A stretch of DNA of 47,994 nt from assembly GCA_964481225.1 (NCBI GenBank), contig CAYZTE010000002.1:1-47994 (forward strand). Direction: 5' to 3'. The stretch comes from an uncultured archaeon. Its GTDB lineage: Archaea > Asgardarchaeota > Lokiarchaeia > Sigyniarchaeales > SOKP01. The position numbers and the translations under genes were made by a program. The notes under the pieces were generated by a model. That model had not been told where the DNA came from, did no database searches, and saw only the letters and a list, made by a program, of their open reading frames with translations. This document shows positions 1-47,994 of this stretch, one piece after another (within the stretch, counting starts at the first letter, position 1; every line of letters begins with the position of its first letter).

Positions 1-649
1 CTTGAATGGCTTTTAATTTTTTATCTATCATTAAAAGAGATAAATCCTTATCTGATTTCTCGACAGGGTTGCCACAGCACTCTAACTTCAAATCAAATTC
101 TAATGATTCCGCACCTAGGGCCTTAACGATTTGGTCTATAGTAATAGGATCAAAAGGATCGTCCCAATTAATTATTTCTGATGGTCTTAAATAATGACAT
201 CCATAATGAACAGCAACCTTAAAACCATCTAAAGGTTTTACCACATATTCTTTTACCTTGTCGAGATTTTCGTAGAGTACTTGAGCAAAATGCTTAACTT
301 GTGTCTTACCTTCGTATTTTTTTCCAACCTTTTGTAAGATTTTATTTACTTTTTCCTTAATAGTAGGATCCTTATTTATGAAATGGTTTACACCTTTTAA
401 AGTCTCAACACAACCAGAACAAAATGAAACTACACCGCCATTAGTGTTGCATAAGCTTAAATTTCTCGCTCCTAAAGCTAACCAAGTTTTATGATCAATG
501 AGTTCGATCCCTGTAGGATCTGGGCAACAACTAAATCCATCTACATCATTTAATTTAATACCGAGTTTTTCAAACACCTTTCTCGAAGAAGTTTCAAGAA
601 AAGGTAGTCTAGCAGGCAATACACACCCCAAAAACAAATCGTAAGCCAT
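1..649 (-). CDS. hdrB: Heterodisulfide reductase subunit B-like protein (CCG-domain), 3'-truncated by window edge
   Basis: Not in ORF track. My reverse-strand translation from ATG (complement of 647-649) reads MAYDLFLGCVLPARLPFLE... It stays open in the stretches I translated codon by codon (1-60, 181-301, 601-649) and contains FSCCPDPTG and LECCGNPVE cysteine motifs. It starts 3 nt after the hdrC-like stop. Confidence 0.75.
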   Translation of the reverse strand, partial: MAYDLFLGCVLPARLPFLETSSRKVFEKLGIKLNDVDGFSCCPDPTGIELIDHKTWLALGARNLSLCNTNGGVVSFCSGCVETLKGVNHFINKDPTIKEKVNKILQKVGKKYEGKTQVKHFAQVLYENLDKVKEYVVKPLDGFKVAVHYGCHYLRPSEIINWDDPFDPITIDQIVKALGAESLEFDLKLECCGNPVEKSDKDLSLLMIDKKLKAIQ

Positions 650-652
650 TTT

Positions 653-1150
653 TTACTCTACCCCCATTGGAATGTGTTTTTCAAAATCAGTTTCAGTTAG
701 GATTTTTTTAATTTCTTCAACTGGAGCTGTTTTGATTGTAGGAAGACCTAATTTCTCGCGGCGTGTTAATATTGCCTTAGAATAAGGAATTGCAACTCCA
801 TTCTCTAATACTGCTTGACCTTGTGCAATAAACGCATCAGGAACTTTTCCTGTCTCAAAACATCTATTTTTTATTAATGTGAAGATCTCTGTAAGCTCCA
901 CTTTTTGAGGGCAAAGTTCGACACACTTTTGACAGGTTGAACATAACCATGGATTTGGTTCTTGTTTTTCAACCAATTTCTCTTGGAGACCTAAAATTGC
1001 TTCTTCGATAATTTTTCTCGGATTATATTTACCATTTGTTATTAATGCTACAGGACAACCACCACTACAAGTGCTACATTGATAACAATAGCTCAAAGAT
1101 GCATTATGTTTGAGGACTTCATTTCTAAAATCAAAATTAATTGTACTCAT
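653..1150 (-). CDS. hdrC: Heterodisulfide reductase subunit C-like, 2x[4Fe-4S] ferredoxin-type protein
   Basis: Two Cys clusters, CYQCSTCSGGCP and CSTCQKCVELCP. About 165 aa, directly upstream of the hdrB-like ORF. Confidence 0.8.
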   Translation of the reverse strand: MSTINFDFRNEVLKHNASLSYCYQCSTCSGGCPVALITNGKYNPRKIIEEAILGLQEKLVEKQEPNPWLCSTCQKCVELCPQKVELTEIFTLIKNRCFETGKVPDAFIAQGQAVLENGVAIPYSKAILTRREKLGLPTIKTAPVEEIKKILTETDFEKHIPMGVE

Positions 1151-1485
1151 CTGACATTCGTGTCAATATGTAATTTTTAATATGCTTATCTATATGGTTA
1201 TGCAAATTTTAGAAGGATTAAAAAATTTATTAGGAAGTTTCAATAAAAAAAATCCAATAGGGAGTTATATTTTATTACTGCTCCTTTTATTTTTTTATTC
1301 ATTCTATTTTTTCTTCATTAATGATTGATATTGATAACAAATTATACAAAGAATTTTCTTAATATTTGATTTTGATTGAATCTTTGAATTAAAATGCTTG
1401 AATTTAATAATTTTAATGATCAAAAATGAAAAAAGTGACTTAAAATTAATAATTATGTTTAAATATCACTAATTCTAATTGTATT

Positions 1486-1773
1486 ATGATGTGTAAAAAC
1501 TGTAATTGCGACTTTTTTGTGAAATGCTCAATAGTAGGTTACATGCCTATTGGGTTTTGCTGTGAGAATTGCTATCTTTATGATGAATATAGAACTTGTT
1601 TAAAATCTAAATCTAAAGCGGAAGAAATAAAAAAACAAGAATCCGAAGGGTTAGGAGAAATTAAATTACTTGATGTTTCAATTGAGGGGCAACTTCTAAG
1701 AGTCGCAATTGATCTTAAGGATGGAGAAGAAAAAATAATTCTTCTAGATCTCAAAAAGTATTTAGAATCTTAA
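1486..1773 (+). CDS. Hypothetical Cys-rich small protein
   Basis: 95-aa ORF with an N-terminal cysteine cluster (CKNCNC...CCENC). No recognisable family. Confidence 0.4.
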   Translation: MMCKNCNCDFFVKCSIVGYMPIGFCCENCYLYDEYRTCLKSKSKAEEIKKQESEGLGEIKLLDVSIEGQLLRVAIDLKDGEEKIILLDLKKYLES

Positions 1774-1942
1774 ATATTCAAACTTATTTTTAAAAGCTTA
1801 ATAATAAGTTAACAAAATTTTACCTAAAATAGACAAAAACATTAGATTTTTTGATGCAAAAAATATAATTTAATAAATAATTTATCACAATTAATACCTA
1901 GTTTATATCACATAAGTTAGAATTTATAAGAATAGTTCAAAA

Positions 1943-2374
1943 TTGCCGAAAAAATTAGATCTTATTGATCTTAAGATATTAGAGGAATTAAAGAAAAACA
2001 GTAGAATCTCTTTTAGCGAAATCAGTCAGATGATTGATAAAACCGAGGCTACTGTAAGAAGAAGGGTTAAAAGATTAATTGAGGAAGGTATTATAACAAG
2101 CTTCACAATTCAATATGATATTGATACTACACAAAATATTGGTGCTACAATAAAAGCTGTTCCTGATTTTAAAGATATTAAACGAATTTTAAGAGAATTA
2201 AAAGGTATAAACGAAATTACTCATATCTGGCGTTTATCTGGTGATTGTGGGTTGTTAATGAAAGTCGATATACCATCAATAGATAAATTTAATCCTCTTA
2301 TTGAAGAAAAAATCTTACAAATTCAAGGAATAAAAATCATTGAAACATGCTTTATTACCGATATAATCAAATAA
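1943..2374 (+). CDS. Lrp/AsnC-family transcriptional regulator
   Basis: N-terminal HTH pattern KLDLIDLKILEELKKNSRISFSEISQMIDKTEATVRRRVKRLIEEGII plus a C-terminal RAM-like domain. TTG start. Confidence 0.85.
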   Translation: MPKKLDLIDLKILEELKKNSRISFSEISQMIDKTEATVRRRVKRLIEEGIITSFTIQYDIDTTQNIGATIKAVPDFKDIKRILRELKGINEITHIWRLSGDCGLLMKVDIPSIDKFNPLIEEKILQIQGIKIIETCFITDIIK

Positions 2375-2450
2375 AAATAATTAAAATTTTTTAAGATTAA
2401 AATTTACATTATAAAGATAATTAAAATAATTAAGTTGATTTGGAAATCAG

Positions 2451-2996
2451 GTGCTTAAAATCGAACAAAAAGTGGCTTTTAAATTATGCATTTTCGGAGA
2501 CGGTGGAGTAGGGAAAACAACATTGATTAGGAGGTTTGTTACAAGAATATTCGAGAAGGATATTAAAATGACGATAGGGGCCGATTTCAGTGTTAAAAAT
2601 GTAGAAATAGAAGGTAAAAAGGTAACACTTCGGATATGGGATTTTGCTGGAGAAGAACGATTTAGAGTACTGTTGCCTAGCTTTGCTAAGGGAGCAGAAG
2701 GGGGAATTTTTATGTATGATATAACCAGATATTCAACGCTCAAAAATATAAGAGATTGGCTTTCAATTTTCGAATATTTCGTATCAGAAGAACAAGTTAA
2801 AATACCGATTGTCATGGTAGGAGGAAAATTGGATTTAGAAGATAGAAGATCTATTGAGATAGAAGAAGCCAGTGAATTATCTAATTCTTATGATTTACTA
2901 GGATATTTTGAATGTTCTTCAAAGACAGGTAATAATGTAGAAGAAATCTTTGAGTTTATGACACGAAAAATGATGGAGAACTCTAGTTCAATTTAA
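2451..2996 (+). CDS. Small GTPase, Rab/Ras-like
   Basis: G1 GDGGVGKTT, G3 WDFAGEE, G4-like GGKLD, G5-like CSSKTG. No C-terminal Cys prenylation motif. GTG start. Confidence 0.85.
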   Translation: MLKIEQKVAFKLCIFGDGGVGKTTLIRRFVTRIFEKDIKMTIGADFSVKNVEIEGKKVTLRIWDFAGEERFRVLLPSFAKGAEGGIFMYDITRYSTLKNIRDWLSIFEYFVSEEQVKIPIVMVGGKLDLEDRRSIEIEEASELSNSYDLLGYFECSSKTGNNVEEIFEFMTRKMMENSSSI

Positions 2997-3286
2997 ATCT
3001 ACTTTTTATTGTTTCTTAAATTATATCTATTAACAATAAATTATCTCTTTTATTTGGTTTTTTAATTTATAAATCAATTCTGAACATTTTGAAAAACCAA
3101 GAGTTAAAAAAATGAGAGAAGATCTAGAAGAATTAATCATAACTCGTTAGATCAGTCAGCTATTCTAAAATACGTTAAATTATTTTCTTAAAATCTGAGA
3201 CTAATATTAAAATCCTATAATTAGATAAAGAAAAGTTAAGAAGATAAGATCCTATTTAACTTTTAAAAATAAATAAAGATCTAAGA

Positions 3287-3817
3287 TTAAGTTCTTTTAA
3301 TTACTTTAACTAAACCTTTTTTTCGGAGCTGATCCATCATTTTTTCTATTTCTTCTATGCTTTTTTGAACAATGGAGGCTACTTGTTCAATTGTATTCAT
3401 TCCATCACAGACTTTTAGTACGATAAATTGTTCTTTTGAGAGCATTCCTAATTGAACAGCCATTGGTGGTATTTCTTTTACAACGATTGGAATTCTCACT
3501 TCGCCGCCAGCTTGAGCTGTTTCAGCCCCAATTTCTTCGGTACTTGGAGATTCTCCAAAAAATGATTTTACTTCTTGGATGTTATAATTGTCATCAATGT
3601 AGATATAAATTGTATGTTCTTCTCCAGAGACATCATCTGGATCTTCAAGATCAGGATAAGGATTTGAGTGTCTATGTTCTTTAGTGTATATGCCGGTTAG
3701 TAATCCGCTGATAATCTCTTCTTTATCAATATTCAGTGCAATCATGTCATCACAAATCGGACACCAAGCCCATGCTTCTATAAGCCTGAAATATTTCTTC
3801 ACTTTATTTTCTGGCAT
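3287..3817 (-). CDS. Hypothetical protein with possible CxxC...HxH site and C-terminal winged-helix-like domain
   Basis: 176-aa ORF. CPIC...HRH near the N-terminus. C-terminal LSKEQFIVLKVCDGMNTIEQVASIV...LRKKGLVKV resembles a wHTH. Convergent with the GTPase. Confidence 0.5.
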   Translation of the reverse strand: MPENKVKKYFRLIEAWAWCPICDDMIALNIDKEEIISGLLTGIYTKEHRHSNPYPDLEDPDDVSGEEHTIYIYIDDNYNIQEVKSFFGESPSTEEIGAETAQAGGEVRIPIVVKEIPPMAVQLGMLSKEQFIVLKVCDGMNTIEQVASIVQKSIEEIEKMMDQLRKKGLVKVIKRT

Positions 3818-4038
3818 CGTAATTCTCTTTGAAGATAAATTTAGAATTATTTAGATAAATTATATGCAAATTATGGTGTTTACTAATTTAAATTTTAATT
3901 AATATTGTAATTAAATAAATCTTATATAGTAAATTGTAGATATTTTTTTTCTCATTTCTTTTTATCAAAACCAAAAATAATTAAAGTTATAATATGTTTT
4001 AAAATCTAAGTTCTACTAAAGTAATAATTGATAACTTC

Positions 4039-4246
4039 ATGAGTGCATATAAGAAAAATACATGCTTTGGATGCGGGAGACCAAACTTTTTTATGAATTC
4101 CATATGAAGGACCAATTGCCCCATACGAAGCAGCAGTTCATTTCCCTTGTCCCCAATGCGGAGATGTTACAATTTGGAGATGTGAACGTTGTAGAGTAAA
4201 TGGCAATTCATATAAATGCTTGAAATGTGATTTCACAGGACCTTAA
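4039..4246 (+). pseudogene. Zn-ribbon RNA-binding protein (COG2888-like, usual partner of aEF-1beta) with an apparent frame break
   Basis: Frame 1 reads [22 protein letters not shown] (stop at 4105). Frame +1 from 4097 reads [49 protein letters not shown]. The first CxxC knuckle is thus separated from its CPxCG partner. Confidence 0.6.
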
Positions 4247-4287
4247 ATGAAAAAATTGAGACAAAAGAAAAGAAGTGAATTTTTATA

Positions 4288-4557
4288 ATGGCAAATGAAT
4301 TTATTGCTTTAATTGATGTTGTTCCAGAAGACATTGATGTAGATTTTGAAGAATTTGTTGGAAAATTAAAGAATATACTCCCTAACACTTGTGTTATTGA
4401 ACGTTATGATGTATTACCTGTTGCTTTCGGTTTGAAAAAAGCAAGAGTTCAAGTGAGATATCCAGAGGAATGGGGTGGCACGGATAAACTTGAAGAGTTA
4501 TTCGGTAATGTAGATGGGATACAAGGTATTGAAGCTATCGCTTTTTCAAAAGCGTAA
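4288..4557 (+). CDS. Translation elongation factor aEF-1 beta
   Basis: 89 aa. Pattern VVPEDIDVDFEEF...PVAFGLKKARVQV...GGTDKLEELF...GIQGIE is typical of archaeal EF-1beta. Confidence 0.85.
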   Translation: MANEFIALIDVVPEDIDVDFEEFVGKLKNILPNTCVIERYDVLPVAFGLKKARVQVRYPEEWGGTDKLEELFGNVDGIQGIEAIAFSKA

Positions 4558-4595
4558 AGCGAAATGTAATTTCTTAGTATTGTTAATTCTCGCTT

Positions 4596-6452
4596 TCAAC
4601 CTGTTCTTTTAAAAAGTTTATCTAATTCTTTAAATGAAAGGAACCTTATAGTAGGTCTTCCATGAGCGCAATGATAAGAATCTTTACATGCTGCTAATTG
4701 AATTAATAGATCTCTGATATCCTTCAAAGATAAATCATCACCACCTCTAATGCTTTTATGACACGCTAAATAATTAATGATTTCTTCTTTGCCTTCCATA
4801 AAGCTTTTATCTTTTCCGATTTTAGTTATGTCGCTAATAATTTCTTCTATAATATTGATGCCAGGAAATTTTTCCATAATTGTAGGAATTTCTCTTAAAA
4901 TGAAAGTATTTCCACCGAAATGCTCGAAATTAAACCCTAGCTTTTTTATTTCAATTAAGTTTCCTTCTAAAAATACGCGCTCACTTGGAGTCACGTCGAT
5001 TTTTAAAGGAGAAATTAACTTTTGTCTGCTTGTTTTTGCGGTTTCATATGCAGTTAAAAGCTTTTCTTTCTTTATTCGTTCGGATGCTGCGTGCTGATCT
5101 AAAATGAATATGCCCTCCTCATCATTCTCATTAATACCTTCTAAAACAACGTATGTTTTATTACTTAATTGACCTGTACGAGAAATTAATCGAATTTTTG
5201 GAAAGTTGTTTGAAATAATAAATTTATTTCTTATATACGATTCAGGTAATACTTTTCGATCTAACTCATCTTTAATTATATGATCTCTTAGGCTCAACTG
5301 GACTGTTTCTTTGATTTTTATACTCTTTTCTTCCAATTTTCCTTCTTCTGAGTCTAGAATTCCTTCAACAGGTTTCTCTAATTTATCTAATTTCTTCTCT
5401 TCTTTAGGTAAAAAATATTCTAGTTCAGTGGATATATATTTTGCTTCCTTAATTATGAACTTATCCTCAACAAAACTCCGAATTATGTTGTAAACCTTGT
5501 TGTATAAACTCTCCTCCTTTTCGAATCTGATGTAAAGCTTTTTTGGATGAACATTAAAATCAACAGAAGAAGGGTTAAGTTCAAGGAATAAAATAAAAAA
5601 TGGATACTTATTTACCATTAGAGTTCCCTTGTATGCTTCTCTAATCGCCCTAAATAATATATCACTAATTACATACCGGCGATTAACATATAAACTTGAA
5701 TATTTCCTGTTTTTTTTAGCAATTTGTGGATGTCCTAGTAACCCATATATTTTTAATGAAGTTTCTTTCTCTGTATAATCAATGGGTTCCATCATTTTTG
5801 CCATATTCTTTCCGTATATGTGAAAGATGGTTGTTTTTAAGTCATTATTAGCAGGGCAATTTAACATGTCTAAATTGTTATGTTGATAAAGGAAGTGAAG
5901 TTCGGGGTATGATATAGAATATCTTTGTATGATATCAGTGATGTGCCCTAGTTCTGTAGAATCTTTTTTCAGAAATTTCTGTCTAGCCGGAATGTTGAAA
6001 AATAAGTTTTTAACGGTAATATTCGTCCCTACAGGACATGATACCTCCTTTTTATCGATTATTTTCCCTCCTTCCATGTTTAATTGTACTCCCCTTTCAT
6101 TTTTAGCTGTTCTTGAAATGATTTCAACTTGACTAACTGCTGCAATACTAGCAAGTGCTTCTCCCCTGAAACCTAAAGTTGAAAGTTCATCCAAATCCTC
6201 GATGCTTCTAATCTTACTACTTGTATGCCTTTCAAATGCTATTTCTATATCTTCTGGAGGGATACCCATACCATCGTCTATGACTTGAACTAACGATTTT
6301 CCTGCTTTTTTAACAATTATTCTTATTTCATTTGCTCCAGCATCAATGCTATTTTCGATAAGTTCTTTTACAACATTACTAGGGCGCTCTACTACTTCAC
6401 CAGCAGCAATTTTTTCAGCGTCTATGATTTTTTTAATTCTTGGTTCCGACAC
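4596..6452 (-). CDS. mutL: DNA mismatch repair protein MutL (endonuclease-type)
   Basis: GHKL motifs ELIENSIDAGA, DDGMGI, GFRGEAL. C-terminal DQHAASERIKKE (DQHAx2Ex4E), ACHKSIRGG and CAHGRPT motifs. Confidence 0.9.
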   Translation of the reverse strand: MSEPRIKKIIDAEKIAAGEVVERPSNVVKELIENSIDAGANEIRIIVKKAGKSLVQVIDDGMGIPPEDIEIAFERHTSSKIRSIEDLDELSTLGFRGEALASIAAVSQVEIISRTAKNERGVQLNMEGGKIIDKKEVSCPVGTNITVKNLFFNIPARQKFLKKDSTELGHITDIIQRYSISYPELHFLYQHNNLDMLNCPANNDLKTTIFHIYGKNMAKMMEPIDYTEKETSLKIYGLLGHPQIAKKNRKYSSLYVNRRYVISDILFRAIREAYKGTLMVNKYPFFILFLELNPSSVDFNVHPKKLYIRFEKEESLYNKVYNIIRSFVEDKFIIKEAKYISTELEYFLPKEEKKLDKLEKPVEGILDSEEGKLEEKSIKIKETVQLSLRDHIIKDELDRKVLPESYIRNKFIISNNFPKIRLISRTGQLSNKTYVVLEGINENDEEGIFILDQHAASERIKKEKLLTAYETAKTSRQKLISPLKIDVTPSERVFLEGNLIEIKKLGFNFEHFGGNTFILREIPTIMEKFPGINIIEEIISDITKIGKDKSFMEGKEEIINYLACHKSIRGGDDLSLKDIRDLLIQLAACKDSYHCAHGRPTIRFLSFKELDKLFKRTG

Positions 6453-6761
6453 GGTATTACAAAATTTTTTTAAATCTTATCCAGGGATAAGATAATTTTA
6501 TAAGGTTAATATATTTCACATTTTAATCAAATTTAAAATAATACACTATTAAAGTTTAAATAAATCAGAATTAAGATGATTTTGAAATTTAAAAAGCTAT
6601 AAGAATTATTTGTATTCACTTAGAAACTTATTATTTATAGTTCCAAAAAACATAAGCGCACCCCAAATTCCTGAAAATACCTTTAAGTAAGTCTTTTAAA
6701 TTTCCTTTAATACTTAATACTAAATTAACTTAGAACATGAATTATAACCAATTGGATTATT

Positions 6762-7673
6762 ATGAATGACGAGGAAGATTACGCAATCCACGTGTACTTT
6801 GTCTATATTTTTGTAATAATAACCCTCTTCCTCGTAATTCTAAGAATATTTCTATATTCTTTTGAGATTTCACCTTGGATAAAGGAAACAAAGGATATTG
6901 ATTTTAAAATCCTTATAGAAGGCATGAAAAATGGTTTGATTGACTTTTATGACGATGTTGCAATTTCAGATTGGCCACCTTATTATCTATATTTCTGGTA
7001 TTTCTTGTTCTTTCCAATTTACATGATCCCCCTTAATGTATACATTGGTGTTTACGTTTGGGATGCTTTAAGATTAATTTTGACCATATTAGTTATAAGA
7101 GAATCACCTAAAGTATTTAAAAACAAGAGAGATTTACTAATTTTTTACATGTTTTGTGTAGTTGGTTTTAGCATTGACGCGTATTATAATAATGTCAACT
7201 TTTTAATTGCTTTCTTTTTATTTTATTCATACGTTTATCTAGAAAAAGATCAAAAATGGATTGCTGGTATTTTCTTTACTCTTGCGACGTTTAAAATCAC
7301 TGCGATATTATTTCTTCCTGTTTTGCTTATTGTTAAAAAGATAAGATTCAAAGATCTGATGTATTATTTAATTCCATTTGCTATTGTTTGCATTCCTTAT
7401 ATTGTTTTTCCTGACTATTTCTTTCAAATGGTAACCAATTGGGGACATAGTGATGCCGAAATAAAAGGGATTCTAATTTTTGATTCAATTCTTTGGAAGG
7501 CTTTGCAACCTTCACACTTGATGTTTATTGGCCTTTTATTAATATTATTTATGGAAAATATTAAAATAGAAAAAAGAAAAAACATATATAGGATAATCTT
7601 AGTCTCAATAATAATAGTCTATTATGTTTATCTCACAATTATAGTTTTCATAATTCCAGTTGTTTTGGCTTAG
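6762..7673 (+). CDS. Polytopic integral membrane protein (possibly GT-C/DUF2029-like glycosyltransferase)
   Basis: 303 aa with many hydrophobic segments. The WPPYYLYFWYF loop motif is the only basis for the family guess. Its stop overlaps the mutS stop (convergent). Confidence 0.55.
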   Translation: MNDEEDYAIHVYFVYIFVIITLFLVILRIFLYSFEISPWIKETKDIDFKILIEGMKNGLIDFYDDVAISDWPPYYLYFWYFLFFPIYMIPLNVYIGVYVWDALRLILTILVIRESPKVFKNKRDLLIFYMFCVVGFSIDAYYNNVNFLIAFFLFYSYVYLEKDQKWIAGIFFTLATFKITAILFLPVLLIVKKIRFKDLMYYLIPFAIVCIPYIVFPDYFFQMVTNWGHSDAEIKGILIFDSILWKALQPSHLMFIGLLLILFMENIKIEKRKNIYRIILVSIIIVYYVYLTIIVFIIPVVLA

Positions 7674-10534
7674 CTAATTTTTTTTATTTTTCTTGTAAGT
7701 TCTAATAACTGCTCTTTTAATTTAGCTGGAATGTCAGAATTTATATCAATTTCTTTAATATAATGAAGTAAATCCGTAAATTTCTCTTTATAGCTTATTG
7801 GTTCGAATAAACTTGTTTGTACATACTTTTTCTTTTTTGTAGTTTTAATTTCAGAAAACTTAACTTTTTTAGTTTCTAAATCTTTAATTTCACACTGTTT
7901 TCTATATAATTCCTTTTGGCTTTTTTGTAGATCTTCAATGCATTCGCTTAGTGTTTCTTTAATAGTTTTGAGTCCTATGTTTAGCTTTTCAAGTTCAACC
8001 TTTTTTCCATTAATTAATTTATCATAATATTTACCTGATGAAGCTGTTTCCCCGTTTTCTCTTACGGTCGTTCTAAAAGGATCTTTTTCTTCTATTTGTT
8101 CAAGAATTTCAAAAGCTCTTATTATCACATCATCAGGAATCCCTGCTAATTTTGCTACATGGATACCATAGGATTTATCTGTGCTTCCCGGCTTTAATGT
8201 TCTAACAAAATTTATACTCCCATCATCATTTTCAATAATATCTAAATGATAATTTTTTACTCCTAGTAAATTAATTTCTGTTAATTGATGATAATGGGTG
8301 CTGAATAAAGTCTTAATTTTTAACTCATTTAGTTTCTCAAGAGTAGCCATTGCTATACTTTGACCATCACTAGTACTTGTCCCCCTCCCTAACTCATCTA
8401 TTATTATAAGACTTTTTGGTGTAGCATAATTTAAAATTTTGGCTGTTTCAGTCATCTCAATCATAAAAGTGCTTAATTTTCGAGCAAGGTCATCTGAAGC
8501 TCCTATTCGTGTAAAAAGTTGATCAATAATTCCAATTGTGGCGGATTTTGCTGGAACAAAACATCCCATCTGCGCAATAATACATATTAAAGCTACTTGC
8601 CGTAAATAGGTAGATTTTCCAGCCATATTAGGGCCAGTAATAATTAATAATTGGTCATTTTCATTATCTAAATAACAATTATTAGGAATAAATTGCTCAT
8701 CCAAATTTATTTGTTCGACTACGGGATGCCTACCATCTTTAATTATGATTTTGTTGTCATTATTGATAATCGGTCTACAGTAATTATAATTTTCTGCAAC
8801 TTCAGCAAAACATACGAGAACATCAATAGTAGCAATATTTTTTGCAGTTTCAAGGATGTTTTTAGTTTCTTTTTCGACACTTTCCCGAATAGTATTGAAA
8901 ATTTCATATTCTAAATCGTTAATTTTTTCTTCTGCATTTACAATTTTTTCTTCAAGCTCTTTTAATCTTTTTGTTGTATATCTTTTAGCATTCTTGAGTG
9001 TTGCTCTCTCAATATATTCTTCAGGAATCGTCCTTATAGTTTTAAGAGTTCTCAATGTTATTTCAATATAATAACCTAAAATATTATTATATCCAACTTT
9101 TAATCCTGTAGTTAAATTCCATTTTTTCTTTTGCTCTTGTTCATATTCTAATACATATTTCTTCCCATTATGTATTATATCCCTTAAATCATCTACATCA
9201 TCGTTAAACCCATCCTTAATAATATTACCTTCTCTAATAGTAGTTGGGGGATTATCCCTAATTGAGATCTCTATTAGGTCTTTTATTTCATTGAAAGTTT
9301 TAATTTTTTCAGTAAAGCTTAAAATTTCTGGAATATCTGCCTTATCTACTAATTCTTTGATTATTGGAACTTTTTCTAAAGATTTTTTAATATTTATTAA
9401 ATCTCGAGCATTTGTACGACCAGTATAATTAATCCTATTAATAAATCTTTCCAAATCACCAATAACTCCTAGCTCTTCCCTTAGATCAGATCTCAAAAAG
9501 ATATCATCCTTAAACTTCTGAACGATATTCAATCTTTGATTTATTTCTTGAATATCTGTTAGAGGTTGGAGAATAAACTTTTTTAATAAACGAGCACCCA
9601 TTGGTGTTCCCGTCTGGTTAAAAATAGAATATAGTGTAGCATCCTTTCCTCTCTCCCACAAAGAATTAATCAATTCTAAATTCCTTTGTGAAATATAATC
9701 TAAGTGGAGTACATTTTTTTCTTGGATAACATTTATTTTAAAAATGTTTGGAATTAAATCTCGTTGAGTGTCTTTCAAAAATGCTAAAAGCCCCCCTGCT
9801 GCTTGGACAGCCATTTCTTTATCTTCTAGATCAAAACTTTTTAAATTTGAAATTTTAAAATGCCGAGAAATTAATGTATGAGCTTCATCAAATAAAAAGT
9901 TATGCTCTTCATAGGTTTTAATAATTGCTTTTGTTAAATCAGTCAATATAATAAAGAGTCTCTCATCCTTTTTCAGTTCAGGAGGAATAATTAATTCTAC
10001 AGGATCATATTGAGAAAATAAACTTAGTAATTTTTCCTGTGGATCTTGGTCTTTATTTGAAAATTCCGTTGCTACAAACTCTCCAGTAGATATATCAGCG
10101 AAAGCAACCCCAAATCCATTTCTTTCTTTAACCATAGAGGCAATATAATTATTCTCATTGGATTTTAACAAGTTTGGGTCTATTATTGTTCCAGGTGAAA
10201 GTATCCGAGTAACTCCTCGTTTCACAATTCTTCCCTTCACAGTCGCGGGATCTTCTAATTGATCAACTATTACTAAAGTCTCACCAAGATTCATGAGATT
10301 GTTAAAGTAATTATGGCCAGAATGGTGTGGAATCCCTGCTAGAGGAACATCTCCTCTCTTTGTTAATGTTATCCCTAAAAGTTTTGAAATTTTTTCGGCA
10401 TCATCAAAAAAGAATTCATAAAAATCTCCCATACGGTATGCAATGAGATTCTCTGAAGGAAACCTTTTACGAATAGAATACCAATGCTTTAACATAGGAG
10501 TTAGTTTTCTTTCGTTTATTTCCTTCATAATCAA
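7670..10534 (-). CDS. mutS: DNA mismatch repair protein MutS (bacterial MutS1 type) with C-terminal coiled-coil extension
   Basis: TPMLKHWYSIRKRFP, mismatch-binding GDFYEFF, Walker A GPNMAGKST, DELGRGTS, STHYH. 954 aa. Confidence 0.9.
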   Translation of the reverse strand: MIMKEINERKLTPMLKHWYSIRKRFPSENLIAYRMGDFYEFFFDDAEKISKLLGITLTKRGDVPLAGIPHHSGHNYFNNLMNLGETLVIVDQLEDPATVKGRIVKRGVTRILSPGTIIDPNLLKSNENNYIASMVKERNGFGVAFADISTGEFVATEFSNKDQDPQEKLLSLFSQYDPVELIIPPELKKDERLFIILTDLTKAIIKTYEEHNFLFDEAHTLISRHFKISNLKSFDLEDKEMAVQAAGGLLAFLKDTQRDLIPNIFKINVIQEKNVLHLDYISQRNLELINSLWERGKDATLYSIFNQTGTPMGARLLKKFILQPLTDIQEINQRLNIVQKFKDDIFLRSDLREELGVIGDLERFINRINYTGRTNARDLINIKKSLEKVPIIKELVDKADIPEILSFTEKIKTFNEIKDLIEISIRDNPPTTIREGNIIKDGFNDDVDDLRDIIHNGKKYVLEYEQEQKKKWNLTTGLKVGYNNILGYYIEITLRTLKTIRTIPEEYIERATLKNAKRYTTKRLKELEEKIVNAEEKINDLEYEIFNTIRESVEKETKNILETAKNIATIDVLVCFAEVAENYNYCRPIINNDNKIIIKDGRHPVVEQINLDEQFIPNNCYLDNENDQLLIITGPNMAGKSTYLRQVALICIIAQMGCFVPAKSATIGIIDQLFTRIGASDDLARKLSTFMIEMTETAKILNYATPKSLIIIDELGRGTSTSDGQSIAMATLEKLNELKIKTLFSTHYHQLTEINLLGVKNYHLDIIENDDGSINFVRTLKPGSTDKSYGIHVAKLAGIPDDVIIRAFEILEQIEEKDPFRTTVRENGETASSGKYYDKLINGKKVELEKLNIGLKTIKETLSECIEDLQKSQKELYRKQCEIKDLETKKVKFSEIKTTKKKKYVQTSLFEPISYKEKFTDLLHYIKEIDINSDIPAKLKEQLLELTRKIKKIS

Positions 10535-11011
10535 CTCATTTGGAATTTATATGAGGTTTTTAATCCATATAATCAATTATAACTGTAAATTTATATTAAC
10601 TGTATTTGTTAAATTTTTAATAACAATTATAAAGAAGATAGTTAGGTTTTTTATTATTTTTAAGAGTCCTCCAAAATACTAAGAAACCATCAATACTAAA
10701 TCTTTTGTTATGAAAATTCAGCGGGTAATCCAAAAATTTATAAATTTATTTTAAGAAGCAATAAAAACATAATATTAGATATTTTTTTTATTACTACTTT
10801 GTCCAAATGAGGGAGATATTAAAATACGTACCCCAATATTGCTAATAATCAATGCTGCTATGCATACTATTAAAATCTTTGATATTTTTTGAGTAGATTT
10901 TACTATAAAAATTCTGTTAAATTTTTGCAATAAATATTGAAATAATGTTGATTATTAATTTTCTCTTTTTAATTAAAAATCAATAAGAAAAAACAAGAAA
11001 ATTTTTGCAAA

Positions 11012-11857
11012 CTATAAATGCTTCTCTAACCATACATACATGTCTTGATGCACTTGAGCTCTGCCTTTTTCATTCCACAATTCGTGCAGAAAACCGTCAT
11101 ATTCTCGATATGTCTTATCTTTGCTTTTAATTCCTTCGAAAAACTGTTTTGTCTTTCCTTTATCTACAATTTTGTCTTCACCAGCCTGCATAAGAAATAT
11201 TGGGCATAGTAATTTTGATGCATTTTCCATTGCCCATTTCGAAGAGTTATCAATTTCAATAGCTGATTTAGCTGAAATAACTTCTGTTTTATGTTTATCG
11301 GCGATATGTTGTTTTAATATTTTTAAATCACTTGTTAATTGATTCTGATCAATTATGTTGTCTAACATTTTATTAGGTGCTAATTTAACGATAGTTTTAG
11401 ATATTGATTTTATAACTTTTTTGCCCATTGATAATTTTAAAAACATTCCTAATAATGGTGAGGAAACTAGCACTCCGGCTAATGTAGGATGATTTATTGC
11501 AAAAATTAGACTTATTAGACCCCCAAAAGAATGTCCCATCAAAAATATTTTTTTACCATTCGCAATTTCGCGGACAACATCCATAAAAAGAAGTATATCT
11601 TTCTGGATATGATCCACACTATCTATATGACCTGGAATATCACCAGCATTTCTTCTATGTCCCCTTAAATCAAATGCATAAACAGCATATCCTTTTTCTG
11701 TCAAATATTCAGCAGGAATTTTCAATCTATCAGAGTGTGTCCCCCATCCATGAAGTGCAATGATATAAGCTTTAGTTTCTCCAGAATCGGGTAACCAACA
11801 TTGATAGAATAACTTTTTCAATTCTCTTCCTTCAAAATATCTTGTTTCATTTTTCAT
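11012..11857 (-). CDS. Alpha/beta hydrolase (lysophospholipase/monoacylglycerol lipase-like)
   Basis: HGWGTHS oxyanion region, nucleophile elbow GHSFGG, C-terminal ...GFLHEL. Confidence 0.8.
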   Translation of the reverse strand: MKNETRYFEGRELKKLFYQCWLPDSGETKAYIIALHGWGTHSDRLKIPAEYLTEKGYAVYAFDLRGHRRNAGDIPGHIDSVDHIQKDILLFMDVVREIANGKKIFLMGHSFGGLISLIFAINHPTLAGVLVSSPLLGMFLKLSMGKKVIKSISKTIVKLAPNKMLDNIIDQNQLTSDLKILKQHIADKHKTEVISAKSAIEIDNSSKWAMENASKLLCPIFLMQAGEDKIVDKGKTKQFFEGIKSKDKTYREYDGFLHELWNEKGRAQVHQDMYVWLEKHL

Positions 11858-12059
11858 GCTTAAATCACATAGACTCTAGATAGTTATGAGATTGATGATA
11901 ATTTATAATATCTTTATCTTCTTAATATTCTTTCTTTTAAAGAATTGACAATTAAATTTTTATCTTGGAATAATGCTCATACGAAATTTAAAAAAATTTT
12001 ATATTTTTAGGTAAACTTCATAATAAATAATATTTGTTCAAATTTCTTAGGCTTTTCAA

Positions 12060-12647
12060 ATGAATGAATCAGAAAATATTGAAATCATCATCCATGGAAG
12101 AGGAGGACAGGGCGCAGTAACCGCGTGTGAACTTATAGCAGAAGCAGCATATTTAAGTGGTAATTTTGTCGATGTGCATGCATATCCTTCATTTGGAGCA
12201 GAAAGAAGAGGCGCTCCCGTTCAAGCATATGCTAAACTCTCTAGAACAGATACTATATGGGATAGAGCTCAAATAGAAAATCCCAATATTTTAATAATAT
12301 TCGATGAAACAGTTTTAAACCAAGAAATAGCTTCTTCCCTTAGACAAGGTGGAGTTTTTATCATTAATTCTGAAAAAGCCCCCGAATTTTTCGTTAATGA
12401 GTATAATTTAAGTAGAGAAACAAAGATTGTTGTCGCAGATATTAGTAAAATAGCCATTGAGAAAAATCTAACTATTGATGGAAATCCAGTAATTAATACT
12501 CCTATTCTGGGTTTACTTTCAAAAGTTTTGCCAGAACTTAAATTGGATAATCTAAAAGCTGTTGTAGTAAAACGAATGGGTGAAAAAATAGGTAATATCA
12601 ATTATGAATTAATTGAACAAGGATATAATTTAGCAAAAATCTTATGA
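12060..12647 (+). CDS. porG: 2-oxoacid (pyruvate-type):ferredoxin oxidoreductase gamma subunit
   Basis: IHGRGGQGAVTACELIAEA...YPSFGAERRGAPV is the signature of POR/KOR gamma subunits. Confidence 0.8.
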   Translation: MNESENIEIIIHGRGGQGAVTACELIAEAAYLSGNFVDVHAYPSFGAERRGAPVQAYAKLSRTDTIWDRAQIENPNILIIFDETVLNQEIASSLRQGGVFIINSEKAPEFFVNEYNLSRETKIVVADISKIAIEKNLTIDGNPVINTPILGLLSKVLPELKLDNLKAVVVKRMGEKIGNINYELIEQGYNLAKIL

Positions 12648-12667
12648 TCTTTTAATTTAGAGTATAA

Positions 12668-15295
12668 TCAATAAATTGGCAGTTTTACAATAAAAGTACT
12701 TCCCTTATTTCTACCTTCTGATTCAGCTCTAATATTACCCCCATGTAAGCCAATTATTTCCTTTGATATGAACAATCCAAGTCCAGAACCTTGAATATCA
12801 ATATATTCTAATCCATCTCCATATCTTTCTATTTTTCCAAATCTAGTAAAAAGAATTTCCATTTCTTCTCTGGTTAATCCCACTCCTGTATCATTTACAG
12901 AGATAACCGCCCAATTATCACTTTTTTCCAGCCTAACATTGATTTTTCCTTTTGGAGGTGTGTTCTTTATAGCATTTGATAATAAATTCAATATTACTTG
13001 CTCGATTCTAATTCTATCAATATCTACATAAAACGTGTCTGGAAGCTCTAAATTGAGAGTGAGCTTCCTTTCTTTTGTTGAGTGTATCATTTCCTTAGAA
13101 GATTCTCTGATCACCTCAGATAAATCACTCTTTTTTTTTTTTAATTTGAATTTATCATAATCTATTCTCGATATGTCAATTAAATTGTCTACCAGATATT
13201 TTAATCTCTTTCCTCCTTTTTCAATTAATCTAATTAATTCCGATTGTTCATTTTCCAATTTTTTAATATAAAGATTTGAAAAAAGTTCTGCACCCCCACA
13301 AACAGTAGCAAGAGGAGTTTTTAATTCATGAGCAACTCTAGATATTAAGTTTTTTCTAATCTGGTCAAGCTCCTTCAGTTTTGTAATTTCTTCATTAATT
13401 AGGAACTCTGCTTGCTTTCGTTTTGTGATATCAATGAATAACGCTTGAACAAAATATTCATTTTCTATTCGAATCAGGGATGCTTGTAAAGTTACCCACA
13501 CTAAACTCCCATCTTTTTTGTACATTTGTAGATCAATTCGATGAACTCTTTCTCCTTTTATGAATTTTTTAAAAAGTTTCAAAAGAGTTGGCAAATAATC
13601 CGGATGTATTACCGAGATTTGGTGAAATTTCTTTCCTACTAAATCTTCATTTGAATAACCAAATATTAATTCTGTGGTTGGATTACACTCAATAATTCTT
13701 CCTTTAGAATTTATAATAACAATAGAGAATGGTATATTCTCATAAAGGTATCGATATCTTTTCTCAGACTCTAAAAGTTTTCTTTCTGCTTCCACTTTAT
13801 CAGTAATATCAATAACAGTAATAAAATCTGCAGGTCTTCCTTGATAATTAATAGTTTTTGAAAAAGCTTCTCCATGAATTAATTCTCCTGTTTTTTTAAG
13901 TCCTCTAAATTGATAATGATTTATGACATCTTTATCCCCTGCTTGCTTTTTTCTTGCTTGCTCAGCAATCATTTTTCTATCTTCAGGGTGAACTGTATTA
14001 AGAAATTCTCCAGGTCCCCAATCCTTCAATTCTTCAACTGATCTTCCCCCAATACCAGCAAATCTTTGATTAACATATTTAAACTTCCCATCTTGTAAAA
14101 TTGCTATCCCTAATAACGATTGTTCAGCAATATTTCTAAATTTCTCTTCGGATTCTCTTAATTCGCGTTCTAATGTGAATTTTTCTGTAACATCTATAAA
14201 AGTTCCATCAATTCTAATTGGTTTTCCTTCTTTATCTCTAATAAGATGTGAATTCAATTCCAATACAATTTTTTCACCATCTTTTTTTAGCGCGTGACAT
14301 AAATAACCTCGAACATAATTATCTCTTAACATTTGCTTAACATAATCATATCTAAGTTCGGGTTGTTGCCACAAATCAGTCACATTTGTATTTCTTAAAT
14401 TCTCTGAAATGTCAAATCCTAAAATTTTATTGTAAGCAGGATTATGTGTTAACAAAACGCCATATAAAGTTACTTGGTAAAATCCAACGTCTAAATTATT
14501 TATCATGTTTCGATACTTTAATTCGGACTCTCTTAACTTTTCTTCTGCAACTTTTTTTTCGGTGATATCTTCCGTTTGAACGATTACCAAATCTGGTTTA
14601 ACATATCCATAGTTTACTGAAAGATATTTTTCTTCATCTGAAAATTGAAATTTATACTCCATCTCTCTTGTTATATTCGTTTTATCATTGAAGCATTGAT
14701 GAATATCTTCTAAAATATCTGGTCTATCTTCATACATGTTCGAAGCTTTATGGCCCAAAACTCTGATAACATTCCCGTTGGTTATTTTTTCGGCACTATT
14801 GTTAAAATCGATGAAAACGAAATCATTGTTGAATTTTTTCCAAGTATAGGTAGCAATTGGACCTTCTTTGTAAAGCGCTCTAAACATTTCTCCAGAATCT
14901 TTAATTTTTTGTTCTGCTTTTTTACGCTCAGTAATATTTTTACCAATACCTATTATTGCATGAATTTTCCCATTTTTCCTTATTGGAATACCATAAGTCT
15001 CTATATATAAATAATTCCCATCCTTAGTCTTTATTTTATATTCTCTGCGTTTGGATTGTTTTCCCGTCTTTGTTATTTCTCTCAAAGCACCATATGCCTT
15101 CTTTACTTCATCTTTTTCAAGGACATCTAAAAATGACAAGTTCGGTATTTCTTCTCTTTCATAACCCAATGAAATTAAGGCGATATCATTAGCATCCAGA
15201 AAATTTCCATTTAAATCATTAACATAAATTAGATCTAGTGAATATTCAAACAAATCCTTATAATTTTCTCTTATTTCTTCCCTATCATACGTCAT
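12668..15295 (-). CDS. Multi-PAS sensor histidine kinase (no receiver domain)
   Basis: Repeated PAS-like blocks separated by ESE(E)K(Y/F)R linkers. H-box RVAHELKTPL, N-box LLSNAIKNTP, G-boxes NDTGVGL and GSGLGL. Confidence 0.85.
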   Translation of the reverse strand: MTYDREEIRENYKDLFEYSLDLIYVNDLNGNFLDANDIALISLGYEREEIPNLSFLDVLEKDEVKKAYGALREITKTGKQSKRREYKIKTKDGNYLYIETYGIPIRKNGKIHAIIGIGKNITERKKAEQKIKDSGEMFRALYKEGPIATYTWKKFNNDFVFIDFNNSAEKITNGNVIRVLGHKASNMYEDRPDILEDIHQCFNDKTNITREMEYKFQFSDEEKYLSVNYGYVKPDLVIVQTEDITEKKVAEEKLRESELKYRNMINNLDVGFYQVTLYGVLLTHNPAYNKILGFDISENLRNTNVTDLWQQPELRYDYVKQMLRDNYVRGYLCHALKKDGEKIVLELNSHLIRDKEGKPIRIDGTFIDVTEKFTLERELRESEEKFRNIAEQSLLGIAILQDGKFKYVNQRFAGIGGRSVEELKDWGPGEFLNTVHPEDRKMIAEQARKKQAGDKDVINHYQFRGLKKTGELIHGEAFSKTINYQGRPADFITVIDITDKVEAERKLLESEKRYRYLYENIPFSIVIINSKGRIIECNPTTELIFGYSNEDLVGKKFHQISVIHPDYLPTLLKLFKKFIKGERVHRIDLQMYKKDGSLVWVTLQASLIRIENEYFVQALFIDITKRKQAEFLINEEITKLKELDQIRKNLISRVAHELKTPLATVCGGAELFSNLYIKKLENEQSELIRLIEKGGKRLKYLVDNLIDISRIDYDKFKLKKKKSDLSEVIRESSKEMIHSTKERKLTLNLELPDTFYVDIDRIRIEQVILNLLSNAIKNTPPKGKINVRLEKSDNWAVISVNDTGVGLTREEMEILFTRFGKIERYGDGLEYIDIQGSGLGLFISKEIIGLHGGNIRAESEGRNKGSTFIVKLPIY

Positions 15296-15321
15296 TCAAT
15301 ACACAAATTTTATTGTAATTG

Positions 15322-17613
15322 TTATTTATTTTCCCTCATTATTGGTATTTTTATTGTAAATGTACTACCTTTATCCCTACCCGCCGATTCGGCCCATATT
15401 TCCCCTTCATGTAAATCTAATATTTCTTTTGATATATATAATCCAAGTCCAGTTCCTTGAATGTCAATATATTCTAAACCATTTCCATATCTTTCTATCT
15501 TGCCAAATCTAGTAAATAGTCTATCCATCTCTTCCCTAGTAAGACCAATTCCAGTGTCAGTTATTGATACTTGCACACAATTGTTCTTTTTTAATGATTT
15601 TACTATGATTTTTCCATTAGGTGGGGTATTTTTTATTGCATTGGACAAAAGATTTAAAATTACTTGTTCAATTCTTACTTTATCAATTACTAAAAATAAT
15701 TCACCCAAGAGGTCAAGTTCTAAATTTAATTCCCGCTTTTTTGTGATATACGTCATTTCTCTTACACAATCTCTAATTAATTGATTGATATTGCTTGTAT
15801 CTTTCTCTAATTCGAATTTTTTATATTCTATTCTAGTAATGTCGACTAAATTATCAACTAAGTATTTTAATCTCTTACCTCCCTTTTCAATCATTTCAAT
15901 TAGTTCTTTTGCATCGGCTTTGAATTCTTCTATGAATAAATCTATAAGTAGTTCAGTAGCACCACAAACGGAGACTAATGGTGTTTTTAATTCATGTGAA
16001 ACTCTAGAAATTAAATCCTTTCTAATCTGATCTAATTCTTTTAGTTTTAGGATTTCTTCCTCTATTAGAAGATCTGCCTTTTTTTGCTCTGTAATATCAT
16101 TTATAATTGTTTGCAGTAAGACGTGATCACCTAATTTGATTAAACTTGATTGGTATTTTATCCAAATCGTGCTCCCATCTTTTTTATATAACTCTATCTC
16201 TAATGGAGGTAGAATTTCACCATTTAAAACCTTCTTAAATCGTTTAAGCAATATGGGTATATAATTAGGATTAATTGCTGGAAGATTTTTAAATTCATTA
16301 CCAATTAATTCATCTCGACTATATCCGAGTAACTTTTCAATTGCGGGATTACAATATATGATTTTTCCTTGATGATCAATTAAAGCTATTGAAAATGGTA
16401 CAGATTCAATCAAATTCCGATATCTTTCTTCCGATTCCTTTAATTTTTGTTCTAATTCAAATTTCTCAGTAATATCTGATATTAAACCCTGAATTATCTG
16501 TGACTTCTCTTTATTTTCTTCTATTATATGAGAATTCAATTGTACTACTATTTTTTCGCCATTTTTCTTTTTTGTATGCACTAAATAATTCTTAACAAAA
16601 CCTATTTTTTCTAATTCTTTTAAATACATTCTCCGCTCCTCAGGTTTTTGCCAAAAATCGTGCACATCTTTATTTTTTAAATTTTCAGACGGACTATACC
16701 CTAATATCTCACAAAATCTAGGATTATGATTTAACAACAAACCATCCCAGTTTAGTTGATAAAAACCTAAATCTAAATGATTTATCATATTTCTATATTT
16801 TTCCTCTGATTCCTTTAGCATTTTTTCTGTCAAAACACGAACGGTAATATCACGAACAACACCTTGAATCACTTGCTTTCCTCCCACATCAAATAAACTT
16901 GATGACACTTCAGCAAGGAAAATTTTCCCATTTTTCTTTTTAAAGCTTATTTCAAATCTTATGACTCCTTTTTTTGAAATCTCCTCAAATGCTTTTTTAG
17001 ATACTTCCAATTCACTTATTGGATGAAGCTCGGGAACTTTTAATTTTAAAATTTCTGATCTTGCATATCCAAATTGTTCTAAACCTCTTTGATTAACATC
17101 TATGATATTACCTTCTAAGTCATGAAGAAAGATTGCATCATTTGAATGATGGAAGAGATTACTGTATTTTTCTTCAGATTCTCTTAATTCTTGAGTCCTA
17201 ACATTTACTAATTGCTCTAATTCTTGTTTAAATCTTTCTTCCTCTTCTTTTCTCTTAGTAACATCCCGAAATATTCCGTAAAATCCGATTTTATTTCCTT
17301 TAGAATCGTATTTTAAATATACAGAGGTTTCACCAATAAAGATTTCTCCATTTTTATTTTTGAGTTGATATTCAAAATCAGTTAGCGGTTCACCAGTTCT
17401 GTAAACACTATTAAAACCTTCAAACACTTTTTTTTTATGTTCTTTATCCGCAATGTATTTATAATTTAAGCCCAATAATTCTTCTTTTGAATATCCAGTA
17501 AGTTTACACAATGATTTGTTAAAAAATGTAAAAGTGCCTTTTAAATCAACTTCAAAGTAGCATTCTTTAATGCTCTCAATTATCTGTATGAATTTATCTT
17601 TAGAAAATTCCAC
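15322..17613 (-). CDS. Multi-PAS sensor histidine kinase, tandem paralog of 12668-15295
   Basis: H-box RVSHELKTPL, LLSNAIKNTP, TDTGIGL, GTGLGL. Long stretches collinear with the downstream paralog. GTG start. Confidence 0.85.
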   Translation of the reverse strand: MEFSKDKFIQIIESIKECYFEVDLKGTFTFFNKSLCKLTGYSKEELLGLNYKYIADKEHKKKVFEGFNSVYRTGEPLTDFEYQLKNKNGEIFIGETSVYLKYDSKGNKIGFYGIFRDVTKRKEEEERFKQELEQLVNVRTQELRESEEKYSNLFHHSNDAIFLHDLEGNIIDVNQRGLEQFGYARSEILKLKVPELHPISELEVSKKAFEEISKKGVIRFEISFKKKNGKIFLAEVSSSLFDVGGKQVIQGVVRDITVRVLTEKMLKESEEKYRNMINHLDLGFYQLNWDGLLLNHNPRFCEILGYSPSENLKNKDVHDFWQKPEERRMYLKELEKIGFVKNYLVHTKKKNGEKIVVQLNSHIIEENKEKSQIIQGLISDITEKFELEQKLKESEERYRNLIESVPFSIALIDHQGKIIYCNPAIEKLLGYSRDELIGNEFKNLPAINPNYIPILLKRFKKVLNGEILPPLEIELYKKDGSTIWIKYQSSLIKLGDHVLLQTIINDITEQKKADLLIEEEILKLKELDQIRKDLISRVSHELKTPLVSVCGATELLIDLFIEEFKADAKELIEMIEKGGKRLKYLVDNLVDITRIEYKKFELEKDTSNINQLIRDCVREMTYITKKRELNLELDLLGELFLVIDKVRIEQVILNLLSNAIKNTPPNGKIIVKSLKKNNCVQVSITDTGIGLTREEMDRLFTRFGKIERYGNGLEYIDIQGTGLGLYISKEILDLHEGEIWAESAGRDKGSTFTIKIPIMRENK

Positions 17614-17930
17614 TTTATCTCCTTTAACTCGTTATTTTTTTGACAATTTTAATGATTAACAATAAACAAGGGAAATAATGCCTAATTTCCCGAACAACCC
17701 ACTTTTTTCTTAAGACATTAATGAAATATTTACTATTTAACTTTTATTTAAAAAGTAATAATATCTAGTACTTTTAATTTGGAAACAAGTTCATATTCTA
17801 AATATTTGAAAAATAATAAATTAATTAGAATTCTGCTAAAATCTTTATTATTATAAATGGTAAGAAATAAAAACTTATCTGCGTTTGATTTTACACAAGA
17901 ATCTAATTTAAAACTAATTTTGAAATAATC

Positions 17931-18230
17931 ATGACCGATTCGAAGAAAGATTATCAAAAAATTATGGGTTCAGTTCAAAAGCCAGTTATCGGGGAAGCTG
18001 GTAAAACTGGAACTTGGAGTTCTAAAAAACCAATAATTGATTTGGATAAATGTATTCCCGTTAAGTCAGGAAAACCAAGCTGCTTTAATTGTTGGCTATA
18101 CTGTCCTGAAGCTGTGGTAACTAGAACAATTCCGCCTCAGATTGATTTTGAATATTGTAAAGGCTGCGGTATATGTATGGAAGAATGTCCTGTAAAAGCT
18201 ATATCAATGGAAGAGGTAAAACCTGAATGA
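17931..18230 (+). CDS. porD: 2-oxoacid:ferredoxin oxidoreductase delta subunit (2x[4Fe-4S])
   Basis: CFNCWLYCPE and CKGCGICMEECP clusters. 4-nt overlap with porA. Confidence 0.85.
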   Translation: MTDSKKDYQKIMGSVQKPVIGEAGKTGTWSSKKPIIDLDKCIPVKSGKPSCFNCWLYCPEAVVTRTIPPQIDFEYCKGCGICMEECPVKAISMEEVKPE

Positions 18231-19519
18231 CAATTAAAGAGAAGAAAGGCATGTTAACAGATGAAAATATTATGATTTTAACAGGAAATCACGCTGCTGC
18301 ACATGCTTTTAGACAAGCAAGAGTAGGCGTTGTTTCTGCTTATCCAATAACACCTCAAAGTCCTGTTGTTGAAAAAATAGCAGAATTTATAGCCGAAGGT
18401 GAATTAAACGCAAGATTCGTTAAAGTAGAATCTGAACATAGTGCGATGGCTGTTTTATGTGCTGCTTCTGCCACCGGATCAAGAGTAGGTACAGCTACTT
18501 CTGCTCATGGTTTAGAACTAATGTATGAAATGTTACCTTGGGCTTCAGGGAATAGATTACCAATCGTACTTAATTTAGCAACTAGAAGCTTAGGAGCTCC
18601 ATGGTCGGTTTGGACTGATCATCAAGATTTTGTAACTATTAGAGATGTAGGATGGATTCAATTGTTTTGTGAAAATAATCAAGAAATCTATGATACAAAC
18701 CTTCAAGCATTTAAAATTGCTGAAGATTCAAGGATTTTCCTACCTGTAGCCTGTGCCTTCGATGGTTACGTGCTTTCACACACTGTAATGCCAGTAAAAT
18801 TAGAAGAGCAAGAGTTAATTGATGAATTTTTGCCGCCTCTTAAACATCACATAAATTTAGCAGACATTTCAACCGTCAAAGGAATAGATCCTGTCACTAC
18901 TCCTCATATTGTCAAACGAGTAGAGGGAACTGCTCCAGGATATTATGAATATCGATATGCTTTACAAAAGGCATTAGAAAATTCAATTGACATAATTAAA
19001 GAAGTTCACGATGAATTTGCTGAAAAATTTGGCAGATTTTATGGAAATGGCGTGTATAAAGCAATTGAAACTGACGATGCTGATACATTAATTTTTAGCA
19101 TGGGATCAGTAGCATCTCAATCACGAGTAGCTATTAAAAAACTAAGAGCTGAAGGACTTAAAGTTGGATTAGTAAGTTTGAAACTATTTAGACCTTATCC
19201 AGCAGAGGAATTAAGAGAATTTTTCAAAGATAAAGAAAATATAATAGTTTTTGATAGAGATATTGGATACGGATATGAAGGTGTTTTGTGTTATGAATTG
19301 AAAGCTGCACTTTATGGGTTAAAAACTAAACCAAATATTAAAGGATTCATCGTTGGGTTAGGTGGAAGAGATGTAAAAACTGAACATATCATATCTGGTA
19401 TCTATAAAGCTTTAGATGATTTTGATAAAGGAATATTTACAAATAAAACGGAATTTTTAGGATTAAAATTGGATGAGTTAAAAAATTATGACGAAGCTAC
19501 TTATTTCAAAGAAGGGTGA
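18227..19519 (+). CDS. porA: 2-oxoacid:ferredoxin oxidoreductase alpha subunit
   Basis: LTGNHAAAHAFRQARVGVVSAYPITPQS...ESEHSAM is typical of the PorA N-terminus. 430 aa. Confidence 0.9.
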   Translation: MTIKEKKGMLTDENIMILTGNHAAAHAFRQARVGVVSAYPITPQSPVVEKIAEFIAEGELNARFVKVESEHSAMAVLCAASATGSRVGTATSAHGLELMYEMLPWASGNRLPIVLNLATRSLGAPWSVWTDHQDFVTIRDVGWIQLFCENNQEIYDTNLQAFKIAEDSRIFLPVACAFDGYVLSHTVMPVKLEEQELIDEFLPPLKHHINLADISTVKGIDPVTTPHIVKRVEGTAPGYYEYRYALQKALENSIDIIKEVHDEFAEKFGRFYGNGVYKAIETDDADTLIFSMGSVASQSRVAIKKLRAEGLKVGLVSLKLFRPYPAEELREFFKDKENIIVFDRDIGYGYEGVLCYELKAALYGLKTKPNIKGFIVGLGGRDVKTEHIISGIYKALDDFDKGIFTNKTEFLGLKLDELKNYDEATYFKEG

Positions 19520-19525
19520 GAACTA

Positions 19526-20425
19526 TTGGTTAATGTAATGGATATTACTGAGGAGGAATATATTTACCCAGGCACACGTGCGTGTGCTGGGTGTGGAATG
19601 GCACTAATTTATAGAATGGCATTAAAAGCTCTAGGTCCAAACACAATTGCAACGGTACCTGCATCTTGTTTGACAGTTCTACATGGAATGCAAGGATTTT
19701 GTACTACTAAGATTTCTGTATATCATACTCCATTTGCAACAACTGGTGCTGCTGCATCGGGAATTCTAGCATCATTAGAGGATAAAGGTTTAGCAGATGA
19801 TATAACTGTCCTTGCTTTTGCGGGAGATGGTGGTACGACTGATATAGGAATACAAGCTCTAAGTGGAGCAGCAGAAAGAGGAACAAACTTTATCTATGCT
19901 TGTTATGATAATGAAGCTTATATGAATACAGGAGTGCAGAGAAGTGGTTCAACACCGTTAGGTGTCCAAACAACTACGACTCCTGAAGGGAAAATGGTTC
20001 ATAAAAAAAATATGCCAAAAATTTTAGAAGCCCATAGAATTCCTTATGTTGCTACCGCTAATGCTGCTTACCCTCTTGATTTATATGAAAAATTCAAAAG
20101 AGCTAAGGGTATAAAGGGATCCAAATACATCCATATTCTCTCGCCTTGCCCACCTGGTTGGGGATATGATCCAAAGGACACAATCTTAATTGGAAGACTG
20201 GCCACCGAGACAGGATTTTGGCCTCTTTATGAGGTTATTAATGGAAAATTTGAAATATCAAAATCAGCTAAAAAATACGTGGATCCATCCAAACGAAAAC
20301 CGATTACAGAGTATTTAATTGCTCAAAAAAGATTTAAATCTATTGGCGATAACATAGTTCAAATTTATCAAGAGTATATTGATGAAATGTGGAAGGAAAT
20401 AAAACAAAGGCTTGAAAGCGAATAA
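19526..20425 (+). CDS. porB: 2-oxoacid:ferredoxin oxidoreductase beta subunit (TPP-binding)
   Basis: CAGCG, TPP motif FAGDGGTTDIG...NEAYMNTG. The start may be the ATG at 19538 rather than the TTG at 19526. Confidence 0.9.
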   Translation: MVNVMDITEEEYIYPGTRACAGCGMALIYRMALKALGPNTIATVPASCLTVLHGMQGFCTTKISVYHTPFATTGAAASGILASLEDKGLADDITVLAFAGDGGTTDIGIQALSGAAERGTNFIYACYDNEAYMNTGVQRSGSTPLGVQTTTTPEGKMVHKKNMPKILEAHRIPYVATANAAYPLDLYEKFKRAKGIKGSKYIHILSPCPPGWGYDPKDTILIGRLATETGFWPLYEVINGKFEISKSAKKYVDPSKRKPITEYLIAQKRFKSIGDNIVQIYQEYIDEMWKEIKQRLESE

Positions 20426-20544
20426 ACGCTGGAGATTTAATAAATTTATATTCAATTAAAAATTGTCTTTTCTAATTCTTTTAAATATTTGTTGTATAGA
20501 AAAAAAAATAAAAATTAATTCAAGTTTAATTATATAGATTATTG

Positions 20545-21327
20545 ATGCTTAGAACATACATATTTAGTGAAACTAAATCTCATTGGATAGAAGAAGAGAA
20601 TCGCTTATTAATGCATGATATTTGTGCTATTTTGGATGAAGAAAGCAAAACAATTTACATATGGAATGGTCCTAAAAGTACAAAAGAAAGATTCAAGAAA
20701 GGTTACAATTTAGTAAACGAGTTAATTTCTAGTTTTCCAGATTCGAATTTTCAATTAATAGTACTAAAAAAAGGTGTTCCTATTAATATTCAAGAAAAAC
20801 TTGATTCAATGCTAAAAGATGCGAAAAAGGAAAAAGATGAAAGTTTAAAATTTAGTAGATTTACAACTATACGTTTTTATTTTGCTCTTTTATTAAGTGC
20901 CGTGATTTTACCCTTAATCTCAATAATAAATTTAAGTTCATCCTTGTTTTGGTCTGGAACCAATGGAAATTATGAAGTAGATAGTAGCACGTTTGAGAAT
21001 TGGATAAAGATTTCAAAAATTCTAATAATTATTACTTTAATTTTATTAATCATTAATGTTGGAATTGGAATAATTGAACTGGAAAATCAAACAATTATAT
21101 TTTCTATAAATGGCGTGATTATCTGTATTGGATTGGTATTGTATTTAAATTATGGGATTTATTTGTTTTTATTTCAAGAAGGATCAACTTTATATAATTA
21201 TTTCATATCAAAGAGAGATATAGTGTTCTTTTTAATCGTAAATTTAGTTGCTATTTCGTTTTTTGAAATTCCAAACATATATAAACTAATATCTTTTTTC
21301 AAAACTTATCGAAAATTCATTTTTTGA
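20545..21327 (+). CDS. Membrane protein: gelsolin-like N-terminal domain plus about 4 predicted TM helices
   Basis: The N-terminal ~95 aa (LLMHDICAILDEESKTIYIWNGPKSTKERFKKGYNLVNEL) resemble a gelsolin repeat. Four long hydrophobic segments follow. The stop overlaps the RIO2 start (TTGA). Confidence 0.55.
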   Translation: MLRTYIFSETKSHWIEEENRLLMHDICAILDEESKTIYIWNGPKSTKERFKKGYNLVNELISSFPDSNFQLIVLKKGVPINIQEKLDSMLKDAKKEKDESLKFSRFTTIRFYFALLLSAVILPLISIINLSSSLFWSGTNGNYEVDSSTFENWIKISKILIIITLILLIINVGIGIIELENQTIIFSINGVIICIGLVLYLNYGIYLFLFQEGSTLYNYFISKRDIVFFLIVNLVAISFFEIPNIYKLISFFKTYRKFIF

Positions 21328-22217
21328 CTGAAGAAAACGTGGAAGTAGCAAATCTTCTCACGAGCCTGGAAAAAGAGGACCTTAGGATTTTAATGGCAAT
21401 TGAAATTGGGATGAAAAGGTCTGAGTATGTTACACTTAGTAATATAAAGTTCTATTCAAGATATAAAATTGAAGAGGTTTTATATCGATTGAAAAAAGTT
21501 CATAAGCTTGATTTAATAATTAGAGATGCCTCTAAATATGAAATAGCATATACTCTTAATTCAAAAGCGTATGACGTACTTGCATTACATACATTAGTGG
21601 AGAAAAACATCATAAGTCAATTAGGGCCTCTAATAGGGAAAGGTAAAGAATCAGATGTATATAGTTGCATGGATGACGATCAAAATATTTTCGCAGCAAA
21701 ATTCTATCGCATTGGCAGAACTAGTTTTAAAAGCATAAAGCGTTTAAGAGATCTTATCGGCGAGAGAGGTCATCTTTCTTGGCTTTATGTAAATAGGCTC
21801 GCTGCAAAAAAAGAATATGAAGCTTTAGAGAGAATTCATAAACTAAATTTGAATACCCCAAAACCAATAGGATATAATAGACATGTTGTAATCATGTCCT
21901 ATTTGAGGGGAAAGGAATTAGTTTACTTCAAAAGCATTAAAAATCCAGTAAAGATTTTTAATAGAATAATTAAACAAATGAAAATAATCTATCATAAAGG
22001 AAATATGATTCATGGCGATTTAGGAGAATTTAATATTGTATTAGATGAGAAAGGAAATTTATTAATAATTGACTGGTTACAATGGGTTCCAAGTGATCAT
22101 CCTAATTCAAAATCTCTTTTAGAAAGGGATATTTCGAATGTTTGTAATTATTTTCAAAAAAAATTTAATGTCGATAGCAATGCTGATGAAATCATAAGGA
22201 CTTTTTATAAAAAGTGA
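21324..22217 (+). CDS. rio2: RIO2-type serine protein kinase (N-terminal wHTH + RIO domain)
   Basis: wHTH LRILMAIEIGMKRSEYVTLSNI, glycine loop IGKGKESDVY, catalytic HGDLGEFNIV, IIDWLQ. TTG start at 21324; an in-frame GTG at 21339 is an alternative. Confidence 0.85.
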   Translation: MTEENVEVANLLTSLEKEDLRILMAIEIGMKRSEYVTLSNIKFYSRYKIEEVLYRLKKVHKLDLIIRDASKYEIAYTLNSKAYDVLALHTLVEKNIISQLGPLIGKGKESDVYSCMDDDQNIFAAKFYRIGRTSFKSIKRLRDLIGERGHLSWLYVNRLAAKKEYEALERIHKLNLNTPKPIGYNRHVVIMSYLRGKELVYFKSIKNPVKIFNRIIKQMKIIYHKGNMIHGDLGEFNIVLDEKGNLLIIDWLQWVPSDHPNSKSLLERDISNVCNYFQKKFNVDSNADEIIRTFYKK

Positions 22218-22228
22218 AAGGAAATTGC

Positions 22229-22840
22229 CTAAACTTTTAATAATTTACCTTGAATTATGATGTCTTCCATGTCTTCTTTACTCATTACTTCAAGATCCTT
22301 CATTTTTTGCTTTAAAAAACTCAGCAATACTTTTAACTTTAATTTTTTTTTTAAAATTGAACATTTAAAATCAGCATTTTTTTTACACACTCTTAATGAT
22401 TCTTCAATTCCTTCATAAATATGCGATAAATTTTGAAAAGCAGTAAGTGAAAAGAGTGAACAAAAACTATTATCCCTAAATGGTAAATTTTCTATATCAG
22501 CTAAAATTAATACTACATTTATGTTATCCATAGGACTTGCAAGTTTAGATTTAAACTCTGACAACATGTTCCAAGAAATATCCACAGCCACATATTTATA
22601 TCGTGTTACTTTTTGTTCGCTTCTAAGGTTTATGATATATTCAAATAATAAGCCTGTACCACAGCCAACATCTAAAATACTATTTCCATTTAGAATGTAT
22701 TTATTTAAAACTATCTCGTATTTTTTTTCTTGGATAGCTCTATACCGTTTATCATAAAAGTAGGATGAAGAGTTGTATTTCTCAATCATACTTTTCTTTT
22801 TATCATTTTTCTTAGAGTGCTCTTGCAATAAGATAACCAT
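22229..22840 (-). CDS. Class I SAM-dependent methyltransferase (possibly Bud23/WBSCR22-like; speculative)
   Basis: Motif I ILDVGCGTGLL, VAVDISWNML, LPFRDNSFCSLFSLTAFQNL. Confidence 0.75.
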   Translation of the reverse strand: MVILLQEHSKKNDKKKSMIEKYNSSSYFYDKRYRAIQEKKYEIVLNKYILNGNSILDVGCGTGLLFEYIINLRSEQKVTRYKYVAVDISWNMLSEFKSKLASPMDNINVVLILADIENLPFRDNSFCSLFSLTAFQNLSHIYEGIEESLRVCKKNADFKCSILKKKLKLKVLLSFLKQKMKDLEVMSKEDMEDIIIQGKLLKV

Positions 22841-22951
22841 ACAAAAATTATCTTGCTATTTTAATGTCGTAAGGTTTTAATTCAAAAAAATCTATCTTTA
22901 AATTATCTTTTTAAAATATATAATTATAATTTTTTTGGGAAAGGTATAAAA

Positions 22952-23215
22952 ATGTCTAGTAAAAATAGCAATCAACAGAGATCTAAAAATCCATTATCCA
23001 TCCTTCAAGCAGCTCAAAACAGTATAATCTTACTTAGGTTAAAAGATGGAACTGAATATAAAGGCTTGTTAAAAGAAATTGATGCCTACATGAATATGAT
23101 TTTAGAGGATGCTACTGAACTTTTAGAAGGCACACCTGTTGCGAAATATAACGAAATTTTTATTCGTGGAAATAATCTTTTATTTATTAAACCAGATGCT
23201 TCTCAAATTACATAA
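22952..23215 (+). CDS. Sm-like (LSm/SmAP) RNA-binding protein
   Basis: Sm1 LLRLKDGTEYKGLLKEIDAYMNMIL and Sm2 IFIRGNNLLFI motifs. Confidence 0.85.
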   Translation: MSSKNSNQQRSKNPLSILQAAQNSIILLRLKDGTEYKGLLKEIDAYMNMILEDATELLEGTPVAKYNEIFIRGNNLLFIKPDASQIT

Positions 23216-23297
23216 GAAGTATATTTTTGTTAACTATCTCTTACATTTAACAGTAGATTTCTTGAAATAGAGAAATATTCATCTGGAATTAGTTTTA

Positions 23298-24200
23298 TTA
23301 TTCTATTAGTTTTGGAATTATTTCGTTATTTCTAATTATTGCATAAGACGCAGGATTTGATGAATAAAATCCTCTATAATTTGCTGAAGAAAATATAGAT
23401 AATAATTGATTATTAAAGAACCATCGATATCCTTCAGGAAAACATTCATGTGCTCTTATGAGATATTTGAGATTATTATATTCCATAAAATCCTCAAAAG
23501 CATCACTGCCAAAGAATTTAATCCCTGGGCCTCTAAAACTGTCGGAAAATCCTTGTAATCCAGATTTAGGGTCGTTCCACATAATTTGATATATACCTTG
23601 TGCGATTGAGTTAATTAGTGCACTGAAATCCTTACACTTTTTTCCTTCTAATTTCTTCAAAATGTCATTATCTTGCGGTATCCCTCCATGTAAACATAAA
23701 ATTGTTTCGTTAATTAATGCACATATCGGAATGACATTATAAAAGCTTAGGATTTCGTTAAATTTACTTTGATCATTGAATCTTAAAATGAAATCTTGAA
23801 AGAAACCGTAGTATTGATTCATTTCTAAAGTTTCATGATTTCCTCTTAATAAATAATATTTTAAAGGGAAAAGAATCTTTAAAGCCAAAACAATTAATAA
23901 ACATTCTAGTTGCTTTGGTCCACGATCGACAATATCTCCTAAAAAAATTACTAATTTAGGGTTGTTATTATTAATGATTTCGATTAGTTTCATTAGGGTC
24001 TCTAAATTTCCATGAATATCCCCTATTACATAAACTTTCTCAACTTTTTTCCTAACGCTAAACTCTAGGAGTAAATTTTCCTCCTCAAAAATGTTTTTAA
24101 CTGTCCTTACTATTTTTGAAATATTTTCAAACTTTAATTTAGAAATTTTTTGTGGTTTACTTATTAAATCATATAAAAATGAATTTTCAATCAAATCCAA
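23298..24200 (-). CDS. PPP-family serine/threonine protein phosphatase (PP1/PP2A-like)
   Basis: GDIHGN, GDIVDRGP, LRGNHE, LHGG, WNDP, IRAHE, FSSANY. TTG start. Confidence 0.85.
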   Translation of the reverse strand: MDLIENSFLYDLISKPQKISKLKFENISKIVRTVKNIFEEENLLLEFSVRKKVEKVYVIGDIHGNLETLMKLIEIINNNNPKLVIFLGDIVDRGPKQLECLLIVLALKILFPLKYYLLRGNHETLEMNQYYGFFQDFILRFNDQSKFNEILSFYNVIPICALINETILCLHGGIPQDNDILKKLEGKKCKDFSALINSIAQGIYQIMWNDPKSGLQGFSDSFRGPGIKFFGSDAFEDFMEYNNLKYLIRAHECFPEGYRWFFNNQLLSIFSSANYRGFYSSNPASYAIIRNNEIIPKLIE

Positions 24201-24310
24201 ACTCGATCTAACTGTTATATTTTAAATACTTTTTAATAGTTCTATTATTTTTATAATAGTTTCTTATATTTTTATAAATAAAGAAATTTAAAATACCTAG
24301 TTAAATTTCA

Positions 24311-26422
24311 ATGAAAGAATCATTAGCTCAGTTATTAACTAATATTGAGAAACATATCGAGAGGTTTGAAAATGAAAAATTTCTTGAAAAAAATGAGAGT
24401 CGTAATCTTGGAATAATTTATACTCCAAATCAAGTTGTAGATTATATCGTATCTAATATTTTTAGAATTTACCTTGAAAAATTTATATATTCTAAAAAAG
24501 CAAATAAAGATGATTTTAATTTAAAAGGAATTTTTCTTTCAATAATAAAAAATCAGAAAGTGAAAGAGAATTTAACTACAACAATTAAAAATATAAGGAT
24601 TTTAGATCCTTCATGTGGCTCTGGGAGATTTTTAATATCTATAGCACAAAAACTATATCAATTTTATCGAATATTAGAGCCAGAATTATCTGATTTTGAT
24701 ATAAAAAAGGTAATAATTCAAAAAAATCTTTTTGGAATTGAAATTGAAACCTCAGCTATTATTATCTCAAAGATGAGATTAATTAAATGGCTTTTATCCA
24801 CAAATATAAACCACTTCACATTTCAAAGTATTAATTTAAAGAGTTTAAAACTAACAGATTTTGACCAAATCATTGAAAACTTAGATTTAAAATTCAACCT
24901 TTTTAATTTAGATTTTCTGTTAGAATTTAGTTCTGATAAATTCGATATTATAATTGGAAATCCACCTTATGTAGAAAATAAAAAGATTAAGGATGTTGAA
25001 TTTAAGAAAAAATTAACTAAGAGATTTAAAACAGCTTATCGTTTATTTGATCTTTCAATACTTTTTATTGAGAGATCTTTAGAATTATTAGAAAATGAAG
25101 GAAATCTCTCATTTATTTTACCTAATAAATTCTTATCTGCGGATTATGGTACTAAAGTCAGAGTATTATTATTAAATGAATCAGAAATTAAAGAAATCAT
25201 AAATATATCGTCTTTACCCATATTTCAAAACGCAGCTACATATCCTATTATTTTATCTTTAAAAAAGGTTAAGCAAAGCGAGGAACATGAGGTAAATATT
25301 AAAATTTTCAATAATATGAATGAGCTAATTGAAAATAATAGAATTAAGACTATAAAATTCTATCAAAATTTAATTAATAAATTTCCTTCCAAAGTAATTC
25401 CGATCTCAGGAAATATTGATTTAATCACATATTTATTTAGTAAATTTAAAACCCTTGCTGAAACCTTTAAAAACTTAAAAATTATATATCGGCCTTTTGG
25501 TTTTTTAAAATATAGGAAACATTTTGATAATATTAGTGATGAACGCCAATCTAATAATGATTTGTTATTAATTGGAACAGGTAACATTGAAAAATATTAT
25601 GTTAAATTTAATAAAAGAATAAAAATTGCGGGGAAAGATATTAAAATTTCATATTTTAATTATCATCCTAATTTTGAGCATATTTGGAGCGATCTTAATA
25701 GCGAAAAATTAATTTTCAGGGAAATCGCAAAAGATTTAACATGTTGTTATGATCCAGGTGTATTTACCAATATAACAGGTCTTTATTTTATAAAAATTGC
25801 TTCGTTCAATACTGATCAATTATTCAGCCTTTTAACAATTTTAAATTCTAAATTATTGGATTCGGTGTTTAAAACATTATTTAGTACATTACATATGGCT
25901 GGTGGTTATCTAAGATTTAATGCTAGTTTTATTAAAAGATTACCCATGCCAAGAAAATTTCCTCTGTTTTTATCTCAATTAGGGAAAATTCTACAGTTAC
26001 TTTCACAGTTAAAATATGATTTTGATTCCTATAAGGTCGAAATTACAAGAAATTATGAGTTATTAAAATTTAATAATAAATATTATAATGAAATTAAAGC
26101 TTATTTAAGCTTTTTCAATAGATTAAGTAATTCTTTAGTGAAATTATTATATTTTGATGATATTTGCCTGAAATATAATTTAAATTATAATATTTTAAGA
26201 GAGTTGTTAGATTCAAAAATTAAACAACAAAAAATCCAATTTAAATATTTTATTCCTCGATTCAATACAGAAAGATACAATATTTATCAATTTAATGAAT
26301 TAGAAGCTATTTTAGCTGAAATAAACGAACTTTATAATATGCTAAACAATAATACAGTTTTATTAAATCAAATAGATGAAATATCAAAAAATTATTTCCC
26401 CAAAAAAGCATTTCTCACTTAG
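24311..26422 (+). CDS. Eco57I/TaqI-type N6-adenine DNA methyltransferase with C-terminal target-recognition region, no nuclease domain
   Basis: GIIYTPNQVVDYIV, motif I ILDPSCGSGRFL, NLFGIEIE, motif IV IIGNPPYV. The methylase motifs begin about 30 aa from the N-terminus. Confidence 0.8.
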   Translation: MKESLAQLLTNIEKHIERFENEKFLEKNESRNLGIIYTPNQVVDYIVSNIFRIYLEKFIYSKKANKDDFNLKGIFLSIIKNQKVKENLTTTIKNIRILDPSCGSGRFLISIAQKLYQFYRILEPELSDFDIKKVIIQKNLFGIEIETSAIIISKMRLIKWLLSTNINHFTFQSINLKSLKLTDFDQIIENLDLKFNLFNLDFLLEFSSDKFDIIIGNPPYVENKKIKDVEFKKKLTKRFKTAYRLFDLSILFIERSLELLENEGNLSFILPNKFLSADYGTKVRVLLLNESEIKEIINISSLPIFQNAATYPIILSLKKVKQSEEHEVNIKIFNNMNELIENNRIKTIKFYQNLINKFPSKVIPISGNIDLITYLFSKFKTLAETFKNLKIIYRPFGFLKYRKHFDNISDERQSNNDLLLIGTGNIEKYYVKFNKRIKIAGKDIKISYFNYHPNFEHIWSDLNSEKLIFREIAKDLTCCYDPGVFTNITGLYFIKIASFNTDQLFSLLTILNSKLLDSVFKTLFSTLHMAGGYLRFNASFIKRLPMPRKFPLFLSQLGKILQLLSQLKYDFDSYKVEITRNYELLKFNNKYYNEIKAYLSFFNRLSNSLVKLLYFDDICLKYNLNYNILRELLDSKIKQQKIQFKYFIPRFNTERYNIYQFNELEAILAEINELYNMLNNNTVLLNQIDEISKNYFPKKAFLT

Positions 26423-26522
26423 TTTTTGTTTAAATAAAATCAAATTAAAATTAAATTCTAACAAAGATTATATACTTAAAACATATATAAGTAAAAATCA
26501 ATTAAAATTGTGAGTGAGAACT

Positions 26523-26843
26523 ATGGCTAAAAAAAAGAGTGTCCCAGGTGAAGAAGAGCAATATGAGATTCCAAGTGGAAAAGTAGATGAAGATGGAGAC
26601 GAATTATTAGATCTATCTGATTGGAAAGATGATTTAGAAGATGATGTAGAGCATAATCTCAATAAAATTAAAGACGATATGTTAGCAGATGAGACGGAGG
26701 ATGAAGAATTTGGTTATGAAATAAACGAAATTGAAGCTTTAATGAGGAAAGTAAAATGCGCACCATGTCCTGGTAGCTCAAGTAAGCGAGATTGTAAAGT
26801 AAGGGATGACTTTGGATGTCCACCAGATAAAGCTAATAAGTGA
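26523..26843 (+). CDS. Hypothetical highly acidic protein with C-terminal Cys cluster
   Basis: D/E-rich ORF ending KCAPCPGSSSKRDCKVRDDFGCPP. The ATG at 26523 is preferred over the GTG at 26514. Confidence 0.45.
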   Translation: MAKKKSVPGEEEQYEIPSGKVDEDGDELLDLSDWKDDLEDDVEHNLNKIKDDMLADETEDEEFGYEINEIEALMRKVKCAPCPGSSSKRDCKVRDDFGCPPDKANK

Positions 26844-26944
26844 ATCAAATCAATATTAATTTGTTTTGGTAAAGTCAGTAATTTTCTTTTCAAATTTATT
26901 TTTTATTTAATGAACACATTTTTATCATCTTTATTATTTATGTT

Positions 26945-27961
26945 TTGCGAGAGAACTTAATGTTATCTAAAAACCAAAAGCGGCTTATTGTAATAATCAT
27001 TGCTGTGGTGGTTAGCGCTTATATATGGCATGTAAACAGAAATCTATTCCACAATCGCGTTAAAATCTGCTTAATTATGTCAACAACTACTTTTTTAATC
27101 ATTTTCACTCCTTTTGAGATATATTTTAGTTTTAGGGATATATGGTATGATAGGTGGGTACCTCTCAACTTAAAATATTTGGAGATTTCAAAAGTAAAAA
27201 TTGAAGTGGAAGTTAAGAGAAAAAAGAAGAAATTTATTCACGCTGATATGATCTCTTTAAAAGATAAAGAATCAGTTAAAGCAAAAAATACTATCATTAT
27301 AATTAGCCATGGCTTTTCTGATACTAAAAACACACTTCAATGTTATTCATTTCCACTGGCTTATCAAGGATACATAATCTTAGCTTATGATGCAAGAGGG
27401 ACTGGAAAATCAAAAAGAACGGGGAGAAGGAGTCATTTTTTAAAGCGAATTGAAGACTTCAAGAAAATTATTGAGTGGATAAAATCAAGAAAAGAATTAT
27501 CAGGAATGAAAATAAATTGCATGGGGTTTAGTATCGGAGCAATTACTGTTTTGTGTGGTGGCTTTGCAAATAACGATATTGATAAAATAATTGCAATCTC
27601 CTCAATGTCTTATTATAGACAAAATATTCCGAAATTTAATCCTATAATAATCTTAAGCTATCTTTTTAAAGGTGTAAAATTATTCCCGAATTATGAAGAG
27701 AATAAAAGGTTATCTCCATCTATAGTTATTAAAGAGTTTAAAAAAGAATTTTTAGCTGAAGATTGGGAGAAAAGTTCAAAAAGGGTCATGCTTATCCACT
27801 GTAAAAACGATAGAATAATAAAATTCAAAAATTTTTTAGAAAATAAGCTAATTTTAGAATCTCCCGAGAGAAATCTACTTATTTTAAGAAAAGGGGGCCA
27901 TTCTCAGAAGAAAAATGAATGTGCAATAGTTGGATCTACTCTCAATTTCTTGAAATCATAG
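26945..27961 (+). CDS. Membrane-anchored alpha/beta hydrolase
   Basis: Two N-terminal hydrophobic helices, SHGFSD, nucleophile elbow GFSIGA, C-terminal GGHS. The start may be the ATG at 26960. Confidence 0.7.
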   Translation: MRENLMLSKNQKRLIVIIIAVVVSAYIWHVNRNLFHNRVKICLIMSTTTFLIIFTPFEIYFSFRDIWYDRWVPLNLKYLEISKVKIEVEVKRKKKKFIHADMISLKDKESVKAKNTIIIISHGFSDTKNTLQCYSFPLAYQGYIILAYDARGTGKSKRTGRRSHFLKRIEDFKKIIEWIKSRKELSGMKINCMGFSIGAITVLCGGFANNDIDKIIAISSMSYYRQNIPKFNPIIILSYLFKGVKLFPNYEENKRLSPSIVIKEFKKEFLAEDWEKSSKRVMLIHCKNDRIIKFKNFLENKLILESPERNLLILRKGGHSQKKNECAIVGSTLNFLKS

Positions 27962-27987
27962 GAAGAGAATGAGAATGACTTTTTCTG

Positions 27988-28242
27988 TTGAGTTTAAATA
28001 GTTTTGATCTAATTAACTTCATAAAAAGTCCAAACATTAACCCTCTTTTTAAATTCAAAATGTTTAAGTGTGAAATTTGCGGCAAAATAATTAAAACCGA
28101 GGAATTAAATCAAGTTTTTCAATTTACATTAGGAAATGTTAAATCTGAAAAATTTTATGGCGAACAGACATTATATTACCATATAAATTGTCTAACTAAT
28201 TCTAAACATAAAAAATCAGAGATGATCACTTTCATAACTTAA
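27988..28242 (+). CDS. Hypothetical small protein (possible zinc-binding CxxC...HxxC)
   Basis: 84-aa ORF with a TTG start. CEICGK...HINC. Weak support. Confidence 0.3.
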   Translation: MSLNSFDLINFIKSPNINPLFKFKMFKCEICGKIIKTEELNQVFQFTLGNVKSEKFYGEQTLYYHINCLTNSKHKKSEMITFIT

Positions 28243-28270
28243 AAAAAGTGAAATTTTTCATTCAATCAAA

Positions 28271-29437
28271 CTAAAAGAGAAAAATTGTTTCTTTTATTGA
28301 TTCGATAATTAATTTAATACTCATGTTTATTATTTTGAGTTTTTTGTCAAAATAATCCTCATTTGCTTTAGATTTCTCTATTTCATCAAAGATATTGAAG
28401 AATTGCTTTTGAGACTCTAATTCCATTGAGTAGACTTTTTTTCGCATTATTGCATCATTCATGTTTACTAAACAACCGTGGTCATGAAAATGATGGTTAA
28501 ATGCAGGAAAATAAGTTTGCCATAAAATATTCTTCAATTTATTGTATACATTTCTAGCTAATCGTTCACAGTAACTTTTACTTCTATTACTATAACAAAA
28601 ATAAAATGGTAACTTGTCATGATTATTAGATACATGTTCCTGTAGTTTTTCATAAACTGTATCTAATTGTTTCATTGTTAAATTTATATGAGTATGATCG
28701 GCATTAGGATTGCATTTATAAAACAACGGTTTCCTAGAAAATGGAATTTCATAGAGTTTGATAATATTATATATTATTCCTTCTTTGAGCCAATGCGAAA
28801 ATTTGTAAGTTATTGATTTTTCTTTTAAATTCTTCACTAGATCTATTGTAAATCGTTCAAGGAGCGAAGTTTCGTGAAAATCAAGTATATAAATCGATAT
28901 TTCATCATGTTCCCAGAATTTTTCGAGGATTTTTTTTAGTAATTTAGTGTGTTCTGGAATTGGATATTCATCAAGCTCGTTCTCTTCATTTTTATATTCT
29001 GGTGCGAAAGTTCTCCTCCAATAACGATTCAAATTCGTTCCATTTTTTAAATAATATCCTGATTTATTATCTCTTCTAGGATTTAAAAATCCATAAGGAT
29101 TCAATAAGGGGGCAAAAATCAAAACTTGGTTTTTCAACAGAATCTCGTCTGTAGTAATTAAAGATGTCCTAATCATATTAAGAAAACCTAAAATTCCAAA
29201 TAACCCATTATATTCATTATGCTGAGCTCCCACAAAAACTTTTATGTATCTAGTTTCTTCGGGATCTAACGATTCTGCAATTGTTATGACAGGAATCTTG
29301 CCTTCAGACGTATCAAATTCCAAGTAATTTATTTTTTTTATCTGATCATATTTTTTTAACTTATTCAAAATTTTGTCAAATAATTCATGCCTATTAGGTA
29401 GATTTAGTAACTCCTTCAGAATTTCACGATTTATCAT
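28271..29437 (-). CDS. M14-like zinc carboxypeptidase / AstE-AspA-like deacylase superfamily protein
   Basis: Ordered motifs GAQHNEYNG (res 70-78), LNPYG (112-116), NLNRYW (135-140), LDFHET (185-190), YSMELE (336-341). These parallel M14 HxxE, NPDG, DLNRN, the third-ligand His and the catalytic-Glu strand. The first motif has HxE spacing. Confidence 0.6.
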   Translation of the reverse strand: MINREILKELLNLPNRHELFDKILNKLKKYDQIKKINYLEFDTSEGKIPVITIAESLDPEETRYIKVFVGAQHNEYNGLFGILGFLNMIRTSLITTDEILLKNQVLIFAPLLNPYGFLNPRRDNKSGYYLKNGTNLNRYWRRTFAPEYKNEENELDEYPIPEHTKLLKKILEKFWEHDEISIYILDFHETSLLERFTIDLVKNLKEKSITYKFSHWLKEGIIYNIIKLYEIPFSRKPLFYKCNPNADHTHINLTMKQLDTVYEKLQEHVSNNHDKLPFYFCYSNRSKSYCERLARNVYNKLKNILWQTYFPAFNHHFHDHGCLVNMNDAIMRKKVYSMELESQKQFFNIFDEIEKSKANEDYFDKKLKIINMSIKLIIESIKETIFLF

Positions 29438-29440
29438 AAT

Positions 29441-30889
29441 TCAATCAACTATTTTATCCCATTCTGAAAAGTTTATAATCTTTTCGTAATTTTTTACTAT
29501 CCCAGCAAATAGTACACATCCAATACAAAACATATTTATAAAATCTTCAATAGTTAAGTTTAAAAGCTTACCATTTTTTCTTGAGAATCCTATTCCCCTA
29601 TCAACTTCAATTTGGCCATCGTATCCTGATAGATTAACAACGAATTCTTGTTTATTCAATCCTCCGCTATAACTTCCACGGGCAATTCTTGCCAGCCCCC
29701 CTATTGGTATCACCATACCATTATTTTGAGCTAGATATATTCTTAAATCAAATGTATGCCTTCCCTCTCGCCAATTAATTAATGAAAAATTAGCTTTTTC
29801 CTGTATCGTGTATGGATAAGGATTGCGGTTTTTCATGAATTTTGCAAAGAATTCCCTTTTGCTTTCTTCAATTAGTTTTTTAATGTTCATCGATTCTTCG
29901 TCTTCAGACACGGGAATAATGCCAGCTCCACCTGAACCCCCACTAGGTTTTATAACAAAAGGTTTTTTATACTTTTTTATGAGAAATTCTAATTTATCTA
30001 TTAAATCCTTCTCGTTAAATGCTTTTGTGAATAGGAGATACCTAAGATTATACTTTTTTAACAATTCTTTGCTGTAAAAACTTGCTAGGTATGTTAAAGA
30101 TTTGTCATCAGTTATTCTAAAAATAGGATTTACAATGATCGTGTTTATTTGACGAAAATCTTCTTTGGTTTGCTTGATAAATCTCTCATCATTTAATCGC
30201 CTTGTAATCCCATCCCCTATTAAAACGTTCACATCCTCCCGTTCATATTTAACCCAATTATCAGAGAAAGAGAGTGAAGTTGATAATTGTTTATAGTCAG
30301 CAATTAAAAAGACTACATCAGCTTTAAAATCTCTATCATAATTATCTGTATTAAAAATTTTCACGTAATAAGCTTTCGATTTTATAATTTTCCTAAAATA
30401 TTCAATCATTATAACCTTTTCATGAATTAAAGCATCATTCACGGGGACTCCAATTAACACGAAAATTTTCTTATCAGCTCTCTTTTTTCTCTTAATTGCT
30501 TGATAAATTGCTTTAAGATATCCATCATACAATAATGATTGCTGCTTTTTGGTGATTATTGAAAGCCCTCTATGTGATCCCCCATTAGTTTCTAATAAAA
30601 AGAATTTTTTTCCTTCAGGTTCATCAGAAACCATAAAATCGATACTACCAGCATAAAAGGAATCATCGTTAACTAAAAAATTATCCCCATTTTTTTTCAT
30701 CTTCTCTATTGCTTTATCTCTAACTATATCTATGAAATTATCTTCTTGAGAAGCCCTTAATTCTGCAAATGATACTAAATCTAGCCCTAATGACTGACCT
30801 AATGCTATTAATTCTAAATCTGAGTCTGAAATGCTTGTAGACATTAATTTAAGAAATTTAGTTAGCAAATCTTCTTCCATAAAAATCAT
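29441..30889 (-). CDS. ATP-grasp superfamily amidoligase (TTL/RimK/YheCD-like), apparently circularly permuted
   Basis: VNPIFRITDDKSLTYL, FVIKPSGGSGGAGI (res 311-324), TFDLRIYLAQ...GGLARIARGS (379-405), VVNLSG. The D...ExN block IDFMVSDEPEGKKFFLLETNGGS lies at res 83-105 and is absent from the C-terminus. Confidence 0.65.
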   Translation of the reverse strand: MIFMEEDLLTKFLKLMSTSISDSDLELIALGQSLGLDLVSFAELRASQEDNFIDIVRDKAIEKMKKNGDNFLVNDDSFYAGSIDFMVSDEPEGKKFFLLETNGGSHRGLSIITKKQQSLLYDGYLKAIYQAIKRKKRADKKIFVLIGVPVNDALIHEKVIMIEYFRKIIKSKAYYVKIFNTDNYDRDFKADVVFLIADYKQLSTSLSFSDNWVKYEREDVNVLIGDGITRRLNDERFIKQTKEDFRQINTIIVNPIFRITDDKSLTYLASFYSKELLKKYNLRYLLFTKAFNEKDLIDKLEFLIKKYKKPFVIKPSGGSGGAGIIPVSEDEESMNIKKLIEESKREFFAKFMKNRNPYPYTIQEKANFSLINWREGRHTFDLRIYLAQNNGMVIPIGGLARIARGSYSGGLNKQEFVVNLSGYDGQIEVDRGIGFSRKNGKLLNLTIEDFINMFCIGCVLFAGIVKNYEKIINFSEWDKIVD

Positions 30890-31034
30890 TAATTAGCAAT
30901 ACATTCTTGATATAATATTTCTAACGCATTCTTTTTTTATAATCTATTACTCATTATTTAAAGAGGAATCTTTTTAAGTGTATTAAAAGATAAAGGCCGG
31001 GAAAAAATATCTCACGGCTATTTTATAGAGTCTA

Positions 31035-32267
31035 TTATAAATACAAATAACCTTGATGATTTCCTTTTGTTGATAATCGAAGACTCCCAAGTAAAATCTT
31101 TTTTACTTGAAGTTGCTGTTTATAAGTCAAGTTTGAATATAACAAAATATAATTTTTCTCAATATTGATTGTAAAAAGAAGTCCTATTTCTATCAATTCA
31201 GATTTTTCTGTAAGTAAACCGATTATTACATAATGGTAAGGTAAATTAACTAAATTACTGATATTTATGTTTTTTTCTATTATTTCATTCAATTCTATTT
31301 CGTATTCTGTCTTGATAAACTTCATGTCGTTTAATGGGATAGAAATTTTTCTAAATTCCTCAAATTTTTTGGAAAATTGACTTTGTCTTAAAAACCTTCT
31401 CTCCTCTTTATTTTTTTCATGAAAATATTTGTTCTTTTCCTTAATTAGGTAGATTTTCCGATCTTTTCTTATGCTTGATGCTGTTTTTTCAATATCTTTT
31501 AATTCTTCAATCAAATCATTGTGAAAAACGATAAGAATATCAGGATCTACTGTTTTGATGAAGAAATTCTTATAAAGAATGCCTGCTTCTGTTTTTATCC
31601 ATCCATCAGTATCAATCAATATAAAACTTGTATCCTTGTTATTAGCTAAATAATCCTTAATTAAATTCCTACAATAAAGAGAAACAGTGAATTTGTAATT
31701 TCCCTTGGGAAATGTAGCACCTATGAATATGGTTTTCTCAGAATTAATGTTTTCGCTTGAAACAATATAATCTTCAATCCTACCTATGTTAATTGTGGTC
31801 GGCAGGTAAATGATTTGCTGTCCGAGATCAGAATCGAGATATCCCCCCTTAAATCCCTCTTTCATAAAGTTATTCGCTAAGTATTTGATAAGGGTCGTTT
31901 TTCCACTACTAATTCCTAAAACCATTATTTTTAAAGGAGATTCAGGATTTTTCTTTAATTCTTCTCCAATTTCATCTTTAATCTCAATCCATTTAAGAGG
32001 GATGGAATTTTCCTTGATTAATTTGACATTTTCTTCAATATTGGTATAAATGTCCAATTTAGAGTTCAATAATGCGTGTAGTGGATAGCTTTGGGCACTT
32101 GGTATTATTAAAACATTTTGATCTTGAATATTAGAAACACTTGATGAAGGTTTTTCTTTTTTTGGAAGCAAAATCTTACCAAAAACATCAATCTTTCCTT
32201 CTAATAATGTAATTCTTGCGGGTCCTTTTATTAATAAAGTATGTCCCTTGTTGATATTCTTAATCAT
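31035..32267 (-). CDS. Clp1/Grc3-family polynucleotide 5'-hydroxyl kinase
   Basis: N-terminal beta-domain LLIKGPARITLLEGKIDVFGKIL, Walker A VLGISSGKTTL, LDSDLGQQ, Walker B-like ILIDTDGW. Confidence 0.75.
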   Translation of the reverse strand: MIKNINKGHTLLIKGPARITLLEGKIDVFGKILLPKKEKPSSSVSNIQDQNVLIIPSAQSYPLHALLNSKLDIYTNIEENVKLIKENSIPLKWIEIKDEIGEELKKNPESPLKIMVLGISSGKTTLIKYLANNFMKEGFKGGYLDSDLGQQIIYLPTTINIGRIEDYIVSSENINSEKTIFIGATFPKGNYKFTVSLYCRNLIKDYLANNKDTSFILIDTDGWIKTEAGILYKNFFIKTVDPDILIVFHNDLIEELKDIEKTASSIRKDRKIYLIKEKNKYFHEKNKEERRFLRQSQFSKKFEEFRKISIPLNDMKFIKTEYEIELNEIIEKNINISNLVNLPYHYVIIGLLTEKSELIEIGLLFTINIEKNYILLYSNLTYKQQLQVKKILLGSLRLSTKGNHQGYLYL

Positions 32268-32308
32268 GAGTTATTCATCTAATGTACAAATTAATTTAAA
32301 AATATTGT

Positions 32309-33073
32309 TTAATTACAAATTTCATCAATAAAATCAATTAATTCTGAAACTATTTGCCTATGATCTGGACAGTTCAATATTGTATGATCATTGTTTTTTA
32401 GCAAAATTTTTTTTTTATTCTTTGAGTTGATTCTCTCAAAGATATAATCCATGCTTTGTTTTTTTATTGCAGAATCTAAACGCCCTTGTAATAAAAGTAC
32501 TGGACATTTCACTTTATTTAGAGATTTCTTCATCTCAATCATTAATTTTTTTACTTTTATTCCCATATTTACAGGAATTTTATCATATCCAATCCAAGCT
32601 CCATTTGTCTCCTTTCTAAATGTTTCTGAATCAATTTTGTGATATTTCTTTAATAATTTAAAGATAGGTACGAGTTTAAATAAAAAGTTTTGAATACCAG
32701 CTGGAGCACTAATAGTAAAAATTCCATCAAAATCGTGTTGACTGGCTAAAATTAATGTTAATAATCCACCCATACTATGCCCCCCTACAACTATCTTCTT
32801 GTAATTGTCATTGAGTAGTTGTATTTCATTTTCTAAAGCATCTTTCCATGCACTAATGGGAGCATATCTTAAATCTTCCGGACTTGTTCCGAAACCAGGG
32901 AGTAATGGGACATTTATAGTATATTCTCTTAGAGTATGCAAATCCTCCGCTAATGGTTTCAGATCAGCACAAGTACCTCCCCCTCCACCATGAATCATGA
33001 GTAATCCTACTTCGCTTCCTTCTAGATAGAAAGGACCTGCACCAGGTATTATTTTTGAATATTCACTTTTCAT
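32309..33073 (-). CDS. Alpha/beta hydrolase (carboxylesterase-like)
   Basis: HGGGGG oxyanion region, GHSMGG nucleophile elbow, C-terminal NNDH. Confidence 0.8.
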   Translation of the reverse strand: MKSEYSKIIPGAGPFYLEGSEVGLLMIHGGGGGTCADLKPLAEDLHTLREYTINVPLLPGFGTSPEDLRYAPISAWKDALENEIQLLNDNYKKIVVGGHSMGGLLTLILASQHDFDGIFTISAPAGIQNFLFKLVPIFKLLKKYHKIDSETFRKETNGAWIGYDKIPVNMGIKVKKLMIEMKKSLNKVKCPVLLLQGRLDSAIKKQSMDYIFERINSKNKKKILLKNNDHTILNCPDHRQIVSELIDFIDEICN

Positions 33074-33191
33074 TTAATTTCACAAATAATTTTCAAATTA
33101 TTTATCACGCCAAAGCGATTTTAAAGAACAAGGTATTATGGCAATTAAATCATGCTCAAGTAATAAATTAATGTAAAAATCACAGAAATGA

Positions 33192-33719
33192 TTATTTTTT
33201 CTGAGATTTATAACAAGGTATGCACATATTGCTATTTTGGTAAAACATAAGTCTGCTATTCATTGTAGGTTCTCCGCATATATCACAAGGAAGAGATTCT
33301 TCTATTTGAGCTAATTCTGGAGGATTAAATTCTATTTCATATACATTAAAAATATCTTCTGGTTTTGAATTTAATATTTGTTGAATTTTCTCATGTTTAG
33401 ATAATTTTTTATCTCCGAAATCTCTGTTTTTTACGGCTAATTTTACCGATTTTTCGGTTTCTCTATTATAAAAATAATAATTAAGTTTGCCATAATCTTG
33501 GTGTATAAGATTTCCTTTACCAAATGTAGTGCCCAATAATGCTTGGAGTGCATCAACACTGCAGTTATCATTTTCAACTACAGCAACTATTTCTTCGTTA
33601 GGAGAATAATTAAAATTATGCTCTAACACATACTTAGCAGCTAAGACTCCTATTGCTAAGCCCGGACATATGTGTCCATGAAATCTTGCTGCCTTTTCCA
33701 TTAAATCTTTTGCTTCCAT
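33192..33719 (-). CDS. FmdE/FwdE-family protein with C-terminal zinc ribbon
   Basis: AARFHGHICPGLAIG signature. C-terminal CDICGE...CIPC. Confidence 0.8.
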   Translation of the reverse strand: MEAKDLMEKAARFHGHICPGLAIGVLAAKYVLEHNFNYSPNEEIVAVVENDNCSVDALQALLGTTFGKGNLIHQDYGKLNYYFYNRETEKSVKLAVKNRDFGDKKLSKHEKIQQILNSKPEDIFNVYEIEFNPPELAQIEESLPCDICGEPTMNSRLMFYQNSNMCIPCYKSQKK

Positions 33720-33826
33720 ATGTAAATATAAAATTTTATTTTAATTAAATTTCAATTATATAATTTATTACACATTTTAAATATATTTAATCTATACCTA
33801 CGTAATTGAAGCTTACACACATTATT

Positions 33827-34321
33827 ATGAAATTTTTAGTTAATTCAATGTTAGGCAAATTAGCACGATTCTTAAGAATTTTTGGATTTGATACAGTATA
33901 TGCTAATGATTTAATAGATTATTTTAAGATCAGTCCAGTTCCAGATGAAAAATTAATAGATTATGCTAAGAAAAATGACAGAATAATCATAACAAAAGAT
34001 TACCCATTATATAAAAGTTATTTAGACAAGGGTATATACCTCGAGGGAGAAGGAATATATAACTACCTGACTCAACTGAAAGAAAAATTAGGTCTGAATT
34101 TTGATTTCAAAATCAAACGAGCAAGATGTTCAATTTGCAATTCACTATTAAAAAAAATTGAAGATAAAAAACATGTAAAAGATCTCGTATTGAAAGAAAC
34201 TTTCAATCATTATGATGAATTTTATCAATGTTTAAACACTAAGTGTAAAAAAATCTATTGGAAAGGGTCGCATATTGATGATATTGAAAATAAGCTAGAA
34301 AAAAACTTTATCTTTGACTAA
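33827..34321 (+). CDS. Mut7-C-type (PIN-like) RNase domain protein with Zn ribbon
   Basis: MKFLVNSMLGKLARFLRIFGFDT signature, CSICNS...C..KCKKIYWKGSH. The ATG at 33827 is preferred over the TTG at 33806. Confidence 0.8.
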   Translation: MKFLVNSMLGKLARFLRIFGFDTVYANDLIDYFKISPVPDEKLIDYAKKNDRIIITKDYPLYKSYLDKGIYLEGEGIYNYLTQLKEKLGLNFDFKIKRARCSICNSLLKKIEDKKHVKDLVLKETFNHYDEFYQCLNTKCKKIYWKGSHIDDIENKLEKNFIFD

Positions 34322-34326
34322 TTGTT

Positions 34327-34569
34327 TTATTCTGAATTTTTCTTAAAATATTTCTCTTTTATTTCCATGAATCTTTGTTTAGTTTTTTCAGCAAGTTCGT
34401 TATAATTTCCCTTTATGTACATGCTATATGCTTGATTTAATAATTCAAGACATTTTCGATACTCTACATTCTTGAAATGATTTTCTGAAAGAGATACCAA
34501 ATAATCTCCTTTTTTTTTATAGAATTCTAAAAATTGATCTGAAGTATCAATTTTCATATATGATATCAT
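34327..34569 (-). CDS. Hypothetical small helical protein
   Basis: 80-aa ORF downstream of and co-directional with the oxidoreductase. No family recognised. Confidence 0.35.
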   Translation of the reverse strand: MISYMKIDTSDQFLEFYKKKGDYLVSLSENHFKNVEYRKCLELLNQAYSMYIKGNYNELAEKTKQRFMEIKEKYFKKNSE

Positions 34570-34638
34570 ATTGTGTTAATTATAATAAATTAACTATAAT
34601 TTTAACATTATTATATAAGTTCAATTTTGAGAAATTAT

Positions 34639-36096
34639 TCATAATTGTTCCACTCTTTTACGAAATTCATCCATGTCAACCACAATTCCTTTTAGGCGCG
34701 ATTTTTCTGCGGCAAAGGCCATTAAATGGCTTTCCAGCGTTTCTCTAGCATTAGTTAAGGTTTGGGGTTTATCTTCAAGTAAAATTGAATCTAAATATGC
34801 ATTTATTAACAAAAAATCTCCACCTCCATGAGTCGTTGTTTCAGGAGAAAATTTTTGAGAATAGATAATTCTCTCAATTCCAGAAAAGTGTTCATACAAT
34901 GTAATCTTTTCGCCAGTACTATGAAAAAATCCAATTAATGTAGCTTTAGTGCCATCAATTCTCAAAGTGCGTCCTTCTCTCTCGCTGAACCCATGCATAG
35001 TTAGATTAGCTGTTGCACCATTTTCGAATTCAATATTGACAACTTGATGATCTACAACATCGTTATCACATTGAAAAATGCATCTACCATATGGACTTGA
35101 CTTTAGTATATTAAACTTAGCTTTATTAGTATAATCCTCAGAAATCTCTTCAGGATGTCCAGAATATAATGGTTCTACTGGCCAATCCTTATAATAAGCT
35201 AACTGTTTTAAAGGTCTGATAAGTTTTGAAAGTATACTAAGAAATTTAATATGATTTTCTCTTAAATTTGCCAAAATCTTATATAATTTTATGTTTGTTT
35301 TTCTTAATCGTTGGATTATTGGAATAATATCGATGTAGATTCTTGGAGCGTAATAAAGGCACATGTTTTCTATAGGACATCCCTCCACACAATATTTTGG
35401 AGCCCCTTCTGGAGCATTTTCCCGTGTAAAATGCTTTAAACTTCCGAAAGAGTTTATCTTTTTAGGAAATGACCCAGTAATCCAGAAAAGTAAATCCATA
35501 TCATGACAACACTTGGTAAGAATCATAGGTGATGATATTTCTACATTTCTCCAATTACCTCGAACAAAGCTATGCGCCATATGATACCAGCTAACATTTT
35601 CTCGATGTGAAATACTTATAATATCTCCCAACAATCCCTCTTCTACAACCCGATGAATTGTGGAAAAAAATTTTGTATATCGTAAAATATGTGCAATTCC
35701 TAAGATCCTACCAGTTTCTTCTGCCTTTTTAACTATTTTTACACAGCCTTCTAATGTATGTGCCATAGGCTTTTCTAATAACACATCATACCCTTTTTCA
35801 AGAGCTACTAAAGTAGGTTTGATATGCATTTGATCTTGTGTAGAAATAATGCTAATATCAGCAAATTTTTCTTGTTTTAATAAATCTTCCCAACTTCTAT
35901 AACATCTAATTGGAGGAATTCCGTGTAATTCACCAAATTTTTCTCTTCTGGCTGTTATTGGTTCTGCAACACCAATAAACTTCAATTTATTAGGATTTTT
36001 AAGACCATATTCACTATAAACAGTCAAACCCCTGTTTCCAGCTCCAATTAATACAGCTGTTATTGGAAACTTCATCTCGAATACCTTCAATAACAA
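34639..36096 (-). CDS. Gfo/Idh/MocA-family NAD(P)-dependent oxidoreductase
   Basis: Rossmann VLIGAGNRG, EKPM motif LLEKPMA. The start may be the internal ATG at 36075 (MKFPITAV...). Confidence 0.85.
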   Translation of the reverse strand: MLLKVFEMKFPITAVLIGAGNRGLTVYSEYGLKNPNKLKFIGVAEPITARREKFGELHGIPPIRCYRSWEDLLKQEKFADISIISTQDQMHIKPTLVALEKGYDVLLEKPMAHTLEGCVKIVKKAEETGRILGIAHILRYTKFFSTIHRVVEEGLLGDIISISHRENVSWYHMAHSFVRGNWRNVEISSPMILTKCCHDMDLLFWITGSFPKKINSFGSLKHFTRENAPEGAPKYCVEGCPIENMCLYYAPRIYIDIIPIIQRLRKTNIKLYKILANLRENHIKFLSILSKLIRPLKQLAYYKDWPVEPLYSGHPEEISEDYTNKAKFNILKSSPYGRCIFQCDNDVVDHQVVNIEFENGATANLTMHGFSEREGRTLRIDGTKATLIGFFHSTGEKITLYEHFSGIERIIYSQKFSPETTTHGGGDFLLINAYLDSILLEDKPQTLTNARETLESHLMAFAAEKSRLKGIVVDMDEFRKRVEQL

Positions 36097-36185
36097 TTTA
36101 ATGAATGAAGAGTTTTAGTAGCTAAAAATTATAGCTATTACATTGGATAATCAGTAAGCAATATTAAAATAAATTATCTAATTTT

Positions 36186-36413
36186 TCACTCAATTTTTCG
36201 ATTCAATTGTTCTCTATAACTAAAAACAGTTTTAGCAATTTCTCCAAGGTACATAACGGGATTCATAGTTTTTCCACACTTACTACACTTAAAATCGAGC
36301 ATCCCTTCTATCGAAATCAATGTTCCGTTATCGCAATAAGCACATTGCTCAAAAGACCACCGGTCTATTATTTTCACAACCTTACCAATAAATTTCTCTT
36401 GATTTGATACCAT
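36186..36413 (-). CDS. Hypothetical zinc-ribbon protein
   Basis: 75 aa with CAYCDN...CSKCGK. Confidence 0.4.
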   Translation of the reverse strand: MVSNQEKFIGKVVKIIDRWSFEQCAYCDNGTLISIEGMLDFKCSKCGKTMNPVMYLGEIAKTVFSYREQLNRKIE

Positions 36414-36514
36414 CTTGATAATTCACACTTTATTATTACTATTTTTACTACTTTATGCTTTTTTTTGAATTCACTTAGTAATTGGTTGAATATTAATAAC
36501 AATTCTAAAATATT

Positions 36515-37630
36515 TTAAGATTTAAATACTTTAGGAATAAATCCCTCAATTAGTAAACAGTCGAGTAAAACATTTGCAGTCATCGCTTCTACAACTGGTA
36601 TTATCCTTGGCACAATACACGGGTCATGACGACCAGAAAATTCAATCTCAACATTTTCCATGATTTCTATATTTACTGTCTTTTGGGCGATGCTTATAGA
36701 AGCAGTTGGCTTTACTGCAACAGTGAATTCAATTGGCATTCCTGTTGAAATACCACCAATTATTCCTCCTGAATCATTCTTAGTAGTTTGAATCTTTCCA
36801 TCTTTAATAATCCAAGGATCATTATGTTCAGAGCCTTTCATTCTTGCCGCTTTGAATCCTGCTCCAAATTCTATCCCTTTTACGCCTGGAATTGAAAATA
36901 TTGCCTTACTCATATTTGCCTCAAGACCATTAAAAATTGGTCCTCCCTTGCCTTCTGGAAAGTTTTTCACAATACATTTCACCGTACCGCCAATTGAATC
37001 TTTTAGATTTTTTACTTCTTTTACTAGCTGTTCCATTAATTTCGATTTTTCATTATTCATGGCTCTGACAGGAGATTTCTCTCTTAACTCAATTAATTTA
37101 TCAAATTCATCTAAATTGTAGCTAGTATCATCTACAATATTTCCAATGCTTTTTGTATAAGCAAATATCTTTATGTCAAATTTTCCTAATATCTGCTTAG
37201 CAATTGCCCCTGCCATTACGAGACCTGCCGTAATTCTCCCGGAAAATCGTCCAGAACCACGATAATCCGAAAATCCACCATATTTTTTTAGAGCAGAATA
37301 ATCGATATGTGAAGGTCGTATATACTTCTTGTAAGTCTCGTATATTGATGAATCAACATCTTCATTATCAATAATCAAACAAATCGGGGCTCCCGTAGTT
37401 TTGTCATTAAAAATTCCTGATAGTAATTTCGCTCTATCTACTTCTCTACGAGAGGTTGTAAGTTCAGATTGTCCTGGTCTTCTTAAATCCAATTCTCTTT
37501 GGATATCATCTATATCAAATTCTAAACCTGCTGGCACACCATCTATGATTATTCCAACTAATTTAGCTTGACTTTCTCCAAACGATGTTATTTTATAAAT
37601 TATTCCAAAAGAATTGTCCACTGTGTTCAC
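36515..37630 (-). CDS. aroC: Chorismate synthase
   Basis: FGIIYKITSFGESQ, RRPGQS, SGRFSGRITAG, GGISTGMPI, GRHDPC. GTG start. Confidence 0.9.
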   Translation of the reverse strand: MNTVDNSFGIIYKITSFGESQAKLVGIIIDGVPAGLEFDIDDIQRELDLRRPGQSELTTSRREVDRAKLLSGIFNDKTTGAPICLIIDNEDVDSSIYETYKKYIRPSHIDYSALKKYGGFSDYRGSGRFSGRITAGLVMAGAIAKQILGKFDIKIFAYTKSIGNIVDDTSYNLDEFDKLIELREKSPVRAMNNEKSKLMEQLVKEVKNLKDSIGGTVKCIVKNFPEGKGGPIFNGLEANMSKAIFSIPGVKGIEFGAGFKAARMKGSEHNDPWIIKDGKIQTTKNDSGGIIGGISTGMPIEFTVAVKPTASISIAQKTVNIEIMENVEIEFSGRHDPCIVPRIIPVVEAMTANVLLDCLLIEGFIPKVFKS

Positions 37631-37711
37631 ATCTGATAAAGCTTAATAAAACTATGATCTTACAATATTATTTAATTAATATTATATCTATAACTTTCTA
37701 TTTATTATTTA

Positions 37712-39028
37712 ATGGATCTAAAAATTTACCCATTAGAGAATGGCTTAAGCGGTGAAATTACGGCCCCAGGATCGAAAAGTTATTCACATCGAGCTTTTGT
37801 AGCTGCCAGTTTGGCTGATGGGATTTCGATAATTAAAAATCCTCTAACAACTGGAGATGTCGGAGTTACTATAGATATTTTAAGGGCTTTGGGAGTAAAA
37901 ATCTTAAAAGTAGATAGAAATTCTTATCTCGTTGAAAAGAAAGGAGATTTATTTAAACTTATTAAATCTACTCTTGATTGTGGCAATTCTGGAACGGCAA
38001 TGAGAATTTTTAGTGCATTTAGCTTATTGATCAAGGAAGGCCTTACATTGACTGGAGAGTTTTTAAAGAGAAAACGACCAATTCTGCCACTTCTAAACGG
38101 TATGAGCTCTTTAGGAGCAAAATTTAAATTATCAGAAGAAAAACTTCAAATTAAACGCAAAAAGCTTCTCTGTAATAAAGTGACGATACCCGGGGACATA
38201 AGTTCACAATTCGTAACTGCATTGTTGATGGTATGTCCCCTATTAAAATGTAAAAACAAAGATTATATTGAAATAGAATTAACAACTCCACTAATTTCTA
38301 CTACTTATGTTGAAATTACCCTAGATGTATTAAACTCATTTGGAATTAATATTCAAGAAAATCTTGAAAAATCAAAATTTTATATTACAAATGAACAGAA
38401 TTATAGAGCACAGTCCTATGAAATTCCAGGAGACTTTTCTTCATCAGCATTTATAATCGCTGCTACAGTTTTATCTAGAAAATCATCAAAAGTAATTATT
38501 AATAATTTAAATACTCAGAATCTTCAAGGAGATAAAAAAATTGTAGAGATTTTATGCAGGATGGGCGCAAATGTCAAGGTTGATGAAAGTAAAAAACAGG
38601 TTATTGCTGAAGGCAATTTAAATCAGTATCCATTAAAAGGTATGGAGATTGATTGTCAAACTATACCAGATTTATTTCCTATTTTATCAGTTGTTGGAGC
38701 ATTTGCAGAAGGTAAAACTGTTCTCTATAATGCTTCAAATCTTCGTACCAAAGAATGTGATAGAATTTCTGCTATGGCTAGAGAATTAAAAAAAATGGGA
38801 GTTGAAGTTAGTGAAGAACAAGATAAATTAATAATTCTTCATTGTGATAGATTAAGGGGAATACCTGTAAATCATGAATATGATCATAGAGTAGCAATGG
38901 CATGTAGCATTGCTGCTTTACACGCATCTTCAAGTTCGCAAATTAAAGAAATTGAAGTAGTAAAAGATTCATATCCTTCCTTTCTAGAAGATTTGAAAAA
39001 ATTAGGAGTTCAAATGGAAATAATTTAA
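37712..39028 (+). CDS. aroA: 3-phosphoshikimate 1-carboxyvinyltransferase (EPSP synthase)
   Basis: PGSKSYSHRA, LDCGNSGTAMR, SSQFVTALL, LRTKECDRI, DHRVAMA. Confidence 0.9.
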   Translation: MDLKIYPLENGLSGEITAPGSKSYSHRAFVAASLADGISIIKNPLTTGDVGVTIDILRALGVKILKVDRNSYLVEKKGDLFKLIKSTLDCGNSGTAMRIFSAFSLLIKEGLTLTGEFLKRKRPILPLLNGMSSLGAKFKLSEEKLQIKRKKLLCNKVTIPGDISSQFVTALLMVCPLLKCKNKDYIEIELTTPLISTTYVEITLDVLNSFGINIQENLEKSKFYITNEQNYRAQSYEIPGDFSSSAFIIAATVLSRKSSKVIINNLNTQNLQGDKKIVEILCRMGANVKVDESKKQVIAEGNLNQYPLKGMEIDCQTIPDLFPILSVVGAFAEGKTVLYNASNLRTKECDRISAMARELKKMGVEVSEEQDKLIILHCDRLRGIPVNHEYDHRVAMACSIAALHASSSSQIKEIEVVKDSYPSFLEDLKKLGVQMEII

Positions 39029-39040
39029 GCTATAAAAAAA

Positions 39041-39451
39041 TTATCTAAAACTTTTCTGCCTGCGGGCACGAGCTTTTTTACCACCAAATTTCTTTGGTTC
39101 TGTTCTCCTTGAATCTCCACTCAGCAAGGAATCATCATACTCTCTAAAAATTCGTTCTATTGTTTTTGTACCTAAAAATTTATGAATCGATTTAGCAATA
39201 GCCATTCTTACTGCATCTGTTTGCCCCATTATGCCACCGCCCTTAACTTTTACATTAATATCGCATTTATCAACCTTCGGATTATTCACGATTTCAAGGA
39301 CTTCTTGAATTCTCATTCTAGCAATTTCAGGCTCGAATAAGTTTAGAGGAACATTATTAATTTTAATTTGTCCTTTCGCTGGATGTTTTAATACGGCTCT
39401 TGCTATAGCAGATTTTCTTTTACCAGACGCTTGAATCATTTTCATTGACAT
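39041..39451 (-). CDS. rps9: 30S ribosomal protein uS9
   Basis: SGKRKSAIARAVL...GGGIMGQTDAVRMAIAK...DSRRTEPKKFGGKKARARRQKSFR. The internal ATG at 39451 avoids a 32-nt overlap with rpl13. Confidence 0.9.
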   Translation of the reverse strand: MSMKMIQASGKRKSAIARAVLKHPAKGQIKINNVPLNLFEPEIARMRIQEVLEIVNNPKVDKCDINVKVKGGGIMGQTDAVRMAIAKSIHKFLGTKTIERIFREYDDSLLSGDSRRTEPKKFGGKKARARRQKSFR

Positions 39452-39455
39452 TATT

Positions 39456-39929
39456 TTAAACCTCAACTTCCATTTTATTCCATCCAATTCGTTTACATAG
39501 AGTTTCTAAGGTTATAAACCTGTTATAGTACGAAAGCCGCTTTTTCCCTGCATTATAAATTTCGCTAGGCATTAATTTTTGATATCTACTTTTAAAACGC
39601 TCAGGTATATCTGAAATGTATACATGAATCCTTTTAACAGCTTCTTTTCCGCGAATCTTCTTTCTTGGTAGCATTTGTTTTATGACTCTTCTCATTAAAG
39701 TATCTGGTCTTCTTTCATGAAAAGGACCTCTACGTGGATTAGTCGCAGTCGAGATGTTTAATTTTGCAAGATATTTCTCGTGAATATCTCTCTTGGTTCC
39801 GCTTATGATTGCATCCTTGGCATTTGTTATTACTATATATTCACCTAACAAAGCCCTTTTTGCAACTTGACTACAAAAACGTCCCAAAATCTTATCTGTT
39901 GCATCTAATAATTGATATTCGATTACCAT
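39456..39929 (-). CDS. rpl13: 50S ribosomal protein uL13
   Basis: DATDKILGRFCSQVAKRAL...GPFHERRPDTLMRRVIKQMLP. Confidence 0.9.
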   Translation of the reverse strand: MVIEYQLLDATDKILGRFCSQVAKRALLGEYIVITNAKDAIISGTKRDIHEKYLAKLNISTATNPRRGPFHERRPDTLMRRVIKQMLPRKKIRGKEAVKRIHVYISDIPERFKSRYQKLMPSEIYNAGKKRLSYYNRFITLETLCKRIGWNKMEVEV

Positions 39930-39964
39930 GATCTTAATACATTCAAATAAGGGTATTTGATATT

Positions 39965-40321
39965 TTAATAAAAAATCTTTACTCCACTACCTTTAGGGTT
40001 TTGTTCTAATAATTCTTCAATTGAAATTAAATTACTACCTGATGATGCAATTTTTTTTTTAGCTGATTGGGAATATTCTAAGCACGCTATTGTGAGAATA
40101 TGATCTAATTCTCCCATCCCTAAAACCTTTCCAGGAACAACAATCATATCATCTTTATTTGTTTCTTTATTGATACGATATAAATTTGCTTTAATTCTAT
40201 TCCTTCTTGGACCGCTTAATTTTTTTGATACTTTTTTCCATATCTTTATCTTTGTTTTCCATAAATCTCTTATCAGTTTTCTAACATAATAGTTGCTTGG
40301 ACCGGTTATTTTATGGGACAT
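39965..40321 (-). CDS. rpl18e: 50S ribosomal protein eL18 (L18e)
   Basis: 118 aa. RRNRIKANLYRIN...VVPGKVLGMGEL pattern and position between rpoD and rpl13. Confidence 0.85.
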   Translation of the reverse strand: MSHKITGPSNYYVRKLIRDLWKTKIKIWKKVSKKLSGPRRNRIKANLYRINKETNKDDMIVVPGKVLGMGELDHILTIACLEYSQSAKKKIASSGSNLISIEELLEQNPKGSGVKIFY

Positions 40322-40399
40322 TAGAAAGCTACTACTGTTATTTTAATTCATTAAATCTGATATCTTAAATTTTTAATATTTTAATAATTTTTTGATAAT

Positions 40400-41233
40400 T
40401 TATGATTCTATCTTAATTTCTCCAAGTTTTTCAACAAATTCATCAATTTTCTCTAGGAAAATCTCGAATGTTTTCTTAATAATGGTTTCAAATGGAAGAA
40501 CTCCATCACTCTCAATCGAAAAAATATATGTATTTTCTTTCGAACCGACTTTTATAGCCTTCTCTGGACAATCATTTTGGCAAGAGTTACATAGCGTACA
40601 CATCTTCCAATAATCTTCCACCAATTTTGGCACCTTTTTATCCGAGAAATCATATAATTTTTCAGGACACATTTTCGATACTATACATTTATCAGGACAT
40701 TTAACACATTTACTATCATCAAATTCGATTTCTGGATAGAATCTATAGAAAATATTCGATACTGCTTGCCATTTTACATGTTTCTTCGAAAGTCCTAAGG
40801 TCGCATAGGCTTCTAAAATTAATTTATCGTTCTTATCAATTTTTACAATTGGTATATTAGGATCGACAGGAACTATCTTCGGGTCATTTGATTTCAAATC
40901 ACCTGAATATATTTCTAAAGGTGCATTTGTTGCATTTGATACCTCACATGTTAAAGAAACTTGGCATAAACTGCACCCATAGCCACCACATTCACATTCT
41001 CGTGGTAATTTATACACTTCTAGGTCAGTCGTTAAAGGAATCAAACCTAAGCGATGTGATATAATCTCATCATAGAGAGGTGAATCATTTTTTAATATAA
41101 TCACCTCATCAACAGCCATTACGGGAATTTCAGAAAGGATTATTCTCCTTAAAGCATTTGCCATTTCAATAGAAAGTCCTTCTATAACAAACCCAAATTT
41201 CCTGTCGTTTTTCTCAAGTACTTCAAGATTCAT
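40400..41233 (-). CDS. rpoD: DNA-directed RNA polymerase subunit D (Rpo3) with ferredoxin-like Fe-S insertion
   Basis: ANALRRIILSEIPVMAVDEV, HRLGLIPL, CVKCPDKC...CPEK and CTLCNSCQNDCPEKAI clusters. Confidence 0.85.
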   Translation of the reverse strand: MNLEVLEKNDRKFGFVIEGLSIEMANALRRIILSEIPVMAVDEVIILKNDSPLYDEIISHRLGLIPLTTDLEVYKLPRECECGGYGCSLCQVSLTCEVSNATNAPLEIYSGDLKSNDPKIVPVDPNIPIVKIDKNDKLILEAYATLGLSKKHVKWQAVSNIFYRFYPEIEFDDSKCVKCPDKCIVSKMCPEKLYDFSDKKVPKLVEDYWKMCTLCNSCQNDCPEKAIKVGSKENTYIFSIESDGVLPFETIIKKTFEIFLEKIDEFVEKLGEIKIES

Positions 41234-41329
41234 GATCTTTATTTAATTTAGACTATAATAGTTAGTTCTATAAATACGTCCTTTAAGATAAGTTTTATTG
41301 TTCCAATTAAAAAATAAGATAATTAAAAT

Positions 41330-42658
41330 TTAATAAAACTTAAAATATTCGTAAGCTTTGCTTGGAGATTGAAAACAATAATGTATTTCTTGGAATTCTT
41401 TTCTAAATTCAGCTATTTCGTTTTTTACCTTTTTGGGGTCTTTTCTATCAATCAATACCTTTTTTAAAAATTCAGCGATTTCTATCATTTCACTTTTTCC
41501 CATCCCAAGCCGAGTAACTTCTGATGTTCCAATTCTTAAACCACCAGGATTTTGATAATGTCTGCCTTGTGATATATCCCACGGTAAAAGATTACGATTA
41601 AGGATAATATTCGCAATTTCTAATAATTTCTCTATATCCCCACCTAATCCAATATTTTTTTCAAATTCAGTAATATCTACTACAATTTGATGGGATTCCG
41701 TAAAACCCTTATGTTCCATTAACACATTCATTCCTCTTTCATGCATTGCTTGCCCTAAGGCTTTTGCATTTTCAATAACGTTTTTATGGTATTTCTTTCC
41801 AAACTCAAGCATTTCAGCTATTGCAATGGCTAATCCTGCAACATTATGTAGATGATGATTCGATAATAAGGCGGGGAATGCGCAAGATTTTAAAGTTTCA
41901 ATCAAATCTTCCCTGTTCGATACAATAACTCCATGCTGAGGTCCCGGAAGTGTTTTATGTGTGCTCATTGACATCACATCTGCTCCTTCTCTTAAAGGAT
42001 CTTGAAAATATCCCGAGCCAATTAATCCAGCGACATGAGCAGCATCGTAGCCTACATAGGCACCAACTTCTTTAGCTACTTCACCAAGTTCCTTAACTGG
42101 ATGTGGGAATAAAAATACTGAACCACCAAATAGAACCAATTCAGGTTCAAATTTTCTTATGATTTTTGCTGACGCATCTACATCAAGGTTCATCTCATCA
42201 TTATCAAATGCAAGATATTCAACGTTTATTCCTCTTGTTGTTCCGGCCGTGCCAAAGATTTCTCTACCACTTTTTGCAAATCTTGGCCCATGTGAAATAT
42301 GTCCTCCTCGAACAATAGCCATACAGCACATTTTTCCACCATTATCTGATGTAAAAGCATTATACATAACTAAATTTGCAACAACTCCAGAAATAGGACG
42401 TACGTCTGCATGGATGCATTTAAAATATTCCTTAGTAAGGTCCATGCAAATATCTTCAACTTCATCGATGTACTTGCATCCTGCATAAACTCTTTGTCCA
42501 CTCCAACCTTCAGCATAACGATGACTAAAATCACAAGAACAAGCTTCATCCACAGCAGGGCTGGTAATATTTTCAGAAGCGATTAAAGGAATACTATTTT
42601 GGAACCAGTCATGGTGCTCCATTAAGATTTTGCGAATTTCATCCACTTTCTCATTCAA
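41330..42658 (-). CDS. glyA: Serine hydroxymethyltransferase
   Basis: LIASENITSP, RYAEG, PLP-lysine region STHKTLPGPQHG. TTG start. Confidence 0.9.
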   Translation of the reverse strand: MNEKVDEIRKILMEHHDWFQNSIPLIASENITSPAVDEACSCDFSHRYAEGWSGQRVYAGCKYIDEVEDICMDLTKEYFKCIHADVRPISGVVANLVMYNAFTSDNGGKMCCMAIVRGGHISHGPRFAKSGREIFGTAGTTRGINVEYLAFDNDEMNLDVDASAKIIRKFEPELVLFGGSVFLFPHPVKELGEVAKEVGAYVGYDAAHVAGLIGSGYFQDPLREGADVMSMSTHKTLPGPQHGVIVSNREDLIETLKSCAFPALLSNHHLHNVAGLAIAIAEMLEFGKKYHKNVIENAKALGQAMHERGMNVLMEHKGFTESHQIVVDITEFEKNIGLGGDIEKLLEIANIILNRNLLPWDISQGRHYQNPGGLRIGTSEVTRLGMGKSEMIEIAEFLKKVLIDRKDPKKVKNEIAEFRKEFQEIHYCFQSPSKAYEYFKFY

Positions 42659-42835
42659 TTTTGATCATCCCTTTTCATAAAATTTGAATCATTAGATTTA
42701 TAATAAAACTACAATTTTTTTAAATCTTTGTCAGATCTCCTATTCTTTTAAATGTTATTTCCTAAAACAGATCGAAAATTTAAAGAAAATTACCCGAGTT
42801 AGAAAAAGAATTGAATTACCTTCATAAGATAATAA

Positions 42836-43744
42836 TCATTTTTCAGATTTCTCTAAAATTAGACGGGCTTCGAATAAATTTAGTTTTTTCCCTGCTTTTT
42901 GTTTTTCTAAAGCTAATGCGAGTTTGTCTTGCTTGATTTTTTTAATCATTTCATTTCTTTTTTTAACCTGACTAACCTTGACTGTTGGTCTCTTACCTGG
43001 TCTGTATGGCCTTCTTCCCTTGGATAGTTTCTTTCTCTGATTCATCAACTTTAAATACTGTTCATGATAACGATCTGCTGCCTTCTTGTTTTCAATTAGT
43101 TCTTCTTCCATTGTGCGTTTGCTTTCTCTTAATTCATCTGCTTTCTGATAGATTTCAAGCATTTTAATATGGTATTCTTGAGATTTATTTGACCATTTAC
43201 TCAATTCTTCATAGATTTTGTTAAGGTTGATTTTAACAATTTCTACTTTTCTTTCAATTCTAAATAGATCGCTATTTTGTTGTTCTGCTAAGTATTGTCG
43301 TTTCATTTCTGCGAGTTTTCTGATTTTATCTACAATGGCATTCTCTTCGGCAATATTAAGATTCTCTGTCTCAATTCTTCTTTCTAAACTGTCAATCTTA
43401 CGCTCAATTTGTTTTACAGAAACAAGACTCTTTGTATCTTGATAACTTTTTTGAATTGACTTCTTTTCTTCGATTAATTTATCTAATAACGTCTTATACT
43501 CTATTTTTTTTTCTTTTAATTTCCTTACCTTGGCATTCCAGTAATTTCTTCTCTTCTTGTATTTTTCCTTAGCAAATCTCAAGTAATTATTAATTTCCGT
43601 TTCGATCTTTTGTAGATCATTAATGTATTGTTTTGTTTTTACGTTTAACTCGTCCCTTTTTTGCCGCAAATTCTCTATTTGTTGTTGAAGGTTCCTAAAA
43701 GACATTTGAGAGTTTCGAGAATTATTGGGTCTATTTTTACTCAT
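42836..43744 (-). CDS. Archaeal coiled-coil protein (COG1340-like)
   Basis: 302 aa, K/E/R-rich heptad-like sequence throughout. No enzymatic motifs. Confidence 0.6.
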   Translation of the reverse strand: MSKNRPNNSRNSQMSFRNLQQQIENLRQKRDELNVKTKQYINDLQKIETEINNYLRFAKEKYKKRRNYWNAKVRKLKEKKIEYKTLLDKLIEEKKSIQKSYQDTKSLVSVKQIERKIDSLERRIETENLNIAEENAIVDKIRKLAEMKRQYLAEQQNSDLFRIERKVEIVKINLNKIYEELSKWSNKSQEYHIKMLEIYQKADELRESKRTMEEELIENKKAADRYHEQYLKLMNQRKKLSKGRRPYRPGKRPTVKVSQVKKRNEMIKKIKQDKLALALEKQKAGKKLNLFEARLILEKSEK

Positions 43745-43917
43745 GAATTAATTCATTAAAAGAGTATTAATAAAAAAGAATTCTATGAAGGTGTTTATAT
43801 ATGACAATTTTATATTTTTTATATATTTTTTGTAAATAGATTTAATATTAAGTTAAGGCGATTGATAAAAAATTAAAGATATATAAAAATTAGAAATATT
43901 AAAAACTGCATTTAAAA

Positions 43918-44784
43918 ATGGACTCTGAAATAATCAAGGAAAATGATTTAATCTTTTTGGTTCTTGATGATAGGAGACGATGGTTAGTTCAAGTTAAATC
44001 TGGAAAGAGTTTTCACACGCATAGAGGCATTATTGAGTTTGATGATATTATTGGTAAGCCATTTGGCTCGTGCATCTTTTCAAAGCCATATGAAAGCCAA
44101 GGATATAAATTTTTTATTCTCAAGCCCTTACCTTCCGACTATATACTTCACATGGGACGCAAAACCCAAATAGTTTATCCGGAAGATGCGGGATTAATAT
44201 TAATATATTCTGGAATTGGACCTGGTAGTGTAGTTATTGAAGCGGGTTGCGGTTCTGGAGCATTAAGTTGCATTTTAGCAAACGCCGTTCGTCCTAATGG
44301 ACATATATACTCCTATGATATCCGGGATAAATCGATTAAGAAAGCAACAAACAACATCAAAAGAGCGAGCTTAGAAGATATAGTGACTTTTCAAAAGGGC
44401 GATATAATAAATGTTGAGATTGCATATAAAAACGTGGATAGCATTGTCTTGGATATGGCAACACCGTGGGAAGCCATTGAAAAATTAAAACACAACTTAA
44501 AATTAAGTGGAACAATTGCTTCATTTTCTCCAACAATAGAACAAGTAAAAAAGACTGTTTTTGCCCTTAAAAAAATTGAATTCATTGAGATTAACACCTA
44601 TGAATTAATCAAGAGAAGGTTGCAAGTCAAGGAGAAAGCCACTCGCCCTGAGGTAAGGATGATTGGTCATACAGGTTACGTCACTTTTGGAAGGAAAGTT
44701 GCAAATGAAAAAAATCCATTTAGGGAGAGGAAACCACATGAAATTGAAATTATAGATTTAAATGGAATGCCATTAAGGGGTTGA
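43918..44784 (+). CDS. trmI: tRNA (adenine-N1)-methyltransferase TrmI/Gcd14 family
   Basis: RKTQIVYPEDAGLIL, SAM motif VIEAGCGSGALS, DIVLDMATPWEA-like block. Confidence 0.85.
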   Translation: MDSEIIKENDLIFLVLDDRRRWLVQVKSGKSFHTHRGIIEFDDIIGKPFGSCIFSKPYESQGYKFFILKPLPSDYILHMGRKTQIVYPEDAGLILIYSGIGPGSVVIEAGCGSGALSCILANAVRPNGHIYSYDIRDKSIKKATNNIKRASLEDIVTFQKGDIINVEIAYKNVDSIVLDMATPWEAIEKLKHNLKLSGTIASFSPTIEQVKKTVFALKKIEFIEINTYELIKRRLQVKEKATRPEVRMIGHTGYVTFGRKVANEKNPFRERKPHEIEIIDLNGMPLRG

Positions 44785-44820
44785 GTTGCCATTCAAATTA
44801 GTTATGAAGACTTTTTAAAA

Positions 44821-45123
44821 ATGGATATACGTGTTGGATTAGTAAAAAGCTGTGAAAGCGTCCCAAAATCAAAAAATCTCTATAAAATGACGGTAGACTG
44901 CGGAGAGGAAAACCTAAGGCAAATTATTTCTGGAATTTCGCAATATTACTCACCTGAGGACTTAATCAATGAAAAAATAGTTGTTTTAACAAATTTAAAG
45001 CCTCGTAAAATCATGGGCATTGAAAGTAGAGGAATGCTTTTAGCTGCTGATTTTAACAATGAACCCTTTTTACTAAAAATTGATGAAAGGGAATCAATTC
45101 CGCCAGGAAGTAGAATTAAATAA
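44821..45123 (+). CDS. tRNA-binding domain protein (Trbp111/CsaA-like OB fold); the coding region probably extends upstream of the ATG
   Basis: MDIRVGLV...LYKMTVDCGEE..RQIISGISQYY...VVVLTNLKPRKIMGIESRGMLLAA. Upstream in-frame codons 44785-44820 encode VAIQISYEDFLK, which matches the conserved start of this domain. Confidence 0.8.
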   Translation: MDIRVGLVKSCESVPKSKNLYKMTVDCGEENLRQIISGISQYYSPEDLINEKIVVLTNLKPRKIMGIESRGMLLAADFNNEPFLLKIDERESIPPGSRIK

Positions 45124-45549
45124 TTAAAAACCTTTCAACTGCGTACCAACTCTGAATTCTTTCTTCTTCTTAAATCGTTCGGTTTTGAAGAAATGTTTCT
45201 TTTTTTCTGGTAAAATCGCTACATATTTTCTTAAAATATCTCCTACGTACTCTTTAGTGGGCTTGCTACTCGTTATTCTACCTGGTTCAGATAAATATTC
45301 TAATATTTCTTTATCTTTAGAATCTATTGATAAGCCTAAATTTTTAATTGGAACATGCACTGAATGTAAAAACCATCCAGATGACTTTTCTTCATGAGCA
45401 ATGACTTTTAAAATATTCGCAACTTCCTTTTTTATTTTGAATTCAATAAGCTTTTTTCCGGGTCTTATAATTATGCTCACATATTCAGGAATCTCATTTT
45501 TTGGATTATGGATTTTCTTATAGAATTCATCGATTTTTTTAGCACTCAT
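45124..45549 (-). CDS. Hypothetical protein
   Basis: 141-aa ORF whose stop abuts the stop of the convergent tRNA-binding gene. No family recognised. Confidence 0.45.
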   Translation of the reverse strand: MSAKKIDEFYKKIHNPKNEIPEYVSIIIRPGKKLIEFKIKKEVANILKVIAHEEKSSGWFLHSVHVPIKNLGLSIDSKDKEILEYLSEPGRITSSKPTKEYVGDILRKYVAILPEKKKHFFKTERFKKKKEFRVGTQLKGF

Positions 45550-45660
45550 TGTTAATTCATAAAAATTAGTCTCTATTAAAAAGAATAAATTAAAATTCCT
45601 AAATAAATTTATTATTTAATAGATTTTGCCTAAATTTTAATATCCATAGAGGATGTCAAA

Positions 45661-46710
45661 TTGAACTCTTGTGAAACACTGGATTTAATGGAACAATATT
45701 TCAAGAAAAAGATATGCATCCTTGGTGGTATCGAAAATTATAAAGATGAGTTTCAGAAAAGAATAAGTTCAAATTGCTTACCAATAGAAAATAAGCAAAA
45801 TATTGGGGTGAACATAAGCAGGATTGATTTTTTATATGAATCAAGTCAAAAATTTGAATTTCTTCTGTGGAATATAGATTGTAGTCGACAGAGGGCATTT
45901 TTACGAACGATATTTTATGCCGGAGCAGAAGCAATGATAATTTTTATTTCTGAAATGAAAGTCGATCAAATTATACACTATTTTAACGAAATTCAATTAA
46001 GATTTCCAGAGATAACGCTTACTTTTTGCGTTATCCTTGAAAAACGTCTAAAAGAAGAAATCATAAACACGACTTTTAAAAATGAAGATTTCAATTCAAT
46101 GGTAAAGACAAACAATATTCAAATCAAAGAAATATCTGAGCCTTCAGATATTTTGGAACAAATTTGTACGATTTTTATGAAGAGAATAAAGCATAAAGAA
46201 ATAGACTCCGCATATTTTATTGATTTTATCCCCCTAGATTTGTTGATTGGACTTACTGAGGTTAGAGATGAATGCAATGATTATTATGAGCCAGAAACTC
46301 ATGATTTAAAAGCCCGGCAAATCATAAACGCGGAGCAATTGGTAAACTATATCTTAAAACTAAAATTGGAAGTCGAGTTTGAATCCGCAAACTGGATTAA
46401 AATAAAAAACAGTGAGCTTGGCACCTTTTCAATCTTTCTCAAAAATGGCAATGTCTATTATTTTCCTCAAGTATGTGAAAAATGCAAGGATAAAGAATGC
46501 ATTAAATATAAAAAGGCACCATTTTACATTTGTATTGAATCAGGTGATTCAATAGGTTGGACGAATATAAATGGATTCGATCAGAGTGAACTTCTTATTT
46601 TAACAAAAATTCTTGCCTTAAAGGAGGGAAATGAAGATAACCTGCCAAAATCAGTTGTTAAGCAGATTAAAAGAATTAATAAATGTGAGAAAAAGGGAAA
46701 GCTAAAATGA
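45661..46710 (+). CDS. Degenerate small-GTPase-like (pseudo-GTPase) domain protein with Cys-containing C-terminal domain
   Basis: Collinear with Rab-type GTPases, but G1 is GGIENYKD, G3 is WNIDCSRQ and G4 is LEKRL. C-terminal CEKCKDKEC. The start may be the ATG at codon 10. Confidence 0.5.
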   Translation: MNSCETLDLMEQYFKKKICILGGIENYKDEFQKRISSNCLPIENKQNIGVNISRIDFLYESSQKFEFLLWNIDCSRQRAFLRTIFYAGAEAMIIFISEMKVDQIIHYFNEIQLRFPEITLTFCVILEKRLKEEIINTTFKNEDFNSMVKTNNIQIKEISEPSDILEQICTIFMKRIKHKEIDSAYFIDFIPLDLLIGLTEVRDECNDYYEPETHDLKARQIINAEQLVNYILKLKLEVEFESANWIKIKNSELGTFSIFLKNGNVYYFPQVCEKCKDKECIKYKKAPFYICIESGDSIGWTNINGFDQSELLILTKILALKEGNEDNLPKSVVKQIKRINKCEKKGKLK

Positions 46711-47129
46711 CTGTCATTTTTGAGTCGTTTGAGATAAGAACTAAAGCATATTGTGATGTAATTAATATAACTAACCAGGTTCAAAATTCTATAAAAAGTA
46801 GCGGCATTGACAACGGAATAGTAAATGTTCACGTAGCGGGATCAACTGGTGCGATTTCAACTTTAGAATACGAACCAGGGCTTGTTAATCATGATATCAA
46901 AGAAATATTGGAGAAATTAATACCTTATGATAGGAATTATGCACATCACAAAACCTGGCACGACTATAACGGAGCAGGTCATCTAAGGAGCTTTCTAATT
47001 AAAACTACTCAAACCTTTCCTTTTAAAAAGCAGAAACTTATCTTGGGAACTTGGCAGCAAATCATCTTTATTGAATGTGATGAGAAAGCTAGATCGAGAA
47101 CGATTTATTGCACGCTGATGGGCGAATAG
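46707..47129 (+). CDS. YjbQ/UPF0047-family protein (secondary thiamine-phosphate synthase-like)
   Basis: VHVAGSTGAISTLEYEPGL, HH...N..GHLRS, ILGTWQQIIFIECD. ATGA overlap with the upstream ORF. Confidence 0.85.
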   Translation: MTVIFESFEIRTKAYCDVINITNQVQNSIKSSGIDNGIVNVHVAGSTGAISTLEYEPGLVNHDIKEILEKLIPYDRNYAHHKTWHDYNGAGHLRSFLIKTTQTFPFKKQKLILGTWQQIIFIECDEKARSRTIYCTLMGE

Positions 47130-47174
47130 GCTTTTTTTTAATCTTTTTTTAAAAAAATAAAGATTGTTAAATTG
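47130..47174. terminator. Possible bidirectional oligo-T terminator between convergent genes
   Basis: T8 and T7 runs on the + strand just after the YjbQ stop, followed by an A7 run (T7 on the - strand) after the 47175-47399 ORF. Archaeal termination commonly uses oligo-T. Confidence 0.35.
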
Positions 47175-47399
47175 TTATTTAGCTTGCTTAATTAGTTCTT
47201 CTAATTCTGTAATGATTTCCTGATATTTATCTCGCTGGCGTATTTTTTCAAATTTTTCCCTAAGATTCATGACTGATTTATCGAATTGTTTTACTTGTTC
47301 GGCAAATACTGGGATTTTCTTTAAGGTCTTATACGAACTTTCTTTTAAACTAATTTGATACTCTAAATTTTCTAAAAATTTATTTTCTCTATCAATCAT
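47175..47399 (-). CDS. Hypothetical small coiled-coil protein
   Basis: 74-aa charged helical ORF. No family recognised. Confidence 0.35.
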   Translation of the reverse strand: MIDRENKFLENLEYQISLKESSYKTLKKIPVFAEQVKQFDKSVMNLREKFEKIRQRDKYQEIITELEELIKQAK

Positions 47400-47717
47400 T
47401 TACATCCTCTTCTTATATAAATTAAATCATTGAGTAAAATCACGGGAATCACTTTAAAAAATATGAATGTCATATATATGTCATCAAATTCGCTTTAAAA
47501 TCACTATTCTTTGAGCAAATTATCGCAAGAAAAAGAAACCATGGATACATGAGTAATATTTAGACATTACTTCAATATTATAACCATCAATATATCAAAT
47601 GAAAATTAAAGTATATTTTGTAATTTTGAATCTGAATTCGAAGAAATTTAAATGTATTTGAATCTATTATTTTATTAAATTCAATATATAGCTTTAACAG
47701 AATATGTGTTGAAAACA

Positions 47718-47994
47718 ATGGAAAGCTTTATAAAAGTGATCATATCTGGCTTGGACAACGCCGGTAAGACTTCAATATTAACAGCATTAGACAAAAAATA
47801 TGATTTTGAGAAAGATATTGTCCAACTTAAACCTACCATTAGAGTAGAATATCATAAAATGAATTTTTTAAAAAGCAACACTGTATTCTGGGATATGGGA
47901 GGTCAGGAAACTTATCGGGAGATTTACATTAATTACCAAGATGTTTACTTTGATGCTACTGATTTACTAATTTATGTTATTGATATTCAGGACC
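47718..47994 (+). CDS. Arf/Arl/Sar-like small GTPase, 3'-truncated by window edge
   Basis: My translation from the ATG at 47718: MESFIKVIISGLDNAGKTSIL...FWDMGGQETYREIY...LLIYVIDIQD. GLDNAGKT and WDxGGQ are Arf-family hallmarks. Confidence 0.8.
   Translation, partial: MESFIKVIISGLDNAGKTSILTALDKKYDFEKDIVQLKPTIRVEYHKMNFLKSNTVFWDMGGQETYREIYINYQDVYFDATDLLIYVIDIQD

Follow-up and report, generated by a model that had tools for sequence, protein, structure and literature searches.

A circularly permuted ATP-grasp ligase and an M14-clan hydrolase encoded side by side in Asgard archaea: possible synthesis and turnover of a small amide

TTL enzymes modify proteins, and the characterised AstE/AspA members deacylate small N-acyl amino acids. 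In M14/AstE enzymes, an N-R block binds the substrate carboxylate. Every characterised member of the circularly permuted, glutathione-synthetase-like (GS-like) clade of ATP-grasp enzymes produces small-molecule amides: GSH, hGSH, and the products of YgiC and Cp1B. YgiC is annotated as a peptide-spermidine ligase, and Cp1B joins a dicarboxylic acid to an L-amino acid using a catalytic D and E-x-N in the N-terminal domain (PMC12568646). Cp1B and Cp2B, which function in fungal E-64 biosynthesis, are hypothetical proteins without detectable sequence identity to any known ATP-grasp, and Foldseek places them next to hGSH synthetase and YgiC/YjfC (PMC12568646).

The locus described here lies in a window of 47,994 nucleotides (the whole stretch of DNA that was analysed) from an uncultured Asgard archaeon. 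As originally predicted, the ORF list and the junction sequence give two minus-strand ORFs of 482 and 388 amino acids, 3 nt apart. The features are as follows, from upstream to downstream.

31035 to 32267, minus strand: Clp1-type P-loop polynucleotide kinase (Pfam CLP1_P, E = 1.6e-27)
30890 to 31034, minus strand: AT-rich 145-nt spacer with TATA-like elements in front of the ligase, putative promoter of the pair judging from the sequence
29441 to 30889, minus strand: predicted circularly permuted ATP-grasp ligase (482-aa ORF from the ORF list)
30566 to 30649, minus strand: putative N-terminal Mg/acyl-phosphate block of the ligase, GSIDFMV (D84) ... FFLLETNGGSHRG (E100, N102), from conservation and the model
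29918 to 29959, minus strand: putative ATP-binding strand and Gly-rich loop of the ligase, FVIKPSGGSGGAGI (K314, G323), from conservation and alignments
29732 to 29755, minus strand: TFDLRIYL block of the ligase with the near-invariant R383
29438 to 29440, minus strand: 3-nt spacer from ligase stop to hydrolase start (junction GAT TGA att ATG)
28271 to 29437, minus strand: predicted M14-clan zinc hydrolase of a new subfamily (388-aa ORF from the ORF list)
29198 to 29233, minus strand: first metal-binding motif of the hydrolase, VGAQHNEYNGLF (H73, E75), H-x-E, invariant across clades at 26-45% identity
29018 to 29041, minus strand: GTNLNRYW (N137, R138), putative carboxylate-binding block, invariant or near-invariant
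28862 to 28888, minus strand: ILDFHETSL (D186, H188), putative third metal ligand, invariant in all clades
28403 to 28435, minus strand: VYSMELESQKQ strand with E341, the presumed general base, and K344, from conservation and the model

The ligase more likely starts at M4 (position 30880), where its homologues begin, which gives 479 amino acids. The 3-nt spacer implies co-transcription or translational coupling of the two genes. At 56 metagenome loci the corresponding gaps span 2-32 nt, apart from a single gap of 106 nt. The spacer upstream of the ligase was also scanned with a sigma-70 model, which is uninformative for an archaeal host. In nearly all of 80 Loki loci, the Clp1 gene is located upstream of the ligase on the same strand. 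Since the whole 15-kb region is syntenic among Loki genomes and Clp1 is absent beside distant ligase homologues, the kinase is a conserved upstream neighbour that could at most be a candidate member of the module. A Pfam search of the window ORFs found no cytoskeleton, trafficking or identifiable substrate genes. The original prediction was right about the substrate gene, but the cytoskeleton and trafficking genes in which it took the genome to be rich are absent from the window.

The ligase is an ATP-grasp enzyme with an intact set of catalytic residues. A Lys on a beta-strand is followed by a Gly-rich loop (VIKPSGGSGGAG), and in alignments this block corresponds to the K-loop of PurD, biotin carboxylase and TTLL7. 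K314, P315 and G323 are near-invariant or invariant across the whole family. The Gly-rich loop is low in pLDDT, as expected of a mobile P-loop. The Mg/acyl-phosphate acidic residue and the E-x-N are represented by D84, E100 and N102, which, together with G103 and G108, are near-invariant even in relatives at 16-20% identity. In the predicted model, this Mg site (residues 81-104, GSIDFMV...FFLLETNGG) folds as a beta-hairpin, and it aligns weakly to the C-terminal E-x-N site of MCC/biotin-carboxylase-type enzymes. In the ligase, residues 84-102 come first and residues 314-323 follow, so that the E-x-N is N-terminal to the K/Gly-rich loop. Because the ATP-grasp Mg site is found at the N-terminus, the domain is circularly permuted, a feature that had been missed before. 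TFDLRIYL has its counterpart in the FDLRIY block of TTLL7 and also aligns with the YheCD profile, and past R383 no residue is invariant family-wide. All motifs quoted in the original prediction (FVIKPSGGSGGAGI and TFDLRIYL in the ligase, and the hydrolase set) are present. Their residues are invariant across 120 homologues of each protein, which makes them more than chance. The D84/E100/N102 set parallels D141/E163/N165 of the GS-like enzyme Cp1B (PMC12568646).

The predicted identity as an ATP-grasp amidoligase is supported by the intact catalytic residues, the AF2 model (pTM 0.85) and Foldseek. Ranks 1-29 of the Foldseek search contain solely eukaryotic-type GSH/hGSH synthetases, GS-like effectors, 3n6x (CP_ATPgrasp_2) and YgiC, with approximately 400-510 aligned columns and probabilities of 0.82-1.0. 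The ligase is collinear with the solved GS-like members over the full length, despite low TM-scores of 0.29-0.38. At the level of the fold, the model places the ligase in the circularly permuted GS-like clade. No TTL or RimK structure is present among the 50 Foldseek matches listed. Sequence profiles do not assign the ligase to this clade. Pfam GSH_synth_ATP had no match, no GS chain was found in PDB sequence searches, and the weak CP_ATPgrasp_2 match (18.7 bits; cutoff 32 bits) covers the end of the profile. Comparison with YgiC by hhalign gave a probability of 1%, with insignificant profile similarity beyond the K-loop. The Pfam ATP-grasp matches are all sub-threshold. Placement among glutathione-type synthetases, which the original prediction had set against its own reading, thus holds for the fold and not for sequence-level family membership.

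The ATP-binding core most closely resembles the YheCD, ATPgrasp_ST and TTL families at the sequence level, and TTLL7 is matched at E = 4e-4. The ligase is nevertheless outside each family tested by profile. The topology is permuted, and Pfam TTL has no match in the window ligase at E <= 1 and weakly matches 2 of 49 relatives. RimK is likewise unmatched in Pfam at E <= 1, and TIGR02291, a RimK-related NCBIfam model, reaches 18.3 bits where 314 are required. The YheC/YheD Pfam PF14398 covers profile positions 28-148 of 255 at 22.1 bits, below the cutoff of 26.8. Some homologues carry a weak precomputed PF14398 match, and NCBI names one of them YheC/YheD. In Asgard MAGs, 353 homologue clusters are found at 61-91% identity to the ligase. 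With 87 clusters among 1.84 billion representatives the family is nonetheless a rare one, and it has no Pfam model.

The M14 fold proposed for the second ORF is borne out by its AF2 model (pLDDT 92.9). This model has a funnelin-type alpha/beta fold and matches the M14 carboxypeptidases REP34, CPA1/2/4, CPB, CPT and CPD at a Foldseek probability of 1.0, with target-normalised TM-scores of up to 0.59. The bacterial CCP-like structures 3l2n, 3k2k and 4b6z are also among the matches. Pfam Peptidase_M14 (PF00246) reaches 15.2 bits, below the 21.6-bit cutoff, and a precomputed PF00246 match is found in 1 of 120 homologues. Pfam AstE_AspA_cat has no match in the window hydrolase. All 234 homologue clusters are annotated as hypothetical; the ligase and the hydrolase are two undescribed families. 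No CCP-type N-terminal beta-sandwich domain was detected by Pfam at E <= 1, which does not favour the cytosolic carboxypeptidase originally proposed. Instead, the model begins with helices at residues 4-32.

Most of the predicted M14 motif set (NPYG, NLNRYW, DFHE and YSMELE) is as described, but the invariant Q-H-N-E is an H-x-E, one residue short of the H-x-x-E zinc motif. A one-residue gap is needed to align it with AAQHGNEWNG of a bacterial AstE partner and with GLHADEFPG from a succinylglutamate desuccinylase of known structure. To our knowledge, an H-x-E metal motif has no precedent, and hydrolase activity is therefore assumed. A PLLNPYGF motif is also present. GTNLNRYW aligns to DMNRTW and GTNFNRDY of AstE-type proteins, and we take N137/R138 to be the counterpart of N144/R145 of carboxypeptidase A. 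The D186/H188 block is shared with the D-L-H motif of the AstE partners. The model shows VYSMELESQKQ as a beta-strand. Within it, E341 and K344 do not vary in clades A and B, unlike E339. By analogy with E270 of carboxypeptidase A, E341 is the presumed general base. The third zinc ligand H188, N137/R138 and E341 are all invariant, with catalytic roles assigned by motif analogy. An insertion of about 130 residues with conserved Cys/His is located between the third metal ligand and the strand Glu.

The linkage between the two genes is real and asymmetric. The hydrolase adjoins the ligase in 51 of 79 Loki species loci, and a ligase lies directly upstream at 58 of 61 judgeable hydrolase-seeded metagenome loci. 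The ligase is intact without the hydrolase in 28 of the 79 species. The presence of the hydrolase requires at least nine state changes on the ligase tree. Two hydrolase remnants were also seen. Throughout, the ligase stays intact with every key residue. Since the hydrolase was lost repeatedly while the ligase stayed, the pair is not an obligate writer and eraser. The hydrolase is an optional accessory, dispensable to the ligase. The pair is found again on L083, in an unrelated genomic context, at 39%/29% identity. Furthermore, in two bacterial-type contexts a ligase homologue is paired with an AstE_AspA_cat protein (for example, 8.7e-28). These arrangements support a functional link between the two genes. 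At least 122 species-level genomes carry the ligase. More distant homologues adjoin MFS/ABC transporters and other ATP-grasp ligases, a setting typical of small-molecule pathways. No conserved candidate protein-substrate gene stands beside the pair in any context examined.

The pair may be an ATP-dependent synthetase of an N-acyl-amino-acid or short peptide-like compound with an optional cognate amidohydrolase, to which we assign a probability of roughly 45%. The ligase would use ATP to turn a carboxylate into an acyl-phosphate and couple this to the amino group of an amino acid. The product would be a small molecule that keeps its alpha-carboxylate free, be it an N-acyl-amino-acid, a pseudo-dipeptide or a short peptide-like compound. 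The M14-clan hydrolase, co-transcribed with the ligase, would recognise this carboxylate via its N-R block and cut the same amide bond for turnover, recycling or editing. The ligase would work without the hydrolase in a third of Loki species. Both folds, the conservation of catalytic residues, the permutation and the asymmetric gene linkage are observed. The superfamily mechanism suggests the chemistry of the ligase, and its nearest characterised relatives and the bacterial AstE/AspA partner point to a small-molecule substrate. We infer that both enzymes act on the same bond. The small-peptide synthesis and trimming pathway, which was the fallback of the original prediction, is close to this explanation. 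Several observations point away from a small amide. The similarity of the ligase to the GS clade is at the fold level only, and the sequence of its ATP core is nearer to YheCD, ATPgrasp_ST and TTL. The recurrent neighbours are RNA-end or phosphoester enzymes, not classic metabolite-pathway genes.

The pair could instead write and erase a protein or peptide tail, the main idea of the original prediction. In this case the ligase would extend the C-terminus or a side-chain carboxylate of a specific protein by at least one amino acid, and the M14-like enzyme would trim the addition, in analogy to TTL/TTLL plus CCP or to RimK. The TTL- and YheCD-like sequence of the ATP-binding core, the M14 fold with its CCP-like structural matches, and the optional nature of the hydrolase, which suits an eraser, are in line with this reading. 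We nevertheless regard it as unlikely. The fold and topology of the ligase match the permuted GS-like clade rather than TTL/RimK, which displaces the TTL/RimK homology first proposed, and Pfam TTL and RimK are unmatched, with TIGR02291 far below its cutoff. The CCP N-terminal domain was not detected in the hydrolase, the bacterial partner is an AstE/AspA-type small-molecule deacylase, and no candidate substrate gene is conserved with the pair.

A role at RNA ends has a small chance of being correct. A protein of about 400 amino acids adjoins ligase homologues in three independent contexts (L083, L084/85/87 and L095). It is probably RtcB-like, since RtcB accounts for each of the top four matches in a PDB sequence search (E = 0.04-0.17) and an hhalign comparison with E. 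coli RtcB yields E = 1.9e-4, although a probability of 47% makes the assignment weak. HD and Metallophos genes are found in the same blocks, and on L083 all five genes are grouped together between EF-1alpha and S10. The ligase and hydrolase could modify a component, cofactor or nucleotide-linked intermediate of an RtcB-like/HD/metallophosphoesterase module, which would include Clp1 in Loki-type genomes. However, the Clp1 adjacency in the window clade could stem from the synteny that close relatives show across their genomes. With 972 clusters, the RtcB-like family greatly exceeds the ligase family in size. It occurs on L096 without the ligase, and neither the window nor the 6-kb surroundings of 80 Loki loci contain a copy. 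Moreover, no mechanism connects amide ligation with RNA ends. We give little credence to a more specific version, in which the pair is a reversible amino-acid switch, adding and removing an amino acid on an RNA-end-processing enzyme, its cofactor or a nucleotide-linked intermediate. It is similarly speculative that such a switch belongs to a previously unrecognised system around the RtcB-like protein, with HD and metallophosphoesterase enzymes, which is common to Asgard archaea and some bacteria and stands beside Clp1 in Loki-type genomes. If true, RNA healing and sealing would gain a further, new level of regulation, and enzyme-specific tailing would have a precedent in prokaryotes.

The shortened metal motif, with H-x-E where H-x-x-E is canonical, and the large Cys/His-containing insertion could also indicate that the M14-like protein lacks catalytic activity and serves the ligase as a regulatory or substrate-presenting subunit. 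This is very doubtful, since H73, E75, H188, N137/R138 and E341 are all invariant across clades at 26-45% identity, suggesting a maintained active site, and a canonical AstE/AspA enzyme fills the equivalent position in bacteria. That the adjacency is mere conserved gene order, as the wholly syntenic 15-kb Loki region might suggest, is extremely improbable and is contradicted by the recurrence of the pair at 29-39% identity in an unrelated context, the bacterial pairing with a same-clan hydrolase, and the short gaps with the ligase preceding 58 of 61 hydrolase genes.

If the small-amide explanation is right, the ligase is an undescribed branch of GS-like permuted ATP-grasp enzymes in Loki-type Asgards, at least one other Asgard-type lineage and a few bacteria. 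It would be paired with an undescribed M14-clan hydrolase with an unusual H-x-E metal site. Since the ligase has long been kept intact across so many species-level genomes, its product is probably a significant metabolite or modification. The identity of the product would add a defined piece to Asgard physiology. The ligase would also extend a clade that has recently been useful for biocatalytic amide synthesis and offer a way into the accompanying RtcB-like family, which is uncharacterised and much larger. The interpretation of the pair as a proto-tubulin code is attractive but unsupported, and is corrected here.

TTL/TTLL enzymes with M14D CCPs, which run the tubulin tyrosination and glutamylation cycle, follow the same logic as the pair, in that one enzyme, an ATP-grasp ligase, attaches an amino acid and the other, of the M14 type, takes it off. 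TTLL7 aligns to the local ligase motifs VIKPxxGxxGxGI and FDLRxY. However, TTL is non-permuted, and its Pfam model does not match the ligase. The hydrolase differs from CCPs in lacking their N-terminal domain and in having H-x-E for H-x-x-E, and no tubulin-like substrate is linked to the pair.

The eukaryotic-type GSH/hGSH synthetases (2hgs, 1m0w, 3kal and 5oes) are the best whole-length structural match of the ligase (E = 2e-8 to 1e-5). They share a length of about 450-480 amino acids, an Mg E-x-N that precedes the K/Gly-rich loop, and a flexible P-loop. In contrast, identity is 10-14%, TM-scores are low (0.30-0.38), and a sequence-level match is absent. The ATP-core motifs of the ligase look YheCD/TTL-like, and glutathione chemistry is unsupported in it. 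Cp1B/Cp2B and the E. coli peptide-spermidine ligases YgiC/YjfC are stand-alone GS-like ATP-grasps that, like the ligase, have an N-terminal catalytic D...E-x-N, and they make small amides to amino acids or amines. YgiC is a Foldseek match of the ligase, and Cp1B is absent among the 50 matches listed. These enzymes are from fungi and gamma-proteobacteria, and neither group has a linked M14-type hydrolase.

AstE/AspA proteins (succinylglutamate desuccinylase and aspartoacylase, M14-related zinc deacylases) are the partners of the bacterial ligase homologues. They share with the hydrolase the motif style AQH(G)NE(W/Y)NG ... NP ... NxNR ... DxH, and the AstE structures 8ein/8eip are the sole PDB sequence matches of the bridging profile. 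However, the hydrolase lacks Pfam AstE_AspA_cat, its best fold matches are classical M14 carboxypeptidases, and its one-residue deletion in the metal motif and large helical insertion are missing in the AstE partners. The bacterial CP_ATPgrasp_1/2 systems have the permuted topology in common with the ligase (3n6x, Foldseek E 4.7e-6). These systems carry alpha-E and transglutaminase-like genes, none of which is near the ligase loci examined, whereas the partners here are an M14/AstE hydrolase and the RtcB-like protein.

The two genes lie one behind the other on the minus strand:

28271..29437, minus strand, M14-like hydrolase ORF, 388 aa
29441..30889, minus strand, ATP-grasp ligase ORF, 482 aa

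These positions and sizes agree exactly with the original prediction, and every motif quoted there was found in the two proteins, invariant or nearly so in 120 homologues of each. The length of 482 aa holds for the ORF; homologues start at the fourth codon, so the ligase itself probably starts at 30880 and has 479 aa. The junction of the two genes reads GAT TGA att ATG, with a 3-nt spacer. A Clp1-type polynucleotide kinase is the conserved upstream neighbour in the window clade. Between the Clp1 gene and the ligase lies a 145-nt AT-rich spacer with TATA-like elements, and the pair therefore probably has its own promoter. The outcome of a sigma-70 promoter and terminator scan could not be told apart from that on shuffled sequence, which is no surprise in an AT-rich archaeon (window G+C 27-32%).

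The remaining window genes are housekeeping genes: MutS/MutL, PAS histidine kinases, 2-oxoacid:ferredoxin oxidoreductase, Rio2, SHMT, Clp1, and alpha/beta hydrolases. No cytoskeleton or trafficking gene lies within the window. MutL (618 aa) and MutS (954 aa, domains I-V) are full-length and of bacterial type (4596-10534, minus strand). Between the hydrolase and a convergent alpha/beta hydrolase, an 84-aa Cys-containing ORF (27988-28242, plus strand) with a weak zf-PARP-like match is detectable in about half of the syntenic Loki loci, regardless of the presence of the M14-like gene. A very acidic protein of 109 aa with a Cys-rich C-terminal tail (26514-26843, plus strand) matches no family and is kept in almost all of the 80 syntenic loci at 55-79% identity. 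PADLOC matched nothing for the ligase, the hydrolase, Clp1, or the RtcB-like protein described below, and a known defence system is without support.

Against curated libraries, the ligase gave only sub-threshold, partial ATP-grasp matches (residues 284-403). YheCD was best at 22.1 bits (cutoff 26.8), followed by ATPgrasp_ST, CP_ATPgrasp_2, and GSH-S_ATP, and a RimK-related NCBIfam model scored 18 bits against a cutoff of 314. PDB sequence searches with the single sequence and the family profile found nothing significant (PurD best, 0.0026). The homologues fall into 353 clusters when grouped at 90% identity. All of the 120 that were listed come from Asgard ('Promethearchaeota') MAGs, with 69-91% identity and a length of about 479 aa, and nearly all carry the annotation 'hypothetical'. 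The family is rare, since its profile recovered only 87 clusters at E <= 1e-3 among 1.84 billion representative proteins. Residues that stay near-invariant down to 16-20% identity are Q48, D84, E100, N102, G103, G108, E157, D226, N254, K263, K314, P315, G323, P359, and R383. K314 with a Gly-rich loop and R383 in FDLR make up the ATP-grasp core, which a broad profile aligns to TTLL7 (E = 4e-4) and biotin-carboxylase-type enzymes. In the model, the D84...E100-x-N102 block folds as a beta-hairpin, and it shows a weak alignment to the E-x-N Mg site at the C-terminus of a canonical ATP-grasp. Here this block precedes the K-loop by about 210 residues, and beyond R383 no residue is invariant across the family.

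For the AlphaFold model of the ligase (pLDDT 80.6, pTM 0.85), the best structural matches are glutathione and homoglutathione synthetases of eukaryotic type together with GS-like effectors, aligned along about 400-490 columns with E-values from 2e-8 to 4e-5; 3n6x (CP_ATPgrasp_2) and YgiC come next. TM-scores are low (0.29-0.38, with 10-14% identity), which might be expected of a three-domain enzyme with a mobile lid. Among the 50 structural matches listed, there is no TTL, RimK, or other canonical ATP-grasp. A Pfam scan of the ligase and three relatives after in-silico de-permutation left scores and coverage unchanged, and hhalign of the family profile with E. coli YgiC aligned the K-loop only (probability 1%). 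The structural search confirms an ATP-grasp enzyme and places it near the permuted GS-like clade; the circular permutation had been missed, and the proposed TTL/RimK kinship is not supported by the structural matches or the RimK-related score. Very probably, the ligase is a new family in the circularly permuted GS-like ATP-grasp clade with its catalytic apparatus intact. It is unusual in combining a permuted topology with a TTL/YheCD-like core signature. Assignment to GS, CP_ATPgrasp, TTL, RimK, or YheCD was rejected on those families' own sequence criteria.

The hydrolase scored 15.2 bits against Pfam Peptidase_M14, under the cutoff of 21.6 bits, and NCBIfam and PDB sequence searches with the single sequence and the family profile returned no match. 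Its model (pLDDT 92.9) matched M14 carboxypeptidases with probability 1.0 (REP34, CPA1/2/4, CPB, CPT, CPD, and bacterial CCP-like proteins) and target-normalised TM-scores up to 0.59, in agreement with the M14 fold foreseen for this ORF. The blocks (A/S)QH-NEY.G.FG, N.N(R/K)xW, DFHETSL, and E341 with K344 are invariant across clades at 26-45% identity. The first blocks can be aligned with those of the bacterial AstE-type partners and of a solved succinylglutamate desuccinylase, which read QHG(N/D)E or HADE where the Asgard hydrolases have QH-NE. The subfamily is thus M14 by fold and AstE-like in motif style; as a member of the CCP or AstE families it was rejected on membership tests. A largely helical insertion of about 130 residues with conserved Cys and His lies between H188 and E341 and may hold a second, structural metal site. 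Conserved in the window clade are C242, H248, H250, C290, H315, H320, and C322 (window 28403-28888, residues ~192-330), and residues 263-282 match Pfam zf-met2 weakly. The insertion is shorter or different in hydrolase clade B and missing from the AstE partners.

A scan of species-representative genomes with the ligase found relatives in 122 stretches, of which the best 80 loci were analysed, all from Asgard MAGs at 61-80% identity. In 49 of these best 80, the gene right after the ligase is the hydrolase. Of the other 31, two have it truncated at a contig end, two keep a remnant, 26 lack it, and one leaves no room to judge; at the 26 loci without it the next gene follows the ligase within 87-390 nt. 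On the ligase tree, hydrolase presence changes state at least nine times, and one clade of 18 species is without it. All 28 hydrolase-less lineages have a full-length ligase that retains every key residue. The cluster counts of hydrolase and ligase (234:353) agree in ratio with the locus-level frequency, which argues for real loss of the hydrolase rather than relocation, as judged at the loci and from cluster counts. Two loci carry remnants of about 50 aa of the hydrolase N-terminus (48-49% identity) right after an intact ligase (L034:7451-7612 and L061:7466-7618) and appear to represent loss in progress.

The reverse search, seeded with the hydrolase, gave 76 metagenome loci, 61 of them judgeable. 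In 58 of the 61, the hydrolase follows directly on the ligase, and the gaps measure 2-32 nt apart from one of 106 and one of ~280 nt; in the other three, the ligase is 3.4 kb off (one) or undetected in ~440 nt of upstream sequence (two). On one metagenome contig, the 3' end of the ligase gene occurs twice ahead of the hydrolase, with about 3.4 kb in between (L156:3-347 and 3757-3984), which points to an insertion, duplication, or mis-assembly disrupting the ligase. Because Loki genomes are broadly syntenic in the ligase region, the decisive evidence for pairing comes from distant homologues. On the Asgard contig L083, a ligase 39% identical to that of the window is followed 20 nt later by a hydrolase with 29% identity (E = 2e-32) that keeps GAQHNEYNG, NxNRYW, LDFHETS, and IEIE. 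In bacterial-type contexts (L084/L085 and L087), a ligase of 31-32% identity precedes an AstE_AspA_cat protein that overlaps it by 11 nt or lies 45 nt downstream. Four further distant ligase homologues (L086, L088, L089, and L091) have no zinc hydrolase alongside. The distant pairs show that the pairing is genuine and ancient, and the two genes are indeed co-located in related genomes. The pairing is also asymmetric: the hydrolase is almost always with the ligase, and the ligase is independent of the hydrolase. One of the four homologues without a zinc hydrolase, a very distant relative of 674 aa on a metagenomic contig (L089:6001-8025, E = 7e-5 to the family profile), has an N-terminal GPP34 (GOLPH3-like) fusion (Pfam 6e-31) and is flanked by two D-Ala-D-Ala-ligase-like genes, MFS transporters, and an ABC substrate-binding protein.

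Both bacterial cassettes carry, ahead of the ligase, a protein of about 400 aa that matches neither Pfam nor NCBIfam; the L083 block contains it too (31% identity, E ~1e-60). On the Lokiarchaeial contig L095, the order is Metallophos, HD, this protein, and a second-clade ligase (hhalign probability 100%, E = 2e-67). Copies of the ~400-aa protein lie at:

L083:11620-12828, ~400-aa protein
L084:6799-7989, ~400-aa protein
L087:3132-4358, ~400-aa protein
L095:7001-8212, ~400-aa protein
L096:7001-8254, ~400-aa protein

In the archaeal str operon, the genes for EF-1alpha and ribosomal protein S10 normally stand side by side. On L083, they are split by five genes (6398-12828) for the ligase, the M14-like hydrolase, a 541-aa metallophosphoesterase, HD, and the ~400-aa protein, which suggests a single unit and an inserted functional cassette. 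The same contig also encodes ubiquitin, E2, E1, and RING genes. With 972 archaeal and bacterial clusters, the ~400-aa family is a large one; it is spread over Asgard, Bathyarchaeia, Halobacteriota, Actinobacteria, Desulfobacterota, and Planctomycetota, with the invariant blocks PNxCG, NHF, H, THQ, PHGxGY, and YRG. It usually adjoins an HD phosphohydrolase, on L096 without the ligase. The top four matches of its profile to PDB sequences are all RtcB RNA ligases (E = 0.04-0.17), in an alignment spanning the GNHF(I/L)E and H(T/S)GS blocks, and hhalign with E. coli RtcB is weak (E = 1.9e-4, probability 47%). A distant kinship with the RtcB superfamily, as a branch of it so far unrecognised, is probable but unproven. 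By BLAST, the ~400-aa protein ahead of the ligase in the bacterial cassettes bears no similarity to Clp1. L095 also carries, about 3 kb from its block, a cluster with an ATP-grasp_3/Ddl-like ligase, a lysine-2,3-aminomutase-like radical SAM protein, and another Ddl-like ligase (12990-15212), close to a convergent M20 peptidase and a GNAT; this cluster may serve beta-amino-acid peptide metabolism.

ATP-grasp enzymes activate a carboxylate by phosphorylation and join it to an amine, and M14/AstE-type enzymes with an intact N-R pair hydrolyse the amide next to a free alpha-carboxylate. The ligase would do the former, and an amino acid that it adds would leave an amide beside a free alpha-carboxylate, the bond type that M14/AstE enzymes cleave. 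The hydrolase could thus unmake what the ligase makes, whatever the acceptor. Characterised AstE/AspA members deacylate N-succinyl or N-acetyl amino acids. We tentatively favour a small-molecule or short-peptide synthetase with an optional amidohydrolase, at a probability of roughly 45%, because of the chemistry of the nearest clade, the AstE/AspA-type partner in bacteria, and the lack of a conserved substrate protein. Characterised members of the structurally nearest clade all make small amides (GSH, hGSH, YgiC/YjfC, and Cp1B): YgiC/YjfC are peptide-spermidine ligases, and Cp1B joins a dicarboxylic acid to an L-amino acid with a catalytic D...E-x-N in its N-terminal domain, as in the window ligase (PMC12568646). 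In none of the contexts examined does a conserved neighbouring gene encode a candidate substrate protein, in line with the original prediction, which identified no substrate gene. Counting against a small acceptor are the ATP-core signature, nearest to YheCD, ATPgrasp_ST, and TTL, and the recurrent neighbours, which are phosphoester/RNA-end enzymes and not metabolite-pathway genes.

That same core signature speaks for a writer and eraser of protein tails. This reading is unlikely, as the three grounds for a small acceptor all stand against it, and the eukaryote-like 'tubulin code' framing, in which the pair would resemble TTLL and CCP, finds no support in the permuted GS-like structural matches or the AstE/AspA-type bacterial partner. 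Less likely still is an accessory role in an RtcB-like/HD/Clp1 module. The recurrence of phosphoester/RNA-end enzymes would fit such a role; neither the window nor the 6 kb around each of the 80 Loki loci holds a copy of the RtcB-like protein. It is improbable that the hydrolase is a pseudo-enzyme, although its activity is inferred by analogy. The predicted QHNE motif is present but is not the canonical zinc motif; it reads H-x-E, one residue short of H-x-x-E, and this unusual metal motif appears to be selectively maintained. Meaningless synteny can be dismissed given the distant pairs and the 58 of 61 hydrolase-seeded loci. A small share of the probability goes to none of these readings.

Within the library searched, there was no paper that describes the pair, although an earlier computational description is possible; none ties circularly permuted ATP-grasp to carboxypeptidases, none joining Asgard archaea, ATP-grasp, and carboxypeptidases was found, and none on ATP-grasp enzymes in succinylglutamate desuccinylase operons; the one paper naming both Asgard and TTL is limited to a TTL survey in giant viruses. 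Ligase and hydrolase are undescribed families inside known superfamilies, and the pair is a solid, widely conserved Asgard module with testable chemistry. Its ligase/hydrolase logic is like that of the TTLL/CCP couples and of RIMKLA-B/aspartoacylase in N-acetyl-aspartate and N-acetyl-aspartyl-glutamate (NAA/NAAG) metabolism, whereas by family the window pair stands apart from both.
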